Made by a program: the position numbers and the translations under genes | The notes under the pieces: model-generated | The model's database searches: none | What the model saw: only the letters and a program-made list of their open reading frames with translations | Told to the model about the DNA's origin: nothing | From: an uncultured Candidatus Saccharibacteria bacterium | GTDB lineage: Bacteria > Patescibacteriota > Minisyncoccia > Phycocordibacterales > UBA9973 | DNA length: 64,000 bases | Assembly (NCBI GenBank): GCA_964474435.1 | Contig: CAYYSI010000001.1 | Location: forward strand, 126,647-190,646 | Direction: 5' to 3' | In this document: piece by piece, positions 1 through 64,000 of the stretch | How positions within the stretch are numbered: position 1 is the stretch's first letter | Layout: the number at the start of each line of letters is the position of its first letter

Positions 1-59
1 CCAATACCAATGACTTTGATACGAGCAGCGGTTTCGATTTCGGGGATGACTTTTGGCAT
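1..59 (-). CDS. ftsZ: Cell division GTPase FtsZ, N-terminal fragment (gene continues off the window start)
   Basis: Reverse complement of 1-59 translates to MPKVIPEIETAARIKVIGIG, matching the FtsZ N-terminus and the start of the IKVIGVGGGG tubulin motif. A purine-rich RBS (ggaaaggg) lies just upstream. Confidence 0.6.
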   Translation of the reverse strand, partial: MPKVIPEIETAARIKVIGI

Positions 60-179
60 ATGTTTTTTCCCTTTCCACGGGGAGTTAGTGCTACAGCACA
101 TATACTAGCAGAACGAGGAAAAAGGGCAATGAATATTGACAAATAAATTGAATATGTTATTTTCAATAAAAAATAATTT

Positions 180-422
180 ATGAGCTATCGAAGAAAACTT
201 TCTATTGTGTTCATTACATTTATTTTCTTTATCGCAGGTTTCTTTGGTGGAGTTAATTGGGAATTTAAAAATAAAGGCGTAACTGACGCCGATACACCAG
301 ATATAATTTGTTCAGTACTATTTTGGACTGGCGCTATACTTTTGTTGGGTGCTCTTTTTTTAAAAAGAAAACCAAAAGTAAATGAACTCGAATCTGATAT
401 AGAAAATATTGGAAAAAAGTAA
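180..422 (+). CDS. Small two-TM membrane protein, hypothetical
   Basis: 80-aa ORF with two hydrophobic helices. It lies between ftsA and ftsZ on the opposite strand, with a TTGACA-like -35 upstream and a hairpin terminator downstream. Confidence 0.45.
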   Translation: MSYRRKLSIVFITFIFFIAGFFGGVNWEFKNKGVTDADTPDIICSVLFWTGAILLLGALFLKRKPKVNELESDIENIGKK

Positions 423-425
423 TTT

Positions 426-459
426 AGAACTCTTCGTTATTCGAAGAGTTCTTTTATTT
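426..459. terminator. Bidirectional intrinsic terminator
   Basis: Hairpin agaactcttcg-ttatt-cgaagagttct flanked by an A-run upstream and a T-run downstream. It abuts the stop codons of both the 80-aa ORF (+) and ftsA (-). Confidence 0.6.
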
Positions 460-1630
460 ACGGCATCAGTTGTTTGAAAAAGTTTTTGATGGTGTTGATG
501 AAGCCGTCGTGGTCGCCGGATGAAGAGTGAGTATTTTTGGACGACACTCGATCAACGATGCCAGTTGCGACGCCGTATGCAACAAGGAGACGTTGGTCTT
601 TGGTTTTGGTACCAGATGCAATGGGGAATTCGAGGAAGCCGATGCGAGCGGGGATTTTCAGCATATTTTTTGCAACACTTTCGATCATTGGGATCTGTGC
701 ACCGCCACCAATAATGATCGCACCTGCCGGGAGGAGTCCACTGCGTCCAATTTTTTTTAAATATTTATCGATGAGTTCAAAGATATCAGAGAGACGTGCT
801 TCAACTATTTCATCCAATCGTTTCTTTGGTACTGCCTGAAATGACACCACGCCGAGTTTGATGTTTTCTGCTTCTTCGGGGGTGACACGGAGTCCGAGTG
901 CGATGTCTTTGGTGATGTCGAGTGATCCGATGCCAAAGACATGGAGTGAAGTCACAGAATTATTTTCGTAAATTGATACAGACACAGTCTCTGCACCAAT
1001 GTCGATGAGTGCACAGCCAAAGTTGCGCTGGAGGTCCGTGAGCAAGAGTTGCTCCGTTGCAAGAGGGGTGGCGGTGAAGCTCGTGACTTTGACACCGGCA
1101 TCGCTCACCACTGCAAGCAAGTCATCGAGGTGTTGTTGGAAGCATGTGATAAAGAGGACTTTGATCTCGAGCTTGAATCCTTGGATACCTTCGGGGCGAG
1201 TCGGGAGCTCTTTGCCATCAACACGAAAGAGTATTGGGAAGGCATGCAGGATGACTTTGTTTTTGATCTCGAGTTTTGCTTCGGCATCTGCGATAGCTTT
1301 TTCGATATCGAGTTTACTGATGATGGAGTCAGCGCGCGTGACCATAGCAGAACCAGTTGCGTATTCGGCTCCTAGTCCGATGCCGCCGATCGCGAGACTT
1401 GCAGATCTAATGCGTTGCCCACTTGCTTGTTCGGCATCGCGTACTGCGAGTCGAAGGGACGCAACTGCTTCGTCGCGGTTGATGATATATCCATGGCGAA
1501 GTCCTCGACTCGGAGTCACGCTCTCGCCAATGATCCGTGGCAATGCACCATCGCTTGCAACAGAATCGCACACGACAATACGTGTGAGAGATGTTCCGAT
1601 ATCAATACCGACTGCAATGGATTGTTTCAT
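458..1630 (-). CDS. ftsA: Cell division protein FtsA (actin-like ATPase)
   Basis: MKQSIAVGIDIGTSLTRIVV... is an actin-fold phosphate-1 motif with FtsA-like architecture, next to ftsZ. The track ORF begins at a TTG (1639). The first ATG is at 1630. Confidence 0.7.
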   Translation of the reverse strand: MKQSIAVGIDIGTSLTRIVVCDSVASDGALPRIIGESVTPSRGLRHGYIINRDEAVASLRLAVRDAEQASGQRIRSASLAIGGIGLGAEYATGSAMVTRADSIISKLDIEKAIADAEAKLEIKNKVILHAFPILFRVDGKELPTRPEGIQGFKLEIKVLFITCFQQHLDDLLAVVSDAGVKVTSFTATPLATEQLLLTDLQRNFGCALIDIGAETVSVSIYENNSVTSLHVFGIGSLDITKDIALGLRVTPEEAENIKLGVVSFQAVPKKRLDEIVEARLSDIFELIDKYLKKIGRSGLLPAGAIIIGGGAQIPMIESVAKNMLKIPARIGFLEFPIASGTKTKDQRLLVAYGVATGIVDRVSSKNTHSSSGDHDGFINTIKNFFKQLMP

Positions 1631-1727
1631 CACGTACAAAATATGGCCGTGGCCGTTATTGGAAATAAGCTGTTAGTGTAAAAATTGTTTCGACCATATA
1701 TATCTCTATCACGATTTTGTACGTGAT
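1629..1727. repeat. Inverted-repeat pair ATCACGTACAAAAT (1629-1642) / ATTTTGTACGTGAT (1714-1727) flanking a 71-bp ORF-less core, overlapping the ftsA start codon
   Basis: Read directly from the sequence. The same motif recurs at 42062-42075 and 42330-42342. Confidence 0.7.
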
Positions 1728-1734
1728 TCATTAA

Positions 1735-2127
1735 TTACCTTTGCGAAGCGAAAAACTTCATGAAGTGTTTTTCCTTACGCTCCATTGTACTCCCATGTTC
1801 CATTCCTTTCAAATGCAGCATGCTGTGAATGAGTATAAATATTACATATTCGTCGTATTCCATCTCAAATTTTTTATATTCTTTGCGCAATGCAGTTGTG
1901 CACAAAATGATCTCACCACTTTTTTCGGTGAGAGAAAATGAAAGTGTATTGGGAATGTAATCTTTCTTTCGGTGCTCAATATTGAGTGCTTGCGCGCGAG
2001 CAGGGGATACAAATGCGATCGAGAGTTCATACCCTTTGCCCAAGACTTTTTTCTTGATTGCCAAAAATGGCACGCCGGGTAGGGTGCCATTTCCAGAAAT
2101 TGAGAGGTTGTGTGCTTCGAATGTCAT
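1735..2127 (-). CDS. ybeY: rRNA maturation endoribonuclease YbeY
   Basis: HSMLHLKGMEH fits the YbeY H-x3-H-x5-H zinc motif. Length is 130 aa. Confidence 0.75.
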   Translation of the reverse strand: MTFEAHNLSISGNGTLPGVPFLAIKKKVLGKGYELSIAFVSPARAQALNIEHRKKDYIPNTLSFSLTEKSGEIILCTTALRKEYKKFEMEYDEYVIFILIHSMLHLKGMEHGSTMERKEKHFMKFFASQR

Positions 2128-2184
2128 TTGGTGGTTATATACCTTCGTCTCGCAAGCTCGACATAAGTGTCCGCTTCGCTCCCC

Positions 2185-2409
2185 TTACATTTTGCCCAAT
2201 TTCTTGAGGCGTTCTACTTCTTTGCGGCGAACGAGGCTCTTGATGCGCATATTCTTTTGTGCGAGTTTTGACATTGGGCGCACTGCGTAGCGGCCACCTT
2301 TTACCTTGGGGATGATCCCAGCTTCTTGCATCTTGCGCGAAAAGCGACGAATGAGGCTTGCCCCGTTTTCGTGTGCGTTTTTCTTGAGTTCTATATTAGT
2401 GGTCGGCAT
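2185..2409 (-). CDS. rpsU: 30S ribosomal protein S21
   Basis: 74-aa basic protein with LIRRFSRKMQEAGI, matching the S21 signature (RRFrr...kaG). Confidence 0.75.
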   Translation of the reverse strand: MPTTNIELKKNAHENGASLIRRFSRKMQEAGIIPKVKGGRYAVRPMSKLAQKNMRIKSLVRRKEVERLKKLGKM

Positions 2410-2499
2410 GGGCGATATCGTACCATATCAACAAAAACTGTGCAATATAAAGGTTGACATTATATAAATGAAGCGTAGAGTAGCTAAAAACATTTTATT

Positions 2500-2943
2500 A
2501 TGGAACAAATATCGATCTTTAAAGGAACGCAAGAAATAGTAAAAACTATTTTCAATAAACAATCAGAAGTTACTCAATTGCAAAAAACTATAGATGAGGA
2601 AAAAGAGAAGTTGCGTAAGATACTTATCTCTAGCTCAGATTTTTCTGAAGAAGAAAAAAGATTCCTTGGTTTGAACGTTGTGTTTTCTATAGATTCAGTA
2701 CTTGATTCGATTATTAACAAAATTGTTGTAACTGAAAAAGAGATTTATATTAGATCATTTACTATAGAGATTGGATCAAATGAGATTAATCACAATGGGT
2801 TTGCATTTGATACCGGAAGACGTGAATTAAGAGCCATTGTCGATTCTATAGCAGCTAAATTTCAATCAACTGTAACGAATCATGAATTTGATCCAGGAGG
2901 AGATTATACTTATCGTTTCAATTTGCAGCCTATAAACAGTTGA
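2500..2943 (+). CDS. Hypothetical protein
   Basis: 147-aa ORF with protein-like composition. No motif recognised. Confidence 0.45.
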   Translation: MEQISIFKGTQEIVKTIFNKQSEVTQLQKTIDEEKEKLRKILISSSDFSEEEKRFLGLNVVFSIDSVLDSIINKIVVTEKEIYIRSFTIEIGSNEINHNGFAFDTGRRELRAIVDSIAAKFQSTVTNHEFDPGGDYTYRFNLQPINS

Positions 2944-2987
2944 GATTTTATATTCCACTACTTGATAAGTTAGTGGAATATTTTTAT

Positions 2988-4859
2988 TTAAAACCTATCC
3001 GGATTCTGTTCTATTTTATAAGCAAACCTCATCGATTCGAGGAATGATTGGATGTGCATGCCTTCTTCTTCGATGTATGAGAGATGTGCTTTGATGATCC
3101 AGACCATGAGGACTTTCATACTGCCGAGATCAATGCGACGTGCGGGGAGTGCAGTGATGTCAGTGTCTGCGAAAAACTGCTCGATGGATTCTTTGACTTT
3201 GCCGCGATGACCTTCGGGCACGGTGAGCGATATTTTCACCAATAGTCCGTATGGCGGATACCCGAGCTCTTTGCGCATGATGAGCTCGTCATGCACGATG
3301 GCATTTATTTTTTGTGTCTCGAGTTGTTTGATGATAGGAAATGTTGGATTGCGCGTGCAGACGATGACTCCTTCGCTTGATGCTTGGTTGCATTCCATGA
3401 TGAGTCGCAGCACATTTTCGGTCGTAGAGAGTGATGGGGTCGAGAGCATGCGATCCATATAAGAGAAGAGGGTGTAGTGAATGCCTTTGAGATAGGGCAA
3501 TACTTTGATCGTGCCGATGACGACTGCAAATTTCTTTTGCTGGACGTCACGGATCAGAGCTTCGACGTCTTTGCTGTCGGGTGTGATGTCGTCATCCACG
3601 GTGAATACATTGTCAGGGCCGACCAGAGACGCTATTTCTTCATGAATACTTTCGGTCCCGATCATGAGCGGTGTGATATTCCAACTATCGCAGTACGTGC
3701 AGTTGTGTGTGGTCGGGAGTTCTTCGCCGCAATGCGTACAAATGAAATACCGTGCGCGCGTACCGTCGGGCATCACACGATTGCGCAACACCATCGGAAG
3801 CTCACACGCAGGGCACGTGACGATCGTGCCGCAGTCTGCGCAGCGCGAGAGTGGCGCGATACCTTTGCGGTTGGCATATATAAAGAGTCGGAATTTTTTC
3901 TTTTCGGCATGACGGATGAGGTCCATGACTTCGCTTGGGAGAGTCGTGCGATATGGTTCGATGGGTACGATGTGAAGCTTGTCAGGTATATACGTGCGCG
4001 GCAAATGATCAGCATTGAGGCGAGCAAGCGTTTCAAATCGAGGAATGGTATCACCCCAGGTGAGGTCGAGTCGTGCGTGTTCACAAAACGAGCGGATCAG
4101 GATGCGTGTGTCGATCGCATAGCGGTCATTGGTTTTGTACAAGTTGCTGCCTTCGTCTTCGGCAATGACAAAGCCGAGATCTGAGCGCGGTATCAAAAAG
4201 AATCCAGGAGTTACAAAGACGAGGAGTGGCCTATCTGATGTTTTGATAAGTGAAAAGTATGAACGCAAATTTTTCTTGGTGGTCTTGCTATGGAGGATGA
4301 CGATGTGTTTTTGGATGCCTTTTTCCAAACGCGTTGCCCATGTTTCGAGCGCGCGAATGGTGGGTGCGACGAAGTACACACTTTTCTTTGCGGCAAATGC
4401 GCTGCGGATGAGGCGTTTGTAATGATCAATACGGTCAAGTGTTGTTGCTGCAATCACGTGTTCCGTAAATGTGTCAGTTGTTGCAACACTTTCGCCCAAC
4501 ACATCGCCGAGCTTTTCGCCTTGCATGTATTCAAAAAGGAATTGTGGGATCGTGCTACCCGCAACTGCGCCGACTGGTGCGAGTGTTTGCATTGATGTTG
4601 CCTTGAGCGCGAGTATTGCTTGCTCAAAGTAGGGGAGATGCCCGAGTACTTGCTTTACTTTCTTGAGAGAAAAGGCAGCACTCTTGATGATGGACTTTGC
4701 TTCGGCAAGGGAGACACTTTCGATGACGACTCCGATGATGATTTGTCTCCCAAACGGGATCGAGACGAGGGTGCCAGGCGGCAAAAGCGACGCCGTATAA
4801 TAGGTCAGCGTGTCGAACGGGATACCTCGCGCTATAGGGATGATTGTTGCGACATACAT
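2988..4859 (-). CDS. priA: Primosomal protein N' (PriA helicase)
   Basis: N-terminus MYVATIIPIARGIPFDTLTYY is typical of PriA. Cys-rich zinc-binding insert CADCGTIVTCPACELPM...CTHCGEEL...CTYC present. 623 aa. Confidence 0.8.
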   Translation of the reverse strand: MYVATIIPIARGIPFDTLTYYTASLLPPGTLVSIPFGRQIIIGVVIESVSLAEAKSIIKSAAFSLKKVKQVLGHLPYFEQAILALKATSMQTLAPVGAVAGSTIPQFLFEYMQGEKLGDVLGESVATTDTFTEHVIAATTLDRIDHYKRLIRSAFAAKKSVYFVAPTIRALETWATRLEKGIQKHIVILHSKTTKKNLRSYFSLIKTSDRPLLVFVTPGFFLIPRSDLGFVIAEDEGSNLYKTNDRYAIDTRILIRSFCEHARLDLTWGDTIPRFETLARLNADHLPRTYIPDKLHIVPIEPYRTTLPSEVMDLIRHAEKKKFRLFIYANRKGIAPLSRCADCGTIVTCPACELPMVLRNRVMPDGTRARYFICTHCGEELPTTHNCTYCDSWNITPLMIGTESIHEEIASLVGPDNVFTVDDDITPDSKDVEALIRDVQQKKFAVVIGTIKVLPYLKGIHYTLFSYMDRMLSTPSLSTTENVLRLIMECNQASSEGVIVCTRNPTFPIIKQLETQKINAIVHDELIMRKELGYPPYGLLVKISLTVPEGHRGKVKESIEQFFADTDITALPARRIDLGSMKVLMVWIIKAHLSYIEEEGMHIQSFLESMRFAYKIEQNPDRF

Positions 4860-4885
4860 GGAATCACTATACTATTTGTACTACC

Positions 4886-5905
4886 ATGTGGAAACTCCGT
4901 ACCAGCAAGAAGATCGGCATTGATTTGGGAACAACAAATACCCTTGTATACGTTGCCGGAAAAGGCGTTGTGCTCAATGAACCAACCGTTGTCGCAGTGG
5001 ACCGCACGACCAAGACTATTGTGGCGATCGGAGCAGAAGCCAAAGAAATGATCGGCAAGATCCCAGACTCGATCGCAGTCTACAGACCGATGCAAGACGG
5101 TGCGATCGCTGACTACAACATCACGTTTGCAATGCTCAGATATTTCCTCACCAAGGCACTCGGTCGCAGCTCACTTTTTAAACCTGACGTGCTCGTATCA
5201 GTGCCTGCAGGTATCACATCGACCGAACGCCGTGCAGTTGTGGAGGCTACGATGAAAGCCGGTGCAAAAAGCGCGATCATTGTAAAGGAAGCGATCCTCG
5301 CCGCACTTGGTGCAGGGGTCTCGATCAATGACGCAAAGGGATGCATGATCATCGACTCTGGCGGAGGTACGACTGACATCGCCGTGATCTCGCTCGGCGG
5401 TATTGTTGCATCCACATCAGTGAAATGTGGTGGCAACAAACTCGACCAAGCAATCATCGACTACATCAAACGCACCTACAACGTCATCATCGGCGACCAA
5501 ACTGCCGAAGACATCAAAAAGACTTTTGCTGCAGCACTCCCGATCAATCCAGACAGCACTGGAAGTGTCAAAGGGCGCGACACTGTTGCTGGACTTCCGA
5601 TCACACTCTCGGTCACAACTAATGAATTGGTTAAAGCGATTGACTACGAACTCAAACTCATCATCAAGGCGATCAAAAGCGTGCTTGAGCAAACTCCGCC
5701 TGAGCTCGCAAGTGACATCATCGACAACGGCATCGTCATGACTGGTGGTACATCAGGACTCGCACACTTGCCCGCACTCATCGAACAACAAACCGGTATC
5801 AAAGTCCGCGTTGCAGACGATGCAGCATTTGCAGTGGTGAAGGGGACAGGGATACTGCTGGATCATTTGGATGAATATAAGAGATCTATTTTGGTGAAAA
5901 GATAA
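4886..5905 (+). CDS. mreB: Rod shape-determining protein MreB
   Basis: [16 protein letters not shown]...LNEPTVVAV, DSGGGTTDIAV, MTGGTSGL. The track ORF starts earlier (4844). The likely start is ATG at 4886. Confidence 0.9.
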   Translation: MWKLRTSKKIGIDLGTTNTLVYVAGKGVVLNEPTVVAVDRTTKTIVAIGAEAKEMIGKIPDSIAVYRPMQDGAIADYNITFAMLRYFLTKALGRSSLFKPDVLVSVPAGITSTERRAVVEATMKAGAKSAIIVKEAILAALGAGVSINDAKGCMIIDSGGGTTDIAVISLGGIVASTSVKCGGNKLDQAIIDYIKRTYNVIIGDQTAEDIKKTFAAALPINPDSTGSVKGRDTVAGLPITLSVTTNELVKAIDYELKLIIKAIKSVLEQTPPELASDIIDNGIVMTGGTSGLAHLPALIEQQTGIKVRVADDAAFAVVKGTGILLDHLDEYKRSILVKR

Positions 5906-5931
5906 AGCACCTTCATTGCTGAAGGTGCTAA
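5906..5931. terminator. Intrinsic terminator (bidirectional)
   Basis: Hairpin agcaccttca-ttgc-tgaaggtgct followed by a T-rich tail. Confidence 0.55.
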
Positions 5932-5938
5932 CTAATTT

Positions 5939-6196
5939 TTATTCGTTAGTCCAAACTGTATCTGTTCGATATGAATCGCATATGGTTACCAGATGTAGCC
6001 CATATCCATACTCCCATTTTTGCTTAAGAATATTATAGCCATAGTTATACTCCCATTTGTTCTCGCTATGGCTTTTAGTGCAAACCTCTACCGTGTAATA
6101 AGTTTTTTTATCACTTTTAGGGGGTTGGTTTGTAATGCAGGAATACAGAACTACAATTATCAAAACTAAGATCGATACATTTATTACATTTTTCAT
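5939..6196 (-). CDS. Small predicted lipoprotein, hypothetical
   Basis: Signal peptide with lipobox-like LYSC, then W/Y-rich repeats (KWEYNYGY / KWEYGYG). Low-GC region. Confidence 0.45.
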   Translation of the reverse strand: MKNVINVSILVLIIVVLYSCITNQPPKSDKKTYYTVEVCTKSHSENKWEYNYGYNILKQKWEYGYGLHLVTICDSYRTDTVWTNE

Positions 6197-6295
6197 GCGT
6201 ATAAGTTTTTTGCAACATTACAAATTACCCTTGATTTTGTCAAATAGCAGAGTAGAATAAAGAAAAATATTTATAACTTTCTAAAAATTAATAGC

Positions 6296-6433
6296 ATGGC
6301 GTACTTAATCTCATCAGATGGTTTTATTGGAAAGGTTGAACAAGGGAGAGTTACGGTTATAAAACAACCTATTACTACTACCAAAGTAAAAGTCAGCAAA
6401 TCCAAGGCCTCTAAAAAGAAAAAAATAAAGTAA
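6296..6433 (+). CDS. Small 45-aa lysine-rich ORF (not in the supplied track)
   Basis: ATG at 6296. Translation MAYLISSDGFIGKVEQGRVTVIKQPITTTKVKVSKSKASKKKKIK. Followed by a hairpin terminator. Confidence 0.25.
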   Translation: MAYLISSDGFIGKVEQGRVTVIKQPITTTKVKVSKSKASKKKKIK

Positions 6434-6456
6434 TGTGAAAAAGTGGTTTTTTATAG

Positions 6457-6490
6457 AGATTTCATCTGTCATAAGATGAAATTTTTTCTT
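6457..6490. terminator. Intrinsic terminator
   Basis: gagatttcatct-gtcata-agatgaaat followed by tttttt. Confidence 0.5.
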
Positions 6491-6518
6491 TACACCAAAC
6501 ATAGTCTATACTTCTCCA

Positions 6519-7127
6519 ATGCTCGATTTCACCTCCTACAACCCCCAACGCATATTCCTCGTCCAAGGAAATGATGAGCAGTATGACGCAATCATTGCTG
6601 AGGCTAAAAGTAGTTGGCTGATCGTGCAGACATTGTCGGTGTCGCGATTTACGGTTGATCACGCGCATGATGTCGCATCATTTGCAGTAGAAGGAAGTGG
6701 AAGTGAGCGTATGCTTGTTGTGTACTTTTCAATATTCTCGCCAGATGCGGCACAAGTACTTTTGAAATCTCTTGAAGAGCCGGACGAGCTCACAACTATC
6801 GTCTTTGTCACTCCATATCCATATATTGTGCCGATCACTATCCGGTCGCGTGTCATGTTGTTGCAAACAGAGCGATCAGCAATCGTCCCGACCAAACGCA
6901 CGCACGCGCAAGCATTGCAGTATGTCAAAGATGAACTCTCGAGTGACTCTGATGACGATGCAGCAACACGCCGTGCAAAGGCCGTAGTATTCTTGGACGA
7001 ACTTGAAACACTCTACAAATCTGATCCAATGAAATCGCAAACCATCTACGATGCCAAACGCATGCTGTTCAAGGCAAACATGCCGACGAAATACGTGATG
7101 GAGTATGTTGTAACGGCCATACTTTAG
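6519..7127 (+). CDS. DNA polymerase III clamp-loader delta'-like subunit (HolB-like, short form)
   Basis: LLKSLEEPDELTTIVFVT...TIRSR resembles the delta'/gamma-tau LLKTLEEPP...TIxSRC sensor motifs. 202 aa is short for this family. Confidence 0.5.
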   Translation: MLDFTSYNPQRIFLVQGNDEQYDAIIAEAKSSWLIVQTLSVSRFTVDHAHDVASFAVEGSGSERMLVVYFSIFSPDAAQVLLKSLEEPDELTTIVFVTPYPYIVPITIRSRVMLLQTERSAIVPTKRTHAQALQYVKDELSSDSDDDAATRRAKAVVFLDELETLYKSDPMKSQTIYDAKRMLFKANMPTKYVMEYVVTAIL

Positions 7128-7161
7128 GCTTGTTGTACAGACGAGCGAGGCAGTACACTGT

Positions 7162-7518
7162 ATGAAAATTACAGCCATGAAAAAAATATTTATTGTTCTG
7201 TTCATTCTTATTACGTCAGTACTTACTCTCCATGCACAAGCAAAACCATATGGTGGTCCTCCGGGCAACATGGTCAGTCGTGCCGATCCTGTCATAGACA
7301 CACTATTTATTGCAGTCGACGCAAATCTGGTTCCGGAATACAAAAGTGATCTAGTGTATGTGCAAATAAAAAGTGCAGTTTCTCTAACGGGTAAACGATC
7401 CTTTCGTACAACCAAGAAAAAATTTGCTGAGCTTCAAAAACAAAGACAAGGTAAACCAATATTAATTTCCCTCGTTGATGGAGAGCTTGGTGAATACTGG
7501 GTAACAAATGAGTACTAA
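7162..7518 (+). CDS. Secreted hypothetical protein
   Basis: N-terminal signal peptide MKKIFIVLFILITSVLTLHAQA. 118 aa. Confidence 0.5.
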   Translation: MKITAMKKIFIVLFILITSVLTLHAQAKPYGGPPGNMVSRADPVIDTLFIAVDANLVPEYKSDLVYVQIKSAVSLTGKRSFRTTKKKFAELQKQRQGKPILISLVDGELGEYWVTNEY

Positions 7519-7623
7519 GCAGCAATTTCAGAAAAGGCGATCATCAAATGGTCGCTTTTTTATATGACGTATTTATAAATAAAAAACCCCTCGCAACAAT
7601 ACTGCTGCGAGGGCACGGAATGT

Positions 7624-8001
7624 CTAGATCATTCCGTGAAGTTCTTTTGTCTTTTGTACACGTTGATTGAACTCATCACCCACATCTTCATCTTTTAGAA
7701 CTTGAAGCGTATAGGTTGCTGTTTTTGTTTTTATCGTGTAGTAGTCATTTTCCAGAGGTATGATTTCGGTAATAGTGATGGTTACACTCTGTCTATTTAA
7801 TTCTTCAAGTCTTATTTTTTCTCCAACCCGGCACCAACTGGCTAGTCTGCCTGCCATGATAGTTCCGATAGGAAATAAGGCTACATGCTTTGGGGCAATT
7901 TCTGTTTTTGTTAAAAAAATAGGAGCGCCTAACATAATCAGTGTATCTGCTTTCATATTATTTTTTTTCATAACCATATAACTCAAAGTATGTATTGTCA
8001 A
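7624..8001 (-). CDS. Hypothetical protein
   Basis: 125-aa ORF flanked by terminator hairpins on both sides. No family recognised. Confidence 0.4.
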   Translation of the reverse strand: MTIHTLSYMVMKKNNMKADTLIMLGAPIFLTKTEIAPKHVALFPIGTIMAGRLASWCRVGEKIRLEELNRQSVTITITEIIPLENDYYTIKTKTATYTLQVLKDEDVGDEFNQRVQKTKELHGMI

Positions 8002-8032
8002 CGTACTGAGGGTCTATGATATACTGACAGCC

Positions 8033-8569
8033 ATGTATAACTTAGACGCATTTAAAGCAGAAGCAAAACAAGCCGAAGAATGGCTTATGAAAGAATATTC
8101 GCAAATCCACACGGGACGTGCGGCACCAGCACTCCTTGATGGTGTGCAGACCGAGAGTTATGGCGCATTTCAGCCGCTCAAAAATGTAGCAAGTGTTTCT
8201 ATAGAGGACCCAAAAACTCTGCGTGTCGTCCCATGGGACAAATCCCAGATCAAAGATATCGAACGCGCACTCCATGGTGCAAACCTCGGTTTCTCTGTGT
8301 CATCTGACGATGCAGGTGTTCGCGTGATCATCCCAGCGCTCACCACCGAGACTCGCAACCAGCTTGCAAAGATCGCCAAAGACAAACTCGAAGATGCACG
8401 CATCACCGTCCGCAAGGCACGTGAATCTATGCTCAATACTCTGAAAGGCCAAGACCTCCCCGAAGACACTATGCGTGGTGCCAAAGATGATCTCCAGAAA
8501 CTCGTCGATGCCGTCAATGACACACTCGAAGCCCAACTCAAGCGAAAGGAGGCTGAGATTCAGAGTTAA
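8033..8569 (+). CDS. frr: Ribosome recycling factor
   Basis: Matches RRF along the full length (EYSQIHTGRAAPALLDGV..., RVIIPALTTETRNQL...). 178 aa. Confidence 0.9.
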   Translation: MYNLDAFKAEAKQAEEWLMKEYSQIHTGRAAPALLDGVQTESYGAFQPLKNVASVSIEDPKTLRVVPWDKSQIKDIERALHGANLGFSVSSDDAGVRVIIPALTTETRNQLAKIAKDKLEDARITVRKARESMLNTLKGQDLPEDTMRGAKDDLQKLVDAVNDTLEAQLKRKEAEIQS

Positions 8570-8575
8570 TTTATA

Positions 8576-9625
8576 ATGACCATCATATTATTCATACTTG
8601 TATTGCTCGTGACCGTCCTCGTGCACGAATGGGGGCATTTCATCACTGCCAAGAAGAGCGGGATGCTTGTGGAGGAATTTGGGTTTGGTATTCCACCCAA
8701 GCTTTTTTCATGGAAGCGTGGCGAGACGACATACTCGATCAATGCATTGCCGATCGGGGGATTTGTAAAGATCGCAGGGGAGAATGGTGCGGACGAAGGA
8801 GTGCCGTACAACAGACAGTTTGAATCAAAGCCGTGGTATGTCAAAAGCCTGGTGTTGGTTGCAGGTGTTGTGATGAATGTGATACTTGCATTCGTGCTGT
8901 TTACCGCGGCGTACACGATCGGCATGCCAGGTGTGACTGATACTGGTACGCCCACCGTGATCGGAGTAGTGGATGGTAGTCCTACCCAAGAAGCTGGCAT
9001 TGAAGCAGGCGATACTATTTCATCGATACATATTGATACCAAGGCCGTATCGATTGAATCAACAGATACTATTCGTGACGCAATCCAACATTCAACAGGG
9101 GGCGTAACAGTAGACTATATACATGAAGGAGCGGCGCATACTGCAGTACTTACGCCCACTGAAACAAGTGATGGCAGACTAATAGGTGTAAGCATCGAAC
9201 GTATTGGCGTGATCAAGGTTTCATTTATCGACGCACTGGGGAAAGCTTGGATACAGGTTACTACCATGATCAAAAGTATCGTCGGTGCGATCGGCATGCT
9301 CGTCGGACGAGTGTTCAGTGGGCATCCATCTGCCGAAGGACTCATTGGTCCAGTAGGGCTTGCCAAAGAAGTGGGGAATGCCGCATCATTTGGCGCAACA
9401 TATCTGCTCGCATTTGTGGCAACGATTTCGCTCAATCTCGCCGTGCTCAACATCATGCCATTCCCGGCACTTGATGGGGGGCGGCTCTTGGTTGTCTGGG
9501 GCGAGGCCATAACCCGCCGCAAGTTTTCGGCGCTCACCGTGGGGGTCATCCATACGGTTGGATTCCTTATTTTGATCGGGCTCATGGTCATGCTCACGAT
9601 CGGGGATATCAAACGAGCCTTATAA
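8576..9625 (+). CDS. rseP: RseP-family site-2 protease (M50 zinc metalloprotease with PDZ domain)
   Basis: HEWGHFITAKKSG (HExxH) in the first TM, ALPIGGFVKIAGE, a central PDZ-like segment, and C-terminal LDGGR. Confidence 0.85.
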   Translation: MTIILFILVLLVTVLVHEWGHFITAKKSGMLVEEFGFGIPPKLFSWKRGETTYSINALPIGGFVKIAGENGADEGVPYNRQFESKPWYVKSLVLVAGVVMNVILAFVLFTAAYTIGMPGVTDTGTPTVIGVVDGSPTQEAGIEAGDTISSIHIDTKAVSIESTDTIRDAIQHSTGGVTVDYIHEGAAHTAVLTPTETSDGRLIGVSIERIGVIKVSFIDALGKAWIQVTTMIKSIVGAIGMLVGRVFSGHPSAEGLIGPVGLAKEVGNAASFGATYLLAFVATISLNLAVLNIMPFPALDGGRLLVVWGEAITRRKFSALTVGVIHTVGFLILIGLMVMLTIGDIKRAL

Positions 9626-9720
9626 TACAAGGCCATTGGACAATCTTGACAGATGTTTGACTTTTTTTACATCCATGATAAAGTGTATGTATAGTAATTT
9701 ATAAGAACAGCAGAAATTCT

Positions 9721-10752
9721 ATGGCAGTTATCAGTTTCAAACCAAAACAAGTCACCAAACGCCTGTTGTCGAACCTTCAGGATCGCGCATACGACATTAT
9801 CGTTAACCGATATGGTCTTACTGAAAATGCCGATTCCAAGACCCTCGAAGCAATCGGGAAAAAATACAATATCACTCGCGAACGAGTTCGCCAGATCGAA
9901 AATGCTGCCCTTGCAGCGATCAGAAAGAGCGACTCATTTAAGGCTGAACACAAGACGTTTGCTGAACTCAAGGCTCTCATTGAAACTGCTGGTGCTATGG
10001 TGCACGAAGATGACTTCCTTTCATTTATCTCAAAGGACAAGTCAGTGCAAAATCATGTTCGATTCTATCTCGTACTCGGTGATGAATTCAAAAAGATGAA
10101 AGAAGATGATCACTTCAACGCTCGATGGACTGTCGACGAAGGACTCTCAGAAGTTGTACACGAAGCACTTCACAGTGTCTACCGCACCCTTGATGACAAG
10201 GAGCTCCTTTCACAAGAAGACCTCGTCACACGATTCCTCAAAGAAATCAAAGACGTTGCTGATCAATACAAAAACGAAGAAGTTGCACGCCGATGGCTCA
10301 ACATTTCTAAAAAGATCGCACAAAATCCACTCGGTGAATGGGGTCCATCAGAATCTCAGAACATCAAGACTCGTGGTATCAAGGACTATGCATTTCTCAT
10401 GATGCGCAAGCATGGTTCTCCGATGCACTTCCGCGAAGTTGCAAAGGCAATCTTTGACACCTTTGGACGCAAGACACATGTCGCAACAACGCACAACGAG
10501 CTGATCAAGGATCCACGCTTTGTGCTCGTTGGCCGCGGCTACTACGCACTTGCAGAATGGGGATACAAGCCAGGTATCGTTCGTGATGTCATCAAGGAGA
10601 TCCTCGTCAAAGAAGGACCATTGACCAAAGAAGACGTCATCGAGCGCGTACTCAAAGAACGCTTCCTCAAGAAAAACACGATCCTCGTCAACCTCCAAAA
10701 CGCAAAATATTTCAAAAAGCTTTCGGACGGACGATACACCGTAGCCAAATAA
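9721..10752 (+). CDS. DNA-binding protein: N-terminal sigma-70 region-4-like HTH plus C-terminal HARE-HTH-like winged helix
   Basis: N-term YGL..KTLEAIGKKYNITRERVRQIENAALAAIRK resembles sigma region 4. C-term GSPMHFREVAKAIFD...DPRFVLVGRGYYALAEWG resembles the HARE-HTH of RNA polymerase delta. Confidence 0.4.
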   Translation: MAVISFKPKQVTKRLLSNLQDRAYDIIVNRYGLTENADSKTLEAIGKKYNITRERVRQIENAALAAIRKSDSFKAEHKTFAELKALIETAGAMVHEDDFLSFISKDKSVQNHVRFYLVLGDEFKKMKEDDHFNARWTVDEGLSEVVHEALHSVYRTLDDKELLSQEDLVTRFLKEIKDVADQYKNEEVARRWLNISKKIAQNPLGEWGPSESQNIKTRGIKDYAFLMMRKHGSPMHFREVAKAIFDTFGRKTHVATTHNELIKDPRFVLVGRGYYALAEWGYKPGIVRDVIKEILVKEGPLTKEDVIERVLKERFLKKNTILVNLQNAKYFKKLSDGRYTVAK

Positions 10753-10761
10753 CTCTTAAAA

Positions 10762-10790
10762 AACTCTAGTTTCGCACTAGAGTTTTTTTA
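10762..10790. terminator. Intrinsic terminator
   Basis: aaaaaactctagt-ttcgc-actagagttttttt. Confidence 0.65.
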
Positions 10791-10812
10791 TTGCGTGGTA
10801 TAATAAAGGCAT

Positions 10813-11304
10813 ATGGCAGATGCACCAAGTGGTGGCGGTACGTGGGAACCATTCGAGATTATTATCGTCGTGATTCTTTTGATCGGTCTTTTGTCGCGAC
10901 TTGATACGAGTAACGATACAAAAAAGGCACCTACAACGACGAAGCCCAAGTCCGAAGTTGTAAGCAAGGCTCCTGATCCTAACGCATGTGGTCTCACACT
11001 CTCGCGCCCGCACTCACTCGAAAAGCCGACAACGGTTGTCACCCTCATCGGCTCGACTGCTGGATGCAACTGGACGTCGACAAGTGATGTCGCGCTCTAC
11101 GCACAAGTCGTCGATGCGCGCGGCATGCCTGTCTCTGCATACACAACCGTGCCCGTTGCTTCATCAGGTGTGAACACTGCATACTTTGACACAAGTATTG
11201 CGCTGACTGATACGCCAACCAAAGGGACTGGGTACCTCATACTGATCCCCGCAACGACTGATCCCACGCATCCGATCTCAGTGCGCATTCCGCTCAAATT
11301 TTAA
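10813..11304 (+). CDS. Membrane-anchored extracytoplasmic hypothetical protein
   Basis: Single N-terminal TM (IIIVVILLIGLL) followed by a T/S/P-rich linker. Confidence 0.5.
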   Translation: MADAPSGGGTWEPFEIIIVVILLIGLLSRLDTSNDTKKAPTTTKPKSEVVSKAPDPNACGLTLSRPHSLEKPTTVVTLIGSTAGCNWTSTSDVALYAQVVDARGMPVSAYTTVPVASSGVNTAYFDTSIALTDTPTKGTGYLILIPATTDPTHPISVRIPLKF

Positions 11305-11322
11305 AACTGGTATACTACACGC

Positions 11323-12594
11323 ATGTCTCCTGATGCATTTATTGCAGTTGTCTTTCACCAAGTCGGTGTGTTTTTAATCTTTGGTGCTATTGCAGTGATC
11401 GCATGGAATGTGTGGCTGCAATACATCAACATGGTGTACCTCCGATCGATTGATTGGGTCATCCTCGAAATCGTCCCACCCAAAGAAGTCCACAAATCTC
11501 CTGAAGCAATGGAGCTCGTATTGAATGTGTTTAACGGAGGAGGTGCGGGCAACTGGTACGAAAAATATTGGAAAGGTGAGCTCGCGCAATACTACTCACT
11601 CGAGATCGTATCGACTGAGGGCAAGGTGCATTTCTATGTTCGCTTTGCCAAGAAATTTAAAAAGGCATTTGAAGCACAACTCTATGCGCAGTATCCGCAG
11701 GCAGAAATAAAAGAAGTCGAGGACTATACGAAAAAGATCCCGAGCTCTGACTTTGGCAAGAATTCTCCGATCAGTATGTTTGCGTATAACCTCAAGCTCA
11801 AAAAGGAGGATCCGTATCCGATCAAGTCATATATTGATTTCGGTCTTGATCGGGCCGTGGGCTCACTCGAAGAAGAGCAGCGTATTGATCCAATCACGCC
11901 CACTATTGAAACAATGGGTTCTATTGGTATCGGTGAGCATATTTGGGTACAGATCAATTTCCGCCAAGCAGTAAAACGTCATGAGGTGAAAAAGGGCGAG
12001 GAGATTGAAAAAGAAAAAGCGTGGACGGACAAAAGCAAAGAAATCATTGCCGGACTCAAAGCTGCTGCAAATACCAAGGATGCCGAAGGCAAGGTTACTG
12101 CAGGGCGTTTGAGCAAAGGCGAAAACCAAGTCATCGAAGCCATCGAGCGACATCGAAACAAGCCGGGCTTTGACTGTGGCATACGTGTCCTCTATGTTGC
12201 AAACAAAGATAACTTTAGTGGCAACACGATCTCTGCATTTACGGCAATGTTTCGTCAGTACAATACCGAAGACATGAACTCGTTTAGTATGGGCGACCTC
12301 ACCAAGACCCCTGATGCAATGCCGTGGAAGGATCCATTTGATAAAAAGGTAAAGAAAATGAAAAAAGATTATCTCGATGATTACAAAGACCGTGCATTTT
12401 TCTACGGAGGATTTCGGTTTGACAAGATCGGCAAGTATTTCACGCATCCAGAAAATTCTGGGAGCAAAGGGTTCGTCCTTTCGAGCGAAGAGCTCGCAAC
12501 GATCTATCACTTGCCAGGTCGTGTTGCAGAGACACCAACTGTCGGTCGTATCGAGTCCAAGAAAGGGGAGCCACCAGCAAACCTACCTATTTAG
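11323..12594 (+). CDS. Membrane-anchored hypothetical protein (423 aa)
   Basis: N-terminal TM helix followed by a large soluble domain. No family recognised. Confidence 0.5.
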   Translation: MSPDAFIAVVFHQVGVFLIFGAIAVIAWNVWLQYINMVYLRSIDWVILEIVPPKEVHKSPEAMELVLNVFNGGGAGNWYEKYWKGELAQYYSLEIVSTEGKVHFYVRFAKKFKKAFEAQLYAQYPQAEIKEVEDYTKKIPSSDFGKNSPISMFAYNLKLKKEDPYPIKSYIDFGLDRAVGSLEEEQRIDPITPTIETMGSIGIGEHIWVQINFRQAVKRHEVKKGEEIEKEKAWTDKSKEIIAGLKAAANTKDAEGKVTAGRLSKGENQVIEAIERHRNKPGFDCGIRVLYVANKDNFSGNTISAFTAMFRQYNTEDMNSFSMGDLTKTPDAMPWKDPFDKKVKKMKKDYLDDYKDRAFFYGGFRFDKIGKYFTHPENSGSKGFVLSSEELATIYHLPGRVAETPTVGRIESKKGEPPANLPI

Positions 12595-12600
12595 TATTGT

Positions 12601-13569
12601 ATGAAATCATCTTCCCGCATCATTCGTTTCTTGGCATATATCGTTATCGGTGTAGTGCTTGTTGTCGGGATCGTCGGATTGTTTCGCCGATTTCTTGCTG
12701 CCCCTGCAGGTTTCCCAACACCGTATCATTTGACGATTGAGTCTGGGCAGACACTCTTTTCTATCTCGCACGAGCTCTACGATGCGCACGTGATCCGATC
12801 GACGAGACTCTTTGAGGTGTTTATGATTGCGCTCGATAGTGAAAAGCGGGTGAGTGAAGGAGAATATTATTTTGAAAAACCCGTCTCTGCATTTGAAATC
12901 GCGCTCCGTATTTCTGGGCGACAGTTTGGGATCGATCGCAAGCGTGTGACATTCCCCGAAGGCTTCACCAATAAACAAATGGCCGCACGACTCGAGCAGA
13001 CGATGCCCGGTTTTGATACAGAGCTTTTCTTGATGCTGGCAAAAGAGTATGAGGGCTATCTCTTCCCAGATACGTACAGTTTCTTTCCTTCGATTACACC
13101 AGATGTTGTTGTTGGTGTGCTCAAGCGCAACTTTGCAACACAGACGATGGATCTCGAGTCGAGCTTCCTGACGTCAAACCGCAAGCGAAGTGACGTCATC
13201 ATCATGGCTTCAATCATTGAAAAGGAAGCAAACAAGGCCGAAGAAATGCCCGTCATTGCAGGTATCCTATGGAAACGCATCGATGAAGGCAAGGCGCTCC
13301 AAGTCGATGCACCATTTCTCTACACATTGGGCAAGGCGAGTAGTGAACTCACTCGCAAAGACCTCGCGTCCAACTCTCTCTACAACACCTATACACACAA
13401 AGGTTTGCCGCCGACGCCGATCTCAAACCCTGGACTCGATGCGATCAAGGCAGCACTGGCACCCGTTGATTCTCCATATTATTTCTATCTCCATGGCAGT
13501 GATGGTGTGGTGCACTATGCAACGACGTACAAGGAGCATCAAAAGAACATTGCGCTCTATTTGAAATAA
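12601..13569 (+). CDS. mltG: Endolytic murein transglycosylase MltG (YceG-like)
   Basis: N-terminal TM, EGEYYFEKPVSAFEI, LFPDTYSF, ASIIEKEA, GLPPTPISNPG. These are YceG family hallmarks. Confidence 0.85.
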   Translation: MKSSSRIIRFLAYIVIGVVLVVGIVGLFRRFLAAPAGFPTPYHLTIESGQTLFSISHELYDAHVIRSTRLFEVFMIALDSEKRVSEGEYYFEKPVSAFEIALRISGRQFGIDRKRVTFPEGFTNKQMAARLEQTMPGFDTELFLMLAKEYEGYLFPDTYSFFPSITPDVVVGVLKRNFATQTMDLESSFLTSNRKRSDVIIMASIIEKEANKAEEMPVIAGILWKRIDEGKALQVDAPFLYTLGKASSELTRKDLASNSLYNTYTHKGLPPTPISNPGLDAIKAALAPVDSPYYFYLHGSDGVVHYATTYKEHQKNIALYLK

Positions 13570-13588
13570 CCGGTATACTTCCTATCCC

Positions 13589-14131
13589 ATGATCCTCCAA
13601 CAACCTCTCGCATTTGTTGATATAGAGACGACAGGACTCAATCCTGAAACCGCCGAAATCATCGAGCTCGGCGTGGTGATTGCACGACTCAAGGATGACG
13701 AGCTCGTTGTGTTGCAAGAAATCGATCTCAAAATCGCACCCAAACATATCGAAACTGCCGAGCCGCAAGCACTACGCGTCAACGGATACAACGAAGCGGA
13801 TTGGATATTTGCCGTATCGATCGAGGAAGCACTCAAGACCTTTGTAGAGAAAACTGAGGGAGCAATCTTTGTTGCACATAACGCAACGTTTGATTATGGA
13901 TTTATCGAAGCAAACCTCAGACGGTACAACATCGAGAGCAAGATGCATTATCATCGACTCGATACAATCTCGATTGCATTTGGCATCCTGCACACCAATG
14001 ATGACATCAGCAAGCTTTCGCTCCGTGCACTCTGTGAGAAATATGGTATAGAAAATAAAAAAGCCCATAGTGCGTTTGCAGATGCATACGCGACGTACGA
14101 GCTTTTTAAGAAGTTGTTGAAGTTGAAATAA
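13589..14131 (+). CDS. DnaQ-like 3'-5' exonuclease (DNA pol III epsilon family)
   Basis: Exo I FVDIETTGLNP, Exo II VAHNATFDYGFI, Exo III HSAFADAYATYELF. Confidence 0.85.
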   Translation: MILQQPLAFVDIETTGLNPETAEIIELGVVIARLKDDELVVLQEIDLKIAPKHIETAEPQALRVNGYNEADWIFAVSIEEALKTFVEKTEGAIFVAHNATFDYGFIEANLRRYNIESKMHYHRLDTISIAFGILHTNDDISKLSLRALCEKYGIENKKAHSAFADAYATYELFKKLLKLK

Positions 14132-14134
14132 GAA

Positions 14135-14158
14135 ATCCCCGACGAATATGCCGGGGAT
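14135..14158. terminator. Bidirectional intrinsic terminator
   Basis: atccccg-acgaatatg-ccgggga(t) between convergent genes. Confidence 0.55.
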
Positions 14159-14169
14159 AAGTAAGTATT

Positions 14170-14850
14170 TTACATAGCTACTATTGTATCAATTATTGCC
14201 AATACCTCCTTTCGAAAGTCAGCCTCATTATCCATAAGGTCTTTCACAATGTTACAGGAGTATAAAACATTTGAATGATCTGTACTACCAAAGTATTCCG
14301 CAATAGATTTTAAAGAATAAGGAGTAACCATTCTCGCTAAATACCTAATAATTTGTCGCACGGTAGCGATATCTGCCTTATTTGTTTTCTCAAATATTTT
14401 TTCATAAGGGATATCGAAAAAATTACATACAGTATGAGATATATTCTCTATAGTAATTGCAGACGTGCGACTTTGAGTGATTCCAAAAACACCAGGTATC
14501 CGAAATCTATCATAAATATCATGCAATATCTGAATATTTTCTGTAGACAAAGTTTTCTTTTGTCTGTTATCTGATGTAAATCCTGCTAAAATAAAATCAT
14601 TTTTTTGTGACTGTTTTATTTCCCTAATAATTTTATAGATAAAAGCAGGTGAGTTTTTTAGAAATTCATCCGTTTTAAAATTTACAAAAATAATAGGCCA
14701 GGATCTTCGTAGTGTACTTTCTCTCAAGCACTGTAATGTATTCACTGGAATCAAAGTCATATTTTCATTTTTTGATACGATCTTTATATATTCCAAGAAT
14801 TCACGGTGACCTGCTGTTTTTGGGTCATATAGTAATATTTCGTTATTCAT
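14170..14850 (-). CDS. DnaA C-terminal (domain IV) DNA-binding domain protein without AAA+ module
   Basis: C-terminal 70 aa ATVRQIIRYLARMVTPYSLKSIAEYFGSTDHSNVLYSCNIVKDLMDNEADFRKEVLAIIDTI matches the Bac_DnaA_C helix-turn-helix. No Walker A in the N-terminal 130 aa. Low-GC gene. Confidence 0.55.
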   Translation of the reverse strand: MNNEILLYDPKTAGHREFLEYIKIVSKNENMTLIPVNTLQCLRESTLRRSWPIIFVNFKTDEFLKNSPAFIYKIIREIKQSQKNDFILAGFTSDNRQKKTLSTENIQILHDIYDRFRIPGVFGITQSRTSAITIENISHTVCNFFDIPYEKIFEKTNKADIATVRQIIRYLARMVTPYSLKSIAEYFGSTDHSNVLYSCNIVKDLMDNEADFRKEVLAIIDTIVAM

Positions 14851-14910
14851 GATTTAATGAGTTTTTCTTTACTCTAAACTAAAAGGACGATTTGTCAAAT
14901 ATGTGGTACT

Positions 14911-15975
14911 ATGTCGGTTGTGAAATCTAAACGTCAGAAAATATTTGTAGGCGTATCAGGCGGAGTGGACTCGTCTGTTGTCGCGTACCTGCTGCAGAAA
15001 CAAGGACATGACGTCCATGGCGTCTTTGTGAAGACGTGGTCACCAGAATGGCTGCCCTGTACATGGGTAGATGAAAAGCGTGATGCGATGCGTGTCTGTG
15101 CCGCGCTTGGTATTCCATTCCATTTCCTCGATGCAGAGCAGGCGTACAAGGACGGCGTGGCAGAGTATATGATCAATGAATATCGCGCCGGGCGCACACC
15201 CAACCCTGACGTGCTTTGCAATCGCGTGATCAAGTTTGGTGTGCTCTGGGATTATGCAAAAAATCATGGTGCAGATGTCGTTGCGACGGGGCACTATGCG
15301 CAGACTAATGGCACACAAATGATGAAGGGAGTTGATGTATCCAAAGACCAATCATATTTCCTCTGGATGCTTTCGCGCGAAGAGCTTTCGCATATCCAAT
15401 TTCCGATTGGACATTTGGACAAAGGCGAGGTGCGTCGCATTGCAGAAAAGGCAGGACTCTTTACTGCAGTAAAAAAAGATAGCCAGGGCATCTGCTTCCT
15501 TGGCGACGTCGATATGCGCGAATTTCTTTCTCATTATATAGAGAGCAAACAGGGAGATGTCGTAGATGAGAATGGCGAGGTGATCGGGACGCATACTGGT
15601 GTGTGGTTTTATACATTGGGAGAACGTCACGGATTTACGATCACCAATACAGAAACAAATACATCGCCGTATTATGTCATTGCAAAAAATATTGAAGCAA
15701 ACCAACTCGTTGTTTCCAAGAATCCAATGCCGACAAATCAAAGCAATGGCAAGGTAGCAATACAACTCCGCGATACAAACTGGATCGAATCTGTTGATCA
15801 CAGCAAAGCATACACGGCACAGATCAGATATCATGGAGAGTTGATTGAGGCTCGTATTAAAAATGATAGGGAAGTAGAGCTCACCTATGATGGACTCATT
15901 GCGCTCGGACAATCACTCGTGATCTATGACGGAGACATACTTGTTGGCGGAGGCATCATTGATACTGTGTCATAA
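14911..15975 (+). CDS. mnmA: tRNA-specific 2-thiouridylase MnmA
   Basis: PP-loop VGVSGGVDSSV plus conserved Cys residues. 354 aa. Confidence 0.9.
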   Translation: MSVVKSKRQKIFVGVSGGVDSSVVAYLLQKQGHDVHGVFVKTWSPEWLPCTWVDEKRDAMRVCAALGIPFHFLDAEQAYKDGVAEYMINEYRAGRTPNPDVLCNRVIKFGVLWDYAKNHGADVVATGHYAQTNGTQMMKGVDVSKDQSYFLWMLSREELSHIQFPIGHLDKGEVRRIAEKAGLFTAVKKDSQGICFLGDVDMREFLSHYIESKQGDVVDENGEVIGTHTGVWFYTLGERHGFTITNTETNTSPYYVIAKNIEANQLVVSKNPMPTNQSNGKVAIQLRDTNWIESVDHSKAYTAQIRYHGELIEARIKNDREVELTYDGLIALGQSLVIYDGDILVGGGIIDTVS

Positions 15976-15994
15976 AGTACGCTATACTTCATGC

Positions 15995-16459
15995 ATGCAA
16001 AATATCATCAACGACCCAATGATCCTCAGTCTCATTGTCGCAATGTTACTCGGTATGATTCTCGGTATCGAACGATTTCTCGCGCACAAGACTGCAGGCA
16101 TGCGCACCTATACCTTCATCTCGATGGGATCTGCATTGTTTGTCATCATTTCGCAAATGGTTGCAGCACAGAGCACGGGACTCTTTGATCCACTTCGTAT
16201 GGCAGCCCAAGTTGTCGCTGCGGCGGGGTTCCTCGGCGTTGGTGCAATCTTTCACAAAGATCAACGTGTCTCTGGTATCACGACTGCAAGCGGTCTCTGG
16301 GTATCAGCAGGTATCGGTATGGCGTGTGGCTTTGGACTCTACAAGCTTGCGATCATCGTGACGATCCTCTCACTCTTTACGTTCGTCGTCATGTGGTTCC
16401 TCGAGCAGCAGATCCGCAAGATTCACATTGGTCAAGATATCGAAAACACACCGCTCTAA
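15995..16459 (+). CDS. mgtC: MgtC/SapB family membrane protein
   Basis: ILSLIVAMLLGMILGIERFLAHKTAGMRTYTFISMGSALF is the MgtC signature. The track ORF begins at 15926 overlapping mnmA. ATG at 15995 is more plausible. Confidence 0.75.
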   Translation: MQNIINDPMILSLIVAMLLGMILGIERFLAHKTAGMRTYTFISMGSALFVIISQMVAAQSTGLFDPLRMAAQVVAAAGFLGVGAIFHKDQRVSGITTASGLWVSAGIGMACGFGLYKLAIIVTILSLFTFVVMWFLEQQIRKIHIGQDIENTPL

Positions 16460-16480
16460 AGGCGGTTTTTTGTTTGTGGT

Positions 16481-18268
16481 ATGATGGGCGGTATGAAATA
16501 CAAGACGCAGTGGGATTTGACCCTTTTGTATAAGAGCGAAAAGGATCCACAGATAGAGAAGGATGTACAAATGGTTGAAAACCTCTGTGCTCAGTTTGAA
16601 AAGAAGTATAAAGGTAAAAACTTTACTAGTTCTGCACAAAGACTCGCTATTGCTTTGAAAGAGTATCACGCAATGTCTGATTCATCTCTATATCGGCCGT
16701 GGTTTTATTTTTATCTCATCAAAGAAATTGATGCAAATAATACGTATGCACAAGCACAGTACACAAGTATTGAACAACGGATCAATATTGCAAGTAACAA
16801 AGTCGCCTTCTTTGTGCTTGATATTGCAAAAATACCACCTGTAACCCAAAAGAAATATCTAAAAAATAAGGATCTTGAAGTATATAGATATTACCTTCTA
16901 AAAATATTTACTACTGCAAAATATAATCTCTCTGAAAAAGAAGAGCAGTTGTTACTGTTGCTGGCTCAAACAAGTGAGACAATGTGGGCAAGCGCTCAGC
17001 AGAAACTCCTAGGCAATCAACACGTAGTATTTAAAGGGGTTACGATTCCAATATCGGAAGCAAAAGCAAAGGTAGCAGAACTTCCACTTGAAGAACGATA
17101 CGATCTTTCGCAAAAGATTAGTACAGTCTCAAAAGAGATTAGTTTTATGGCAGAAGCAGAGCTCAATGCGATCTATAATTTTCACAATACTGTCAATACA
17201 TTAAAGAAGTATAAGACGCCCTACAGTGCCAGCGTACTTTTAAAGGAAAATACAGAAGAAGAAATAAAAGCTTTTGCTGAGCTCGTTACTGAATACTTTT
17301 CTCTCAGTCAAAGATTTCATGTACTTCATGCAAAGCTCCTTGGTCTCAAAAAATTAAGACTTGCAGATCGACGAGTAAATATAGGTAAGGTCAACAAAAC
17401 ATTTGATTTTGAACAATCTCTTTCACTAACTAGGTCCGCACTAGGAAAAGCCGGAACTCAGTATTCAAAAATCCTTGATCGTTTTATACATAATGGCCAA
17501 ATCGATGTACTCCCTCGCAAAGGTAAACAGGCTGGGGGATTTTGCGTGACCGTCGGAGAATTGCCAACATATATATTGCTCAACCATACCAATGATGTGC
17601 AATCAGTAGAAACATTTGCTCATGAGATGGGGCACGCGATTCATGGTGAGCTGAGCAAGAAACTACCTCGACACTATCAAGCATATTCAGGTTCTGTGGC
17701 AGAAGTTGCGAGCATGTTTTTCGAGCAATTTGTTGGATTAGAACTTGAGCAGTACTTAACCGAAGAAGAACAACTATTTATGCTTCACCGAAAGGTATGT
17801 GAAGATGTGTTTGCAATTTTTTGCCAGATTGCATGTTTTAATTATGAGCTGGAACTCCATGAGCGCATCAAGAAAGAAGGTCAAGTATCTGCCCAGGATA
17901 TGGCAGAGATGATGAATAAGCATATGCAGGCATATTGCGGCCCGGCAATGAACATATTGGCAGATGATGGATATTTGTTTGTGACATGGCATCACCTTCG
18001 ATATAATTTCTACACATATACGTATGCGTACGGTGGTTTGATTAGTCGTGCACTATTTGAAAATTGGAAAAAAGATAATTCATATATGAAAAAAATTGAA
18101 CAATTTCTCTCGGCTGGTGGCTCAATGAGCCCCAAAGATATTTTCAAATCCATCGGCATCAATACTGATAAGAAATTCTTTGAAGCAGGACTGAGGGGGA
18201 TTGAAGCTGATATTGATAAACTTGAAAAACTCTCAAAGAATTGGCTAAAAAATAAAAGAGGGAAATAG
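16481..18268 (+). CDS. pepF: Oligoendopeptidase F (M3 family)
   Basis: HEMGHAIH zinc motif and M3B-like length (595 aa). Low GC. Confidence 0.8.
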   Translation: MMGGMKYKTQWDLTLLYKSEKDPQIEKDVQMVENLCAQFEKKYKGKNFTSSAQRLAIALKEYHAMSDSSLYRPWFYFYLIKEIDANNTYAQAQYTSIEQRINIASNKVAFFVLDIAKIPPVTQKKYLKNKDLEVYRYYLLKIFTTAKYNLSEKEEQLLLLLAQTSETMWASAQQKLLGNQHVVFKGVTIPISEAKAKVAELPLEERYDLSQKISTVSKEISFMAEAELNAIYNFHNTVNTLKKYKTPYSASVLLKENTEEEIKAFAELVTEYFSLSQRFHVLHAKLLGLKKLRLADRRVNIGKVNKTFDFEQSLSLTRSALGKAGTQYSKILDRFIHNGQIDVLPRKGKQAGGFCVTVGELPTYILLNHTNDVQSVETFAHEMGHAIHGELSKKLPRHYQAYSGSVAEVASMFFEQFVGLELEQYLTEEEQLFMLHRKVCEDVFAIFCQIACFNYELELHERIKKEGQVSAQDMAEMMNKHMQAYCGPAMNILADDGYLFVTWHHLRYNFYTYTYAYGGLISRALFENWKKDNSYMKKIEQFLSAGGSMSPKDIFKSIGINTDKKFFEAGLRGIEADIDKLEKLSKNWLKNKRGK

Positions 18269-18287
18269 TTGCAAAATATTTAATATA

Positions 18288-18797
18288 TTGTATAGTGTTA
18301 AAAAATTACATCACCAAAAAATACGACATATGTACTTACAAATTCAAATACCACTCTGGTATTGGCAAGCTGGAATGTTAGTTCTTCTGATACTGGTATT
18401 GATCGGCATAGTTTGGATAGCACACCTACAGAAAAGAAATAAAGAATTGAAAGAAGAAAGAAGTAATCCGTTGACTATCGATGACTCTTATGTAGGAAAA
18501 GTGTTTTATCCAATCAACTTTTTTGATCGATACAATAGAAATACATCCTCACTATTTGATTCGAAAAGTTCCATTGTAAAGGCGCTTGTTAATGATTCTG
18601 AATCAGTATATTATTTTGAAATTTCAAATGAACAGATTATTGAGCAGTTAAAGCAACATCACAACAAAGTGTATGTGTTGGAAACGAGAACAGTCAATGG
18701 TGGTAAAAAGGAGTTTTACTTCAAAGTAATCAATACTGCTAGAGAACTAAGTTATTACAAAACCAATTTCTCAAAGATTTTGTACTCAGAGGTGTAA
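18288..18797 (+). CDS. Membrane-anchored hypothetical protein
   Basis: TM helix LVLLILVLIGIVWIA. Low GC. Confidence 0.4.
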   Translation: MYSVKKLHHQKIRHMYLQIQIPLWYWQAGMLVLLILVLIGIVWIAHLQKRNKELKEERSNPLTIDDSYVGKVFYPINFFDRYNRNTSSLFDSKSSIVKALVNDSESVYYFEISNEQIIEQLKQHHNKVYVLETRTVNGGKKEFYFKVINTARELSYYKTNFSKILYSEV

Positions 18798-18808
18798 ACT
18801 ATACTTGC

Positions 18809-18838
18809 CAAAAAGCACTTTTAAAAAGTGCTTTTTTT
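18809..18838. terminator. Intrinsic terminator
   Basis: aaaagcacttt-taaaa-agtgcttttttt. Confidence 0.6.
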
Positions 18839-18869
18839 ATTACTCAATTTTTGCTAAAGTACTGTCATT

Positions 18870-20636
18870 ATGACCTCCTCACAAATCCGTAAGCGTTTCC
18901 TCGATTTTTTTGCCAAGCGTGGGCATGCCATTTTGCCATCGGCTTCGCTCGTGCCCAAGAACGATCCATCAGTACTCTTTAATACTGCAGGTATGCAGCC
19001 ACTCGTCCCATACCTTATGGGCGAGAAACATCCACTGGGCAATCGTCTCGCAAGTTGTCAGAAATGCGTACGCACAGGCGATATCGATGACGTGGGTGAT
19101 GCACGCCATCTGATCTTTTTTGAAATGCTTGGCAACTGGTCACTGGGAGATTATTTCAAAGAGGACGCGATCAAGTGGAGTTACGAATTTTTAACTTCAA
19201 AAGAAGAAGGACTTGGGCTTGATCCAGCACGACTCTATGTGACTGTGTTTGAAGGCGATGCTGATGCACCACGCGATATGGAAGCAGTAGAAATCTGGAA
19301 GCAGTACATCCCAGAAAACCGTATCTACTTTTTACCAAAGAAAAATAACTGGTGGAGCGCAGGGGACAACGGACCGTGTGGACCTGATACTGAAATGTTT
19401 TATGACGTGACGGGCACGCTGGGTGACATGACACATGAGCAATATGTCGCCGCAGATGATCGCGGTGATGTTGTGGAAATATGGAATGATGTCTTCATGC
19501 AATACCTTTCAAAAGATGGAAAAGTCGTTGGGCAACTTCCACAAAAAAATATCGATACAGGGAGTGGTCTTGAACGCATCTCGATGATTGTGCAAGGGAA
19601 GTCAAATGTCTATGAAGCGGATATGTTTGCGCCGATTATAGAGCAAATTAAAAATGATTCGAAAAGCTACAATGAGCGTAGTGCTCGTATTGTTGCTGAC
19701 CATGTCAAAAGTGTTGCAATGATCATTGCAGATGGTGTACGACCAGCTAATAAGGATCAGGGATATATTGTGCGGCGACTTCTTCGTCGTGCGCTTGTGC
19801 AAGGTAGAAAAATGGGAATGACTATTGATGGCAATTTCTTTACACCACTTCTCAATATTATTTTTGATATATACAGAGATACTTCATATTTTGTATCTGA
19901 AACAGTGCCAGCATCAGGAAAAGAAGCTGATTGCGTTGGCTTTATGAGTGCTGAGGCAGATAAGTTTAGTAAAACTCTCGAATCAGGACTCAAAGAATTT
20001 GAAAAAGGTGCTGATCCATTTATCCTTGCAACAACATACGGTTTCCCAATTGAACTTACGCTCGAACTCGCACAAGAAAAGGGAATTGAGATTGATCGTG
20101 CGGCGTTTGATACACAAATGAAAGCTCATCAAGACGCATCTCGCGCAGGTGCTGAGCAAAAGTTCAAAGGGGGACTTGCAAATACGTCTGAGATCACAAC
20201 GAAGCTCCACACCGCACATCACTTGCTCCTCAAGGCATTGCAAGAAGTCGTATCTCCAGACATTCATCAAAAAGGAAGTAATATCACCGAAGAACGTCTA
20301 CGTCTCGACTTCAACTTCGATCGCAAACTCACTGATGAAGAAAAACAAAAAGTAGAAGACCTCGTCAATGAAAAGATCCAAGAGGACCTCATCGTCACCA
20401 AAAAAGAAATGCCAAAGGCAGAAGCAGAAAAAATTGGTGCAGAAATGGAATTTGGGACGACATATCCCGACATTGTATCGGTCTATATGATCCATGACGC
20501 AAACGACAAAGTATTCTCACAAGAATTTTGTGGTGGACCACACGTCACCCATACAGGCGCACTCGGCGTATTCAAAATCCAAAAAGAAGAAGCATCAAGT
20601 GCTGGTGTACGTCGTATCAAGGCAACCTTGCAATAA
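18870..20636 (+). CDS. alaS: Alanyl-tRNA synthetase, short form lacking the C-Ala domain
   Basis: Class II AlaRS N-terminus (RKRFLDFFAKRGH, FNTAGM), editing-domain HTAHHLL and CGGPHV motifs. Only 588 aa. Confidence 0.85.
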   Translation: MTSSQIRKRFLDFFAKRGHAILPSASLVPKNDPSVLFNTAGMQPLVPYLMGEKHPLGNRLASCQKCVRTGDIDDVGDARHLIFFEMLGNWSLGDYFKEDAIKWSYEFLTSKEEGLGLDPARLYVTVFEGDADAPRDMEAVEIWKQYIPENRIYFLPKKNNWWSAGDNGPCGPDTEMFYDVTGTLGDMTHEQYVAADDRGDVVEIWNDVFMQYLSKDGKVVGQLPQKNIDTGSGLERISMIVQGKSNVYEADMFAPIIEQIKNDSKSYNERSARIVADHVKSVAMIIADGVRPANKDQGYIVRRLLRRALVQGRKMGMTIDGNFFTPLLNIIFDIYRDTSYFVSETVPASGKEADCVGFMSAEADKFSKTLESGLKEFEKGADPFILATTYGFPIELTLELAQEKGIEIDRAAFDTQMKAHQDASRAGAEQKFKGGLANTSEITTKLHTAHHLLLKALQEVVSPDIHQKGSNITEERLRLDFNFDRKLTDEEKQKVEDLVNEKIQEDLIVTKKEMPKAEAEKIGAEMEFGTTYPDIVSVYMIHDANDKVFSQEFCGGPHVTHTGALGVFKIQKEEASSAGVRRIKATLQ

Positions 20637-20640
20637 AAAT

Positions 20641-20675
20641 TGCTCCACTATATGGAGCAATTTATTTTCTTTAAA
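20641..20675. terminator. Bidirectional intrinsic terminator
   Basis: attgctcca-ctatat-ggagcaat with an A-run before and a T-run after. Confidence 0.6.
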
Positions 20676-20679
20676 GATC

Positions 20680-21114
20680 TTAATCTTCAACTGGCATTTT
20701 TGAATCATAATCGACGCGAAAATATATTTCGTCGCCATTGAACCCATTTCCGTTTTCACTGAAGAAAACTATTTGAGGAACTTCATTCATCAGTTTTTTT
20801 GCAAATGATTTAATATCTTCTTTTGAAGAAAATGTGAATCCATTGCTTGATAAAACTTCCTTGGAAATGATAATAGTCTTACCTTTCCCATAGTCACTGT
20901 ATACTGCTTCGTTGACTGAATGTAAAAGTAAGCATTGAATAAAAGATGGCTCAAAACCTGAATTGTGCGGGACGGTCGGAAGTTCCAAAAACCTACTAAC
21001 TTCGTTATCCTTTGTTTTAAAAAGGATCCGGGTAGAAAGCTGTTCTATAGCTAATATGACAGTTGAGATACCAGCGGCTTTAGCTCTTACTTCATCAAGA
21101 GAATATTTATTCAT
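20680..21114 (-). CDS. Hypothetical protein (145 aa), low GC
   Basis: ATG at 21114 (MNKYSLDEV...). The track ORF extends to 21432 through alternative starts and overlaps the pilM-like gene, so the shorter call is preferred. Confidence 0.45.
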   Translation of the reverse strand: MNKYSLDEVRAKAAGISTVILAIEQLSTRILFKTKDNEVSRFLELPTVPHNSGFEPSFIQCLLLHSVNEAVYSDYGKGKTIIISKEVLSSNGFTFSSKEDIKSFAKKLMNEVPQIVFFSENGNGFNGDEIYFRVDYDSKMPVED

Positions 21115-21186
21115 AAAATGTGTTTTTTTGTTTGAAATGAACACTATCACTATCATTGTGTAAGTCAAGGATGCTATACTTTCTGC

Positions 21187-22353
21187 ATGACGTCTTCGAA
21201 ACAGGGCAACGTGTTTGCTGTATATGATATGAGCTCGAGCTCTGTTGCCGGAGGGCATGTGCTTGCGACACATGGCACGAACAACACCGTGTTCCTTGCT
21301 GCTGCACGCAAGAACGCGCCGCTCCAAGAAGACATGGACATGCAGCGCTTCGTCGAGGACACCTGTAAACAACTCCATGAAGTGATTACAACGATTCGCA
21401 AACAAGACCTTCATCAGCCATCCTACATCCAAGTAACCCTCGCGTCTCCGTGGTACACTTCACAGACGCGCACTATTTCGTATCAAAAAGAACTACCGTT
21501 TACTTGCACTCAAAGTCTCGTTGACTCACTCATTGATGCAGAGATCAAGCACATCCTCGCCAACGAAGAAGGCTCCTTTGGTGCATTTGGCAAAGAGTCC
21601 ATCATTGTCGAGAAACAGCTCTCGGGTATCACCCTCAACGGCTACGCAACTACTGCACCCTTTGGCAAAGAGGCGACGACACTTGAGCTCTATCTGACGA
21701 TCACCATCGCACCCAAGCCCATCCTTGATCGGTTCAAAGATGTCATCAAGCGCGAGTACGGTACACGACGCATTGGATTTACGACGAGCCCGTTTACAAC
21801 CTTTGTGGTCATGCGCGATCGTATGGATACCAACGAAGACTGTGTCGTTATCGATGTGGGCGAAGAAGTAACTGATGTCGCATTTATCAAAGGCGGCATT
21901 ATGCGCTACCAGCATTCATTTCCTGTCGGCACCTACGGCCTCTATAGGGCACTTGCAGATGAAACAACGAGTACAACTGCTGAATCAATGGCGCTCCTCG
22001 AGTCATATCGTCTCGGCAAGCTCTCGGCTCATGCAAAGGCAAAGGTTGCCGGAGCTATACAAGCATTTCAGACCAAGTGGCAGACATGGTTTCGACAGAT
22101 TCTCGACACAGGTGAATACGGTTTCGTCATGCCTTCATCATGTATCGTCACTGCAGATCCTCGCTTTGAATCACTTTTGGTAACCGCGGTCAAAAATGAT
22201 GCCTTTATCAAACATGCAACTGCTCGCGCGCCGATGACGGTCATGTTTATGGATCAAGGTACCTTTGATACACACGTGCTGCCAGCTGAAGGCATGCCAA
22301 TCGACATTCCACTTGCCACCAGCGCGCTTTTTGTTGAACAAGTTCTATATTAA
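21187..22353 (+). CDS. PilM-like actin-fold ATPase (type IV pilus assembly / FtsA-like)
   Basis: NVFAVYDMSSSSVAGGHVL and VVIDVGEEVTDVAFIKGG resemble the PilM/FtsA phosphate-binding loops. It is distinct from the bona fide ftsA at 458-1630. Confidence 0.55.
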   Translation: MTSSKQGNVFAVYDMSSSSVAGGHVLATHGTNNTVFLAAARKNAPLQEDMDMQRFVEDTCKQLHEVITTIRKQDLHQPSYIQVTLASPWYTSQTRTISYQKELPFTCTQSLVDSLIDAEIKHILANEEGSFGAFGKESIIVEKQLSGITLNGYATTAPFGKEATTLELYLTITIAPKPILDRFKDVIKREYGTRRIGFTTSPFTTFVVMRDRMDTNEDCVVIDVGEEVTDVAFIKGGIMRYQHSFPVGTYGLYRALADETTSTTAESMALLESYRLGKLSAHAKAKVAGAIQAFQTKWQTWFRQILDTGEYGFVMPSSCIVTADPRFESLLVTAVKNDAFIKHATARAPMTVMFMDQGTFDTHVLPAEGMPIDIPLATSALFVEQVLY

Positions 22354-22362
22354 AATAGCTAT

Positions 22363-23631
22363 ATGAAGCTCTACGATGTTATTCGCAAAGAAAATCAGAC
22401 CAAGGGCAAACCATTGCCCGAGATTCCAAAGCTTGATCGAGAAGGCAACCATGTTCCTCATGGAGTAGTCAAACATCCGCGACCCTCACGCATTCGCCAT
22501 ATCATCACGGTCGGAGTCGCTGTCTTGTTCGTGGTACTCCTCTATATCATCGGCATGAAGGTAGTGCATGCCAAGGTCGTCATTGTCGAGCGCCGCGTCC
22601 CTTTTACACTCAATAATGTAGAGTTCGAACTCGTCCACGAAGAAGACGCCACGGGTGGAAGGCTCGCATTTCAGACAATGGTAGTGCCGACCGAAGTCTC
22701 TCGCCAAGTCTATGGTTCCCAAGTTGACCAAAGCAACACACTCGCACGCGGCAAGATCGTCATATTTAATGAATACAGCACCAAGGCACAGACCATAAAG
22801 TCCGGCACAACGATCACTGGCACGAACGGCAAGACATACAAAACTCAGGCTGCTGCAACGGTCCCTGGCTACACCACCAAGGACAAGAAAAAGGTGGCAG
22901 GTACTTCTCCTGCAATCCCAATCCTTGCCACAGCTGCAGGGGATGCGTACAACACGAGTGGTACAACCTTTACGATCGCAGGCTGGACAGGCAGCAAGGC
23001 AAAGCAGCTATACGCACAGTCATCAGGATCGATCTCAGGTGGAGGAGAGGGTGCGACACACAGCGTTTCTGATGCTGACAAGTCCGATGTCGTCGCAACG
23101 CTTCAGTCTCAGCTCATCGAGCGCCTCAAACGCGAAACTCGTGCCCAAATCCCTGATACACTCATTGCGTTTCCAGATCTCCAGGTGACGACGATCGATA
23201 GCGAATCCCTACAACTCAAAGGGACGAGCTTCAAATTCCCAGCAAGTATCAAAGGCACGATGGTGACCTACCTCATCTCTCGTGACCTCCTCGAAAGTGC
23301 GATCGCGCACGAAGCGCTCTCCGAGCATACGTATGCCAACGTCACCATCCCAAGTCTCGGAGATCTCGTCGTTGAGCCAGTAACCGCACTCCCGACTGAC
23401 CCCAAAAATATCCCCGAGACTATCAAAGTCCGGATTTCAGGCCAGGGCACTATCATTACCAAGGCGCCCGTCGAGCAAATCAAAGAATCCATTGTCGGCC
23501 GACCCAAGCATGACTTCGCACGTATCCTTGCCGAAGTACCCGAAGTCGACACTGCGCAATACCATTTTTATCCCTTTTGGGCGCCGTTTTTCCCGAACCT
23601 CGACAGTCGTATAACAATTGAAGTCAAATAA
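22363..23631 (+). CDS. Single-pass membrane protein downstream of the pilM-like gene (possible PilN/O-like partner)
   Basis: 45-aa cytoplasmic N-term, TM ITVGVAVLFVVLLYIIG, then a large T/G-rich extracytoplasmic domain. Sits 10 nt downstream of the pilM-like gene. Confidence 0.45.
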   Translation: MKLYDVIRKENQTKGKPLPEIPKLDREGNHVPHGVVKHPRPSRIRHIITVGVAVLFVVLLYIIGMKVVHAKVVIVERRVPFTLNNVEFELVHEEDATGGRLAFQTMVVPTEVSRQVYGSQVDQSNTLARGKIVIFNEYSTKAQTIKSGTTITGTNGKTYKTQAAATVPGYTTKDKKKVAGTSPAIPILATAAGDAYNTSGTTFTIAGWTGSKAKQLYAQSSGSISGGGEGATHSVSDADKSDVVATLQSQLIERLKRETRAQIPDTLIAFPDLQVTTIDSESLQLKGTSFKFPASIKGTMVTYLISRDLLESAIAHEALSEHTYANVTIPSLGDLVVEPVTALPTDPKNIPETIKVRISGQGTIITKAPVEQIKESIVGRPKHDFARILAEVPEVDTAQYHFYPFWAPFFPNLDSRITIEVK

Positions 23632-23634
23632 GAG

Positions 23635-23663
23635 TTGACCACGGCCTTCGGCTATAGTATTAT
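23635..23663. promoter_or_regulatory. Sigma-70-like promoter TTGACC-17-TATTAT upstream of infA
   Basis: Read directly. infA starts 16 nt downstream. Confidence 0.5.
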
Positions 23664-23678
23664 TGAAATTCGTAACCC

Positions 23679-23888
23679 ATGGCAACCACACAAGATGCAG
23701 TAAAAGCGACCGTTGCAGAAGCACTTCCAAACACTATGTTTCGAGTGACCCTTGAAAATGGGGATGTGATTGTCGCGTACCTTGCCGGCAAGATGCGTCT
23801 GCACCGCATCAAGGTATTGGTCGGGGACAACGTGGATGTCGTCATGGATCCCTATGGTGGAAAAGGACGTATTGTCAGACGGTCATAG
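23679..23888 (+). CDS. infA: Translation initiation factor IF-1
   Basis: [25 protein letters not shown]...GRIVRR matches IF-1 almost motif-for-motif. Confidence 0.95.
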
Positions 23889-23941
23889 ATAGTGTATACT
23901 CTCCCGGCTACAAATTTGGGAGGACAAAACCTTTTATTTTT

Positions 23942-24052
23942 ATGAAAATCAGATCAACAGTCAAAAAAATGTGTGACAAGTGCAAGATTGTAAAACGCAA
24001 TCGTCATTTGCATGTGATCTGCGATAACCCAAAGCACAAACAGAAACAATAA
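23942..24052 (+). CDS. rpmJ: 50S ribosomal protein L36 (not in the supplied track)
   Basis: Translation [36 protein letters not shown] (36 aa) matches the L36 zinc ribbon. Confidence 0.9.
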
Positions 24053-24059
24053 GATTTAT

Positions 24060-24440
24060 ATGCGTATCCTAGGTATAACTATCCCAAACGAAAAACGTCT
24101 CGACATCGGGCTCACCACGCTCTACGGTATTGGTACTGCAACTGCAACCAAGATCCTCAAGCAAGTTGGCGTTGATCCAAGCACTAAAGGCAAGGACATC
24201 TCTATTGACCAAGAGCGAGCGATCACCAAGTCAATCGAAGAGCGCACTATCGAAGGAAACCTCAAGCGTGAGATTGCCGGAAATGTAAAGCGTCTCAAGG
24301 ACATCAAGGCATATCGTGGCATCCGTCACATGCGCCGATTGCCAGTCAAGGGTCAGCGCACCAAGACCAACTCTCGTACTGTTCGCGGCAATGTCCGCAA
24401 CACTATGGGAAGTGGTCGTCGTAAGGAAAGTAAAACATAA
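24060..24440 (+). CDS. rpsM: 30S ribosomal protein S13
   Basis: MRILGITIPNEKRLDIGLTTLYGIG. Confidence 0.95.
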   Translation: MRILGITIPNEKRLDIGLTTLYGIGTATATKILKQVGVDPSTKGKDISIDQERAITKSIEERTIEGNLKREIAGNVKRLKDIKAYRGIRHMRRLPVKGQRTKTNSRTVRGNVRNTMGSGRRKESKT

Positions 24441-24446
24441 TCATTT

Positions 24447-24881
24447 ATGGGAAAGAAACGAATCACAAACCAAGAAGGACAGCTCGTTGATGCAAATCGC
24501 GGTCGTGGTGGTGCTGCCCGCACTACTAAAAAGAAGCTTACGATCGGTATGCTCGCTATTGAAGCAACATTCAACAACACCAAGGCAGTCGTTAGTGATC
24601 CCAAGGGGAATGTCCTTTTTTGGTCTTCAGCTGGATCGCTCGGCTTCAAGGGTGCAAAGAAGGGAACTCCGTTTGCAGCCTCAAAGGTAGGTGAAATCCT
24701 TGCCGAAAAGGCAACCGCTGCTGGTATCAAGGAGGTCAGTGTCGTCGTTACGGGGGTTGGTTCAGGTCGCGAACCGCTCATCCGTGCGTTTATTGGAGGA
24801 GGTATTGAGCTCTTGTCGATCAAGGATCGCACACCAGTGCCACACAACGGTCCCAAGGCCAAGAAGCCTCGACGAGTCTAA
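24447..24881 (+). CDS. rpsK: 30S ribosomal protein S11
   Basis: IEATFNNTKAVVSDPKGNVLFWSSAGSLGFKGAKKGTPFAA. Confidence 0.95.
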   Translation: MGKKRITNQEGQLVDANRGRGGAARTTKKKLTIGMLAIEATFNNTKAVVSDPKGNVLFWSSAGSLGFKGAKKGTPFAASKVGEILAEKATAAGIKEVSVVVTGVGSGREPLIRAFIGGGIELLSIKDRTPVPHNGPKAKKPRRV

Positions 24882-24895
24882 TTAATTTAAATACT

Positions 24896-25501
24896 ATGAA
24901 TGTAACTGCAAAATACAAAATGTGTCGTCGTCTCGGAACTGGTGTCTACGAAAAGTGCCAGACGCAAAAATACACGCAATCAGAAATGAAGAAGAGTAAA
25001 TCTTCTGGCAAGCGCCCAAAGCAGCTCTCTGACTACGGTCGCCAGCTCATCGAAAAGCAGAAAGTTCGATTTTCATATGGTATTTCAGAACGACAGCTCG
25101 GCAACTACGTTGAAAAGGCAGCACACATCAAGGGCATGCCTGTGACTGACAAGCTTTACGAACTCCTCGAAACTCGCCTCGACAACGTCATCTATCGTCT
25201 CGGATTTGCAAGTACACGACGCTTTGCGCGACAGCTCGCATCTCACGGCCACTTCACGGTCAATGGTACCAAGGTGACGATCCCGTCACTGGAAGTAAAG
25301 ATCGGAGACGTGATCGCAGTGCGAGAAGGTTCAAAGAAGAGTGTGATATTTGCTGACCTCAAGAAAAAGCTCGAGACGTACACTTGGCCAACCTGGCTCA
25401 AGTTTACCCCTGAGGCAATGAGTGCAGAGGTGGTTGCAAAGCCAAAAAATGACGAGCAGTTCTTGCAATTAGAAACGGTGCTTGAGTTCTATAGTCGTTA
25501 A
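24896..25501 (+). CDS. rpsD: 30S ribosomal protein S4
   Basis: S4 N-terminal and S4 RNA-binding domain (VDNVIYRLGFASTRRFARQLASHGHFTVNG). Confidence 0.9.
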   Translation: MNVTAKYKMCRRLGTGVYEKCQTQKYTQSEMKKSKSSGKRPKQLSDYGRQLIEKQKVRFSYGISERQLGNYVEKAAHIKGMPVTDKLYELLETRLDNVIYRLGFASTRRFARQLASHGHFTVNGTKVTIPSLEVKIGDVIAVREGSKKSVIFADLKKKLETYTWPTWLKFTPEAMSAEVVAKPKNDEQFLQLETVLEFYSR

Positions 25502-25513
25502 TAGGACACGGAC

Positions 25514-26554
25514 TTGGAGAATTTACAAGTTAATGGTACAATTGATTTTCATATGAGTGAACAAAAAATAATCCTTCCATCAAAACCTAAAGCAACCTTC
25601 GAAGAAGGTAATCGTGGCGTATTTGAAATTGACGGTCTCGTTCCAGGATACGGGTACACCCTCGGCAACTCACTTCGCCGCATCATCCTTTCATCACTTT
25701 CTGGTGCTGCTATTACCTCAGTCAAAATCGATGGTGTGAGCCACGAATTCGCAACAATGGACGGTATCAAAGAAGACGTCATCACAATGCTTTTGAACCT
25801 CAAGAACGTTCGCTTTGCCCTCACGACTGACGAACCCCAAAAGGTGACTCTTTCTGCAAAAGGTCCCAAGGTAGTCACTGCTGCAGACATCAATGCAAAA
25901 GGCATGGTATCAGTTGCAAATCCTGATCAATACATCTGTGAAATCACTTCAAAGGCTGGTATCAACGCAGAGATCACTATCGAACGTGGACTCGGATTCG
26001 TTCCTCGCGAAGCACACCACAAGCAAAAGGCTGACATCGGTACGATCTTCCTCGATGCGATCTTTTCTCCTATCCGTCGCGTGAGCTACGATGTAGAAGA
26101 AATGCGTGTTGGCGACAAGACCAACTTCAACCGACTTCGTTTGACTATCGAAACTGATGGTACTATCTCTCCTCGTGAAGCACTTGAACAGTCAGTACAG
26201 ACTATGATCGAACAGCTTGCAGCGATCGTATCAGTTGATGCACAAGCCGCTATCGACGAAGTACAGTCTCGTATGACCGTCAAGGCTCCAGTGATGACTG
26301 ACTCTGCCGAAGAGTCAGGAGCAGCAGGTGCCGAAGATGATGTCGATGTGACCGATGTGCTCAAAAACCGCATCGACTCTATCGGACTCTCAACTCGTAC
26401 ATTGAACGCGCTCTCAGCGGCAAATATCCGCACTGTCGGAGGTATTGCACGCAAGCATGTCAACGACTTGCTCGAGATCGACGGCATTGGCGACAAGGGG
26501 ATTACAGAGATCAAGGAAGCACTTGCAGCCTTCGACTTGTCTTTGAAGGATTAA
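25514..26554 (+). CDS. rpoA: DNA-directed RNA polymerase subunit alpha
   Basis: NTD (GYGYTLGNSLRRIILSSL) and CTD (LSTRTLNALSAANIRTVG). Conserved position after rpsD. Confidence 0.9.
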   Translation: MENLQVNGTIDFHMSEQKIILPSKPKATFEEGNRGVFEIDGLVPGYGYTLGNSLRRIILSSLSGAAITSVKIDGVSHEFATMDGIKEDVITMLLNLKNVRFALTTDEPQKVTLSAKGPKVVTAADINAKGMVSVANPDQYICEITSKAGINAEITIERGLGFVPREAHHKQKADIGTIFLDAIFSPIRRVSYDVEEMRVGDKTNFNRLRLTIETDGTISPREALEQSVQTMIEQLAAIVSVDAQAAIDEVQSRMTVKAPVMTDSAEESGAAGAEDDVDVTDVLKNRIDSIGLSTRTLNALSAANIRTVGGIARKHVNDLLEIDGIGDKGITEIKEALAAFDLSLKD

Positions 26555-26574
26555 TAGAGTATAAAGAGGTACTT

Positions 26575-26931
26575 ATGCGACACGCAAACAATGTGAGAAA
26601 ATTTGGACGAGAAAAGAACGGACGCATTGCGCTCATCCGTGGTTTGGCTGCGTCTCTCATCTCACATGGTCGTATCCTCACAACTGAAGCCAAGGCAAAG
26701 GAAATCCGCCCAACTGTCGAAAAGATGGTTACCAAGGCCAAGAATCCAACTCTTGCAAACCGCCGACTCCTTCTCTCAGGTCTCTACAACAACGAACTCG
26801 TTGTCTCAAAGCTTATTGATGATGTCGCGCCAAAGTATGCAGAACGAGCAGGTGGATACACTCGTATCACTAAGCTCGTTGCTCGCAAGAGCGATGGTAG
26901 CCCGATGGCAGTAATCGAATTTGTCGCATAA
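26575..26931 (+). CDS. rplQ: 50S ribosomal protein L17
   Basis: MRHANNVRKFGREKNGRIALIRGLAASLISHGRILTT. Confidence 0.9.
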   Translation: MRHANNVRKFGREKNGRIALIRGLAASLISHGRILTTEAKAKEIRPTVEKMVTKAKNPTLANRRLLLSGLYNNELVVSKLIDDVAPKYAERAGGYTRITKLVARKSDGSPMAVIEFVA

Positions 26932-26942
26932 TTTCTTGATAT

Positions 26943-27287
26943 ATGAACCACACTATTGATGCAACAAACAAATCTCTCGGTCGTGTCGCTACAGAAGTAG
27001 CAAGCATTTTGCAAGGCAAAAATGAGGCTTCATTTGCTCGCAACACAGTGTCAGAGAACACTGTCACTGTGACCAACGCTTCAAAGCTCAAAGTTGATCC
27101 ACGCAAGATGCTCGAAAAGACCTACAACTCTTTCTCTGGATATCCAGGTGGACTCAAGCAGTCAACAATGCAGCATGTGACTGATACCAAGGGATTCAAA
27201 GAAGTTTTGTCTCTCGCCATCAAAGGCATGCTCCCAAGCAACCGCCTTCGCAACGACATGATGAAGCACCTCACGATCACCGAATAA
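26943..27287 (+). CDS. rplM: 50S ribosomal protein L13
   Basis: L13 fold (SLGRVATEVASILQGK...AIKGMLPSNRL). Confidence 0.85.
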   Translation: MNHTIDATNKSLGRVATEVASILQGKNEASFARNTVSENTVTVTNASKLKVDPRKMLEKTYNSFSGYPGGLKQSTMQHVTDTKGFKEVLSLAIKGMLPSNRLRNDMMKHLTITE

Positions 27288-27299
27288 TTTAAATAATAT

Positions 27300-27701
27300 A
27301 TGGCAACTACAGCAACAAAGAAATACATCGAAACTATCGGCCGACGCAAGACTGCTACTGCTCGCGTGCGCATCACTCCTGCTACAAAGGCTAGCTACAC
27401 CATCAATGACCTCGCACTCGAAACATATTTCCCAACAGCAGAGCTCCAAAAGATCGTTACAGATCCATTCAAGGTTGCTGAGAAGGCATATGCAGTGACA
27501 GTACTCGTCAAAGGTTCTGGTATTCACTCACAGGCCGAAGCAGTACGACACGGTATCTCTCGAGGTTTGGTCAAAGAAGATGAATCTGACAAGACCAAGC
27601 TCAAATCAGAAGGCTTCCTTAAGCGTGATCCACGATCAAAGGAACGACGCAAATTCGGTCTCAAAAAGGCTCGAAAGGCGCCTCAGTGGTCAAAGCGTTA
27701 A
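27300..27701 (+). CDS. rpsI: 30S ribosomal protein S9
   Basis: C-terminal KRDPRSKERRKFGLKKARKAPQWSKR. Confidence 0.9.
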   Translation: MATTATKKYIETIGRRKTATARVRITPATKASYTINDLALETYFPTAELQKIVTDPFKVAEKAYAVTVLVKGSGIHSQAEAVRHGISRGLVKEDESDKTKLKSEGFLKRDPRSKERRKFGLKKARKAPQWSKR

Positions 27702-27713
27702 TACTCTCAAAAG

Positions 27714-27737
27714 ATCTCCAAAAGGAGGTTTTTTGTT
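27714..27737. terminator. Intrinsic terminator after rpsI
   Basis: ctcc-aaaa-ggag followed by ttttttgtttg. Confidence 0.5.
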
Positions 27738-27764
27738 TGACCCAGTGCATATCTTTTGCTAGTA
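27736..27764. promoter_or_regulatory. Near-consensus promoter TTGACC-17-TAGTAT
   Basis: Read directly. It drives the ORF-less unit below. Confidence 0.5.
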
Positions 27765-27770
27765 TCCATT

Positions 27771-28115
27771 TAACAAGTGTTTTCGCGAAAGCGGACTAAA
27801 ACCTGAAATCTTCGAAGGATGTGCCTTTGATAGGACATAAGGTCGGTTCTTTACACAATAAAGATATGAACATATCAGTGTATTTATATCGAAAGGTTGA
27901 TCCAGTTACAGATCATCTAGTTCGCGAGAGGGGTGACACCCAGACCAATGGTTAAGGCCGTTAACAAGAAATTAAGAAGGTGCGCGGAGTACCAAATTAA
28001 ATTCCAAGAGGCAAATGCCCGCCGATACTTTGGGGGATAGCTGAATTTTTTTAATTCGTCTGATCTCGGTAGTAAAAACACACTTTTAAAGAGCCTGTTA
28101 TACAGGCTTTTTTTA
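27771..28115 (+). ncRNA. Candidate structured non-coding RNA (unclassified), about 345 nt between a strong promoter and an intrinsic terminator
   Basis: No ORF longer than 29 aa on + and no SD-like start. Local hairpins present (tcgcg-aaa-gcgga). Ends with agcctgt-tata-acaggc followed by T7 (28092-28115). RNase P, tmRNA and SRP signature strings not found by eye. Confidence 0.35.
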
Positions 28116-28144
28116 TTCCCAATTTTCAGTATAATCATGACTAT

Positions 28145-28708
28145 ATGGAAGTCACTAACGACATAGAAATGGACCCAGAGTTTGTGGAATCAAACGAAGA
28201 CGGGGATGAACTTGCCGGCTCTACGCAGGTCAAGAAACTCCAGGAGAAAATAAAGGCACTGGAGAAAGAAAAGACTGAATACCTCGATGGTTGGCAGCGT
28301 GCACGAGCGGATTACGCCAACCTTCAAAAGACTACTGACGAAGATAAAAAAAGATTTCGTGAACACTTCGCAACTCGCTTTGTCGAAGACCTCCTGCCAG
28401 TGATCGACAGCTTCAACATGGCCATGTCCAACAAAGAAGCATGGGAGAAAGTCGATCCAAACTGGCGCACAGGGGTAGAGTATATCTACGGCCAACTCAT
28501 GAACGCCCTCGGCGAACACAACCTCGAAGCCTTTGGTGAAAAGGGAGATCTCTTTGATCCCGTACTCCACGAAGCTGTCTCAGAAGTAGAGACAGGGGAC
28601 AAGCGATATGATCACCGGATTGATACAGTGCTTCAGCAAGGGTATAGACTAGGGGATACAATACTTCGTGCGGCGCGAGTAACTGTGCTCGTATATAAAG
28701 AAGCATAA
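28145..28708 (+). CDS. grpE: Nucleotide exchange factor GrpE
   Basis: Coiled-coil N-term, DYANLQKTTDEDKKRF, DLLPVIDSF. Confidence 0.9.
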   Translation: MEVTNDIEMDPEFVESNEDGDELAGSTQVKKLQEKIKALEKEKTEYLDGWQRARADYANLQKTTDEDKKRFREHFATRFVEDLLPVIDSFNMAMSNKEAWEKVDPNWRTGVEYIYGQLMNALGEHNLEAFGEKGDLFDPVLHEAVSEVETGDKRYDHRIDTVLQQGYRLGDTILRAARVTVLVYKEA

Positions 28709-28764
28709 TTGACTTATCCTCAATAATATGGTATTGTTTTATTGAACTTTAAAACAATTACGAA

Positions 28765-29076
28765 ATGAAAACATGTTGTGTCCTTTTTATTGCCATTATT
28801 CTTTTTTCTGCATGCCAGGAAAAAAACGTGTATGAAAGAGTTACTATCATCAGGAAGATTTCTATCGAAGAAATGCATCCGCCTCTACTACTAGCAAGAC
28901 CTCTTGCGGCTAAACAACTCCTTGATGGTTCATGTTACGTATTAGTGGAGGCTTCTGATCACTACCAGTACGTTGTTGTAAATCCAAAATGTGAATATCC
29001 TAACCGTGCCACTGTTAGGGTTTCCGTGGATACTAGTGGCAATAAATTCCCGGTGATACTTCATCGAGTGAAATAA
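28765..29076 (+). CDS. Small lipoprotein, hypothetical
   Basis: Signal peptide with lipobox LFSAC. Low GC. Confidence 0.45.
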   Translation: MKTCCVLFIAIILFSACQEKNVYERVTIIRKISIEEMHPPLLLARPLAAKQLLDGSCYVLVEASDHYQYVVVNPKCEYPNRATVRVSVDTSGNKFPVILHRVK

Positions 29077-29097
29077 TTTAGTAAACAAATGTTTAAA

Positions 29098-29124
29098 AGC
29101 TCCTTATTTAGGGAGCTTTTTATT
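29098..29124. terminator. Bidirectional terminator
   Basis: aaaagctcc-ttattta-gggagctttt. Confidence 0.55.
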
Positions 29125-29647
29125 TTGCTAATTTCAAAAATGCTTCTTCGGTTGCGGGATCAATAGTGTCGGTGACGAATATCATGAGCTCGGTGGTAAG
29201 CCCGAGGTCTTTTTTAATATTCATGAACATATACTCGAAAGGATACATTGATATCCAAACAGAGTTTTTAGCAGCAACGAAGCCCGCCTTTTTTAATATA
29301 TATCGCAGACCATCTCGTTCAGTCTTTTGGGTTTCGGGGACGTCGAGGAGGATGATGCGCCATTTGCCGTCCCAGTTGGGGTTAATGAGGCCAGTATCTG
29401 AGTCGAGCTTGGCAGAATGAGCCTTTTTGCGGCCGTCGCGGGTTAGCCTTGCGTACTCTTGCTGGCCTGAATGGTGGTATTCGACCAATCCTGCATCCTT
29501 GAGGCCCTTGAGCGAGCGTGCAAGGGCATATAAGGACTTTTTATCGCCATCTGGAGTGAGATCTCCAGTCAGCTTTGGCACTGCAACAGCGGGCTTTTCA
29601 GACAATAATCCCAATATTTTCTTGGAGAATTCCGGTTTTCTTGACAT
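29120..29647 (-). CDS. PaaX-like winged-helix transcriptional regulator (short form)
   Basis: C-terminal WDGKWRIILLDVPETQKTERDGLRYILKKAGFVAAKNSVWI matches the PaaX_C (Cas2-like fold) consensus W.G.W.lv.fDiPe..r..LR..L...GF..l..SVW. wHTH-like N-terminus. Confidence 0.5.
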   Translation of the reverse strand: MSRKPEFSKKILGLLSEKPAVAVPKLTGDLTPDGDKKSLYALARSLKGLKDAGLVEYHHSGQQEYARLTRDGRKKAHSAKLDSDTGLINPNWDGKWRIILLDVPETQKTERDGLRYILKKAGFVAAKNSVWISMYPFEYMFMNIKKDLGLTTELMIFVTDTIDPATEEAFLKLAK

Positions 29648-29755
29648 ACAAAAACGATATCACTATACTGTTATTTGTACAAGTATTTTGCGGTCGCGAA
29701 ATTATGGTAGAAATGCTGAAAATACTTTATTATCATTATTTTTTTAAATTAAATT

Positions 29756-31660
29756 ATGGCAAAAATCATTGGAATTGATCTTGGAACTACAAACAGTGCT
29801 GTCGCCATCATCGAAGGTGGTCAGCCTAAAATTATCGAAAACATCGAAGGCGCACGCACGACACCGTCTATTGTCGCAGTCGGCAAAAATGGCGATCGTC
29901 TTGTGGGGCTACTCGCGAAGCGTCAGGCAGTGACCAATCCAGAAAACACGATCTACGGTATCAAGCGATTTATGGGTCACAAAGCATCTGACGAAGGTTT
30001 GGACAAAGTGATCAAAAGTTCATCATTCAAGGTCTCTCATGGCACTGACGGCGGTGTACAAGTAAAGCTTGGTGACAAGGACTACCGTCCCGAAGAAATC
30101 TCAGCGATGATCTTGCAAAAGATTAAGTCTGATGTCGAAGCAAAGCTCGGTGAAAAGGTCACCGAAGCGATCATCACTGTCCCTGCATACTTCAACGATG
30201 CACAACGCAAGGCTACCAAAGACGCTGGTGCAATCGCAGGGCTTGATGTGAAGCGCATCATCAACGAACCAACCGCGGCCGCCCTCGCATACGGATTTAA
30301 CACCAAAAAGAATGAAAAGATCGCAGTGTACGACTTTGGTGGAGGAACATTCGACGTATCTATCCTCGAAGTTTCTGACATCGACGACCAGCAATCTATC
30401 GAAGTGAAGTCTACCGATGGTGATTCACTCATGGGAGGCCGCGATATCGACCAAAAGATCATGCACTGGATCGCAGACGAATTCAAAAAGCAGTCAGGTG
30501 TCGACGTACTCAACGACCCTCTCGCTCGCCAGCGACTCGACGAAGCCGCAGAAAAAGCAAAGATCGAACTCTCAACCACTCCAGAAACTGAAATCAACAT
30601 TCCATTCATCACCTCAACTGATGCTGGCCCACAGCACTTGCTCCTCAAGATGACCAAGGCACAACTCGAAAGTATCGCAGATGAATTCATTGCGCGATCT
30701 ATCGAGATCACCAAGCGCGCAGTCGAAGCATCCCCGTTCAAGATGTCTGAAATCAACGAAGTCATCCTTGTCGGTGGTCAGACTCGCATGCCGAAAATTG
30801 TAGAGGAAGTAAAGAAACTCTTTGGCAAGGAACCAAATCGCTCTATCAACCCTGACGAGGTCGTAGCGCTCGGTGCAGCTGTCCAAGGTGGCGTGCTCCA
30901 AGGTGATGTGCGTGACGTGCTTTTGCTCGACGTGATCCCGCTTTCACTCGGTATCGAGACAATGGGCGGTGTTGCAACCAAACTCATCGATCGCAATACA
31001 ACAATCCCGTCATCCAAGAGTCAGGTATTCTCAACTGCTGCTGATAACCAGACATCGGTCGAGATCCACATCACGCAAGGTGAGCGACCAATGGCTAGTG
31101 ATAACAAATCCCTCGGACGATTTATCCTCGATGGCATCCCACCAGCACCACGTGGCATGCCACAAGTAGAAGTCACCTTTGATGTCGACTCCAACGGTAT
31201 CCTCGCGGTCAAAGCCAAGGATAAGGCATCTGGCAAAGAGCAATCTATCCGCATCGAGGCTTCATCCGGACTCACGCCAGACGACATCGAACGCATGAAA
31301 AAGGATGCTGAGATCCACGCCAAAGAAGACGAAGAAAAGAAAGCCCTCGTCGATGTCAAAAACTCTGCTGACATGAACATCTTTACTGCAGAGAAATCTC
31401 TCGCAGATCACGGTGACAAACTCCCTCAGGAACTCAAAGACTCTGTGAATGCAAAAGTTGCAGAACTCAAGACTGCAAAAGAGGGAAGTGGCAAGGCTGC
31501 AATCGAAGCCGCTATCCACGCACTCTCTGGTGAACTCTCAAAGATAGGTGAGCACATGCAAAAAGAATCTGCTGGACAAGAAAGTCCTGGCACAGACTCT
31601 GCCCCAAAGGATGCTGAAGCGACTGATACAACAGGAGAACCAGAAGCTCCAAAGGAATAA
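29756..31660 (+). CDS. dnaK: Chaperone DnaK (Hsp70)
   Basis: [37 protein letters not shown]. 634 aa. Confidence 0.95.
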
Positions 31661-31715
31661 TCGATTACAATCCGTATTCTCTTAAAAAGCCCTAAAAATG
31701 GGGCTTTTTAATTTA

Positions 31716-31744
31716 TTGACTTATATGAAAATATGTGCTATTAT
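31716..31744. promoter_or_regulatory. Promoter TTGACT-17-TATTAT immediately after a terminator hairpin (31688-31712)
   Basis: Read directly. Confidence 0.5.
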
Positions 31745-31783
31745 ATATAAGTAAACAAGTTCTAAAACAATTAAATAAAAAAT

Positions 31784-32053
31784 ATGAAAAAATATTGCGT
31801 AAGAATCTGCTGGTCTGTACTTCCTGGCATAATAAGCCTCATTTTAGCCTTGTTGTCATTTAGTAACGGATGGTGGAATAAATTAACTGATACTATTGAC
31901 GTAGGTACAACAGGATCAGGATTATTATCGCCATTTATAGCGATAATAATAATTATAGTTGTACCCCTTATTTTTTTCACATTCTTAATTGAGTTTCTTG
32001 ATGACCGGTTTTTTAAAACTGGACTTAAGATATGGAGAAAAACAACAGGATAA
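31784..32053 (+). CDS. Small membrane protein, hypothetical
   Basis: Two TM helices. Very low GC. Confidence 0.4.
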   Translation: MKKYCVRICWSVLPGIISLILALLSFSNGWWNKLTDTIDVGTTGSGLLSPFIAIIIIIVVPLIFFTFLIEFLDDRFFKTGLKIWRKTTG

Positions 32054-32066
32054 GTAATGCATTTTT

Positions 32067-32112
32067 GCCCTGAAATAATTTATTAAACACAAATTATTTC
32101 AGGGCTTTTTTT
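32067..32112. terminator. Long-stem intrinsic terminator
   Basis: ccctgaaataattt...aattatttcaggg followed by ttttttt. Confidence 0.65.
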
Positions 32113-32135
32113 ATTTCTCACATATGGTATAGTAC

Positions 32136-32213
32136 TCACACCTATGAACAAGAAACGAAAAGTAGCTGCAAAAAAGAAGCGCAAGAAGGATGGCAAGACC
32201 GTCTCTCTACGAC
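32136..32213 (+). CDS. 25-aa highly basic micro-ORF with its own promoter-like -10 and terminator (not in track)
   Basis: MNKKRKVAAKKKRKKDGKTVSLRHR. Followed by the hairpin cccgc-tacaag-gcggg plus T-run at 32225-32250. Confidence 0.3.
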
Positions 32214-32287
32214 ATCGATAATCCTCGTATTGTCATAGAAAATCCCGCTACAAGGCGGGTTTTCTTATGGGAAAAATGTGGTAAAAT

Positions 32288-33358
32288 ATGCATATGAGCA
32301 AAGACTATTACGAGACACTTGGCGTCCAAAAAAGCGCCTCAAAGGATGAGATTAAAAAGGCCTTCCACAAGATGGCGCATAAATACCATCCTGATAAATC
32401 GACTGGGGACGAAGCCAAGTTCAAGGAAGTAAACGAAGCGTATCAGACGCTCTCTGATGATCAGAAGCGTGCGCAGTATGATCAGTTTGGATCAGCTGGA
32501 CCACAAATGGGTGGCGGATACGATGCAGGTGGATTTGGCGGGTTTGACTTTAATGGCTTTGGACAAGGTGGATTTGAGTTCGACATGGGAGATATGTTTG
32601 GGGATCTCTTTGGTGGTGGTCGCAAAGCGCGACAACAGCGCGGCGCTGATTTGCAGACATCTATCTCTATAGAGTTCAAAGATGCAGTCTTTGGTGTCGA
32701 ACGCGAGCTCCATATCAAGAAACCTTCGACCTGTACGACCTGTAAAGGTGATGGTGCAAAACCTGGGACAAATCTCGAGACGTGTAGCCAATGTAACGGT
32801 AAAGGTCAGGTACGCAACATTCAGCGCACAATCCTCGGCTCAATCGCAACCAACCAAACCTGTGACAAATGTCATGGCGTCGGCAAGATCCCCAAGGATC
32901 CATGTACGACCTGTCACGGCAAAGGCGTGGTCAACGAATCCCGAACCATCAAACTTAACGTTCCAGCCGGGATTCAAAATGGCGAGACCCTCCGTCTCGC
33001 TGGTATGGGGGAGGCGATCACTGGTGGACAGTCAGGGGACTTGTATGTACATGTCTCTGTCGCTAGTCACAAGACGATACAGCGCATACAAAACGACCTC
33101 GTGACCACACTTCCGATCAAGCTCACCGATGCACTCCTTGGTGCAACGTACGCAGTCAAAACTCTCGACGGTACTGAGCAAATCTCTATCCCGACAGGTA
33201 CGAGAGTAGGAGACACAATCACGCTGAAGCACAAAGGTGTGCCAACATCTAGCTCAAAGCGAGGCAACTTCGTCATCAAACTCGATATCAAACTTCCTGA
33301 GAAGTTGAGTAAGCACGCAAAGGAGGTGATAGAGGAATTGAAGAAGGAGGGGATTTAA
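32288..33358 (+). CDS. dnaJ: Chaperone DnaJ
   Basis: J domain (YYETLGV...HPDK), G/F-rich linker, four CxxCxGxG zinc-finger repeats. Confidence 0.9.
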   Translation: MHMSKDYYETLGVQKSASKDEIKKAFHKMAHKYHPDKSTGDEAKFKEVNEAYQTLSDDQKRAQYDQFGSAGPQMGGGYDAGGFGGFDFNGFGQGGFEFDMGDMFGDLFGGGRKARQQRGADLQTSISIEFKDAVFGVERELHIKKPSTCTTCKGDGAKPGTNLETCSQCNGKGQVRNIQRTILGSIATNQTCDKCHGVGKIPKDPCTTCHGKGVVNESRTIKLNVPAGIQNGETLRLAGMGEAITGGQSGDLYVHVSVASHKTIQRIQNDLVTTLPIKLTDALLGATYAVKTLDGTEQISIPTGTRVGDTITLKHKGVPTSSSKRGNFVIKLDIKLPEKLSKHAKEVIEELKKEGI

Positions 33359-33403
33359 ACAATAAACTCACTGAAAAGCCTTTAGAAATAAGGGCTTTTT
33401 ATA

Positions 33404-33432
33404 TTGACAAATTATGTAAAATATGCTATGAT
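33404..33432. promoter_or_regulatory. Promoter TTGACA-17-TATGAT following a terminator hairpin (33376-33400)
   Basis: Read directly. Confidence 0.55.
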
Positions 33433-33462
33433 TTATATAGTTCTTCACCAAAAAAATAAAAC

Positions 33463-33840
33463 ATGAAAAAAGTAATTGTTTTCATAACTGTTGCAATAGC
33501 GACATTTGCCTCATACAGTGTTTCTTCATACTTTCTTAAGTTGTTATATATTCAATATCCCTCAGATTTCAGCGACGATAAGAATTATCTCTTTGTAAAA
33601 ATGATATTGGCCACAATCGTGTGGGCTGGTGTCGTTGCATTGATTCTCTTTCTTATGAAAAAGGAATTCAAAGAGAAAGACGAATTAACGAAACCCGAAA
33701 AGGAATTTAGAGAGTATTATAGTAACCTGTTTGATGATCTTTATGGTTGGGCAATAGGGACTTTTGCTCTTATTGGTATTTTCCTTATGCCCTTACTAGT
33801 ATGGGTTAGCAACGATATTGTGCACTGGATCGTTCGTTGA
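33463..33840 (+). CDS. Membrane protein, hypothetical
   Basis: 3 TM helices. Low GC. Confidence 0.45.
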   Translation: MKKVIVFITVAIATFASYSVSSYFLKLLYIQYPSDFSDDKNYLFVKMILATIVWAGVVALILFLMKKEFKEKDELTKPEKEFREYYSNLFDDLYGWAIGTFALIGIFLMPLLVWVSNDIVHWIVR

Positions 33841-33857
33841 AAATAATTTCGTTGTTT

Positions 33858-33889
33858 AAAGTAGCCTTTCGTAAAACGGAAGGCTTTTT
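33858..33889. terminator. Intrinsic terminator
   Basis: agcctttcg-taaaa-cggaaggct followed by ttttttt. Confidence 0.65.
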
Positions 33890-33921
33890 TTATTGCCCAG
33901 ATTTGCTAGAATACAATCACT

Positions 33922-35379
33922 ATGGCATCCATTCCAGAACTGCGGGACGAGCGACTGAAAAAGAAGGCGATACTTGAGGACAAGGGCATTAACCCATATC
34001 CGGCTACAACCAATCGCACTGACGCGATCAACCTTTTTATCGACCGCTTTACTATCTACGAAACTGGCAAAGACACTATCACGCTTGCAGGACGCATCAT
34101 GTCCAAACGTGGCCAAGGAGGTCTCGCATTTGCAGATATCTTTGATGGCACAGGTAGCATGCAGCTCTTCTTGAAATCTGACGAGATGGACGCTGTCGCA
34201 TATGAACTCTGGAACGAAACGACTGACGTTGGCGACTTCGTTGAAGCGACTGGTATCGCATACACAACCAAGCGCGGCGAAAAGGCACTCTTTGTATCAA
34301 GCTGGAACATGCTTGCAAAGTCATTGCTTCCACTTCCTGAAAAATGGCATGGACTTGCTGACGAGGATGAGCGCTACCGCAAACGATACCTCGATATCCT
34401 GACCAATCCTGAGCTTCGTGCGATGTTTGATCAGAAGGCGAAGTTTTGGGAAGTGACACGCAACTTCATGAAAGAGAGCGGCTTTATGGAAGTCGAAACC
34501 CCGACACTTGAAGTCACAACTGGTGGAGCTGAAGCAAATCCGTTCAAAACATTCCACAAAGACTTTGCACTCGATGTGTTCATGCGCATCTCTGTCGGAG
34601 AGTTGTGGCAGAAGCGTCTGATGGCGGCCGGATTCCCAAAGACTTTTGAGATCGGTCGTGTGTATCGTAACGAAGGCTCTGGTCCTGACCACCTCCAAGA
34701 ATTCACGAACATGGAGTTTTATTGGGGCTATGCAGACTACGAGGCAGGCATGAAGCTCGTCGAGCAACTCTATCGCAAGATTGCAGAGGAGGCATTTGGT
34801 ACGACTACATTTACTACACGTGGACACACCTTTGACCTAAACGATGAATGGAAACGGATTGATTATGTACAGGAGATCGAAAAGCAAACAGGTATCAATG
34901 TGCTGGATGCATCCGAAGACGACATGCGTGCAAAGCTCGATGAGCTCGGCGTGAAGTATACTGGCACCAACAAAGAACGCCTCACCGACACTCTTTGGAA
35001 ATATTGCCGCAAGTCTATTAGCGGCCCAGCATTTCTCGTGCGTGTACCCAAGCTCGTTTCTCCGCTTGCAAAGGCATGTGTTGATGACCCACGAGTAACT
35101 GAGCGTTTCCAGGTACTCCTTGCAGGCTCTGAAGTAGGGAATGGATTCTCTGAGCTCAATGATCCAGTCGACCAGCGTGCACGATTTGATCTACAGCAAT
35201 CAATGATTGATCGAGGCGATGATGAAGCAATGATGCCCGAATGGGAATTCGTCGAGATGCTCGAGCATGGCATGCCACCAACGTGTGGGTTTGGATTTGG
35301 TGAGCGACTGTTTGCATTCCTTGTGGACAAGCCTCTTCGTGAGACACAGCTTTTCCCACTTTTGAAGCCGAGGGAATAA
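33922..35379 (+). CDS. lysS: Lysyl-tRNA synthetase (class II)
   Basis: OB-fold anticodon-binding N-term, class II motifs (FMEVETPTLE, RVYRNEG...), C-terminal GFGFGERL. Confidence 0.9.
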   Translation: MASIPELRDERLKKKAILEDKGINPYPATTNRTDAINLFIDRFTIYETGKDTITLAGRIMSKRGQGGLAFADIFDGTGSMQLFLKSDEMDAVAYELWNETTDVGDFVEATGIAYTTKRGEKALFVSSWNMLAKSLLPLPEKWHGLADEDERYRKRYLDILTNPELRAMFDQKAKFWEVTRNFMKESGFMEVETPTLEVTTGGAEANPFKTFHKDFALDVFMRISVGELWQKRLMAAGFPKTFEIGRVYRNEGSGPDHLQEFTNMEFYWGYADYEAGMKLVEQLYRKIAEEAFGTTTFTTRGHTFDLNDEWKRIDYVQEIEKQTGINVLDASEDDMRAKLDELGVKYTGTNKERLTDTLWKYCRKSISGPAFLVRVPKLVSPLAKACVDDPRVTERFQVLLAGSEVGNGFSELNDPVDQRARFDLQQSMIDRGDDEAMMPEWEFVEMLEHGMPPTCGFGFGERLFAFLVDKPLRETQLFPLLKPRE

Positions 35380-35381
35380 AT

Positions 35382-35831
35382 ATGTTGATGGTAAAAACTA
35401 AAATTAAAGAAAGTACAATTCTTGGAGCAGGTATGGGGCTCTTCGCTTCTCAATTTATTGCAAAAGGAACAGTGATGTGGAGGTTCTGTCCCGGGTATGA
35501 CCTAATCGTTCCAAAAGATGATTTGTTACGGTTTTCTGAAGAATCACGTGCCCAATTTTTGAACTACTGTTATTTCAACAAGAAGACAAAACACTTCATT
35601 CTCTGTGGTGATGACGAACGATTTATTAATCATTCTGAAAACCCGAATGTTATTCAAAGTGAAACGGGAGATGAGATTGAGGGTGTAGAACTTGCGGCTC
35701 GCGATATACAGATTGGTGAGGAATTGTTTGTAAATTACTACGAATTTGATGAAGATGCGGAACGTAAACTCAAGAATGGCGATATGAGTATGTATCTCAA
35801 ATACGAAGAAGGGAATCAAAACACACTATGA
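35382..35831 (+). CDS. SET-domain protein (putative lysine methyltransferase)
   Basis: RFINHSENPN...GEELFVNYYEF matches SET core motifs NHSxxPN and ELxxxY. It starts 2 nt after the lysS stop and overlaps the next gene by 4 nt. Confidence 0.65.
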   Translation: MLMVKTKIKESTILGAGMGLFASQFIAKGTVMWRFCPGYDLIVPKDDLLRFSEESRAQFLNYCYFNKKTKHFILCGDDERFINHSENPNVIQSETGDEIEGVELAARDIQIGEELFVNYYEFDEDAERKLKNGDMSMYLKYEEGNQNTL

Positions 35832-36406
35832 TCACCATAGCGCTAGCTATCATCGCAGTTATTCTTCAAATAATAGGTCACATACAGTACAACCGTGAGC
35901 CTGACATTCGTCCCAACCTGACATCATGGTCTATCTGGGGTCTCACTTCGCTTATCGATACGCTCAACTATATTGACCTCACTGGTGACTGGCAAAAGAA
36001 TTTACTGTCTATTACATGTTCGGTGTGTTGCCTGATAACCTGGGCGCTATTGTTATTCAAAGGGAAGTTTAGTATTCCAAAACTGAGAGATTATATCAGT
36101 CTAGGAGTTTCTGCGCTCGCATTGATTCTCTGGAAAAACTTTGGTCTTGTCCGTGAATCAAGTGCGGTACTACAAGTAGACAATGTCATTTCCTTTATTC
36201 CGATCATTACTACAACATGGCATGATCCCAAATCAGAACGCCCTGCGGCATGGACATGGTGGACTGCATCGTATGGACTAGGTACAATCGTCGTCCTACT
36301 ACGTATGAACGATCCGGTGGAACTGTTATTTCCATTGAGTTGCTTTGTACTACATCTATTTGTGGCAGTGTTTGCACTTGGCAAACACAAGAAAATCGTT
36401 TCGTAG
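35828..36406 (+). CDS. Polytopic membrane protein, hypothetical
   Basis: 5-6 predicted TM helices. Confidence 0.5.
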   Translation: MITIALAIIAVILQIIGHIQYNREPDIRPNLTSWSIWGLTSLIDTLNYIDLTGDWQKNLLSITCSVCCLITWALLLFKGKFSIPKLRDYISLGVSALALILWKNFGLVRESSAVLQVDNVISFIPIITTTWHDPKSERPAAWTWWTASYGLGTIVVLLRMNDPVELLFPLSCFVLHLFVAVFALGKHKKIVS

Positions 36407-36584
36407 TTTTGAATATCTATTCTATAATTAAGTCCATGGACAGAAGCTCAAAGATCTTAATAGCTATTATCATTATTGGTGTAGTTGCTTCACTGGCAGT
36501 ACTATATCGAAATACGATGATGTCACAAAGTTTTGAGATAATTCAGAATGAGAATGGTATACCAGAGGTACCTGAAGAATAACC

Positions 36585-38276
36585 ATGTTAGCAACAATAC
36601 AAACAATTGGAGCAGAAGTTTGTCAGTGGTACAGTGCCCCATATTTTCTTTTTTCTGGAAATGTGTTTTCGAATCTGATTTATTATTCACACATATTTCC
36701 AGCTATCGCCGCCTTACTCGTTGGCTGTTTGATTTATTTTAGTAACAGAAAGGCACTCATCAACAAAGTTCTTTTTTTCACGATGATGGCATTCGTGCTC
36801 TGGACGCTGATAGACCTTATGTTGTGGGCAACAGAGCGTGTTGATCTCATCATGTTTTCATGGTCAGCTCTTGCGTATATTGAGCCGCTGATATATATCG
36901 GTCTTATGTATGTGGTGCATATCTTTGTCAAAAAGTCTGATATCCCATTCAAAAAAAAGGTGTTTATTGCTCTAACTCTTCTACCTATTCTCTTGCTTGC
37001 ACCGACCGCAAAAAATCTTGTCGGATTTGATTTCACCAACTGTGATCGAGAAGCTATCGAAGGACCGCTCTGGACGTATATCTACATACTCGAGTTTGCT
37101 ATTGTTGCAGCAATTGCATTTATCGGGTTTAGAAAATCTCCTGATCCAGAGCGTGTAACTCAAAATCGCCTCATAACGATCGGATCAATATTATTCCTTC
37201 TGAGCCTTTCATTGGGTAATATCGTTGGGAGCTTCTCAGAAAACTGGAGTATTGCGCAATACGGACTTTTTGGAATGCCAGTCTTTATTGTATTCCTTTC
37301 ATATCTCGTCATCAGATATCAGCGCTTTAATACAAAAGTCTTTGCAACGCAAATATTGAGCGGATCACTTGCGATCCTCGTTCTATCATTACTTCTTATT
37401 CAAGATATCCAACTCATTCGGTTAATTGTATTGTTCACTTTTGCACTGACAATTGCATTTGGATATTTGCTCAATATTTCCGTTATCAAGGAACATCGTC
37501 AAAAAACTGAAATCGAAGAATTGGCAAAAAATCTGGAGTATGCTAACAACAATCTCGAACATGCTAACGAGAAGCTCAAGGGTGTCGATAAGCTCAAGAC
37601 TGAATTCCTCTCACTTGCCTCCCACCAGTTGCGTAGCCCACTTACTGCGATCAAGGGGTATTCGTCGATGTTGATTGAAGGATCGTTTGGTGCATTGACC
37701 AAGAAAGTTGATGAGCCGATCAAACGTATCTATACATCTGCACAAGGACTCGTCAGTATTGTCGAGGACTTGCTCAACGTTTCCAAGATCGAGCAGGGTG
37801 GTATGAAGTATGAATTCCAGCAAACTGACCTCAACCTAGTTGTGAAAAACCTCTATGAAGAAATGCAGATCCCGGCGCAGAGCAAGAACATCATATTTAC
37901 ACTTGATATGAAGGCTGATGAGAAATTTATCGTGAACGCCGATCCTGTCAAAATCAAACAAGTCTTCCTCAACCTCACTGACAATAGTATCAAATATACA
38001 CCAGACGACGGCACAGTGTCGCTATCATTGAAGCGAGTTGATGACACGATAGAGTTCGCCGTAAAAGATACGGGCATGGGTATTTCTCCAGAAACCCGGG
38101 CGAAACTGTTTGAGAAGTTTAGTCGTGGTGAGGGTGGCAAGATGAATACGGGAGGAAGTGGTTTGGGGCTCTATCTCGCACGACAGATCGCAATCGCACA
38201 CAAGGGGGATGTGGTCATCGAAAGTGAGGGTCTCGGCAAAGGTTCTACATTCAAGGTCGTATTGCCGACGATGTAA
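36585..38276 (+). CDS. Sensor histidine kinase with multi-TM sensor domain
   Basis: About 8 TM helices, then H-box LASHQLRSPLTAIKGY, and N/G1/G2 boxes (NLTDNSIKYT, DTGMGIS, GGSGLGL). Confidence 0.85.
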   Translation: MLATIQTIGAEVCQWYSAPYFLFSGNVFSNLIYYSHIFPAIAALLVGCLIYFSNRKALINKVLFFTMMAFVLWTLIDLMLWATERVDLIMFSWSALAYIEPLIYIGLMYVVHIFVKKSDIPFKKKVFIALTLLPILLLAPTAKNLVGFDFTNCDREAIEGPLWTYIYILEFAIVAAIAFIGFRKSPDPERVTQNRLITIGSILFLLSLSLGNIVGSFSENWSIAQYGLFGMPVFIVFLSYLVIRYQRFNTKVFATQILSGSLAILVLSLLLIQDIQLIRLIVLFTFALTIAFGYLLNISVIKEHRQKTEIEELAKNLEYANNNLEHANEKLKGVDKLKTEFLSLASHQLRSPLTAIKGYSSMLIEGSFGALTKKVDEPIKRIYTSAQGLVSIVEDLLNVSKIEQGGMKYEFQQTDLNLVVKNLYEEMQIPAQSKNIIFTLDMKADEKFIVNADPVKIKQVFLNLTDNSIKYTPDDGTVSLSLKRVDDTIEFAVKDTGMGISPETRAKLFEKFSRGEGGKMNTGGSGLGLYLARQIAIAHKGDVVIESEGLGKGSTFKVVLPTM

Positions 38277-38279
38277 GTA

Positions 38280-39656
38280 TTATTGCAGCACTGTTCCTTC
38301 TGGTGTATCGAGGACTTCGTAGCCAAATGCTATGAGTTGGTCACGGATGTGGTCGGAGGTTGCGAAGTCTTTGTTGGCGCGGGCTTCGTCGCGTTTTGCA
38401 GCGAGTGCTTTGACTGCGTCAGTGATAACGATCTTGCGAACATATGCGAGGTCAAGTCCAAGGACAGTGTCGAACTTCAGCAGTGTTGCCCATTTATCTT
38501 TATTTTCGATAGCTGCATCATTAAAAAGTTCCCAGAGAACTGCAAGCGCCTTGGAAGTATTGAGATCGTCAGAGAGCGCATCAGTGAACGCGTCAAGGTA
38601 TGAATCAATGACATCACCGACGAATGGTTGTTTTGCAGCAAATGCTTGGAGCTTTTTGAGCTGGGTGTTTGCAACTTCGAGTGAATCCCATGTGAAGTTG
38701 AGTGGCTTGCGATAGCTTGTTTGCATAAACATGAGACGTACTGCAAGCGGATTGATTTTGCGAGCGAGTATATCGTCGATGTTATAGAAATTTTGTAAAC
38801 TCTTTGACATTTTGACACCATCGACGAGGAGGAAGTCGTGGTGCACCCAATACTTCACAAAGTCGTGCCCAGTTGCGCACTCACTCTGTGCGATTTCGTT
38901 TTCGTGGTGCACGGGAATGTGATCAATACCGCCAGTATGAATGTCGATCGTCTCGCCCAAATATTTCATACTCATCGCAGAACACTCGATGTGCCACCCT
39001 GGGAAACCATCGCCCCACGGAGACGGCCAATACATTGCGTGGTCTCTAAATTTGCCTACACGTTTGAACCAAAGAGAGAAGTCTGCAGGGTTTCGTTTCT
39101 CGGGATCAATGACGACATCATCCCGAACTGCAACTTCTTTTTGATCAAGCTTTTGACCAGAGAGTGATCCATACTTTGGATCTGTGGATATATCAAAATA
39201 AAGCGCTTGGTTTGTCTCATAGGCAAAACCTTTTGATATGAGTTTCTCATTGAGCTCTATCATTTCTTTGATATGACTCGTTGCCTTTGATTCAATATGC
39301 GGCGGCAGTACATTCACCGCTTGCATACTTTTATGAAAATACTCCGTATAAAATTCGGCAATGTCCCAAACAGTTTTGCCTTCAGTCGCGGCTTTCTTTT
39401 CAAATTTATCATCGCCCTCGTCTGAGTCATTGGTGAGATGTCCAACATCGGTAATATTCATGACATGCTTTACGTCGTATCCGACCAACGCCAGTGTTCG
39501 TCGCACCATATCGTCGCCAATGTATTTGCGCATATGTCCGATATGGGTGTAGTCGTAGACAGTTGGGCCACAGGCGTACATTGTCACCGTAGGAGCATTG
39601 AGTGGAGCGAATTCCTCAACTGATCGACTTTGTGTATTGTAGAGCGAAAGTTTCAT
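38280..39656 (-). CDS. cysS: Cysteinyl-tRNA synthetase
   Basis: HIGH motif (HIGHMRKY) and KMSKS. The track ORF extends to 39746. The likely start is [10 protein letters not shown] at 39656. Confidence 0.85.
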
Positions 39657-39660
39657 ACGG

Positions 39661-40578
39661 TTAGATCCAGCGACGTAGTTTAAAGAAGACGAACATGACG
39701 ACTCCTGTGACAAACATCGCAAAGATAATGAAATAAAAATCTTCAAGTGATTTGATAAAGATAATGTTGTTGACAGTGTTCATCCCAAAGACTCCTGTGA
39801 TAAGCGTCAGTGGCAGCATCACAAACGTCATGATGGTGAAGTTTTTCATGATCTCGTTTGATTTCGTACTGAGGAGGGAGTCGTTGGTGCGCTGGAGTTC
39901 GGCGAGCACATCGCGATGGCTCTCCAGTATTGAGTTCACTTTGCGGTATTCACTCGTGATGAGCTCTGCATAGTATGCGTATTCTTCGCCAAAGAGGCGT
40001 TTGGAAGCAGATTCGTAGCTGTGGAGTACTTCACCATGAAAGCGAATGGACTGTTTGAAATCGAGAAGCTTGCGGGAAGTCGCAGAGATGCGGCGCACCG
40101 TTGAGACTTCGTGACTTTCAAAGATTTTGCGTTCGATGTCTTTGATGGTTTCGGTGAGTTCTTCGAGTTCGATGAGTGACTTGTGATAAAACTCCTTCAT
40201 CATCTGCATGAAAATGTAGCCGCCGTGATGTGCCATTTGCGGATCTTCGTGTAGGCTGTGTGCTTCAAATATTTTTGCAAAGTTGCTGATGCGTTCGATG
40301 GCTTCGTAGCGCACAGTAATAATGAATGACTTGCCAATAACAAAGTCGATCTCTTGTTCGGTGCTTGAGGGCACCTGATTGCCAATGACGGGGAAGTGGA
40401 GGATGAGGTAGAGGAGGTTGGGATAGAGATCTACTTTGGATCGAAGCGTATGGTCAGACATCTCTTGGCCGACGAGGTGCGGAAGCCCAAATTCTTGGAC
40501 AATATGTGCTGTTTCGTCAGCAGTCGGGGACTCGAGGTCGATCCATGTCAGCCCATGGGCGGCAAAGCGAGTAATCAT
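39661..40578 (-). CDS. corA: Magnesium/cobalt transporter CorA
   Basis: C-terminal two TM with the GMN motif (VFGMNTVNN). 305 aa. Confidence 0.85.
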   Translation of the reverse strand: MITRFAAHGLTWIDLESPTADETAHIVQEFGLPHLVGQEMSDHTLRSKVDLYPNLLYLILHFPVIGNQVPSSTEQEIDFVIGKSFIITVRYEAIERISNFAKIFEAHSLHEDPQMAHHGGYIFMQMMKEFYHKSLIELEELTETIKDIERKIFESHEVSTVRRISATSRKLLDFKQSIRFHGEVLHSYESASKRLFGEEYAYYAELITSEYRKVNSILESHRDVLAELQRTNDSLLSTKSNEIMKNFTIMTFVMLPLTLITGVFGMNTVNNIIFIKSLEDFYFIIFAMFVTGVVMFVFFKLRRWI

Positions 40579-40668
40579 GGTGTAATTGTACCATACCTCG
40601 CCCTAGGGTCATGTATCTCGGGAAACGGCTTGCGGACAAGCTAGAAATATGTATAATGAGCTCCTATT

Positions 40669-41061
40669 ATGGCAGTCGCAAAAACTACAGCTAAAAAGAC
40701 CGTTGCAAAAAAAGCTCCTGCAAAGGCGGCAAAAAAGCCTGCTTCTGATGAATTTGCAGTTATCCTCACTGGCGGCAAGCAGTACCAAGTAGCTGTTGGC
40801 GACACCATCCAGATCGAAAAGATCGAAGGTCTCAAGAAAGGTGATGCAGTAACCTTTGACAAGGTCCTTCTCGTAGATAATGGCACTGATACAACTATCG
40901 GTACTCCACACATCACTGGCGCAACTGTAACTGGCGAAGTCATGGTTGTCGGCCGCGCTCAAAAGGTAACGGTTATCAAATACAAGCAAAAATCTCGCTA
41001 CTTCAAAAAGAATGGTCACAAGCAGCCATATCTCAAAGTTTCAATAACAAGCATTAAATAG
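40669..41061 (+). CDS. rplU: 50S ribosomal protein L21 with lysine/alanine-rich N-terminal extension
   Basis: VILTGGKQYQVAVGDTIQIEKIEG...GHKQPYLKVSITSI, preceded by the about 30-aa extension KKTVAKKAPAKAAKKPA. Confidence 0.85.
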   Translation: MAVAKTTAKKTVAKKAPAKAAKKPASDEFAVILTGGKQYQVAVGDTIQIEKIEGLKKGDAVTFDKVLLVDNGTDTTIGTPHITGATVTGEVMVVGRAQKVTVIKYKQKSRYFKKNGHKQPYLKVSITSIK

Positions 41062-41092
41062 AAAAAACTCTCCAAATGGAGAGTTTTTTCTA
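41062..41092. terminator. Bidirectional intrinsic terminator
   Basis: aaaaaactctcc-aaat-ggagagtttttt. Confidence 0.7.
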
Positions 41093-41410
41093 TTTTTCAA
41101 GATCCTGAAGAAGTTGATGTATTGTATTTGTTGCCTTTACTACCGGGCCTTCTTTATCTTGCTCATTGTTGTTTGAATAAACAAGTCTTTCGTAGTCGGC
41201 TGCCTCCTCAAGAAGTTGTTGCGCTTTGTTTAGCTTCTCAATAAAAACCTCTCTAATCTCTTCAAGTTTGCCATCATGTCTAGCCAAAATAGCTTGGTAG
41301 GCATCAGCAGAAACTTCTCTTTTTCCACCTTTAGATTCTTCGAGAAGAGCGGTTGATGATTTAATAGCATCTGATTTTTCCCAGGCATCTCCTATAGTTT
41401 CTAAGCTCAT
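41090..41410 (-). CDS. Hypothetical coiled-coil protein
   Basis: 106-aa ORF. Low GC. Confidence 0.4.
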   Translation of the reverse strand: MSLETIGDAWEKSDAIKSSTALLEESKGGKREVSADAYQAILARHDGKLEEIREVFIEKLNKAQQLLEEAADYERLVYSNNNEQDKEGPVVKATNTIHQLLQDLEK

Positions 41411-41460
41411 AATTCATTTATTTTCATTAATAATAATTTTTCATTATTATACCATGTTTA

Positions 41461-42063
41461 CTACTCTCTCTTTTTAAGCGATGCATTCAAACTCATCGCA
41501 TCAGCGTATTCGAGTTCTGCGCCAGATGATAGTCCGCGGCCGAGGCTTGAGAGTTTGAGTGTTGGGGCGATTGGAGTGATCATTTCGCGGATGGCTTGAT
41601 CAGTGTGTTCGCCATTGGGGGTAAGAGGGAAGGCGAGGATGACTTCGGTCAATACTGAGCCATTTTCTTTTTTGATGCGCTCGAGGAGCTGGTTTGCATG
41701 TGTTGCTGCAATCGTTACTTTTTGAATGATAGGAATGAGTCCGCCAAGGACGAAAAAGAGTCCGCGATAGTCAGTCCGTTCAAATGAATCAATATCCTGG
41801 CTTTTCTCTACAACGACGATCGTTGACTGGTCGCGACGTATATCGCTACACATATCACACGTGCCGGGTGTGCCTTCGTATATGCGCATACACCGTGTGC
41901 AGGTATGGGCTTGTCCGCGAGCCTCAAGGAGTGTTTTGGCAAGGGTCGCCACATAGTGTTCTGGCTGCGTCAATATGAAATACGCGAAGCGATGTGCCTG
42001 CCGTGTCCCAATCCCAGGGAATTTCAAAAAAAGTTGTGCGAGACGTTCAAGTTCTTGTTGCAT
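41461..42063 (-). CDS. recR: Recombination protein RecR
   Basis: HhH LFLKFPGIGTRQAHRFAY, C4 zinc finger CTRCMRIYEGTPGTCDMC, Toprim. The track start 42072 is a TTG. ATG at 42063. Confidence 0.9.
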   Translation of the reverse strand: MQQELERLAQLFLKFPGIGTRQAHRFAYFILTQPEHYVATLAKTLLEARGQAHTCTRCMRIYEGTPGTCDMCSDIRRDQSTIVVVEKSQDIDSFERTDYRGLFFVLGGLIPIIQKVTIAATHANQLLERIKKENGSVLTEVILAFPLTPNGEHTDQAIREMITPIAPTLKLSSLGRGLSSGAELEYADAMSLNASLKKRE

Positions 42064-42342
42064 CACGTACAAAATAGGAAACGCTTTAAACGGTTCTTGA
42101 GAAACGCCCAGCCCCTCCCTGATTTAAGATATAATTCTCTCGACCGAGCATCTTCTTCTGTAAGGCATGCTTCATAGTAAATGATTGTATAGGGGCCTCG
42201 ACCTTTTGTATATGTTGATTTTCCCTCATTATGTTCTTTAAAGCGTTTCCGTAAATCACTTGTATATCCTATATATAATTTATTATTTTTCAGACTTCTT
42301 AATACATAGGTGTAATAAAACTTTTCCATATTTTGTACGTGA
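42062..42342. mobile_element. Candidate TIR-bounded miniature element carrying the GIY-YIG gene
   Basis: Left ATCACGTACAAAAT (42062-42075) and right ATTTTGTACGTGA (42330-42342) are inverted copies of the same motif that brackets 1629-1727. The 20-nt left ends of the two loci match 19/20. The interior is low GC. Confidence 0.35.
42063..42329 (-). CDS. Free-standing GIY-YIG nuclease-domain protein (YhbQ/UPF0213-like)
   Basis: YYTYVLRSLKNNKLYIGYTSDLRKRFKEHNEG is a GIY...YIG motif. Its TGA overlaps the recR ATG by 1 nt (TGATG). It is flanked by the inverted 13-mer repeats at 42062-42075 and 42330-42342. Low GC. Confidence 0.8.
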   Translation of the reverse strand: MEKFYYTYVLRSLKNNKLYIGYTSDLRKRFKEHNEGKSTYTKGRGPYTIIYYEACLTEEDARSRELYLKSGRGWAFLKNRLKRFLFCT

Positions 42343-42355
42343 GCATGATCAACCC

Positions 42356-43732
42356 CTAGAAATCATCAAATGACGTAGTCTTGGCAACAGCTGCATGGGA
42401 CTTGTCCATCGTGAGGAATGACGTCGTCTTACCATCAAACATGAGCTGCACAGAGCCGACTGCACCATTGCGGTGTTTTTCGATCAAGATGTCGGTGATG
42501 TTATCTTTTTCATCTTTGTAGCGGTCGTCACGATGGAGGAACATGACGAGGTCGGCGTCTTGCTCGATGGATCCAGAGTCACGCAGGTCAGAAAGACGAG
42601 GTTTGCCGCCACGAGTTTCAACTGCACGAGAGAGCTGTGAGAGCGCGAGTACTGGCACGTCGAGCTCACGGGCGAGTTGTTTGAGCGAGCGAGAGACTTC
42701 GGTGATCTGATTGACCATGTTGTCATAGTTTTTGGATGTGGTCATGAGCTGGAGGTAGTCGACGACGATGAGACCAAGGCCATGCTCACTTTTGAGTCGT
42801 CGTGCAACTGAACGCATTTTCACTATTGAGTTACCAGCTTGGTCATCGATATAGATCGGTGCCTTTTGGAGGCGAGATGCGGCCTCTTGGAGTGTCGTGA
42901 AGTGCTGGTTGTTGAGTCCATGTCCTGTGCGAATACTCCATGCATCGACTCGTGACTCTGCAGAGAGCATACGCTGAACGAGCTGTTGTGCACTCATTTC
43001 CAATGAGAATATCCCAACGGGAACGCCAGAAAGTGCGACATTGCGGGCGATGTCGAGCGCAAATGTTGTCTTACCCATACTCGGACGAGCTGCGAGGATG
43101 ATAAGGTCAGACTTTTGCAGTCCAGCAAGGAGGTTGTCGAGATCGGGGAATCCTGTTGGTACACCACGGATTTCCTCTTTGTTATCACGCAGGTATTCGA
43201 TCTGCTCGACGGTGTGCATGAGCTCTTGCTTGATCGAGACAAATGCATTTTTGACACTCATACCGGACGAGACTTTGAAAATCGCCTTTTCTGCAGCATC
43301 GACGACGTCCGCCGTTTCCATATCACTTTCTTCATAGGCGATCGTTGCGATAGACTCTGATGCATCGATCAATGAGCGAAGCATGAACTTCTTGTACACA
43401 ATATCTGCGTAGTGACGAATGTTGACCGTGGAGGGGACATTCGACATGAGTTCATTGAGATACACATTGCCACCGATTTCAACGAGTACTTTCTTTTCTT
43501 TGAGTGCGTTTGCAAGTGAAAGGACATCGATGGGTTCGTTTTTGAGCGAGAGCTCCATGATATTTTTGAAAATGATCGCATGCTTTTTCGCATAGAACAT
43601 TTCTGGTACCAAGAGATCAACGACTTCATGGATTGCGGCTGGACGAAGCATGAGCGCACCGAGTACTGCCTGCTCACTTTCGAGGGAGTGCGGCGGAACG
43701 CGGAGATTGGAGAGACCTTGAGGCTTTTGCAT
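42356..43732 (-). CDS. dnaB: Replicative DNA helicase DnaB
   Basis: Walker A GARPSMGKTTFAL, DnaB N-terminal domain, RecA-like core. 458 aa. Confidence 0.9.
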   Translation of the reverse strand: MQKPQGLSNLRVPPHSLESEQAVLGALMLRPAAIHEVVDLLVPEMFYAKKHAIIFKNIMELSLKNEPIDVLSLANALKEKKVLVEIGGNVYLNELMSNVPSTVNIRHYADIVYKKFMLRSLIDASESIATIAYEESDMETADVVDAAEKAIFKVSSGMSVKNAFVSIKQELMHTVEQIEYLRDNKEEIRGVPTGFPDLDNLLAGLQKSDLIILAARPSMGKTTFALDIARNVALSGVPVGIFSLEMSAQQLVQRMLSAESRVDAWSIRTGHGLNNQHFTTLQEAASRLQKAPIYIDDQAGNSIVKMRSVARRLKSEHGLGLIVVDYLQLMTTSKNYDNMVNQITEVSRSLKQLARELDVPVLALSQLSRAVETRGGKPRLSDLRDSGSIEQDADLVMFLHRDDRYKDEKDNITDILIEKHRNGAVGSVQLMFDGKTTSFLTMDKSHAAVAKTTSFDDF

Positions 43733-43793
43733 CCAGTGATTGTACCACCTGGCCCAACTATTAAAAATCCACCATTTTTGGTACTATATGCAC

Positions 43794-44762
43794 ATGATAT
43801 CCCCTAAGAAACGCCTCCTTTCAGGCGTCAAACCTACAGGTCGACCACATATTGGCAACTACTTTGGAGCAATGAAGCAGTTTGTCGATCTCCAAGACCA
43901 ATACGAAACATTCGTATTCATCGCAGATCTGCACGCACTCAACTTCATCCAAAACAAAGAAGAGATGGTACAGCTCTCGCACGACCTTGTACTCGACTAT
44001 CTGGGCATAGGACTTGATCCAAAAAACATCACTTTGTTCAAACAGTCCGCAGTGCCTGCACATACCCAGCTCACGTGGATATTTGACACACTCATCACGG
44101 TGCCATTTATGATGCGCGCGCATGCGTACAAAGACGCAGTTGCCAAAGACATCGAACCGAGCATGGGACTTTTTACATACCCAGTACTTATGGCGGCAGA
44201 TATATTGATGTATGACGCCGATGTCGTGCCTGTGGGCAAAGACCAGAAGCAGCATATTGAGTACGCGCGAGACATTGCAGGGAAATTTAACAATCAATAT
44301 GCAGAGTTATTTAAGCTCCCAAAAGATCTGATCCTGCCTGATGTAGAAACAGTGCCCGGTACTGACGGTCAGAAAATGTCCAAGAGTTATGGCAACACGA
44401 TCCCACTTTTTGCAACTGATGCAGAGATTGAAAAAGCAGTCATGAGTATTGCAACTGATTCACGCGGCAAGGATGAAGAAAAGAATCCCGACGACATAGT
44501 GCTCTATCAGATCCACAAACTTTTTAATGATTCTACAGAACTCAAATCTCAATACCGACAAGGCCTCGGCTACGGCGATGCAAAGAAAATGCTCATAGCT
44601 GACATCATCACCTTTGTTACTCCAATGCGCGAACGCCGCAAGATCTATGAAAATGATCCAAAACTTGTTCAAGAAATCCTCCTAAATGGCGCGATGAAAG
44701 CAAATGATATTGCGATGAAGAAATTGACGAATGTGTATGAGGCGGTGGGGTTGACGGAATAA
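43794..44762 (+). CDS. trpS: Tryptophanyl-tRNA synthetase
   Basis: KRLLSGVKPTGRPHIGNYFGA (HIGH-type) and KMSKS. The track ORF begins at 43740. The likely start is ATG at 43794. Confidence 0.9.
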   Translation: MISPKKRLLSGVKPTGRPHIGNYFGAMKQFVDLQDQYETFVFIADLHALNFIQNKEEMVQLSHDLVLDYLGIGLDPKNITLFKQSAVPAHTQLTWIFDTLITVPFMMRAHAYKDAVAKDIEPSMGLFTYPVLMAADILMYDADVVPVGKDQKQHIEYARDIAGKFNNQYAELFKLPKDLILPDVETVPGTDGQKMSKSYGNTIPLFATDAEIEKAVMSIATDSRGKDEEKNPDDIVLYQIHKLFNDSTELKSQYRQGLGYGDAKKMLIADIITFVTPMRERRKIYENDPKLVQEILLNGAMKANDIAMKKLTNVYEAVGLTE

Positions 44763-44764
44763 GT

Positions 44765-45415
44765 ATGAAAAAATATATACCTAAAATACATTTTATATAT
44801 ACATGGGCATTCGATAATTTTCAACGAGCTAATTTTGAAAAAAACGGTATAGAGTATCCTTCTGTGGATAAAGTATCAGATGGCGTAGTGCATATACGAA
44901 AATTATGGGATGAAGTAAATAAGGATGATAAAGTCATCAAAGGTATTGTTGATATCTTAGGTATCACTCGTGAATATGATTTCGAATTTTTTATATATGG
45001 AAAAGGAAGGCTTGGTGCAATTTCTACGCCACTTATGCTCGGTTTATACCCCAAAGAAGGTGAGTGTTATCCTGATGCAGAGTTATTGGAAGTGATTGTA
45101 CATGAACTTCTTCATCGATTTATACAATCTCCGCGCTGGGAAAAACACCCTCAGAAAGAGTATTGGGATTATATTAAAAAAGAAGCGTATCCTGATTTAC
45201 TTTTAGCAACACAAAACCATATATTACTGTATGCGGTATTAGAAAAACTTCGCCCTTTGATTTTTACACCCGAACAAATCGATCAAATAAATATCTCTTT
45301 GGCGCAACCTCTAAAGCCGGGGTATATAGAAGCCATTAATATGGTCAAAGAAAAAGGTGCTGATTTTTTCATCAAAGAATTTACTGATCGAATCATTCGA
45401 TATGAAGATGACTAA
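44765..45415 (+). CDS. Hypothetical protein with HExxH motif (possible zinc hydrolase)
   Basis: VIVHELLHRF. Low-GC island gene. No further family assignment. Confidence 0.4.
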   Translation: MKKYIPKIHFIYTWAFDNFQRANFEKNGIEYPSVDKVSDGVVHIRKLWDEVNKDDKVIKGIVDILGITREYDFEFFIYGKGRLGAISTPLMLGLYPKEGECYPDAELLEVIVHELLHRFIQSPRWEKHPQKEYWDYIKKEAYPDLLLATQNHILLYAVLEKLRPLIFTPEQIDQINISLAQPLKPGYIEAINMVKEKGADFFIKEFTDRIIRYEDD

Positions 45416-45962
45416 CAACCCACTAGACGGCTGGGATGGATACTATGATGCGGTTGGGGGCGACCATTCGTCAGCTCTTGAGCGAGCTGTTAGAGATTAT
45501 TGTAAAGAAAGAGGCTATGCCTTAGATATTGGCGCAGGGAATTTACGGGATACAAAATTTTTATTGAAAGAAGGGTTTATTGTGACCGCTATAGATCCGT
45601 CTCCGGGATCAGTATTGGCTGCAGAAAAGATGCGTGATCCGAATTTCACTATGTTTCAAGGTTTTGCTGGAGCATATCAATATCCTGAAAACCATTTTTC
45701 AATTATTAACGCACAACAGATATTATTTCACTTTCCAAAAGATCGATTTGATTTCAATCTTGAAAAAATTAGTTATTCTTTAAAGCAAGGCGGTATCTTG
45801 TGTGCGAATTTCCTTGGGGAAAAAGATACATGGAATCATGAAGGAACAAAGATGACTATAACTCCGGCACAAGATTTGCCAGATATTCTAAAAGGTTTTG
45901 AAATTGTCTATATAAAGGAACATGAACGAGATCAGACAGAGGAATTTGCTAAAAAGAAGTGA
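45402..45962 (+). CDS. Class I SAM-dependent methyltransferase (TehB-like), copy 1
   Basis: Motif I ALDIGAGNLRDTKFLLKEGFIVTAIDPSP. Paralog of 47543-48097. Confidence 0.7.
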   Translation: MKMTNNPLDGWDGYYDAVGGDHSSALERAVRDYCKERGYALDIGAGNLRDTKFLLKEGFIVTAIDPSPGSVLAAEKMRDPNFTMFQGFAGAYQYPENHFSIINAQQILFHFPKDRFDFNLEKISYSLKQGGILCANFLGEKDTWNHEGTKMTITPAQDLPDILKGFEIVYIKEHERDQTEEFAKKK

Positions 45963-46012
45963 GATGTGACTGCAAGACACGAGCATCAAATAGTAGTTAT
46001 AGCGATAAAGAA

Positions 46013-46903
46013 ATGAAACTAGAAAGGCTCGACACTCATACTAAAATTCTGGGAGCGATAGAAAAATCTGTCATACCATTTACGCTATTTGGTTCTCCTC
46101 ATGTTCTCAATACTTTTTTCAATAATACTGGATTTGAGTTATGGAGCGCAGAGTTTGAAAATGAAACATATATATTTGTTCGGAAGGTGGATAGAAAATT
46201 TGTTCAAAACGAACTTCGATTGCTGTTTAAGAAATTCCCAGATGAATTAGTCGATCAGCTCAAGAAAGAATTTGATCCACCATATATTGCATACAATGAA
46301 CTACTTGAAGACCAGCATGACGAAAGACAAATAGAAGACATTGAAGTGGTGGTTGATGTCAAAAAATATGTAGATCTCGCATATGCCCCAATGCGCAAGC
46401 ATTATAAACAAGCAGTTAAACATAATTCTTCATTAGAAATAAAAGAGTTTAAAAATATCCCCATAGAGCACCTGCAAGAGTTTTGGAAATCGTGGCTTGC
46501 ACAGCGAGCAGAGCGCCCGTATGCGGCAGATCGAACACATAATGATGCAAAATTCTTCAACATATATTCTGATCAAGAATATTTTGGCGTAGTAGCCTAT
46601 GAAGGAGATAGAATTGTCGCGTATTCTATAGGAATAGGTTTTGATGAAGGGAAGTGCATTAGCGTTTTTAATAAATGCTTACAAGGATATACCAATCTTG
46701 GATTACAGATTTCATACGAAAAAGCACTATTGGCAGAAAAGAAAGGGTATAACAAAATTGCACTTGGGGGTATTAATAATGACTTCAAAAAACAGTTTCT
46801 TCATATAGCTGACACAATGCTTTTATACGGTATCGAGCTATTTCGAAAGCCAGATTTCACTACAAAGAGCCCGAATGGATATACATATGCCTTATTCTTT
46901 TAG
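46013..46903 (+). CDS. MprF-C/FemAB-like (DUF2156-like) putative aminoacyl-tRNA-dependent transferase fold protein
   Basis: WLAQRAERPYAADRTHNDAKFF...VVAYEGDRIVAYSIGIGFDEGKCISVFNKCLQGYTNLGLQISYEKALLAEKKGYNKIALGG resembles the LPG-synthase C-terminal/FemX GNAT-like region. This is a tentative assignment. The track start 45959 is a GTG. Confidence 0.35.
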   Translation: MKLERLDTHTKILGAIEKSVIPFTLFGSPHVLNTFFNNTGFELWSAEFENETYIFVRKVDRKFVQNELRLLFKKFPDELVDQLKKEFDPPYIAYNELLEDQHDERQIEDIEVVVDVKKYVDLAYAPMRKHYKQAVKHNSSLEIKEFKNIPIEHLQEFWKSWLAQRAERPYAADRTHNDAKFFNIYSDQEYFGVVAYEGDRIVAYSIGIGFDEGKCISVFNKCLQGYTNLGLQISYEKALLAEKKGYNKIALGGINNDFKKQFLHIADTMLLYGIELFRKPDFTTKSPNGYTYALFF

Positions 46904-46931
46904 TTGACTTTTATATAAAATTGCGTATAAT
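46904..46931. promoter_or_regulatory. Promoter TTGACT-16-TATAAT
   Basis: Read directly. 20 nt upstream of the 46952 gene. Confidence 0.55.
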
Positions 46932-46951
46932 GATAAAAAATCATTTATAGT

Positions 46952-47446
46952 ATGTCAGCACTTAAACAACTTAGAAACATAGTATTTTCTGGCGGAACAG
47001 TACTCCATGGGACCAAGGCTTGTTTCAATGAAATTAAGCCGAGAATGACTGATGGAGAAGTAGCTGTTTGTGCAACAGTAATACCTGAAATCGCCCTTTA
47101 TTCAGCGCTTATCAGTAGAACCCCTGGGTACAAGCTCGGTGGAGGCGCATGGAACTTTATCAGAAAAGACGGAAATTTATCTCTAGTCTTTCGCATTACA
47201 CAAAAACGGTTAGATTTTCTTTTGTCAGATCCAGTATTACAAGGGTATGTGTACCCATTAGATACGTACGATTTTGAAAAAAGGAATTCAGCCGAATCCA
47301 GATTGTATAAATCAAGATTCCTAAGAAAGAAAATATTGGTGACGGATGATGACCTTCCGTTTCAACCAATACCTGGAAAGCTTGAGTACTGGATTCAACT
47401 ACCGTACAAAATGAAGCACCATTTTGTTATTGAGCAACTTTTATGA
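46952..47446 (+). CDS. Hypothetical protein (164 aa)
   Basis: ORF with its own consensus promoter. No family recognised. Confidence 0.45.
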   Translation: MSALKQLRNIVFSGGTVLHGTKACFNEIKPRMTDGEVAVCATVIPEIALYSALISRTPGYKLGGGAWNFIRKDGNLSLVFRITQKRLDFLLSDPVLQGYVYPLDTYDFEKRNSAESRLYKSRFLRKKILVTDDDLPFQPIPGKLEYWIQLPYKMKHHFVIEQLL

Positions 47447-47453
47447 ATTGTAA

Positions 47454-47510
47454 GACCCAGAAATATTTCTGGGTCTTTTATATTGACATTATTTAAATAA
47501 AATGTATTAT
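47454..47510. promoter_or_regulatory. Terminator hairpin (agacccagaaatatttctgggtct) fused to promoter TTGACA-16-TATTAT
   Basis: Read directly. Same terminator-promoter cassette architecture as 31688-31744 and 33376-33432. Confidence 0.55.
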
Positions 47511-47542
47511 GTTAAAAACTAACTTTTTAAAAAAAATAACTG

Positions 47543-48097
47543 ATGATGCAAACATGGAATCATTATTATCAAATGCGACCCCCAGAGCCCTCTATGGAAT
47601 TGATCAAAGCATTACCCAATGTTGTTACCGGTAGAAAGGCTCTTGATATCGGCTGCGGATCATTAATTGAAGGTTGTTTTCTTTTAGAAAAAGGATTTAC
47701 GATCACAGCCATTGATCCTGACCCTTTTGCAGAGCTATATGCTAAAGAAAATAAACATGATCAGCTTACCTTTTTACCTATTCCAGCAGAGGAGTACAAT
47801 TACCCATCGGAACATTTTGATCTAGTGTATGCCATGCGTTGTTTATCGTATGTTCCCAGAAAATATCTGATGGGAATAATAAGATCGGTATACAACAGTT
47901 TGGTCAAAAAGGGAGTATTCGTCTTTGAACTACTCGAAGGGGATGATAGGTGTAAAAAAATATATGAAGGCAGAGGAAGCGTGTATTCTCCATCAGAAAT
48001 TCAAGATCTCATTCTTCCTTTTGAAGTAAAGAAACTTGAGAGTTTACGCACAAATGACCTAGGTGCTCGCATTATTGATATTGTGACTATTAAGTGA
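47543..48097 (+). CDS. Class I SAM-dependent methyltransferase (TehB-like), copy 2
   Basis: Motif I ALDIGCGSLIEGCFLLEKGFTITAIDPDP. Near-identical motif spacing to copy 1. Confidence 0.7.
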   Translation: MMQTWNHYYQMRPPEPSMELIKALPNVVTGRKALDIGCGSLIEGCFLLEKGFTITAIDPDPFAELYAKENKHDQLTFLPIPAEEYNYPSEHFDLVYAMRCLSYVPRKYLMGIIRSVYNSLVKKGVFVFELLEGDDRCKKIYEGRGSVYSPSEIQDLILPFEVKKLESLRTNDLGARIIDIVTIK

Positions 48098-48127
48098 ATT
48101 GAAGCCCGGCAGCCCCGGGCTTTTTGT
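48098..48127. terminator. Intrinsic terminator
   Basis: gaagcccgg-cagc-cccgggcttttt. Confidence 0.6.
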
Positions 48128-48180
48128 TTGCGTGGGTTTGAGAATGGAGATATCATATAGGTAAATTAAAATCTACTGCG

Positions 48181-48315
48181 ATGAAAGCACACGTTCAACG
48201 AGTAATATCTCTATGGGATTTACTCATATTTGCAAGTCGTGAAGTGCAACCTATCGAAAGAAAGAATGTAAGGAGAGAAGATAGGAGGCGAAAACGCAGA
48301 CCACTCAAACTGTAA
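48181..48315 (+). CDS. 44-aa ORF with Arg-rich C-terminus between two terminators (alternative reading: small ncRNA); not in track
   Basis: MKAHVQRVISLWDLLIFASREVQPIERKNVRREDRRRKRRPLKL. Followed by the hairpin cagcccg-cgag-acgggctg plus a T-rich tail (48322-48352). No clear SD. Confidence 0.2.
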   Translation: MKAHVQRVISLWDLLIFASREVQPIERKNVRREDRRRKRRPLKL

Positions 48316-48417
48316 TAATCCTAAAAACCAGCCCGCGAGACGGGCTGTTGACTTTTATTGTGCCAGGCGTAAAGTTGTGGGAAAGGTAGTCATTTAAAAA
48401 ACTTAAACTCAATACTC

Positions 48418-48819
48418 ATGCAGCAGAAACCGATTGCTTCGCAAAATGAACCACTCCTTGATGGTTGCGGTTCTCCAACAGTTTTTGATGGTAAACCACA
48501 CGCCGCATACACCACAGTAAATGTGCCAGTAAGTACCACGCAAACAATGCCGTATTCCTTTCAACAATCACAGGACGGTTCTGCTTGTGGAGTAAATACA
48601 GAACCTGCTCAGGGAAACAGTACCATTACCTCTAATGTTGAGGGAACAAAAACCACAACTGTGAACACTACAAATGGAGAGTCTGGGAAGTTAAGAAGAG
48701 AATATCCTTTAGTTATTATTCCATTACTTCTTTTTTCGTCCATAGTTTTTTGCGGTATTATGTTCTACACTGTGCGTCATTGGTTTATAACGGGACGTTT
48801 CTTTACATTACCCGACTAG
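48418..48819 (+). CDS. C-terminally TM-anchored hypothetical protein
   Basis: T/N/Q-rich soluble region then a C-terminal TM (LVIIPLLLFSSIVFCGIMFYTV). Confidence 0.45.
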   Translation: MQQKPIASQNEPLLDGCGSPTVFDGKPHAAYTTVNVPVSTTQTMPYSFQQSQDGSACGVNTEPAQGNSTITSNVEGTKTTTVNTTNGESGKLRREYPLVIIPLLLFSSIVFCGIMFYTVRHWFITGRFFTLPD

Positions 48820-48886
48820 ATAAGTGGTACTAAAAAGCTTTTTGAATATTTCAAGAGGCTTTTTTTATTGCCCATTTTATGGCACA

Positions 48887-50323
48887 ATGCGAGGACTTAT
48901 GGAACGAACATATATTGGGGATTTGGGGGCAAAGGCAGGGGAGACAGTATTGATCAAGGGCTGGATTGATGTGCGTCGCGACCAGGGCAAGATGGTCTTT
49001 TTTGACTTCCGCGATATGACTGGCACCATCCAAGGTGTCGTCCTCCCAATGCGCCCAGAGGTCATCGAGATCGCAAAGACATGCCGCCCAGAAACAGTTG
49101 TGGCCGTCGAAGGCATTGTGAACAAACGCCCAGAACGCAATATCGTTGCCGATAAACAAAATGGCGATATAGAACTTGAGGTTACTGATATCAAAATTTT
49201 GAACCACGCAGAGCCACTTCCATTTGAGATCAATGTCGATACCAAAGAAGTCGGCGAAGATGTGCGCCTCAAGCATCGCTATCTCGACCTGCGCTCTGCT
49301 CGTATGCAACACAACATGCGCAAGCGTGCCGAAGTCGTGCAGTATGTACGCAACTTTTTGCAAGGTGAAAAATTTATCGAAGTAGAAACGCCGATCCTTA
49401 CCAAGAGTACCCCAGAAGGCGCACGTGACTACATCGTGCCCGCACGACTCTATCCAGGAACATTTTATGCACTCCCGCAGTCACCGCAGCAGTACAAACA
49501 GCTCCTCATGAGTGCTGGTATCGAACGATACTTCCAGTTTGCAAAGTGTATGCGAGATGAGGATGGACGAGGGGATCGTCAACCAGAATTCACCCAGCTC
49601 GACATGGAGCTCTCATTCGTCGATCGCGAAGACGTCATGCGGCTCAATGAAGCACTCCTTATCGATATCGTCACGAAACTCTTTCCTGAGAAAAAGATTC
49701 AACAGGTTCCGTTTCCACGTATTTCATACGCTGACGCAATGTCTAAATACGGCAATGATCGACCAGATATTCGCGAAGACAAAGATGATCCAAATCTCCT
49801 CGCATTTTGCTGGATCGTAGATTTTCCATTCTTTGAACGCACTGACAAGAGCGACAATCCACAGGCAGAAGGTGAATGGACATTCACACATAATCCATTT
49901 TCTCGTCCGATCGAAGAGCACATGCAGAACCTCATGGAGAAAAAAGATCTCGCATCTATCCTCACAACACAATATGATATTTGTCTCAACGGCTACGAGA
50001 TCGGGGGAGGATCAATCCGCAACCACACCTATGACGCACTCATGAAAGTCTTTGAAATCCTCGGACACAGCGCCGACGACATCGAAGCAAACTTCGGGCA
50101 CATGCTCACTGCATTCAAGACCGGTACTCCTCCACACGGCGGACTCGCCTGGGGATTTGATCGCCTCATGATGCTCCTCCTCAACGAACCAAACATCCGC
50201 GAAGTCATGGCATTCCCAAAGACGGGCGAAGGCAAGGATCCAATGATGCAGTCCCCATCAGAAGTCTCTCAAAAGCAACTGGATGAGCTCAATATTGTAT
50301 TGAAAAAAGTTGAGAAGAAATAA
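48887..50323 (+). CDS. aspS: Aspartyl-tRNA synthetase, short (archaeal/ND-type, no GAD insertion)
   Basis: OB-fold N-term, class IIb motifs (FIEVETPILTKSTPEGARDY, QSPQQYKQLLM, GGLAWGFDRLMM). About 478 aa, versus about 590 for typical bacterial AspRS. The track start 48824 is likely too early. Confidence 0.85.
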   Translation: MRGLMERTYIGDLGAKAGETVLIKGWIDVRRDQGKMVFFDFRDMTGTIQGVVLPMRPEVIEIAKTCRPETVVAVEGIVNKRPERNIVADKQNGDIELEVTDIKILNHAEPLPFEINVDTKEVGEDVRLKHRYLDLRSARMQHNMRKRAEVVQYVRNFLQGEKFIEVETPILTKSTPEGARDYIVPARLYPGTFYALPQSPQQYKQLLMSAGIERYFQFAKCMRDEDGRGDRQPEFTQLDMELSFVDREDVMRLNEALLIDIVTKLFPEKKIQQVPFPRISYADAMSKYGNDRPDIREDKDDPNLLAFCWIVDFPFFERTDKSDNPQAEGEWTFTHNPFSRPIEEHMQNLMEKKDLASILTTQYDICLNGYEIGGGSIRNHTYDALMKVFEILGHSADDIEANFGHMLTAFKTGTPPHGGLAWGFDRLMMLLLNEPNIREVMAFPKTGEGKDPMMQSPSEVSQKQLDELNIVLKKVEKK

Positions 50324-50325
50324 AA

Positions 50326-50358
50326 AAATCCCTCCGTGTGAACGGGGGATTTTTGCTT
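50326..50358. terminator. Bidirectional intrinsic terminator
   Basis: aaaaaaatccctccg-tgtgaa-cgggggatttttgcttttt. Confidence 0.65.
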
Positions 50359-50359
50359 T

Positions 50360-50764
50360 TTACCAACCAGAAACTCTGATGCCAACAGCTTTAGGTGTAG
50401 GATCTACAGTATCATCTACGGGTTGATCCCAAATTTCACAGGTTTCTCCAATAAGATCCTGCTCAAATACAAAGTCTAAACATTTTACAAAAAGAGCAAA
50501 ACTCCATAAGGGAAGATGGGCGAATTCAAATGTAGACATTTTAAATACCTCAATTTTAACTTCCTGTTCCCCTTCCTTTGCGGCAGATTTTACCTGCTCA
50601 ATCAAATTCTTTTGGAACTCAGAAAATTTTTTGGCAATAATTTTCTCGCCAGTCTCATATGATTTCCAAAAATTCTGCTTCTTTTTATTGAGATCTATTT
50701 CATAATTTTGAGAAACTGCAGTAGTAGAGGATGTTGTCAGCTCTGCAAGATTTAACTTTTTCAT
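50360..50764 (-). CDS. Hypothetical protein (134 aa)
   Basis: Low-GC ORF preceded by a long ORF-free upstream region. Confidence 0.45.
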   Translation of the reverse strand: MKKLNLAELTTSSTTAVSQNYEIDLNKKKQNFWKSYETGEKIIAKKFSEFQKNLIEQVKSAAKEGEQEVKIEVFKMSTFEFAHLPLWSFALFVKCLDFVFEQDLIGETCEIWDQPVDDTVDPTPKAVGIRVSGW

Positions 50765-51247
50765 TATTTATGTATTTTTGTTTATTGATACATTACTATA
50801 ATATTTTTATATGTCAATATGTAATAAAAAGGGAAGTAACTCGTCTCTACAGTGGAGATAGATAGTTTCTCTATCCCCGCATTGTTCATTCCAAAAGGAC
50901 TCTGAACACATCATATTTGAGGGAGAGGATTTCAGTACTTCGTACCAATCTTCTCAAAACAACCATTAACCGTCTCAAACCAGTGTGCTCATAAATGAAT
51001 CATTCGGAATACATTTGTATATCCGACACCAGCGAGCTTTTCTTCTTTCCGGTATATCTACTTCTTTTATATACCACCCATTCGCATTGATTTCATTTCT
51101 TTGCTCCTTTTACCCCCCATACCCATTGTTCTTTTTAGTCCTTTTCTCACAATCCAATACCACCGCTTATTTCATAAGCATTCGCCAAAGCCCCTCTTCA
51201 CTATAGTGATAGGGGTCTTCTTTTTATGCGGTATACTATAGGCATTC

Positions 51248-52009
51248 ATGGAAACACAGGGGGATGTAACAGCCCAGCAATTTCAGGTCAAACACGAGTC
51301 ATTTGAAGGACCGATTGAGGTCTTGCTTGAGCTTATTGAGAAGCGCAAATTTTTCGTCAACGACGTCTCACTTGCATCAGTCACTGATGACTTCATTGCT
51401 CACATTCAGACCAAGGGCATGCATCCGGACATGGTTGCGAACTTCTTGGCAGTTGCAGCAACGCTCATATTGATCAAGGCACGATCATTACTTCCAAATC
51501 TCGAACTCACGCAAGATGAATCCCAATCTATCACCGACCTCGAACGCCGCGTCGCGCTCTATCAGATCATTTCGCATGTTTCCAATGACCTGGTCAAGCA
51601 ATATGGCAAAAAGATTTCATTTGGAGGAGTTGCACGCAGTAGTGGCCCAGTATTCGCACCAGACCCCAATTTGTCCGTAGAACAACTTCCACATCTCATA
51701 GCGGACATGATTGGTCGTATTCCGCCGCCTCCTGTTGCAAAGCCAGAAGCGCGAGTGACTGCGACAATTTCTATAACCGAAGTCATCGATACACTCATCG
51801 AGCGCATCAATCGCATGACGAGCGTGTCGTTTAATGATATCCGCGTGAATGCCCCCGACGGCGACTCAAAATCCCAAAAAGTCTATACGATAGTGTCGTT
51901 TCTTGGTATGCTAGAGCTAGTCAGACGGGGACTTGTCGCTGCAAACCAAGACGAGCAGTTCGCAAATATCGCACTTGAGCGCGCACCCGAACAATCAGAA
52001 ACTATATGA
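51248..52009 (+). CDS. scpA: Segregation and condensation protein A
   Basis: FEGPIEVLLELIEKRKF...DVSLASVTDDF is the ScpA N-terminus. 253 aa. Overlaps scpB by 4 nt. Confidence 0.8.
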   Translation: METQGDVTAQQFQVKHESFEGPIEVLLELIEKRKFFVNDVSLASVTDDFIAHIQTKGMHPDMVANFLAVAATLILIKARSLLPNLELTQDESQSITDLERRVALYQIISHVSNDLVKQYGKKISFGGVARSSGPVFAPDPNLSVEQLPHLIADMIGRIPPPPVAKPEARVTATISITEVIDTLIERINRMTSVSFNDIRVNAPDGDSKSQKVYTIVSFLGMLELVRRGLVAANQDEQFANIALERAPEQSETI

Positions 52010-52539
52010 ACATCTCCCAATCAATAGAAGCAATCCTTTTTGCCACGGCAGAACCACAAACCTATGCGTCACTTGCAAAGCAGCTTGGCGTAGAAACTGA
52101 TGCGATAGATACTGCTGTCAAAGAATTGATCGTCTCCTACGAAGGACATGGGATCGCAGTTGTTGAGCTCAATCAGGTCGTGAGCCTTGCGACACGCAGT
52201 GAACACAGTGCACTCATCGAAGCGATCCGGAAGGAAGAGCTTTCCAAAGATCTCTCCAAGGCATCAGCCGAAACACTTGCAGTCATTGCGTACACGCCGG
52301 GTGTGTCCAAATCCCAGATCGAATTTATCCGTGGCGTAAATGTCTCGTACAGTTTGCGTGCACTCATGATGCGTGGGTTAATTGAATCAAAAGGGTCGGG
52401 GAGAGCGATCACGTATCATCCAACACTTGATTTGCTCGAGCATTTTGGTGTGACATCAATCGAGCAACTGCCTGACTATGTCGAGACTAAAACCAAGATC
52501 GCAACACTCCTTACGGGCGCAACAGAATCAAACTCATAA
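52006..52539 (+). CDS. scpB: Segregation and condensation protein B
   Basis: Tandem winged-helix. IEAILFATAEPQTYASLAKQLG...IAYTPGVSKSQIEFIRGVN. Confidence 0.8.
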   Translation: MNISQSIEAILFATAEPQTYASLAKQLGVETDAIDTAVKELIVSYEGHGIAVVELNQVVSLATRSEHSALIEAIRKEELSKDLSKASAETLAVIAYTPGVSKSQIEFIRGVNVSYSLRALMMRGLIESKGSGRAITYHPTLDLLEHFGVTSIEQLPDYVETKTKIATLLTGATESNS

Positions 52540-52541
52540 CC

Positions 52542-53594
52542 ATGATCATCAACGTCATCAAAATTTTTCTTCCGACAACACTTGCCTTCCTTGTAGGTAT
52601 CGCACTGACACCACGACTCACGAGCTACATGTACGCGCACAAACTGTGGCGCCGCAAGAAAAGGGTAGAGGACGCCGAGATCACCAATGATGACTACAAA
52701 AAGATCCATGATAGTGAGTCCGAAATCTCAACGCCTCGTGTGGGGGGCATTATCATCTGGCTCTCAACTTTGCTCTCGATTGCACTCATCTGGCTCATTT
52801 CCAAGATTGTGCCATCAGACCTCACAACCAAACTCGACTTTTATAGCCGAAGTCAGACACTTGTGCCACTTGCAGCATTACTCATCGGGTCGGGGATAGG
52901 ACTGATCGACGACGCAGCTCAGATCAAAGGAGTCGTCGAAAAGATCTCACATCGCTATGTCAAGATCCTCACCGTCATAGGCCTTGGTGCACTCATCGGT
53001 GCATGGTTTTATACCAAGCTTGGGATGGTCGCTATCTCAGTACCATTTGCAGCAACACCGCTCATGCTCGGCACACTATTCATTCCATTTTTCATTATCA
53101 TTTTGATTGCAGTCTTTTCTACCTCTGTTATAGACGGCATGGACGGGCTGGCTGGTGGCGTCTTTGCAGTGATCTTTGCGGCATACTCAGTCATCGCCTT
53201 TGGACAAAACCAGATCGACATTGCAGCATTTTGTGGAGTTATCACGGGATCCATTCTTGCATTCCTATGGTTCAATATTCCACCAGCACGCTTTTATATG
53301 GGAGAAACGGGCATTCTGGGGCTCACGGTCGTACTCACTGTGGTCGCATTTCTTACTGACACGGTGTTAGTCTTGCCACTCATCGCACTTCCACTTGTTG
53401 CAACCACTGCATCAAACATCATTCAGATCAGTACCTACAAATACTGCGGCAAACGTCGTGTGTTCAAGATCGCACCACTGCATCACCATTTCCATGCGAT
53501 CGGATGGTCCAAGGAAAAGATCGTCATGCGATACTGGGTCGTAAGCATTGTCTGCGCACTCCTCGGAGTCGTGGTCGTATTCATCAGCAAGTAA
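52542..53594 (+). CDS. mraY: Phospho-N-acetylmuramoyl-pentapeptide transferase MraY
   Basis: 10-TM glycosyltransferase family 4 with DD motifs (LIDDAAQ, IDGMDGLAGG) and C-terminal HHHFH. Confidence 0.85.
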   Translation: MIINVIKIFLPTTLAFLVGIALTPRLTSYMYAHKLWRRKKRVEDAEITNDDYKKIHDSESEISTPRVGGIIIWLSTLLSIALIWLISKIVPSDLTTKLDFYSRSQTLVPLAALLIGSGIGLIDDAAQIKGVVEKISHRYVKILTVIGLGALIGAWFYTKLGMVAISVPFAATPLMLGTLFIPFFIIILIAVFSTSVIDGMDGLAGGVFAVIFAAYSVIAFGQNQIDIAAFCGVITGSILAFLWFNIPPARFYMGETGILGLTVVLTVVAFLTDTVLVLPLIALPLVATTASNIIQISTYKYCGKRRVFKIAPLHHHFHAIGWSKEKIVMRYWVVSIVCALLGVVVVFISK

Positions 53595-53595
53595 T

Positions 53596-54726
53596 ATGAA
53601 CGCAGTCCTTCCTCGTACAAAAAAGGTAGAGCAAAAGCCATTTGATCGATACTTCCTAGGTATCGTCATTTTGATCACTGTCGTGGGACTTTTTTCATTC
53701 GTCTCTGCATCTCTCGGCATTCTCGCAAAGAGCGAGAGCAAGTTTTATGGAGTACTCTTTAACCAAATCGTGCTCGGATTGATCGGAGGATTTGGTGGTC
53801 TGTGGCTCACCATGAAAATCCCATACCTCTTTTGGCGCAATTATGCCTTTTATATATTCCTCATCACACTTGCACTCACGATCCTCGTCTTTGTGCCAGG
53901 ACTCGGCTTTGAACACGGTGGGGCACAGCGATGGATCTCTATTGGTCCACTATCATTTCAACCAGCCGAATTATTAAAAATTGGATTCGTCATTTATTTT
54001 GCCACCTGGCTTGCATGGACACAAAAGAAACAACAGGATGTGAAGTTCAAGATCATTCCACTCATTTGTTTACTCGGCATTGTTGCAGCAGTACTTCTCA
54101 AGCAACCCGATACCAAAAGCTTAATCCTCATCACGACAACTGCCTGCGGCATGCTCTTCGTCTCTGGTGTGTCATGGAAGAAAATTGGCGTCATTATACT
54201 CATTGGACTCGTTGGTATTGGCGGACTCGCATTCTTTCGACCGTATGTGATGGATCGTATCAAGACATTTGCAAATCCGTCGAGTGACCCGCGTGGCTCG
54301 TCATACCAGCTCCAGCAGTCTCTGATCGCAATCGGCTCAGGAGGAGTGTTTGGACGAGGACTCGGACAAAGTGTGCAAAAATTTAGCTATCTACCTGAGC
54401 CACAAGGGGACTCGGTCTTTGCGGTGATCGGAGAGGAGTTTGGATTCTTTGGGAGCATGATACTTGTCATTCTCTATGTATTCTTTGGCGTCCGCGGCTA
54501 CAAGATCGCGCTCCAAGCACCAGATGCGTTTGGCCGCTATCTGACTGTGGGGATCGTTACTCTCCTCATTGCCCAAACATTCCTCAACATCGCATCCCTC
54601 GTCGGACTCTTTCCACTCACCGGTGTCCCGCTCGTATTCATCTCACACGGCGGCACCTCGCTCTTTATTGCGCTCGCGGCTGTGGGGATAATTTTGAATG
54701 TGTCGAGATATGAAAAGAAGGTATAA
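53596..54726 (+). CDS. ftsW: Cell division/peptidoglycan polymerase FtsW (SEDS family)
   Basis: SEDS-type polytopic membrane protein (GAQRWISIGPLSFQPAELLK..., SHGGTSLF). The track start 53548 overlaps mraY. ATG at 53596 follows the mraY stop. Confidence 0.8.
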   Translation: MNAVLPRTKKVEQKPFDRYFLGIVILITVVGLFSFVSASLGILAKSESKFYGVLFNQIVLGLIGGFGGLWLTMKIPYLFWRNYAFYIFLITLALTILVFVPGLGFEHGGAQRWISIGPLSFQPAELLKIGFVIYFATWLAWTQKKQQDVKFKIIPLICLLGIVAAVLLKQPDTKSLILITTTACGMLFVSGVSWKKIGVIILIGLVGIGGLAFFRPYVMDRIKTFANPSSDPRGSSYQLQQSLIAIGSGGVFGRGLGQSVQKFSYLPEPQGDSVFAVIGEEFGFFGSMILVILYVFFGVRGYKIALQAPDAFGRYLTVGIVTLLIAQTFLNIASLVGLFPLTGVPLVFISHGGTSLFIALAAVGIILNVSRYEKKV

Positions 54727-54738
54727 TAGAATCACTAT

Positions 54739-55881
54739 ATGAAAATCCTACTAACAGGAGGGGGCACAGGGGGACACTTTTATCCGCTTATTGCCATTGC
54801 CGAAGAATTGAACCGCATCGCGGACGAAGAGCGCATTGTGAACCTCAAGCTCTACTATATGTCAGAGACTCCCTACGATGCGGGACTTCTCGAGGAGCAG
54901 TTCATACACTTTATACCGATAGTGTCGGGTAAACTGCGCGTGCATTTGTCTTTGAAAAATATTTTGATCAATATAAAAAATATGGTCACAGTGTTCTTTG
55001 GAGTCATTGGTGCGACATTCAAAGTCTTTAGTTTGTATCCAGACGTCGTGATTAGTAAAGGTGGGTATGCGAGCTTCCCAGTACTCTTTGCTGCACGCAT
55101 ACTGCGCATCCCAGTTATCATTCACGAGTCTGACACAGTGCCAGGCCGCGTGAGCAAATGGTCAGGGAAATTTGCCAAGAAAGTTGCGCTCTCATTCCCA
55201 GAAGCAGCAGCATATTTCAATCCCAAAAAAGTGTCAGTGACTGGACAACCCGTCCGCAAAAATCTTACTCACCCAGTCACGCAGGGTGCAAAAGAATTCT
55301 TTGAACTCTCACCCAATCTTAAAACCATTGGTGTTGTTGGCGGATCCCAAGGCGCAAAGGGAATCAATGATGCAGTGGTCAATTGTATTACCGAGCTTTT
55401 GGATCATTATCAAGTCATTCACCAAACAGGAGTGGCAGATTATGATGATGTAACAACCGAAGTTCGAATCATTATGGGAGACAATACCAAGCGTAATCGG
55501 TACAAGGCATTCAAGTTTTTAAATAATGTGCAATCCAAAATGTTTGCAGGTGCAGTCGATATTGTCGTCTCACGATCAGGTTCATCTCTATTTGAAATAG
55601 CAGCTTCTGGCAGACCCTCAATCCTTATCCCGTACATCTACGCTCATGGAGACCATCAGCGCAAAAATGCATACCATTATGCACGCACAGGAGCCGCTGT
55701 CGTGATCGAGGAAGCAAACCTCACGCCGTCAGTACTCCTCAACGAAATCACTTCGATACTTGAAAATAAAGAACGCTACGACAGTATGGCAGGCCATGCC
55801 AAGGCATTTTTCTTGCCCGATGCTGCACACAAGATCGCAATCGAAGCTATCACTATTGCGATGAGCCACTATCAGGAATAA
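54739..55881 (+). CDS. murG: UDP-GlcNAc:lipid I GlcNAc transferase MurG
   Basis: MKILLTGGGTGGHFYPLIAIAEEL, and the GT-B C-terminal domain with GSQGA. Confidence 0.85.
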   Translation: MKILLTGGGTGGHFYPLIAIAEELNRIADEERIVNLKLYYMSETPYDAGLLEEQFIHFIPIVSGKLRVHLSLKNILINIKNMVTVFFGVIGATFKVFSLYPDVVISKGGYASFPVLFAARILRIPVIIHESDTVPGRVSKWSGKFAKKVALSFPEAAAYFNPKKVSVTGQPVRKNLTHPVTQGAKEFFELSPNLKTIGVVGGSQGAKGINDAVVNCITELLDHYQVIHQTGVADYDDVTTEVRIIMGDNTKRNRYKAFKFLNNVQSKMFAGAVDIVVSRSGSSLFEIAASGRPSILIPYIYAHGDHQRKNAYHYARTGAAVVIEEANLTPSVLLNEITSILENKERYDSMAGHAKAFFLPDAAHKIAIEAITIAMSHYQE

Positions 55882-56719
55882 TTCCTTTAGTCGTACTATA
55901 GACGTACGTAAATGATGCGCCCAGGAAAAAGACTTGCGCTGAGTAATAGATCCATACCAAGAGACCGACAAGCGATGATGCTCCACCAAAGACACTCGTG
56001 TGTACGAGGAGTTTTATGTATTCAGTGATGAGCAAGTTGCCGATGCCAAACAATACTGACGTCACGAGTCCTCCCATAAAGAGCACGTGCCATGGGAGCT
56101 TGCGGTTTGGGAGCACGCGATAAATGACGGTGAAAAGCAGCGTGCTCAAGATAAGTGGCACGACGATTTGAAACAATGCGATGAGGGATCCAAACGGGGG
56201 AAGGAGTGGGATAGATGACTGCACAACTGATAAAAAGAGTGTAAGCCCGATCGATACAATGAGTAGTATTGCAAGTAGCGGTATCACTGACAGTACCATG
56301 ATTTTGTCATGCACAAATGCGCCAATCTTTTTTATAAATGAAAGCTTTTTCTTGGCAGGTTTGGTGGTTACGCGCCACAGTTCGTCGAGGTCTCGGTCGA
56401 GTTCGGAGAACACTCCCAATGCCCCGATGACAAAGGTGATAGCACTCAAGAGCGCGGCTTTCACACTGATGTCCTGGAGCTGAGAATTGTGCAGGATCTC
56501 GCTGATGTAGAGCGATGCATTACTGCCGATAGTCGTGACGAGCTGGTGCATGAGCGCGTATTCTACGACGTCCTTGCTAAAGAGTGTGGTGACCGCAGAC
56601 ACAATGAGAAGTATGAGCGGAATGAATGAGAGCATTGCGTAATAGGAGAGTGCGGCACCCATGCGTGGAGCGTTTGAATTACTCCAATGCATGATGGTTT
56701 TCTTTGCCAAATTTTTCAT
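55853..56719 (-). CDS. YihY/BrkB (ribonuclease BN-like) family membrane protein
   Basis: MKNLAKKTIMHWSNSNAPRMGAALSYYAMLSFIPLILLI is the YihY signature. 6 TM. Convergently overlaps the murG 3' end by 29 nt. Confidence 0.7.
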   Translation of the reverse strand: MKNLAKKTIMHWSNSNAPRMGAALSYYAMLSFIPLILLIVSAVTTLFSKDVVEYALMHQLVTTIGSNASLYISEILHNSQLQDISVKAALLSAITFVIGALGVFSELDRDLDELWRVTTKPAKKKLSFIKKIGAFVHDKIMVLSVIPLLAILLIVSIGLTLFLSVVQSSIPLLPPFGSLIALFQIVVPLILSTLLFTVIYRVLPNRKLPWHVLFMGGLVTSVLFGIGNLLITEYIKLLVHTSVFGGASSLVGLLVWIYYSAQVFFLGASFTYVYSTTKGIIPDSGSSQ

Positions 56720-56847
56720 AGACAAAGTATAGCAGTTTATACCCGAGCTTCGCAGTACAATATTGCCGCCAGTGGGTGGGTTTGGCTTGGGCACCAGGCA
56801 ATGTTGTACTGTGGAAGCGAGGGTGATAGTTATCCACATCTATTTTC

Positions 56848-56876
56848 TTGCATGTGAACGATCGTTCACATATACT
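56848..56876 (+). promoter_or_regulatory. SOS promoter: TTGCAT-17-TATACT with a perfect Cheo-type LexA box (tgtGAACgatcGTTCaca, 56853-56870) forming the spacer
   Basis: An 18-bp perfect palindrome containing GAAC-N4-GTTC, the Gram-positive-type LexA operator. It is positioned to occlude RNA polymerase. Confidence 0.65.
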
Positions 56877-56917
56877 AAATACAGGTCGCATTAATACATA
56901 ACCTGTCCACAAAACAT

Positions 56918-57115
56918 ATGACACGACATCAATACACAAAAAATATTTACCACGAACTCCAAGCATTGAACGAACGCATTGATCACAAAATACTGCGTGG
57001 GCAGCGTTATAGTGATGATTCACTCCGCCACAAGCAGCTCTTGCGCCAGATCAAACGTCAGCGCTCACACGGATTCTTTGGTCGCTTTATCAGTTCATTC
57101 TTTCAATTCCAATAA
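56918..57115 (+). CDS. SOS-regulated small protein 1 (65 aa), hypothetical
   Basis: First ORF downstream of the LexA-boxed promoter. Helical, basic, with an aromatic C-terminus (GFFGRFISSFFQFQ). Confidence 0.45.
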   Translation: MTRHQYTKNIYHELQALNERIDHKILRGQRYSDDSLRHKQLLRQIKRQRSHGFFGRFISSFFQFQ

Positions 57116-57116
57116 C

Positions 57117-57320
57117 ATGACTACACCATTTAAAACTCTCGTTCAACACGAAATGAATCGTCTCCAAACATTGGTGACAAATCCCCAGGCTCCAGCACTC
57201 TACGCAATGCCAGGATACCGATATACCACCAGAAAGGCTATACTAGTATCTAGAAGGAAACCAAGCACATATAGTGGACTTCTTTCGTTCACTCGTGTAC
57301 TCCGACTCTTCCTCTTCTAA
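57117..57320 (+). CDS. SOS-regulated small protein 2 (67 aa), hypothetical
   Basis: ATG 1 nt after the ORF1 stop, ending 3 nt before lexA. MTTPFKTLVQHEMNRLQTLVTNP...LLSFTRVLRLFLF. Confidence 0.4.
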   Translation: MTTPFKTLVQHEMNRLQTLVTNPQAPALYAMPGYRYTTRKAILVSRRKPSTYSGLLSFTRVLRLFLF

Positions 57321-57323
57321 CAT

Positions 57324-57887
57324 ATGCAGCCCGAATACAAACAACAACTGATCTCGTTTTACCAAAGCAAAAAGCGGATGCCGACATATACGGAAATGAT
57401 GTCGCTCTTTGGATTCAAGTCAAAAAATGCCGTTGCGCGTATTGTCACCAAACTCCTTGCCGCAGGCATTGTAACCAAAGACAAGCTTGGCAAACTGATC
57501 CCGAGCGATCTCTTTGATAGCACGCCACTCCTAGGTTCAGTAAAGGCGGGCTTCCCATCATCAGTCGACGAAATCACTGACTCACTCAATATTGAAGACT
57601 ACTTGATCAAAAACAAGAGCAACACGTACATCCTCGAAGTCGATGGTAACTCAATGATTGAGGCACACATCGCGGATGGTGATATGGTGATCGCAGAGCG
57701 CACAAGCAATGCCAAAGAAGGTGACATCGTCATCGCACAAGTTGATGGAGAGTTCACCATGAAGTATTTGCGCAAGACTGGTACTACTGTGTGGCTCGAG
57801 CCTGCAAACAAAGACTTCAAACCGATCTATCCCAAACATGATCTCCAAATCGCAGCAGTTGTGCGAGGAGTGATTCGTAAATACTAA
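57324..57887 (+). CDS. lexA: LexA repressor (S24 peptidase)
   Basis: wHTH N-term. Catalytic Ser in VDGNSM and Lys in MKYLRK. 187 aa. Confidence 0.85.
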   Translation: MQPEYKQQLISFYQSKKRMPTYTEMMSLFGFKSKNAVARIVTKLLAAGIVTKDKLGKLIPSDLFDSTPLLGSVKAGFPSSVDEITDSLNIEDYLIKNKSNTYILEVDGNSMIEAHIADGDMVIAERTSNAKEGDIVIAQVDGEFTMKYLRKTGTTVWLEPANKDFKPIYPKHDLQIAAVVRGVIRKY

Positions 57888-58498
57888 TCCTTTTTGTATT
57901 CGAGAAGTTTGCCTGCTGCAATTTCTACAGGGTCAGCTTTGCGTAGCTTTTGTGGCTTCATTTGTGGAGGCAAGATAGGGAAGTGTGTACTATCATCAAG
58001 TGCTGCACCTATTTCCCACAACTCTTCATCAGTTGTAACCCAGTCTGTACCAAATTGTTTGAGACTAAATGGTGCTGAATAATCACGCATCGTTTTTGTT
58101 CCGTCATCGAGGAAATATTCGTGAAAGTAGGAGAGCGCGAGCTCACGTATTGTTTTATATATTGGCTCTCGATATCGGAGTACGGCATGATTGGTCTTGG
58201 AAATTGCGCCCCAGTATCCATGTTGCTTAAAGAGTGCGACAACGTGATCCAGATCATGTTTCGTACTGCGCAGATCTAGGAGTAAGGGCTTTTCGCCATG
58301 ATACCAGAGTACTGCGGCAGCAAGGTACGCACCTTCGATACAGTGGGCACAGTGTGTATGTATAACTCTGCGAGGCGACATGCAGGTCTCTCCATTTTTT
58401 TCGAAGTTATAGGAGATACTATTGAGATACTCCTGGATTTTGGCAGGGGTAGTGAGCTTTTTAAAGAGCTTTTCTTCCTCGGGTGTAAGCGCAAACAT
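57884..58498 (-). CDS. Hypothetical protein with conserved Cys/His (possible papain/transglutaminase-like fold)
   Basis: THCAHCIEGAYLAAAVLWYHGEKP...HGYWGAISKTNHAVL. Family not confidently assigned. Confidence 0.35.
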   Translation of the reverse strand: MFALTPEEEKLFKKLTTPAKIQEYLNSISYNFEKNGETCMSPRRVIHTHCAHCIEGAYLAAAVLWYHGEKPLLLDLRSTKHDLDHVVALFKQHGYWGAISKTNHAVLRYREPIYKTIRELALSYFHEYFLDDGTKTMRDYSAPFSLKQFGTDWVTTDEELWEIGAALDDSTHFPILPPQMKPQKLRKADPVEIAAGKLLEYKKD

Positions 58499-58550
58499 AC
58501 CCTAGTATACCAGCTCACAAAGGCAGTCGTTATGCTATACTGGCTGCCTT

Positions 58551-60017
58551 ATGTCAAAAGGTGAAGCCATAGTGCGCTTTGACGGCGTATCATTTGAATA
58601 TAGCTCAACGAAACCCATCTTGGATGAGGTGGATTTTTCGATCCGCAAAGGCGCCAAAATGACACTCATGGGACAAAATGGCGCCGGCAAAAGTACGATC
58701 TTTAAGCTCCTCACAGGTGAGTACAAGCCCGAGAGCGGCACGATCAATATCGTCAAAGGCGTATCTATCGCAACTGCTCGCCAAGTCATCCCTCGTGACG
58801 AAATGGATCTCACCGTGCGAGAATTCTTTGCAAAGATGTTTACAGAAAAAGTATATGACATCGATCCTCGTATTGACGAAGCGCTCGAAGTCGTGAACCT
58901 TGTGGGACACAAGGACGTGCATGATCGCGTGATCAAGACATTCTCTGGTGGCCAACAGGCGCGACTGTTGCTTGCTTCTGCATTGATCCAAGACCCCGAT
59001 CTACTCCTCCTCGATGAGCCGACCAACAACCTCGACAAGGCAGGTATTTCGCACCTCACCGACTTCTTGGTCAACTACAAAAAGACTGTGATTGTTATTT
59101 CCCATGATGCAGAATTCTTGAATTCATTTACGGAAAGCGTCATCTACCTCGATGTGTATAGTCGCAAGATCGAATACTACGTCGGCAACTACACGGACGT
59201 TGTGCGCGATATCTCGATTCGTATTGAAAAGGAAAATATGAAAAATGCGCAGTTGCAAAAGACAATCCAAGAAAAGAAAGATAAGGCAAACCAGTTTGGA
59301 CACAAAGGTGGACAGATGCGTCTCGTCGCAAAACGCATGCGTATGATCGCGGAAGAGCTCGAGGATGAGATCGTCGACATCCGCAAAGAAGACAAGACGA
59401 TTCGCAATTTCACCATTCCTGTCCAAGAAGATATCATGGGTGAGATCATCAACATCTCTGAGTTCACAACAATGCGCGATCACAAAATCGTCGCACGCAA
59501 GGCAAGTATCTCGCTCAAGAAAAATCAGCACTTGCTTCTCCGTGGTCCCAACGGCATCGGCAAGAGCACGCTCCTTGAAACACTTGCTCGTGGCACCTCT
59601 GACGGCGCAAAGATCAAAGAGGGAGTCAGGGTTGGATATTACCGACAAGATTTCTCGACACTCAACTTCGACCATACAGTGTATGAGTCCCTTGTGCAGA
59701 GTATGCATGATGCTGGCAAAAAACTTGATGAAGAACGCATGCGAGCCGTTGCCGCCAACTTCCTGGTCACCAGTGAAATGATCCGCACCAAGATCGGCAG
59801 CCTCTCAGAAGGACAGAAGGGGCTTGTGGCATTTGCCAACCTCGTCCTCCTCGAACCAGGACTCCTCATCCTCGACGAGCCAACCAACCACATCAACTTC
59901 CGCCATCTCCCAATCATTGCTAAGGCACTTTCGGGCTATACCGGCGCCATGATCCTCGTCTCGCACGTACCAGAATTCGTTGCACAGATACGAATCGACG
60001 AAATACTCGATCTCTAA
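58551..60017 (+). CDS. ABC-F family ATPase (tandem ABC domains, no TMD)
   Basis: Walker A GQNGAGKST and GPNGIGKST, signatures LSGGQQARLLLA and LSEGQKGLVAFA, and a coiled inter-domain linker. Confidence 0.85.
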   Translation: MSKGEAIVRFDGVSFEYSSTKPILDEVDFSIRKGAKMTLMGQNGAGKSTIFKLLTGEYKPESGTINIVKGVSIATARQVIPRDEMDLTVREFFAKMFTEKVYDIDPRIDEALEVVNLVGHKDVHDRVIKTFSGGQQARLLLASALIQDPDLLLLDEPTNNLDKAGISHLTDFLVNYKKTVIVISHDAEFLNSFTESVIYLDVYSRKIEYYVGNYTDVVRDISIRIEKENMKNAQLQKTIQEKKDKANQFGHKGGQMRLVAKRMRMIAEELEDEIVDIRKEDKTIRNFTIPVQEDIMGEIINISEFTTMRDHKIVARKASISLKKNQHLLLRGPNGIGKSTLLETLARGTSDGAKIKEGVRVGYYRQDFSTLNFDHTVYESLVQSMHDAGKKLDEERMRAVAANFLVTSEMIRTKIGSLSEGQKGLVAFANLVLLEPGLLILDEPTNHINFRHLPIIAKALSGYTGAMILVSHVPEFVAQIRIDEILDL

Positions 60018-60022
60018 TCTCG

Positions 60023-60688
60023 GTGTATACTTACAGTATGAAAAGAAGCACAAAAGTCGTTGTATTTATTATTATCTTAACGCTCATTGCGTTTGGTATC
60101 AATGCAGCTAAAAAGGCACATGAAAATGCACAAACAAACACTATTACTACAGATATACCCAATCCTTTGAAATTGTTTAATACATTTAATGGGGTGACAT
60201 TTGATAAAAAACCTTTCATATTTAATTATCCAGCTGAAGGATCATTTAATACAACAGGTTGGGATATAGCTCCCTGGAGAGTAGGGGGACAAACAACTGA
60301 TGGTGGAGGACTAGCCGCTATTGCAATTCCCGCCTCAATACAACCAAATACAAATTTTAGAGGTGCAATATTTATGCTAGGTGCAGGGAGTACTAGTAAC
60401 GCAGTTAAAGACTGTCTGATTGCAACAAATGGAGAAATAGAGGTAGGCAATCTGACAATTAACGGTGTAGTGTATAAAAAATTTACTCTGAGTAATGCTG
60501 GCGCAGGGAACTTTTATGAAACAACGAGCTATCGAACTGTTCGCGACAACAGTTGTTACGCAGTCGAATACACTATCCATACAACCAACATTGCGAATTA
60601 CAGCCCAGATCAAGGCATCAAAGAATACGACAAAGCTTCTGTAACAAAAATTCTTGAAGATATGGTTCAGAGCTTCAAATTCATCTAA
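60023..60688 (+). CDS. Secreted/membrane-anchored hypothetical protein
   Basis: N-terminal signal anchor VVVFIIILTLIAFGINA. Confidence 0.45.
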   Translation: MYTYSMKRSTKVVVFIIILTLIAFGINAAKKAHENAQTNTITTDIPNPLKLFNTFNGVTFDKKPFIFNYPAEGSFNTTGWDIAPWRVGGQTTDGGGLAAIAIPASIQPNTNFRGAIFMLGAGSTSNAVKDCLIATNGEIEVGNLTINGVVYKKFTLSNAGAGNFYETTSYRTVRDNSCYAVEYTIHTTNIANYSPDQGIKEYDKASVTKILEDMVQSFKFI

Positions 60689-61191
60689 TGAAAACTGTTA
60701 CGGTCAATGACATTATGCAAAAAGGGTATACCTATACTCTGACTGAACCGGTTGGCAAAAATTTTGATCCCGAATTTAAACCAAGCTTGAGTCCAAAAGA
60801 AATGCTGCACCTGGGTGTCTTTGGTGGCAAATACATGACAGACTGTCAGGACGAGTTTCCAAAGAGCTGGTTTAAACAATCACTCCTTTCTCCAACCTTT
60901 CATGATCCAGAGATAAATTATTTCAAAGTGAATGCCAGTCAGCCGCTCTCAGTCTGGCAAGCAAAGGGATGGATATACAAAGACGATCCAAGAGGATGGT
61001 TTCAGTGGTATTGTCGATACTACATGGGTCGCCGCATACCTGCCGAAGATAAACGCCAGATCAAACGATGGAAGGCGATACGTCGCCATATTGGCCAAAT
61101 ACAGGCACATTGCAGACCTGGAGATATCAATTGTCGTCCACGACAACGCCAAGCATTACTCCATTGGGCATACGACAGCAGAGCGATCTAA
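60688..61191 (+). CDS. Hypothetical protein with W/R/C-rich C-terminal region
   Basis: GWFQWYCRYYMGRRIPAEDKRQIKRWKAIRRHIGQIQAHC. No family confidently recognised. Confidence 0.4.
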   Translation: MKTVTVNDIMQKGYTYTLTEPVGKNFDPEFKPSLSPKEMLHLGVFGGKYMTDCQDEFPKSWFKQSLLSPTFHDPEINYFKVNASQPLSVWQAKGWIYKDDPRGWFQWYCRYYMGRRIPAEDKRQIKRWKAIRRHIGQIQAHCRPGDINCRPRQRQALLHWAYDSRAI

Positions 61192-61199
61192 TTTTTGAA

Positions 61200-61910
61200 T
61201 TATTTTTTCAGAAGCGCAACGTCGTCAGGTGAGAGCTTTTTCACATTCCCAGGCTTCATGCCATCATATTTCAAATGCCCGATGTGGGTACGAACGAGGG
61301 ATTCGATGGTGAGTTTGCATGCGTCACACATACGACGGATCTGGTGTTTGCGACCTTCAAAAAGGGTGATAGTGAATGACGTACGCGATGCGCGCTTGGT
61401 CACTGCAGGCTTCGTCATAACCTTGTCGAGCATGATGCCTCGTGCCATTTTGAGTATTGCAGCATCACTGACATTTTCGCGAACAGTTACGAGGTATGTC
61501 TTGCCGATATGTGAGTCTTCTTTTGTGAGAGCCTTGGTCAGTGTGCCGTCATTGGACATAAGGATTAATCCTTCAGATTCTTTGTCCAGGCGTCCGATAG
61601 GCGAGAGGTGCTTGAGGTTTTTGAAATGATCATGAAGGTCTTTGGCGGCAGGAGATGTCTTGGTTGTCTCAACACCGCGAGGTTTGTAGACGAGGTAGGA
61701 CTCTTTGTTTTGAGCACCTTTGATTTCGATAACGTCTTTGGTAGGTATCACTCCAAACCCAGCCTCGGTCACAACTTTGCCATTGACTGACACAAGACCC
61801 TTGGCAATAAGTGCCTTGGATTCACGACGAGAGGCGAGCCCACGCTGTGCCATGACCTTTTCAAGGCGCTCGTGACCTTTGGGGAGAGTTGTGGGTTGTT
61901 TGAAGGGCAT
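61200..61910 (-). CDS. rluB: RluB/RsuA-family pseudouridine synthase with S4 domain
   Basis: S4 RNA-binding N-term (RLEKVMAQRGLASRRESKALIAKGLVSVNG), catalytic IGRLDKESEGLILMSNDG. Confidence 0.85.
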   Translation of the reverse strand: MPFKQPTTLPKGHERLEKVMAQRGLASRRESKALIAKGLVSVNGKVVTEAGFGVIPTKDVIEIKGAQNKESYLVYKPRGVETTKTSPAAKDLHDHFKNLKHLSPIGRLDKESEGLILMSNDGTLTKALTKEDSHIGKTYLVTVRENVSDAAILKMARGIMLDKVMTKPAVTKRASRTSFTITLFEGRKHQIRRMCDACKLTIESLVRTHIGHLKYDGMKPGNVKKLSPDDVALLKK

Positions 61911-61962
61911 GATAGGGCGAGTATAGCATGCAGAGTGCTATAAAAGGGGTATACTAAAGTGT

Positions 61963-62445
61963 ATGAATCCAAACGAACAAGACAACATATTATACTTAAA
62001 GTCAACTGGTAGTACAACGGGCGAAGAGGTGGTAGTATCAGCACGTAACCCCGAGTTATCTATGGAAACACACAACAACAGACCCCTTATCGTCACAATG
62101 ATCATTATTGGTATTATTATCATCATTCTATTGCTGAGCCCTCGCTATGGCTACAACAGAGCCGTGCAGTATGGCTACGGCAATACAAACATGTTTGCTG
62201 CAAGTGCGGTGCCATTTACTAATAACTATACGTACACTACAACACGAACCAATGTTCCAGGAACATACTCAATTGTTCGAACATACCCACAGCCAAAGTC
62301 ATATAGCTATACAAGCTACACAACCCCAACGTATTACTCATATCCCCAAACGACCTACCAACCATACCCGGGAGAAACAGTATTTCCCGATGGATGCACA
62401 ATGACAAGTCCGTACAGCACGACAACTGGCGAACCTTGTTCATAA
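61963..62445 (+). CDS. Membrane-anchored Tyr/Thr/Pro-rich hypothetical protein
   Basis: TM IVTMIIIGIIIIILLL, then low-complexity YSYTSYTTPTYYSYPQTTYQPYP. Confidence 0.4.
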   Translation: MNPNEQDNILYLKSTGSTTGEEVVVSARNPELSMETHNNRPLIVTMIIIGIIIIILLLSPRYGYNRAVQYGYGNTNMFAASAVPFTNNYTYTTTRTNVPGTYSIVRTYPQPKSYSYTSYTTPTYYSYPQTTYQPYPGETVFPDGCTMTSPYSTTTGEPCS

Positions 62446-62577
62446 ATTATAATTACAAATATTTTATACATAAAAAACGGCATTCGTGTCGTTTTTTATT
62501 TTAAGTATTTTTTAGAAATAATTTAAGTATAGGTACGTATAATTTTGATATACTTTTAATTCAAATAGTTTAGACGT

Positions 62578-63240
62578 ATGAAGGTATTAATTATCGAAAG
62601 TGATGGTGAAGTCGCTGCTTTTTTAAAAAGAGGACTCGCAGCTGAGATGTGTGTTGTTGATATTGCTCGTACTGGTGCACAAGGTATCACCTGTGTTCGC
62701 AATAATATATATGACGTCATCATACTTACGTATTATTTAGGGGACATGACAGGAATGGAAGTATCGACCGCTATCCGAATACATAACCCATCTGTACCGA
62801 TACTCGTGTTAACAACGGAACGCAATATGGATATCAAAGTAGATATGCTTTCTGTCTGCGACGATTATATGACGCGTCCATTTTCGCTCTGTGAGTTGAT
62901 TGCACGACTACGTGCTCTCACGAGACGAGGGTCTATTATGCGTAATGAAATAGTACACCGAGGAGACCTCATGCTTGATTCTCGAAAATACATTGTGACG
63001 CTCAATGGTGAAGAAGTTCGTCTGCGCCACAAAGAATTTGCACTGCTTGAATACTTGATGCATCACCCAGACATCGTCGTCTCTCGAGAAATGATACTGT
63101 CCCATGTATGGGACATGAATGCTGATCCTTTTACCAACACCGTCGACACGCACATCAGACTCCTCCGCAAGAAACTCGAAGACCAAACTCGCACCTTCAT
63201 TCATACCGTTCCAAAGAGGGGATATCGCTTTTCTGCGTGA
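62578..63240 (+). CDS. OmpR-family response regulator, atypical (phospho-acceptor Asp replaced by Thr)
   Basis: Receiver domain plus C-terminal winged helix (RLLRKKLE...PKRGYRF). The position homologous to the phosphorylated Asp reads IILT (T, not D), and KPF is changed to RPF. Confidence 0.7.
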   Translation: MKVLIIESDGEVAAFLKRGLAAEMCVVDIARTGAQGITCVRNNIYDVIILTYYLGDMTGMEVSTAIRIHNPSVPILVLTTERNMDIKVDMLSVCDDYMTRPFSLCELIARLRALTRRGSIMRNEIVHRGDLMLDSRKYIVTLNGEEVRLRHKEFALLEYLMHHPDIVVSREMILSHVWDMNADPFTNTVDTHIRLLRKKLEDQTRTFIHTVPKRGYRFSA

Positions 63241-63294
63241 TTCTTTGAATATTTCAAGGGAAAAGCATATACTTGATGTATCATATAGAGCGTT

Positions 63295-64000
63295 ATGAAA
63301 TCCATTAGATTTTTCCCGACCCTTTCTGCATATAGAGCACATATGTATGAAACAATAGTGCAGACAGAGATATTTAAGTATCACCCTTTTTACAGATCAT
63401 TAATAGATTTTATAATTGACCACCGATCTCCATTATTTTTTGAAGCTTCTGAGGATTTTGAATTTTCACACTTTACTCAGTATTTCAATTTCGTCCTCAT
63501 TCGAGGAAATTATGACAATGATTTTATTAGCGATATGTTCTTTATGCACGACTTTGTGCATATGATCTTCGACAACCCTCTCAATGTACACGGATATACC
63601 TTTGAGTATTTTTGTGAAATTGTAAATAACAATGAGTGGGTGGCCTCAAATGAAACCGAGACTTTGACATATTACCGTATTCCAGAAATGCGAGAAAAAA
63701 GTCTGCCGTACACTATTATGTATGACTTACTAAAACATACAGATAATAAGCAACCAAGTCCTCAGTATCTCCTTAATCTCCGAAAAAAGATCATATTTGA
63801 AAATTCTGATGAGGGTCTTGCTGGACACGAGAATGCTGACAAAGTTTTTTCCTACTTACGAAAATTTAAGGAGAATAATCAATTGTGGTGCAAACTATGG
63901 TATGATAATTTTCCAAAGATATCTAAACCGTATTCAGAAAGACGCCTCTGTCTACCATTGCTCTCATATGAAGAAATACTATTAAATTACAAAACTATAA
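63295..64000 (+). CDS. Hypothetical protein, 5' portion (ORF runs off the window end, not in track)
   Basis: ATG at 63295, an open frame of at least 235 codons with no stop. MKSIRFFPTLSAYRAHMYETIVQ... Low GC. Confidence 0.4.
   Translation, partial: MKSIRFFPTLSAYRAHMYETIVQTEIFKYHPFYRSLIDFIIDHRSPLFFEASEDFEFSHFTQYFNFVLIRGNYDNDFISDMFFMHDFVHMIFDNPLNVHGYTFEYFCEIVNNNEWVASNETETLTYYRIPEMREKSLPYTIMYDLLKHTDNKQPSPQYLLNLRKKIIFENSDEGLAGHENADKVFSYLRKFKENNQLWCKLWYDNFPKISKPYSERRLCLPLLSYEEILLNYKTI

Follow-up and report, generated by a model that had tools for sequence, protein, structure and literature searches.

Between the genes rpsI and grpE of the 64-kb stretch of DNA analysed here (the window), about 345 nt carry a plausible promoter and a clear terminator without any credible gene. 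We tentatively read this stretch as a lineage-specific, independent non-coding unit of the small RNA (sRNA) type, which may reside as cargo in a hypervariable islet. According to this reading, transcription from the promoter TTGACC-17-TGcTAGTAT would begin near A27772 and yield an RNA of about 345 nt, ending at a hairpin with a U7 terminator (28088-28114). The unit would be cargo in a slot bounded upstream by the rpsI terminator and downstream by the near-leaderless grpE promoter, both of them conserved; in relatives, this slot holds unrelated small ORFan genes and, in some of them, short ORF-less promoter-terminator units. Its product would be, at best, a species-specific small accessory RNA, either regulatory or protein-binding, and not a housekeeping ribozyme or scaffold RNA. 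We infer that the promoter would fire, that the RNA might accumulate and that the unit might have some function.

The host of the window is a Paceibacterota-like CPR bacterium, as judged from the 80 closest RpsI loci in GTDB, all of which come from Paceibacterota, Nomurabacteria or Parcubacteria MAGs and encode RpsI proteins with 60-96% identity. In the local gene order, rpoA-rplQ-rplM-rpsI precede the gap, and downstream of it come grpE, a 103-aa ORFan, a PaaX-like regulator encoded by the minus strand, and dnaK. The rpsI gene (27300-27701, plus strand), coding for ribosomal protein S9, is the last gene of the rplM-rpsI unit and forms the upstream boundary of the variable gap; Pfam PF00380 (Ribosomal_S9) was found on the identical gene in a further locus (L081). 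It is followed on the same strand by an intrinsic terminator, CAAAAGAUCUCC-AAAA-GGAGGUUUUUUG (27708-27735), with a local fold of -14.0 kcal/mol and then a U-run. On the other side lies grpE (28145-28708, plus strand), which has the Pfam domain PF01025 (GrpE) as well as homologues, and which is preceded by a T-rich, conserved promoter region, ATTTTCAGTATAAT (28104-28144, plus strand), with similarity to the loci L001, L002, L004 and L012 and also visible in L003. This region forms the downstream boundary of the gap and contains a -10 element, TATAAT, at 28130-28135, i.e., 9 nt before the ATG at 28145, in a near-leaderless arrangement. ORF, promoter and fold data thus bear out the earlier claim of an ORF-less unit that lies between rpsI and grpE and directly follows the rpsI terminator.

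The sigma-70-like promoter found by a promoter scan (27737-27765, plus strand) consists of a -35 element TTGACC at 27737-27742, a spacer of 17 nt and a -10 element TAGTAT at 27760-27765, so that the motif given in the earlier note is recovered while its coordinates (27736-27764) were 1 nt too low. With a TG extension at 27757-27758 (TGcTAGTAT), the site has 9 of the 12 consensus positions plus an extended -10, and transcription would probably start near A27772. Taken alone, such a match occurs at chance frequency, as 3.5 kb contained 7 promoter-like sites compared to 5.9 +/- 2.4 in shuffled sequences. However, the promoter gains weight beyond this chance-level match by its TG extension and by its placement, since the TTGACA elements of the cargo units in the loci L001 and L016 have the same position relative to the rpsI terminator. 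In turn, the rpsI codons GGTCAAA are complementary to TTTGACC, and the -10 element lies inside one arm of a 20-nt inverted repeat with 80% complementarity (27746-27765 and 27701-27720), so that the symmetry of hairpins around the rpsI terminator could also account for both hexamers.

The terminator at the end of the unit is unambiguous. It is formed by the inverted repeat AAAGAGCCTGT-TAT-ACAGGCTTTTT at 28088-28112 on the plus strand, with a fold of -13.0 kcal/mol, and its core stem, AGCCTGT (28092-28098) paired with ACAGGCT (28102-28108), is extended by A/U pairs and followed by a run of seven T residues (28108-28114). The hairpin with T7 tail previously placed at 28092-28115 therefore stands, with 28088-28114 as its coordinates; it is absent from the list produced by a simple terminator scan.

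The predicted ORF-less transcript of about 345 nt (27772-28114, plus strand) comprises a body of about 320 nt (27772-28087) and the terminator. Each plus-strand frame contains 7-8 stops in 118 codons, which we estimate to be about the level of random or non-coding sequence of such composition and which argues against a recently broken gene. That no plus-strand ORF exceeds 29 aa, as had been noted before, is correct for ATG starts (27866-27955) but not if GTG starts are admitted: the longest ORF then has 44 aa (27821-27955, including the ATG at 27866 as an internal start), and a second one, in another frame, has 35 aa (27933-28040). Likewise, an SD-like start is indeed missing, but this observation is uninformative, since an SD-like motif precedes only seven of the 64 genes of the window, many of which are leaderless; in a genome that is SD-less and largely leaderless, the missing SD is no argument against coding. 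Many stand-alone genes of the window, grpE amongst them, have the motif TGnTAnnnT 6-10 nt before their ATG. The unit has no ATG in such a leaderless position after its -10 element, and a GTG at 27777 opens a frame of 9 aa.

Searches at the protein level were negative as well. Pfam matches none of the four ORFs of the region, a search of 5.8 billion proteins found none that has three 5-residue words in common with either plus-strand ORF, and a conceptual frameshift fusion of these two ORFs has no homologue in the same 5.8 billion. The antisense ORF of 73 aa (27917-28138, minus strand), which overlaps the terminator and the grpE promoter, had been described as lacking protein-like features, and in agreement with this we consider it spurious: it has no Pfam match, and HMMER found no relative except itself amongst 1.84 billion representative proteins. 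Its protein cluster is a singleton from one NCBI contig (353,375 nt), and the one other HMMER match covers 35 residues of a 734-aa protein with 32% identity, this protein being matched in six separate stretches.

The predicted fold shows a modest stability that is biased towards the plus strand. Including the terminator, the minimum free energy (MFE) of the plus strand is -95.5 kcal/mol (z = -3.65; minus strand z = -0.98), and the body without the terminator gave plus-strand z-scores of -2.77 and -2.6 in two runs, with minus-strand values of +0.29 and 0.02. Of 400 background windows, each 316 nt long and drawn from the same 64 kb, 5-6% match the z-score of the body, and 5% show a strand asymmetry as large as that of the unit. 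In the MFE fold, the 5′ end pairs with the segment just before the terminator, and a 5′ domain is closed by the pairing of two palindromic copies of TTCGCGA(A/G). These copies belong to a 13-nt direct repeat on the plus strand, TTCGCGAAAGCGG at 27782-27794, with the palindromic core TTCGCGAA, and TTCGCGAGAGGGG at 27921-27933, which is 85% identical to the first copy; alternatively, the repeat core can form a local hairpin with a GAAA loop. With the exception of this internal repeat, no paralogues or repeats of the stretch were found in the 64-kb window. The G + C content of the body is 0.41 compared to a mean of 0.44 for the window. Taken together, the fold predictions are suggestive of a structured RNA, but they are not convincing.

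Given its size and autonomy, the unit had earlier been compared with RNase P RNA, tmRNA, 6S RNA and SRP RNA. With respect to these and other known families, Rfam 15 yielded no family at the gathering score and no match at E ≤ 1 in the whole 64-kb window, and it was negative on 14 related loci as well. The scan of the region itself that had been proposed as a check, run on 27500-28400 at E ≤ 10, likewise revealed no known family, as none of its six matches was relevant: four overlap the terminator hairpin, three of these being minus-strand matches, and the remaining two are located beyond the unit on its downstream side. Only one match is on the plus strand, with 12.6 bits. At this threshold, matches of about 12 bits upward are taken in, and hence motif scans were added, also because RNase P RNAs of the CPR can score below the Rfam cut-offs; Lui et al. 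(2021, PMC8172020) found this for 10 out of 35 circular genomes of the CPR. These divergent RNAs could still be found with RF00010 and have kept many conserved features (PMC8172020), this paper being the sole relevant one found in the literature on non-coding RNAs of the CPR.

Within 27736-28116, allowing up to three mismatches on either strand, neither the RNase P element CR-I (GAGGAAAGUCCGG) nor CR-IV/V (ACAGAAnnCGGCUUA; ACAGAA..CGGCUUA) could be detected, and a pattern of T-arm plus CCA was absent from the same interval with three mismatches. The SRP domain IV motif GGAAGGAAGCAGCC has no match in the window, again with three mismatches, and ARAGORN found neither a tRNA nor a tmRNA there. 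The signature strings of housekeeping RNAs that the earlier note could not find are thus missing even if three mismatches are tolerated (RNase P, SRP and tmRNA motifs). RNase P RNA of type A or B was accordingly rejected, there being no RF00010 or RF00011 match and no P4 CR-I or CR-IV/CR-V; tmRNA was rejected on the negative ARAGORN result, the missing T-arm with CCA and the lack of an Rfam match; and SRP RNA, be it of the 4.5S or the large bacterial type with its GNRA loop and GGAAGCAGCC-type internal loops, was rejected for want of both motif and Rfam match. In the case of 6S RNA, a rod of about 180 nt with a central bubble, there is no Rfam match at E ≤ 10, the fold of the unit is multi-branched, and its length is about 345 nt. 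Bacterial RNase P RNA (RF00010/RF00011) is similar to the unit in its size range (about 330-400 nt), in being encoded by a stand-alone gene with a terminator and in that the predicted helix of the unit joins its 5′ and 3′ ends; however, the unit lacks P4/CR-I, CR-IV/V and an Rfam score, and it is not conserved in the loci of close relatives. Of the earlier proposal of a structured non-coding RNA, the autonomous ORF-less unit with a promoter-like site and a terminator therefore remains, possibly as an RNA gene, while its housekeeping identity has to be rejected as far as sequence can tell, in view of the negative results from Rfam, ARAGORN and the motif scans.

The islet between the rpsI terminator and the grpE promoter is a hypervariable slot. 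Homologous loci were collected via RpsI (80 loci from GTDB) and via the three closest GrpE clusters (12 loci). The loci L001 and L003 belong to CAZSWF01 and JAGOVD01, respectively, which are amongst the nearest relatives. Most of the 80 loci retain rpsI and grpE on either side of a gap, and 83 related Paceibacterota loci in all have this synteny; the gap ranges from 39 to 5694 nt, and the content of the gap is unrelated between genomes, consisting of small ORFans, many of which have signal peptides, membrane segments or CxxC pairs. In the three lineages with the closest GrpE (82-84% identity), the slot holds a 129-aa ORFan, nothing (56 nt), and two ORFans of 111 aa and 100 aa, respectively. 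That the slot can be empty is also evident from gaps of 56-86 nt in the loci L002, L009 and L099, and hence the neighbouring genes do not force the host to keep 345 nt. The only pieces of the gap in common with relatives are the grpE promoter block (28104-28144) and the stem and tail of the terminator, the latter shared with L003. As a separate observation, the interval that separates grpE from the PaaX-like gene shows the same kind of variability.

Searches with the 345 nt by nhmmer, blastn and tblastx against the 80 and 12 related loci, covering these relatives within 6 kb of rpsI, found no counterpart. Two single-sequence covariance models (R1 and R2) run against 906 kb of related loci gave chance-level matches only (E = 0.86-9.5), an 18-mer scan of JGI metagenomes produced 10 chance matches only, and three scans of viral sequences by exact DNA words gave chance matches; blastn against phage and plasmid collections gave no match. 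Four contigs from other runs (SRR13208889, SRR13208899, SRR13208906 and SRR26856460) carry the stretch with 100% identity and without polymorphism. Since all other copies are identical, they provide neither covariation nor evidence of purifying selection, and because the rpsI-grpE gap is hypervariable, covariation analyses based on synteny cannot rescue candidates from it.

The sRNA-like reading is thus supported by the extended -10 element, the 17-nt spacing and the placement of the promoter directly after the rpsI terminator, by the strong terminator, the random level of stops and the lack of a leaderless ATG, by the plus-strand bias of the fold with its pairing between the 5′ end and the segment before the terminator, and by the precedent of an ORF-less unit in the loci L003 and L016 together with the finding that the slot can shrink to 56-86 nt. 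It is weakened by the failure to find any homologue in the sequences searched, by a fold z-score that 5-6% of ordinary windows reach, by a body G + C content of 0.41 that lies below the window mean, unlike in many structured RNAs, and by a promoter match at chance frequency whose hexamers might both have arisen as side effects of the symmetry of hairpins. The elements by which sRNA genes are recognised, i.e., an own promoter, an intrinsic terminator and no translated ORF, are all present in the sequence. In having a sigma-70-like promoter of its own, no ORF and a hairpin with a U-run, the unit resembles orphan sRNA genes in variable intergenic islets, which also have conserved flanks, a slot content that varies between relatives, and no conservation beyond the species. 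Trans-acting sRNAs typically have a length of 50-250 nt. The unit differs from them in being longer, with about 345 nt.

Amongst the alternatives, it is somewhat unlikely, if still worth serious consideration, that the stretch is non-functional filler, i.e., the remnant of a decayed cargo cassette or imported spacer DNA in which a promoter-like site and the terminator of the cassette have been left. The slot turns over fast and usually holds small ORFan protein genes within the same bounds, the stretch is confined to a single species-level lineage, its fold stability lies at about the 5th percentile only, and the terminator stem is common with L003 while the body is not, as would fit an interior free to drift or to be replaced. 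However, no frame retains any residual protein similarity, be it to what relatives carry as cargo or to any of 5.8 billion proteins, and with stops at random level in all frames an origin from a gene would have to be old. Furthermore, small and densely coding genomes tend to delete junk, and while the slot can shrink to 56-86 nt in relatives, 345 nt are kept here, with a strand-specific fold bias that is not expected of junk. It is rather improbable that the stretch instead contains a tiny protein gene, translated without an SD into a peptide of 29-44 aa (27821/27866-27955) or 35 aa (27933-28040). Such a gene would find a suitable context in a genome with hardly any SD motifs (7 of 64 genes), in other stand-alone units with small ORFs of 25 aa (32146-32223) and about 44 aa (48183-48317), and in the A/U-rich region upstream of the ATG at 27866, which resembles that of internal genes. 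Yet stand-alone genes typically start 6-10 nt after the -10 element, where the unit has no ATG; the candidate ORFs would imply a 5′ UTR of 95 nt and a 3′ UTR of 50-160 nt, and there is neither a Pfam match nor a word-sharing protein amongst the 5.8 billion.

Still less probable is that the stretch is a UTR of one of its neighbours, either a 3′ UTR arising from read-through of rpsI or a terminator-controlled 5′ leader of grpE acting as an attenuator or thermosensor. The three elements are on the same strand, the terminator of the unit lies 30 nt before the ATG of grpE, and the 20-nt repeat with 80% complementarity connects 27701-27720 with 27746-27765; in addition, extended structures in some relatives span the 3′ end of rpsI and the sequence after its terminator and show compensatory changes, which suggests that transcripts reaching beyond rpsI exist in the clade. 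On the other hand, the rpsI terminator is as strong as that of the unit (-14.0 and -13.0 kcal/mol, respectively), Rfam yielded no match to a riboswitch, T-box or thermometer family, and grpE has its own near-leaderless promoter, which is conserved in relatives without the stretch. The stretch precedes grpE in none of the relatives and is hence no conserved regulator of this gene; a cis-regulatory grpE leader was rejected because relatives have retained grpE together with its promoter while lacking the stretch, and because the -10 element of grpE lies downstream of the terminator. Finally, we consider it very improbable indeed that the unit is a housekeeping RNA of the RNase P, tmRNA, SRP or 6S type, so highly divergent that the Rfam models have missed it. 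The size of about 345 nt and the autonomy of the unit would fit, no such RNA was found elsewhere in the 64-kb window, and 10 of the 35 circular CPR genomes mentioned above have RNase P RNAs below the cut-offs (PMC8172020); but those divergent RNAs are still detectable with RF00010 (PMC8172020). Here, Rfam at E ≤ 10 and ARAGORN are negative, the signature motifs are absent, in 83 relatives nothing similar lies at a distance of up to 6 kb from rpsI, and a proxy search with the spurious ORF against 1.84 billion proteins remained empty.

A more far-reaching version of the sRNA-like reading, which we regard as unlikely, would assume a structured RNA of about 345 nt that represents a new class, is confined to one Paceibacterota lineage and uses the rpsI-grpE islet as a site for mobile cargo. 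If this were true, not only small protein genes but also RNA genes would be exchanged through the islet between these bacteria with reduced genomes. To our knowledge, the Patescibacteria (CPR), with their tiny genomes, have almost no characterised non-coding RNAs. If real, the unit would join a very small number of candidate regulatory RNAs from this group, and a fast-turnover islet adjoining heat-shock genes would carry RNA cargo. As it is known at present, it is one unconserved sequence from one uncultured species and bears on no open question.

A precedent for an ORF-less unit in this islet exists in two relatives. The loci L003 (6686-6835) and L016 (5751-5905) have in common a conserved ORF-less promoter-terminator unit of about 110 nt (nhmmer E = 3.5e-8), which has not been described previously. 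Like the unit of the window, it resides in the rpsI-grpE islet, has its promoter after a terminator and contains no ORF; however, the unit of the window is three times longer, and the bodies of the two are not significantly similar, with local alignments at p = 0.3-0.6 compared to shuffled sequences and a negative nhmmer search. While the unit of L003 and L016 is conserved between two genomes, that of the window is conserved nowhere amongst the sequences searched. The similarity between them is confined to their ends: in L003, the closest relative, positions 6796-6824 have the same terminator stem and tail as the unit of the window (AGCCTG..CAGGCTTTTTTTATT), and in L016 only the tail AGGCTTTTTTTATT is common to both.

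With respect to the surroundings of grpE, the two gaps adjoining this gene (27702-28144 and 28709-29119 of the window), together with their counterparts in the related Paceibacterota loci around rpsI and grpE (L001 to L106, each numbered in its own coordinates), are hypervariable islets that hold unrelated small ORFan genes, many of them with signal peptides, lipoboxes or CxxC motifs. Around the islets synteny is retained, comprising rpsI, grpE, a PaaX-like regulator and dnaK.

In five of 80 related genomes, the rpsI coding sequence ends in 13-20 nt whose perfect complement directly follows the rpsI terminator, so that the terminator hairpin is enclosed in a long stem. The two arms are located at 6383-6399/6441-6457 in L003, the closest relative, at 6383-6402/6440-6459 in L063, 6371-6386/6430-6445 in L068, 6378-6393/6422-6437 in L074 and 714-726/766-778 in L045. 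Their sequence varies from genome to genome, with six compensatory pairs across L003, L063 and L068. Of this stem the window has just 7 nt, GGTCAAA/TTTGACC, and the arm TTTGACC coincides with the -35 box of the ORF-less candidate transcript of about 345 nt (27772-28114, plus strand).

Directly 3' of the stem, L003, L063 and L068 carry a G + C-rich block without ORF (6446-6700, 6456-6541 and 6442-6532, respectively), the core of which reads GGGGUCGGG-hairpin-GUGGAGGAAGGCAG..CGUUGGAAAACCGUGGG..CCAAA. Distant members of the Parcubacteria share it with nhmmer E values of 5e-20 and 6e-3; its hairpins covary between them, and the L003 copy has its own terminator. The block was found neither in the window nor in the other 108 loci, an Rfam search with it gave no match at E<=10, and it may represent an undescribed RNA motif.

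A further ORF-less unit of about 110 nt with its own promoter and terminator is common to the rpsI-grpE islets of L003 (6686-6835) and L016 (5751-5905; promoter TTGACA-17-TAAATT), genomes whose RpsI is 96% and 72% identical, respectively, to that of the window. The two copies match with an nhmmer E of 3.5e-8, and a GGCGN/NCGCC hairpin within them carries one compensatory change; this unit is likely a small RNA family. As to known RNAs, the 64 kb of the window (1-64000) yielded neither a tRNA or tmRNA nor a match to any Rfam family, even at E<=1, and 14-17 related loci of 4-12 kb gave the same result.

Shine-Dalgarno sequences are nearly absent from the genome (7 of all 64 window genes), and since in many window genes an extended -10 (TGnTAnnnT) lies just 6-10 nt upstream of the ATG, leaderless mRNAs are suggested to be widespread. 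Examples of this pattern are found at 11323, 13589, 21187, 28145, 54739 and 58551, and at 39661-40578 on the minus strand.

Two other small stand-alone units were observed in the window. A highly basic, apparently leaderless ORF of 25 aa (MNKKRKVAAKKKRKKDGKTVSLRHR, 32146-32223) is flanked by two strong terminator hairpins (region 32070-32260), which account for the lowest fold z-scores of the window (-5.6 and -4.7). In the other unit, at 48183-48317, the ORF is about 44 aa long (MKAHVQRVISLWDLL...) and sits in a 320-nt gap without other ORFs; a terminator comes after it at about 48331-48347.

Follow-up and report, generated by a model that had tools for sequence, protein, structure and literature searches.

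A putative aminoacyl-tRNA-dependent transferase anchors a variable gene slot between trpS and aspS in Candidatus Saccharibacteria

Several described systems couple the DUF2156 transferase fold to a source of charged tRNA. In fungal ErdS, an AspRS-DUF2156 fusion, the transferase is physically linked to the synthetase that makes its aminoacyl-tRNA donor, and mycobacterial LysX, a LysRS-MprF fusion, is another such coupling; free-standing fungal ErgS is an ergosteryl-3beta-O-glycine synthase with Gly-tRNA and ergosterol as substrates. In the BD-12 pathway, N-methylation comes after aminoacyl transfer. Gene pairs of a synthase and a hydrolase are already known, the two genes lying side by side both in ErdS/ErdH and in aminoacyl-phosphatidylglycerol (aa-PG) systems of bacteria (PMC7334510). 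The substrate specificity of DUF2156 enzymes is not readable from sequence (PMC8913301).

We analyzed a 64 kb stretch of Candidatus Saccharibacteria DNA (hereinafter, the window), in which the interval between trpS and aspS contains seven open reading frames (ORFs; A to G), all on the plus strand. The features of this interval and its borders are as follows.

43794-44762, plus strand: trpS, tryptophan--tRNA ligase, 322 aa from the ATG at 43794; conserved left border of the slot
44765-45415, plus strand: A, HExxH protein, 216 aa; minimal zincin with an M1/thermolysin-like catalytic domain
45402-45962, plus strand: B, class I SAM-dependent methyltransferase, 186 aa; orthologous to the one that most relatives have alongside C
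46013-46903, plus strand: C, free-standing tandem-GNAT protein, 296 aa; anchor gene of the slot, divergent DUF2156/LPG_synthase_C member
46904-46931, plus strand: promoter-like site TTGACT-16-TATAAT upstream of D, 11/12 matches
46952-47446, plus strand: D, orphan, 164 aa; own promoter and terminator
47452-47477, plus strand: intrinsic-terminator-like hairpin 3' of D, 11-bp stem, then a T run
47483-47510, plus strand: promoter-like site TTGACA-16-TATTAT upstream of E, 11/12 matches
47543-48097, plus strand: E, second class I SAM methyltransferase, 184 aa; distant paralogue of B
48101-48123, plus strand: intrinsic-terminator-like hairpin 3' of E, 9-bp stem with 6 GC pairs, then a T run
48181-48315, plus strand: F, Arg/Lys-rich ORF of doubtful reality, 44 aa with 14 Lys+Arg; flanked by two terminators
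48329-48347, unstranded: bidirectional terminator-like hairpin 3' of F
48418-48819, plus strand: G, orphan, 133 aa; Thr/Ser/Gln-rich N-terminal part and one C-terminal transmembrane helix
48899-50323, plus strand: aspS, aspartate--tRNA ligase (NF001750, 608 bits); conserved right border of the slot

The left border, trpS, matches TIGR00233 (299 bits) and PF00579 and is 81-88% identical to its counterparts in close relatives; gene A starts only 2 nt past its stop codon. The likely start of aspS, which relatives also carry downstream of the slot, is the ATG at 48899 (MERTYIGD...), and the resulting N-terminus agrees with the aspS starts in two of the related loci (L004 and L011). The preliminary description of this locus had correctly singled out a low-GC block: positions 44765-48819 are the lowest-GC 4-kb stretch within the window (z = -3.8). 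The GC content, however, is 36.9% (44.6% in the remaining window; 33.8-41.5% gene by gene) rather than about 30%, a value that applies only to GC3, which is 24-33% in the slot compared to 49-51% in trpS and aspS. Of the window's 68 ORFs, 18 fall into this low-GC3 class.

Across the relatives, C is found downstream of trpS, directly or one to two genes later, in 11 loci (L002, L004, L006, L008, L010, L011, L014, L018, L029, L031 and L033), and wherever the flank of a Saccharibacteria locus is visible, trpS is located upstream of C. The previously noted link between the transferase and aminoacyl-tRNA synthetase genes is real and conserved. The identity of C follows that of trpS (Spearman 0.89), C is held at the slot down to 38% identity in trpS and 30-34% in C itself, and the low GC3 of the slot genes is kept in all relatives. 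Because position, trpS-tracking divergence and low GC3 are all conserved, C is an old resident of the lineage that was not imported recently; the interval from trpS to aspS forms a gene slot of variable content and distinct composition that is inherited vertically. The C homologues beyond Saccharibacteria (L015-L017) do not adjoin trpS. The companions of C vary from locus to locus and include a methyltransferase (at about 10 of 15 loci), an MsbA/HepA-like ABC exporter (7 of 14 loci, with stop and start codons that often overlap or abut), a zincin, a nucleotidyltransferase-like gene and orphans; the slot of the present genome contains no ABC exporter. These genes are separable (L002 has C accompanied by D alone, L022 has A but no C, and L019 has the ABC exporter and D but no C), and therefore a single obligatory pathway is not demonstrated. 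Gene order in small, little-rearranged genomes can stay conserved without functional coupling.

The anchor protein C belongs to the tandem-GNAT family DUF2156 (LPG_synthase_C), of which it is a soluble, free-standing and highly divergent representative; judging from profile and structural model comparisons, it is a putative aminoacyl-tRNA-dependent transferase. Its start is most likely the ATG at 46013 because 18 of 18 homologues (292-296 aa) align from that Met; therefore B and C are separated by a 50-nt gap and do not overlap, contrary to the preliminary description, which had placed the plus-strand genes correctly and whose A/B overlap (8-14 nt) stands. No terminator was found between trpS and C, so the two genes are probably co-transcribed. 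The C family is very small (97 cluster representatives in 1.84 billion proteins) and seemingly restricted to Patescibacteria.

In the Pfam profile search, C scored 23.7 bits against PF09924, under the cut-off of 27.5, and the C family profile (A3) matched 2hqy, which itself scores 242 bits against PF09924, over its full length (E=2e-22, residues 3-281); hhalign of C against a canonical Saccharibacteria DUF2156 protein gave 99%. The best Foldseek matches of the AF2 model (pLDDT 91.5, pTM 0.87) were FemX, Sbb17/Sba18, MprF and 2hqy (TM 0.72), and PDB ranks 1-28 were all aminoacyl-tRNA-dependent transferases or DUF2156 proteins, except for the uncharacterised 3frm. The earlier assignment of this 296-aa protein to the aminoacyl-tRNA-dependent transferase fold is thus upheld, as a DUF2156/LPG_synthase_C outlier that is also FemX-like. 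A predicted basic inter-domain helix at residues 125-137 (APMRKHYKQAVKH), carrying R128, K129, K132 and K136, matches the alpha(+) helix that DUF2156 enzymes need for tRNA use (PMC8913301). In the motif N256-D-F258-K259, N-x-F-K is invariant, and the F-K pair matches the catalytic Lys305 of FemX and N325/F328/K329 of DhpH-C (PMC12945691); K259 is invariant among 66 sequences, in which conservation of K221 and W161 reaches at least 90%.

The HExxH protein reported next to the transferase is indeed of zincin fold: in A, H113, E114, H117 and R118 are invariant and E140 is the candidate third metal ligand. A has no match in Pfam or NCBIfam, and only five homologues are known, all within this slot. 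B and E had both been called TehB-like, with a near-identical motif I. Both exceed Pfam cut-offs for class I methyltransferases (B: Methyltransf_25, 38.3 bits, and Methyltransf_11, 36.9 bits; E: Methyltransf_11, 41.6 bits, with Methyltransf_25, _12 and _23 also above cut-off), but similarity to TehB is under the family cut-offs (13.6 bits for B) and only 18 of 29 motif I positions are identical. B shares 47-53% identity with the methyltransferases in the L004, L011 and L032 slots; the nearest relative of E is the L008-type slot methyltransferase (36% identity), and in the PDB, E is most similar in sequence to uncharacterised or UbiG-like methyltransferases. A recent duplication was considered and rejected: B and E share 29% identity over the whole proteins (E=8e-20), B being the slot methyltransferase orthologue and E coming from a different lineage.

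The remaining genes, D, F and G, are lineage-specific additions. D, without matches in Pfam, NCBIfam, PHROGs or PDB, has six homologues, is also present in the slots of L002, L018 and L019, and contains invariant H19, E27, C40, E46, D104, E115 and R117. The sites upstream of D and E rank as the best two sigma-70-like promoters in the region and lie where they had been placed before; the terminator described after E was recovered as well, along with the two unmentioned ones 3' of D and F. F has no family match and no counterpart in the fetched related loci; the 320-nt spacer that holds it has no Rfam match and folds modestly better than shuffles (z = -2.1), mostly through the two terminator hairpins. 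G, which has neither a family match nor a homologue among the related loci, does have the single C-terminal transmembrane segment of a tail-anchored protein (residues 98-116; Kyte-Doolittle maximum 2.67).

We tentatively propose, as a plausible reading, that the slot encodes a lineage-specific module in which a lipid or envelope molecule receives an amino acid from charged tRNA and is subsequently methylated, with relatives exporting the product; the mechanism is deduced from the family, fold and conserved motifs of C. Under this proposal, C would take the aminoacyl group off a charged tRNA, most plausibly one supplied by a flanking synthetase, Trp-tRNA(Trp) or Asp-tRNA(Asp). Binding of the acceptor stem would fall to the basic inter-domain helix (R128/K129), the aminoacyl ester would be held by N256-x-F258-K259, as by Lys305 in FemX, and the amino acid would be passed to a lipid or envelope-associated acceptor, at a hydroxyl or an amine. 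The product would then be methylated by the co-occurring class I methyltransferase (here B, plus the extra paralogue E) and, in the half of the relatives in which an MsbA-like ABC exporter is translationally coupled to C, flipped or exported, in a pairing that would mirror the flippase-plus-synthase layout of MprF. A speculative role for the zincin, A, would be that of a hydrolase or turnover enzyme matching the transferase, on the model of aa-PG hydrolases and ErdH.

It is also possible, although rather unlikely, that the slot is a permissive insertion hotspot for unrelated, fast-evolving, lineage-specific accessory genes that share no pathway and have no tie to trpS or aspS. Such a hotspot would fit gene content that differs at almost every locus, genes that can each stand without the others, a shuffled order with the methyltransferase before or after C, and the separate promoters and terminators of D and E; low-GC3 orphan genes are, moreover, dispersed across the whole window, and a second variable slot lies close by, between rplU and recR. 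A mere hotspot fits less well with the persistence of C in place while co-diverging with trpS, and with the recurrence of C, methyltransferase and ABC exporter together in overlapping or abutting coding regions.

The notion that C is a FemX/MurM-like enzyme that builds an interpeptide branch by adding an amino acid from aminoacyl-tRNA to a peptidoglycan precursor (UDP-MurNAc-pentapeptide or lipid II) appears improbable. Relatives would not be expected to dispense with a wall-branching enzyme, but C is absent or broken in L018, L019 and L022; the profile homology is to DUF2156, not to FemAB, with no PF02388 match at E<=1 in the profile search; and known Fem systems lack companion methyltransferases or an ABC exporter. 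Compatible with such a role are the best Foldseek E-values, obtained with Weissella FemX, the resemblance of the invariant motif to FemX F304-K305 (PMC12945691), weak matches of some family members to PF13480 (FemAB-like GNAT), and the location of mraY, ftsW and murG 3-5 kb downstream in all loci.

There is a similarly slim chance that C is a tandem-GNAT acyltransferase of the acyl-CoA-dependent type, acting, for example, on an antibiotic or metabolite, and a slim one that the slot is then a xenobiotic-modifying or resistance set (GNAT, methyltransferase, nucleotidyltransferase and efflux pump), which, if so, would be useful to an epibiont on antibiotic-producing Actinobacteria. Significant fold matches to a clavulanate tandem GNAT, glucosamine N-acetyltransferase and VipF, the nucleotidyltransferase-like gene and ABC exporters in the slots of relatives, and the RimL-like GNAT domains fused to two distant C homologues are in line with these possibilities; but the acyl-CoA-dependent folds appear only from PDB rank 29, below all aminoacyl-tRNA-dependent enzymes, the DUF2156 homology spans the full profile, and the basic helix and F-K motif that characterise tRNA-dependent members have been retained.

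Finally, the block might be a recently acquired island of foreign DNA, might serve in defence or anti-defence, or might be a RiPP-type cluster with F as the precursor, all suggested in or akin to the preliminary description. The low GC, the PADLOC matches of both methyltransferases to mad2 and the presence of a small Arg-rich ORF fit these readings, which are nevertheless very improbable and largely refuted by synteny: 'accessory island' is misleading because no integrase, tRNA gene or flanking direct repeat was found around the slot and relatives carry the same core gene at the same position with equally low GC3, the mad2 matches are limited to the generic SAM-binding domain (as are those in PHROGs to generic methyltransferases) with no nuclease, helicase or other defence component, and F, which like G has no homologue in any related slot, is for that reason not a conserved precursor peptide.

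Compared to known systems, A resembles M1-family and thermolysin-like gluzincins in the HExxH motif and a conserved Glu 23 residues past the second His but, at only 216 aa, is a bare catalytic domain, with LGAIS in place of the GxMEN exopeptidase motif. C shares the double-GNAT architecture with FemX/FemA/MurM and with Sbb17/Orf11, PacB, VlmA and DhpH-C, its best Foldseek E-values, 2.7e-11 to 1e-9, are with this group, and its (N)-x-F-K motif is equivalent to FemX Lys305 and DhpH-C Lys329. It differs from these FemX-type and natural-product aminoacyl-tRNA transferases in that it shows no sequence-level match to the FemAB family, its gene is dispensable in some relatives, and it is not surrounded by a biosynthetic cluster for a scaffold molecule.

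The catalytic domain of MprF and other aminoacyl-phosphatidylglycerol synthases (Lys-PG, Ala-PG) shares the fold and Pfam family of C (PDB 4v34, 4v36, 5vrv and 9goe are among the top matches), and the membrane exporter gene that immediately adjoins C in half of the relatives gives an MprF-like layout. C, however, lacks the N-terminal 14-helix flippase domain and any transmembrane segment, the exporter is an ABC half-transporter rather than an MprF flippase, and MprF systems have no methyltransferase partners. The slot can be likened to ErdS in its coupling of transferase and synthetase but differs from ErdS and LysX in that C adjoins housekeeping trpS and aspS in an operon rather than being part of a fusion with a dedicated paralogue, and in that its candidate hydrolase belongs to the zincins and not to the alpha/beta hydrolases. 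To our knowledge, a Trp donor would be without precedent in the DUF2156 family.

Close parallels are also provided by free-standing DUF2156 proteins, 2HQY of Bacteroides thetaiotaomicron and fungal ErgS. Like C, these consist of about 300 aa of tandem-GNAT fold only, without a membrane domain or fused aminoacyl-tRNA synthetase, and have a basic helix between the GNAT halves and a conserved Lys near the C-terminus; 2HQY, in addition, provides the full-length profile match and the TM of 0.72. Identity to C is only 9-15%, and, unlike 2HQY and ErgS, most members of the C family score just under the PF09924 cut-off (21-30 bits) and the family is fixed beside trpS in Saccharibacteria.

The interval between trpS and aspS (hereafter, the slot) contains seven ORFs, denoted A to G, that occupy positions 44765-48819 (the block).

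Genes and regulatory features of the slot in the window
43794-44762, plus strand: trpS, left border of the slot
44765-45415, plus strand: A, 216 aa, HExxH protein
45402-45962, plus strand: B, 186 aa, class I SAM methyltransferase
46013-46903, plus strand: C, 296 aa, DUF2156-type tandem-GNAT protein
46904-46931: sigma-70-like promoter before D, 11/12 matches
46952-47446, plus strand: D, 164 aa
47452-47477: hairpin and T-run terminator after D
47483-47510: sigma-70-like promoter before E, 11/12 matches
47543-48097, plus strand: E, 184 aa, class I SAM methyltransferase
48101-48123: hairpin and T-run terminator after E
48181-48315, plus strand: F, 44 aa, Arg/Lys-rich
48329-48347: hairpin and T-run terminator after F
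48418-48819, plus strand: G, 133 aa, one C-terminal transmembrane helix
48899-50323, plus strand: aspS, right border of the slot; the start is probably ATG 48899 (48824-50323 if GTG 48824 is taken)

The analysis bore out what the preliminary description says of genes, protein families, promoters and terminators, including all seven ORFs, both promoters and the terminator after E, and the C-terminal helix of G agrees with the tail anchor proposed there. Of the three genes described as overlapping, A starts 2 nt past the trpS stop codon and overlaps B by 8-14 nt, but B and C are 50 nt apart, given that the 18 C homologs are all 292-296 aa long and their alignments begin at the Met encoded at 46013. 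The stretch from trpS through C has no predicted terminator. The D and E promoters have a common extended -10 context, GTAT(A/T)ATG(A/T)TAAAAA (46925-46941 and 47504-47520), which hints at a shared regulatory design or a promoter duplication.

Among the Candidatus Saccharibacteria MAGs that formed the comparison set, C is found just downstream of trpS in every locus with visible flanks, within the conserved gene order cysS-corA-rplU-recR-dnaB-trpS-[slot]-aspS-scpA-scpB-mraY-ftsW-murG. The slot is followed by aspS in nearly all these loci, the exception being L014, where a convergent pseudouridine-synthase-like gene comes after C. The pairwise identities of C track those of trpS (Spearman 0.89, n = 28 pairs), from 67% for C and 88% for trpS down to 30-34% and 38%, respectively. 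C is a conserved, divergent DUF2156-type tandem-GNAT protein that evolves under purifying selection and is inherited vertically just downstream of trpS, frequently accompanied by a class I methyltransferase and an ABC exporter. The C family amounts to 18 clusters among 5.8 billion proteins and to 97 representatives at E ≤ 0.001 among 1.84 billion proteins; a metagenome scan added only seven loci, all of which agree with the slot picture without widening it. The three loci with C homologs from outside Saccharibacteria (L015-L017) show no consistent neighbor of C: the genes found there encode a CCA-adding enzyme, an Exo_endo_phos nuclease, a proteasome-like protein and, 3.5 kb away, LeuRS/ValRS. 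The aspS gene itself comes in two types among the relatives, one encoding proteins of 473-501 aa that are about 86% identical (the window, L002, L004 and L011) and the other proteins of 430-445 aa with 31-47% identity (L006 and L008), whereas trpS retains 66-88% identity, a contrast suggesting that aspS was replaced in place.

Slot contents from trpS to aspS in the compared loci (letters, ORFs as in the window; MT, slot methyltransferase; ABC, ABC protein; g-numbers, genes of the respective locus)
Window: A-B-C, D, E, F, G
L002: C-D
L004: MT-C-g255
L006 and L013: MT-A-C-g198
L008: ABC-C-MT
L011: ABC-C-MT-further HExxH protein
L018: ABC-broken C-D
L025: ABC-MT-C
L029: MT-C
L031: ABC-MT-C-SIMPL
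L032: ABC-ABC-NTase-like-MT-C
L033: ABC-MT-like-C
L019, without C: ABC-D-lipoprotein with a metzincin motif (HExxHxxGxxH, read from the sequence)
L022, without C: NTase-like-A-g261-369 aa-59 aa

This mix-and-match content supports the main rival explanation, namely, that the slot is a mere permissive hotspot for unrelated accessory genes. However, the retention of C over deep divergence and the recurrence of the tightly packed trio of ABC protein, methyltransferase and C argue against this possibility. The ABC protein of the relatives is a half transporter similar to MsbA, HepA and glucan exporters, and its gene frequently abuts or overlaps the neighboring gene.

C had been described as a protein resembling the C-terminal part of MprF and FemAB; the DUF2156 profile and the matches to the FemX and MprF folds uphold this likeness, but the score against PF09924 (LPG_synthase_C/DUF2156) is below the cut-off (23.7 bits vs 27.5, across model positions 101-201 only, about one-third of the model), and the FemAB family PF02388 yields no match to C at E ≤ 1. 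In the nine relatives scanned, PF09924 gives 21-30 bits for seven, with only P0014 above the cut-off (29.9), and no match at E ≤ 0.1 for two; some relatives show weak matches to PF13480. A PDB sequence search with the profile of the 18 close homologs produced no match; a wider profile of 66 sequences, including distant representatives from an exhaustive HMMER search, aligned over its full length with the solved structure 2hqy (E = 2e-22, residues 3-281 vs 2-293), a free-standing DUF2156 protein that, at 242 bits against PF09924, is a bona fide member of the family. With hhalign, C matches the canonical DUF2156 protein g301 of L004 (PF09924, 59 bits) at 99% probability. The AlphaFold2 model of C, built on the 18 homologs (pLDDT 91.5, pTM 0.87), is predicted to consist of two beta-sheet/helix halves with a helix at 125-137 (APMRKHYKQAVKH), and its closest folds in the PDB are Weissella FemX (E = 2.7e-11, TM 0.62), Sbb17/Sba18, which are peptide synthases that depend on aminoacyl-tRNA, the catalytic domains of MprF, and 2hqy (TM 0.72). 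The profile comparisons and the predicted structure jointly place C firmly in the DUF2156 family, as a divergent subfamily that falls under the Pfam threshold.

The g301 gene of L004 (positions 807-1712, 301 aa), canonical and free-standing, is thus a DUF2156 gene additional to that of C; it lies upstream of the histidine-kinase gene and has no counterpart in the window. In the distant C homologs P0046 (470 aa) and P0067 (1307 aa), a RimL/RimJ-like GNAT acetyltransferase domain (PF13302) is joined to the C-type domain, and four further distant homologs (787-934 aa) bear long unannotated extensions; apart from the RimL-like GNAT in two proteins, Pfam detects no informative domains in the long fusion proteins (787-1307 aa).

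Across the 66 aligned sequences, K259 never varies, and conservation reaches at least 90% at K221 and W161; within the close family of 18 homologs, N256, F258 and K259 are all invariant, forming an N-x-F-K motif. This motif resembles the catalytic F304-K305 of FemX and N325/F328/K329 of DhpH-C (PMC12945691), and we infer, from motif and position only, that K259 would be the counterpart of FemX Lys305. In the helix 125-137, conservation is at least 90% for R128 and K129 and complete for Y131 and A134; this predicted helix corresponds to the positively charged one that marks DUF2156 enzymes, lies between their two GNAT halves and is required for tRNA use (PMC8913301). C could also be a FemX-type cell-wall enzyme, in line with the fold and motif likeness, but the failure of PF02388 to match C makes this less likely, and an acyl-CoA-dependent or resistance enzyme is less likely as well, given that acyl-CoA tandem GNATs rank lower than aminoacyl-tRNA-dependent enzymes among the fold matches.

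Both methyltransferases, described initially as TehB-like, score above the cut-offs of Methyltransf_11/25 (38.3 and 36.9 bits for B, motif I DIGAGN; 41.6 and 37.8 bits for E, motif I DIGCGS) and pass generic class I SAM methyltransferase families only. The TehB models score below their cut-offs, with 13.6 and 18.6 bits against PF03848 (cut-off 20.4) and 22-30 against NCBIfam TehB models (cut-offs 218-303); the nearest solved structures are uncharacterized or UbiG-like methyltransferases. The two proteins are 29% identical, and their motif I regions, reported as near-identical, share 18 of 29 residues. B is the ortholog of the common slot methyltransferase (47-53% identity) and E is a separate methyltransferase lineage. 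D and its six homologs share conserved His, Cys, Glu and Asp residues; beyond these, no relatives were detected in family libraries or the PDB, profile search included. The second HExxH protein of L011 (g215) shows no detectable homology to A (hhalign, 1.5%), and no homologs of F or G were found in the related loci.

The GC content of the block is 36.9%, vs 44.6% in the rest of the window, rather than the approximately 30% claimed, a value that fits only the third codon positions (GC3 of 0.24-0.33 in the slot genes vs 0.49-0.51 in trpS and aspS). Nevertheless, no other 4-kb stretch of the window has a GC content as low as that of the block (z = -3.8), and this atypical composition favors the less likely reading of it as an island. 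The label of accessory island is overstated, however, because in all relatives the anchor gene C is located at the same site with the same low GC3 (in L004, 0.27-0.33 for the slot genes vs 0.60 for trpS and 0.64 for aspS) and because no tRNA gene, integrase or flanking repeat accompanies the block; searches around it also revealed no Rfam match, structured RNA or attachment-type repeat. Across the whole window, genes separate by GC3 into a housekeeping class (about 0.45-0.58) and a low class (0.22-0.35) that comprises 18 of the 68 ORFs, and seven of the 10 low-GC3 ORFs scanned had no Pfam match.

Low-GC3 ORFs elsewhere in the window
2500-2943
7162-7518
7624-8001, minus strand
14170-14850, minus strand: 226 aa, carrying of DnaA only its C-terminal helix-turn-helix domain (PF08299, 71 bits)
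16481-18268
18288-18797
28765-29076
35382-35831, plus strand: 149-aa SET-domain protein (PF00856, 55.9 bits), candidate for an unusual bacterial SET methyltransferase
41090-41410, minus strand: 106-aa orphan in a second variable slot, between rplU and recR
50360-50764, minus strand
60023-60688

The conservation of this split in the relatives, together with the low GC3 of the slot genes in each of them, marks an old, lineage-specific gene class and not recent import; a low-GC block in Saccharibacteria genomes can be an old, vertically inherited gene class and not a sign of recent horizontal transfer. Elsewhere, the rplU-recR slot contains a pilin-like N_methyl protein (L011), a 149-aa orphan (L019) or a 101-aa protein (L022). 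Between recR and dnaB, the window and L001, a locus of the same genome, carry an 88-aa GIY-YIG nuclease-domain gene (42063-42329, minus strand) that is missing at this position in L002, L004, L006 and L008 and may represent a small insertion of mobile or homing type. An anti-phage system is not supported, as PADLOC matches only B and E, to the mad2 methyltransferase domain, with no other components, and PHROGs yields only generic methyltransferase matches for the slot proteins; a RiPP cluster, with F as the suggested precursor peptide, is likewise unsupported, F having no homolog in the related loci and no family match.

The aminoacyl-tRNA transferase and methyltransferase module tied to the aaRS genes, as proposed in the preliminary description, is plausible, but the foreign-DNA and defense readings offered with it are not supported. 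C would be an aminoacyl-tRNA-dependent transferase, as suggested by its family, conserved basic helix and F-K motif, and Trp-tRNA and Asp-tRNA would be its natural donor candidates because DUF2156 is known to occur fused to the very synthetase that supplies its donor, as in LysX. ErdS is another such fusion (PMC7334510). The acceptor would be, as a default guess, a lipid or envelope molecule because the characterized DUF2156 enzymes all esterify lipid hydroxyls, those of PG, DAG and ergosterol (PMC8913301, PMC7334510); substrate specificity within DUF2156 is not predictable from sequence (PMC8913301). The methyltransferase would act on the product of C, the exporter of the relatives would serve as a flippase, and A, a candidate gluzincin (M1/thermolysin-like metallopeptidase), could supply the opposing hydrolase activity, as ErdH and the aa-PG hydrolases do in their systems (PMC7334510). 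A more far-reaching and rather improbable reading credits Saccharibacteria with an MprF-like system split into three parts: a free-standing DUF2156 transferase fixed to the trpS/aspS operon, a methyltransferase, and a flippase of the MsbA-type ABC family. Together they would attach amino acids, possibly Trp (which would be unprecedented) or Asp, to lipids or envelope molecules and then N-methylate the products.

Saccharibacteria, which are ultrasmall epibionts, have little biosynthetic capacity and are not known to synthesize their own lipids, so the targets of such a system would be host-scavenged lipids; if it exists, it would amount to lineage-specific remodeling of a borrowed membrane. To our knowledge, the building and tuning of the envelope in these bacteria are poorly understood, and C, a putative diverter of charged tRNA encoded next to two tRNA-synthetase genes throughout the lineage, is a concrete candidate, amenable to testing, for an enzyme that decorates the envelope or lipids of candidate-phyla-radiation bacteria. 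A literature search found no published description of the C family in Saccharibacteria or Patescibacteria; what is new is a DUF2156 subfamily that is missed at the standard Pfam cut-offs, and so extends the family, and whose operonic link to aaRS genes is conserved in a lineage of the candidate phyla radiation. In MprF proper, a flippase domain of N-terminal membrane helices is fused to the synthase, whereas the 296-aa C lacks this domain and, with a maximum 19-residue hydropathy of 1.12, any transmembrane segment; the trpS/aspS slot can be regarded as a bacterial, operon-level counterpart of the aaRS-DUF2156 fusions, such as ErdS and LysX.

Follow-up and report, generated by a model that had tools for sequence, protein, structure and literature searches.

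The window analysed here, a 64 kb stretch of a Paceibacteria (Patescibacteria/CPR) genome, very probably carries a single LexA-repressed operon in which two real small proteins, ORF1 and ORF2, are encoded ahead of lexA. Comparison among related genomes gives good support to ORF1 as a real protein and a class-wide partner of lexA in Paceibacteria, and good support to ORF2 as a real protein that is a fast-evolving, clade-restricted insertion. Both are likely to be new parts of the damage response. With somewhat less than even confidence, we read the locus as an autoregulated SOS master operon, orf1-orf2-lexA, in which the function of ORF1 is linked to LexA. An earlier note on this DNA had proposed a LexA-controlled promoter driving a matched pair of effectors; its promoter, operon and conserved reading frames stood up to analysis, while the equal standing of the two proteins and the analogy with membrane toxins and YneA did not.

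Promoter, operator and operon structure

The features of the locus, in window coordinates, are the following:

56830 to 56838, forward strand: perfect match TTATCCACA to the DnaA-box consensus, placed 9 nt ahead of the -35 hexamer
56848 to 56853, forward strand: -35 hexamer TTGCAT, read in the sequence and kept abutting the LexA box in relatives
56853 to 56870, no strand assigned: LexA operator, an 18-bp perfect palindrome TGTGAACGATCGTTCACA with the core GTGAAC-N4-GTTCAC, identified by matrix score and conservation
56871 to 56876, forward strand: -10 hexamer TATACT, read in the sequence and conserved
56881 to 56906, forward strand: 5'-UTR element with a conserved AGGTCG near +2 in the predicted mRNA and a weak hairpin ACAGGT/ACCTGT, identified by folding and motif count
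56918 to 57115, forward strand: orf1, encoding a 65-aa basic protein of an unnamed family linked to lexA, predicted to form a helical hairpin whose C-terminal tail is aromatic and amphipathic
57117 to 57320, forward strand: orf2, encoding a 67-aa basic protein with a predicted N-terminal helix, disordered middle and C-terminal helix, found in one subclade only
57324 to 57887, forward strand: lexA, encoding a 187-aa LexA repressor, identified by TIGR00498, Peptidase_S24 and a structure-guided alignment

To analyze the operator, a weight matrix was built from 73 orthologous sites. The site in the window scored 32.3 bits, whereas the next best site in the 64 kb scored 11.6 and the top scores in 20 shuffled sequences reached only 2.9–11.6 bits. 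The GT and AC that flank the operator were invariant at all 73 orthologous sites. The bare GAAC-N4-GTTC motif was found twice in the window against about one expected occurrence, which is not significant; it is the full operator, and not the bare motif, that exceeds chance, because its matrix score lies far above those of the window and the shuffled sequences. The coordinates also bear out the claim that the palindrome supplies the exact 17-nt spacer (56854–56870, GTGAACGATCGTTCAC) between TTGCAT and TATACT, the spacer being wholly palindrome.

The LexA box, the abutting -35 hexamer and the -10 hexamer are kept together in 73 related Paceibacteria loci. The abutting -35 reads TTGCAT in 26 of them, TTGACT in 16, TTGACG in six and TTGACA in four (together 52/73), and the -10 reads TATACT in 61 and TATAAT in nine. 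A generic sigma-70 promoter scan did not call the promoter of orf1-orf2-lexA, since TTGCAT matches TTGACA at only 3/6 positions. Five relatives (loci L050, L059, L078, L087 and L093) have the ORF1 ATG just 6 nt after the -10; their mRNA would be leaderless, and this pins down both the promoter and the transcription start. It is this conservation, together with the relatives in which ORF1 is leaderless, that argues for the predicted promoter.

Neither the matrix scan nor the promoter scan detected a second LexA box or another promoter ahead of lexA, in line with the earlier observation that the gene lacks a LexA box of its own. The operator palindrome overlaps the promoter of the lexA transcription unit and is conserved in this position among relatives, as in a LexA-autoregulated SOS operon. 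Other SOS sites in the window were limited to weak GAAC-like matches at 49871 and 62246, both inside long ORFs; being weak and intragenic, they leave the regulon beyond definition from the window alone. The hairpin in the 5'-UTR (dG -5.2 kcal/mol, z -1.3) is not significant by itself, and a GTCG motif 7–12 nt after the -10 was counted in 35/74 loci compared with 12/74 control windows. Scanning with Rfam at gathering thresholds gave no RNA family anywhere in the window.

A DnaA box upstream of the -35 hexamer, conserved among the relatives and absent from the earlier note, is a further feature of the locus. The exact 9-mer is present in only two copies in the window. In 66/73 related loci, an exact DnaA box occurs in the 50 nt preceding the LexA box; three more loci have one with a single mismatch, and only eight other exact copies exist in 411 kb of locus sequence. 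The distance between the DnaA box and GTGAAC is 15–16 nt in 48 loci and 25–26 nt in eight, so that the two elements are helically phased. Judged by its match to the consensus, the site at 56830–56838 would be bound by DnaA, and its phased presence at the promoter of lexA suggests that replication initiation and SOS control are directly linked. The literature searched, which did not include a 2017 study of the Patescibacteria SOS network, held no mention of the upstream small ORFs, the DnaA box or such a link.

The three genes are tightly packed. The ORF1 ATG lies 41 nt past the -10, ORF2 starts 1 nt past the ORF1 stop, and lexA starts 3 nt past the ORF2 stop. The tight coupling described earlier extends to relatives, with gaps of -4 to 19 nt between ORF1 and ORF2 and of -8 to 29 nt between ORF2 and lexA (26 loci); tight intercistronic gaps persist over 79 loci. 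The product of lexA passes the NCBIfam equivalog TIGR00498 with 124.6 bits (cut-off 110.95) and matches Pfam Peptidase_S24 at 1.3e-27, with Pfam LexA_DNA_bind below threshold (18.3 vs 23.7). Alignment to the E. coli and Thermotoga LexA structures places the cleavage site at Ala75-Gly76 and the remaining key residues at Ser110 and Lys147, equivalent to A84-G85, S119 and K156 of E. coli. By these sequence criteria, the gene is a bona fide lexA.

ORF1 and ORF2 as proteins

A direct search with ORF1 returned eight homologues of 66–74% identity, and a profile search extended the family to 178 clusters, all of them unnamed and without Pfam domains. ORF1 is encoded directly upstream of lexA in 79/79 testable lexA loci. 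When the linkage was traced from the ORF1 side, three divergent members (3/3) again lay directly upstream of lexA; divergent members occur in otherwise unrelated neighbourhoods, e.g., beside ATP synthase/Pif1 or fumarase genes. A small lineage-specific gene is thus paired with an S24 repressor gene from whichever side the pairing is examined. Ten alignment columns are invariant across 76 ORF1 sequences (M1, N18, I21, D22, K24, I25, G28, Y31, H38 and L41), and dN/dS is 0.06–0.30, with dS near saturation for most comparisons. The AlphaFold2 model of ORF1 (pLDDT 84.8) comprises two helices, residues 3–26 and 32–63. Helical hairpins are so generic that sharing one is no evidence of kinship. The protein carries a net charge of +8, and its C-terminal tail is amphipathic (muH 0.71 in the window protein; family median 0.60).

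A homologue of ORF1 was also detected in a phage (hhalign 98.4%), where it lies 1 kb from a stand-alone gene for a LexA DNA-binding domain; this is a single case. The phage protein is without the tail, and its gene overlaps one encoding a membrane-anchored SLT-like protein.

ORF2 is distributed differently. Where the two frames had been presented as a matched pair, an in-frame ORF of 52–75 aa occupies the orf2 position in only 27/81 loci. Its conserved N-terminal motif reads TPFK.L...E..RLE.L, and between two strains (loci L001 and L003) 11 synonymous and two non-synonymous differences were counted, which indicates purifying selection. Exhaustive phmmer searching recovered two true orthologue clusters only, together with low-complexity false matches in long repeat proteins, and a word-based search returned the query alone. 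The AlphaFold2 model is of low confidence (pLDDT 62; helices 4–21 and 52–66). The net charge of ORF2 is +9, and the muH of its tail is 0.64 in the window protein (median 0.53). Comparison of the ORF2 and ORF1 profiles with hhalign gave a score of 21.2, higher than 200/200 column shuffles; the similarity is only suggestive, and ORF2 may be a diverged duplicate of ORF1. Conservation of the reading frames in relatives, a point on which the earlier proposal was to stand or fall, was found for both ORFs, each under purifying selection.

The two proteins had been described as not recognisable by similarity, and this is what the searches returned. Neither matched Pfam, NCBIfam, PHROGs, PADLOC or a PDB sequence; Pfam searches at E up to 1 likewise gave no match, including no LysM domain; and all database relatives are unnamed. 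Among 30 members of the ORF1 alignment, Pfam gave scattered sub-threshold coiled-coil matches, none of them in more than two members. The ORF1 profile searched against all PDB sequences at E up to 10 retrieved nothing relevant, gp7 included.

The membrane association implied by the earlier comparison with membrane toxins and Gram-positive division inhibitors was assessed by hydropathy, taking a 19-residue Kyte-Doolittle mean of 1.6 as the threshold for a membrane-spanning helix. A stretch of this grade was present in 0/78 ORF1 and 0/27 ORF2 proteins, and the maximum over all 105 was 0.94. The hydrophobic C-termini noted earlier are real, but they are short and amphipathic and belong to cytoplasmic proteins that are very basic, and the comparison did not survive. 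The tails of ORF1 and ORF2 resemble the membrane-targeting helices of MinD and FtsA.

Specific identities were considered and rejected. For the SulA family, there was no Pfam, NCBIfam or PDB sequence match, and the ORF1 model is all-helical. For YnzC/DUF896, hhalign gave a probability of 0.8% against B. subtilis YnzC and there was no Pfam match (PDB entries of YnzC: 2HEP, 3BHP and 2JVD). A YneA-type topology, i.e., a membrane segment, an extracellular C-terminus and LysM, is at odds with proteins that have neither a transmembrane segment nor LysM. A TisB-type membrane toxin is at odds with polar proteins of charge +8 and +9 without a transmembrane segment.

Possible roles of ORF1 and ORF2

As we picture it, transcription of the operon would start from a sigma-70-type promoter whose entire spacer is LexA operator, so that a bound LexA dimer would shut out RNA polymerase; the DnaA box, which precedes the operator by one to two helical turns, would probably feed replication status into the control as well. 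Upon DNA damage, RecA would become active and LexA would cleave itself, a reaction for which it has the Ala-Gly site together with both the Ser and the Lys. The promoter would then fire, and one short-leader mRNA would give ORF1, ORF2 and fresh LexA, with termination-reinitiation coupling across the 1-nt and 3-nt gaps probably holding the ratio of products roughly fixed.

Within this scheme, we infer that ORF1 is a cytoplasmic protein that acts with or on LexA, an accessory role that we regard as plausible and hold more loosely than the operon reading as a whole. One possibility is a co-repressor or a modulator of cleavage, comparable to DdrR with UmuDAb or gp7 with LexA; another is an effector that LexA restrains. 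The strict linkage to lexA, the absence of a transmembrane segment, the charge of +8, the phage homologue near a LexA-domain gene and the precedent of DdrR and gp7 all point in this direction. Against a co-repressor role, the aromatic amphipathic tail is left unexplained and would fit membrane targeting or a degron. The phage homologue, tail-less and overlapping an SLT-like gene, points towards the cell wall, and adjacency to lexA is also a hallmark of SOS division inhibitors (PMC6851548).

The latter observation leads to a different explanation, in which ORF1 and/or ORF2 would be SOS-induced cell-division inhibitors, analogues of SulA, YneA, SosA and SidA, tethered to the membrane by their tails and acting on the divisome. 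Both proteins are small, lineage-specific and LexA-controlled beside lexA, and the same synteny rule found SosA, YneA, ChiZ and DivS (PMC6851548). Their tails are amphipathic and aromatic, ORF2 evolves fast, like known inhibitors, and the phage homologue overlaps the gene of an SLT-like membrane protein. The operon adjoins ftsW-murG in the clade of the window, although the neighbourhood is not kept across the wider family. ORF1 is conserved far better than typical inhibitors, and the hydropathy and similarity searches described above, with no transmembrane segment, no LysM and no resemblance to SulA or any PDB chain, speak against such a function. Expression bears on it as well: as the first cistron of the lexA mRNA, ORF1 would be made whenever LexA is, the uninduced state included, which is awkward for an effector that arrests growth, and basal co-production with LexA applies to ORF2 too. 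We consider division inhibition less likely than not, and favour the LexA-linked cytoplasmic accessory role inferred for ORF1.

A bolder version of that accessory role is rather improbable in our view. Here, ORF1 would be an obligate partner of LexA and part of a new kind of SOS module, the operon with its DnaA box would answer to replication initiation, and ORF2 would be a recent duplicate serving as a clade-specific effector. If so, ORF1 would be stoichiometric with LexA and would tune its operator binding or self-cleavage. Alternatively, intact LexA would keep ORF1 inactive and self-cleavage would release it as an effector, a toxin-antitoxin-like logic in which LexA would be the damage-labile antidote.

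The basic character of the proteins, with net charges of +8 and +9 in about 66 residues, is also what would be expected if ORF1 (and ORF2) were SOS-induced nucleic-acid-binding or recombination-accessory proteins acting other than through LexA, for instance a DinI- or RecX-like modulator of RecA, a protein that coats the nucleoid or ssDNA, or an RNA binder. Helical hairpins are frequent in nucleic-acid-binding and coiled-coil adaptor proteins, and the conserved polar residues N18, D22, K24, Y31 and H38 could mark a specific binding surface. The proteins nevertheless show no similarity to DinI, RecX or other solved proteins, and it is left unexplained why the linkage should be strictly with lexA and not with recA; we give this possibility a low probability.

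It is very improbable that the ORFs encode membrane-damaging SOS toxins of the TisB/type I kind or SymE-like toxins: although they are small, LexA-controlled and hydrophobic at the C-terminus, they are strongly basic and mostly polar, all 105 stay far under the hydropathy threshold, co-expression with LexA would be constitutive, Rfam found no antisense RNA family in the window, and a structured hairpin is conserved class-wide, unlike in type I toxins. The least credible reading takes the ORFs as an untranslated or regulatory leader (uORFs) whose peptides have no function; the window ORF1 has no clear Shine-Dalgarno sequence ahead of it and the 5'-UTR motif is conserved, but purifying selection acts at the protein level, the invariant residues and the confident ORF1 fold prediction are those of a protein, the frames are open in 79 (ORF1) and 27 (ORF2) divergent genomes, and a phage carries a stand-alone ORF1 homologue.

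Comparison with known SOS loci

YneA, ChiZ/Rv2719c, DivS and SosA are small, poorly conserved proteins encoded immediately beside lexA under LexA-box control, with a GAAC-N4-GTTC-type operator shared with lexA (PMC6851548). They have in common with ORF1 and ORF2 a LexA-controlled small gene next to lexA. Their genes are, however, divergent from lexA, and the proteins have one membrane-spanning segment, an extracellular C-terminus and mostly LysM, whereas orf1 and orf2 lie co-directionally upstream of lexA and are predicted to be co-transcribed with it, and ORF1 is conserved across the whole class. YnzC (UPF0291/DUF896) of the B. subtilis yneA-yneB-ynzC SOS operon is a 77-aa SOS-regulated protein encoded beside lexA, in which a helical hairpin is followed by a flexible C-terminal stretch.

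In Pseudomonas and relatives, lexA-sulA operons place an SOS effector on the autoregulated lexA transcript. There, sulA is downstream of lexA, and its product, about 160 aa long, is an alpha/beta protein that binds FtsZ. ORF1 and ORF2 differ in being encoded upstream of lexA, in their length of 65–67 aa and in being all-helical as predicted, and they share no similarity with SulA.

Partners of S24 repressors include DdrR, which binds UmuDAb and promotes its interaction with DNA (PMC11332147), and gp7 of phage GIL01, whose binding to LexA strengthens the DNA binding of LexA and prevents its cleavage (PMC4551915). The DdrR-UmuDAb system of Acinetobacter resembles the present locus in that a small lineage-specific protein is encoded beside an S24 repressor gene, DdrR being under the control of the repressor; ddrR is divergent from umuDAb, while orf1 is the upstream cistron of lexA. 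DdrR and gp7 are functional analogues and not one family, for which sequence likeness is no prerequisite, and ORF1 is likened to them by its strict genetic pairing with an S24 repressor. Neither is known to need an aromatic tail, which ORF1 has.

Sanchez-Osuna, Barbe and Erill reportedly described the Patescibacteria SOS network in 2017 (Environ Microbiol 19:3465). The operator core found here and the predicted autoregulation of lexA match that network with its Cheo-box (GAAC-N4-GTTC) LexA operators. To our knowledge, comparative genomics is the sole source of information on the SOS response in Patescibacteria (CPR), with no checkpoint or accessory protein assigned to it. ORF1, apparently co-transcribed with lexA throughout the roughly 80 related genomes that were examined, is at present the best candidate for such a component specific to the lineage, and it illustrates that, among the neighbours of a master regulator, small ORFs left unnamed by gene callers can be the most conserved. 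The protein is short, confidently predicted and easily expressed, so its role is directly testable. Set against the systems above, ORF1 would be a novel co-regulator of LexA or else a checkpoint protein of a new type that does not span the membrane.

Promoter, LexA operator and lexA

The -35, the palindromic spacer, the -10, both small ORFs and lexA were all read in sequence where the earlier note had placed them, downstream of an exact DnaA-box consensus:

56830-56838, + strand: DnaA-box consensus TTATCCACA, 9 nt upstream of the -35
56848-56853, + strand: -35 element, TTGCAT
56853-56870: 18-bp perfect palindrome, of which the 17-nt spacer GTGAACGATCGTTCACA is a portion
56871-56876, + strand: -10 element, TATACT
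56918-57115, + strand: ORF1, 65 aa
57117-57320, + strand: ORF2, 67 aa, starting 1 nt past the ORF1 stop
57324-57887, + strand: lexA, 187 aa, starting 3 nt past the ORF2 stop

Within the window, the bare GAAC-N4-GTTC pattern does not reach significance (two sites vs. about one expected), and a generic sigma-70 scan did not call the lexA-operon promoter, because TTGCAT shares only three of six positions with TTGACA; the case for the promoter is therefore based on the loci of LexA relatives (63–91% identity). These came from 80 genomes, all Patescibacteria MAGs under varying labels (Paceibacterota, Nomurabacteria, 'Saccharibacteria'). The GTGAAC-N4-GTTCAC box was found in 73 related loci with the flanking GT and AC invariant, abutted by a -35 reading TTGCAT, TTGACT, TTGACG or TTGACA and separated by 1 nt from the downstream -10, which is TATACT in 61 loci and TATAAT in 9. 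On a matrix built from these 73 orthologous sites, the window operator scored 32.3 bits, the runner-up in the 64 kb 11.6 and shuffled sequences 2.9–11.6. The scan of the window found no second LexA box ahead of lexA, in agreement with the earlier note, which saw no independent one there. Two weaker GAAC-like sites both lie within long ORFs; one of them, a GTGAAT-N4-ATTCAC palindrome (49871-49888, 11.6 bits) inside a 499-aa ORF (48824-50323), is probably a chance match.

In several fetched relatives (L050, L059, L078, L087, L093), the ORF1 ATG lies 6 nt past the -10, implying a leaderless ORF1 mRNA and pinning down the promoter as well as the start of ORF1; the window ORF1, in contrast, is preceded by a leader of about 35 nt. 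In 35/74 loci (vs. 12/74 control windows), AGGTCG or AGTCG is conserved 7–12 nt past the -10, around +2 of the predicted mRNA; in the window (56881-56906, + strand), AGGTCG makes up the 5' side of a weak hairpin (dG -5.2, z -1.3). No RNA family (tRNA, rRNA or riboswitch included) was detected by Rfam at gathering thresholds across the whole 64-kb window. A mechanical ORF of the BrkB/YihY family (55853-56839, - strand, 328 aa) extends into the promoter and the DnaA box; as its homologues have 275–288 aa, the actual start probably lies near 56719 (MKNLAKK...), in which case about 200 nt would separate the two divergent genes.

The identity of lexA was borne out: the 187-aa protein scored above the NCBIfam lexA equivalog cut-off (124.6 vs. 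110.95 bits), contains an S24 domain (1.3e-27) and, aligned with solved LexA structures, conserves the Ala-Gly cleavage site A75-G76, the nucleophile Ser110 and Lys147. By sequence and comparison, it is equipped with everything RecA-stimulated self-cleavage needs. The exact 187-aa protein had no entry in the protein collection. In relatives (L003, L004, L010-L013), lexA is often called from an internal Met as 169 aa, not as 187 aa (window start 57324), which deprives the DNA-binding domain of its first helix and masks the tight coupling with the upstream ORF. In the closest syntenic relatives (L001-L013), a YkuD (L,D-transpeptidase) gene separates lexA from a conserved gene, about 204 aa long, with a weak match to the transglutaminase-like DUF553; the window has no YkuD gene, and its 204-aa gene (57884-58498, - strand) is directly convergent with lexA, the stop codons of the two overlapping.

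The DnaA-box motif

The exact TTATCCACA occurs only twice in the window; the copy away from lexA (44863-44871, minus strand), inside an ORF (44765-45415), is probably a chance match. At related lexA promoters, the motif is exact in 66 of 73 and has one mismatch in three more, and only eight other exact copies were found across 411 kb of fetched sequence. Its distance to GTGAAC is 15–16 nt in 48 loci and 25–26 nt in eight, two classes one helical turn apart, i.e., helically phased. The motif is inverted in L031 and L038. Since it is kept regardless of the upstream gene, it belongs to the lexA promoter. Judging by the universal consensus, DnaA would bind at 56830-56838, which suggests that it may co-regulate the SOS master operon.

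Conservation and properties of the two small proteins

Conservation of the two frames proposed by the earlier note differed in extent. In 79 of 81 loci, a member of the ORF1 family is encoded between the box and lexA; the two others are truncated too near lexA to judge. Direct search returned eight homologues (66–74% identity) and profile search 178 clusters, all unnamed and none with a Pfam domain. Look-ups that began with ORF1 placed three divergent members 3 nt upstream of an S24 gene as well, in very different neighbourhoods. Ten columns are invariant among 76 sequences (M1, N18, I21, D22, K24, I25, G28, Y31, H38, L41), and dN/dS is about 0.06–0.3, with dS near saturation.

An in-frame 52–75-aa ORF occupies the ORF2 slot in only 27 of 81 loci, comprising the window's nearest subclade and two outliers. 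A word-based search returned the self-match alone, and exhaustive phmmer only two orthologue clusters. The N-terminal motif TPFK.L...E..RLE.L is conserved and the C-terminus is basic and aromatic. Two strains differ by 11 synonymous vs. 2 non-synonymous changes and a second pair by 3 vs. 0, an excess indicating that ORF2 is translated and under purifying selection; its divergence nonetheless far outpaces that of LexA (dN 0.3–0.8 vs. 0.07–0.22). The profile of ORF1 aligns with that of ORF2 over the full length, with an hhalign score (21.2) above 200/200 column-shuffled controls (maximum 20.0), which is suggestive, not proof, of an old tandem duplication.

Intercistronic gaps are tight where ORF2 is present (ORF1-ORF2, -4 to 19 nt; ORF2-lexA, -8 to 29 nt), and the ORF1-lexA gap is at most 24 nt in 43 of 53 loci without ORF2. 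Five loci (L044, L050, L059, L063, L080) lack ORF2, yet have ORF1-lexA gaps of 85–149 nt. Sequence features and comparison together show a single promoter, with the LexA operator as its spacer, predicted to drive three coupled cistrons, lexA last.

AlphaFold2 modeling of ORF1 (76 sequences) gave a confident antiparallel helical hairpin (helices 3-26 and 32-63; mean pLDDT 84.8, 86–98 to about residue 48, about 55 in the tail), and that of ORF2 a low-confidence model (pLDDT 62) with helix 4-21, a disordered middle and helix 52-66. Both proteins are very basic (net charge +8 and +9) and end in short amphipathic aromatic tails; the earlier note had described the C-termini as hydrophobic/aromatic. 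Its view that they are unrecognisable by similarity also stood: family libraries and PDB sequences gave no match, and fold searches returned generic hairpins only. The two proteins do not belong to the SulA, YneA/ChiZ/DivS/SosA, TisB or YnzC/DUF896 families, a defining feature of each having been looked for and not found, and a transmembrane-grade hydrophobic stretch occurs in 0/78 ORF1 and 0/27 ORF2 proteins. Overall, its observation was confirmed and its interpretation supported in part, with a function that is putative.

A viral contig (L100 3001-4366; IMG/VR IMGVR_UViG_3300045921_000069) encodes a 55-aa ORF1 homologue without the hydrophobic tail (hhalign 98.4%). Its gene shares 20 nt with a 211-aa gene whose product begins with a hydrophobic segment and weakly matches SLT (lytic transglycosylase), and about 1 kb downstream lies a gene for a 78-aa stand-alone LexA DNA-binding-domain protein without S24 (Pfam LexA_DNA_bind, 34.8 bits; cut-off 23.7).

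Possible roles and known systems

We infer that LexA represses its own operon; upon damage, derepression would bring a surge of ORF1, ORF2 and newly made LexA at a fixed ratio from a promoter possibly modulated by DnaA. We favour ORF1 as a putative cytoplasmic accessory factor linked to LexA, because the pairing with lexA holds in every examined locus independent of neighbourhood, the protein is highly basic without a membrane-spanning segment, the tail-less phage homologue is encoded near a stand-alone LexA DNA-binding domain, and some S24 repressors are known to have small partner proteins confined to particular lineages (DdrR, gp7). Moreover, as the first cistron, ORF1 would be made whenever LexA is, the uninduced state included, which is awkward for a growth-arresting effector. 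The main rival, the earlier note's idea of cell-division inhibitors, still carries real weight: a position next to lexA is the classic signature of such inhibitors (PMC6851548), the ORF tails could serve as membrane-targeting helices, and the phage homologue overlaps the membrane-anchored SLT-like gene. Transmembrane toxins are disfavoured by the lack of any transmembrane-grade stretch, and a mere leader by the invariant ORF1 columns, the ORF1 dN/dS and the ORF2 synonymous excess.

The Cheo-type operator and lexA autoregulation are ordinary, and the Patescibacteria SOS network was reportedly the topic of a 2017 paper. A search of the accessible literature found no mention of ORF1/ORF2 or of a DnaA box at a lexA promoter. 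In this SOS master operon, lexA is joined by an undescribed small-protein partner that occurs class-wide and by a second one specific to a clade, and the DnaA box is conserved. Among known systems, DdrR binds UmuDAb and helps its operator binding (PMC11332147), and gp7 of phage GIL01 binds LexA, strengthening its binding to DNA and preventing its cleavage (PMC4551915); the likeness of ORF1 and ORF2 to these proteins is limited to genetic logic.
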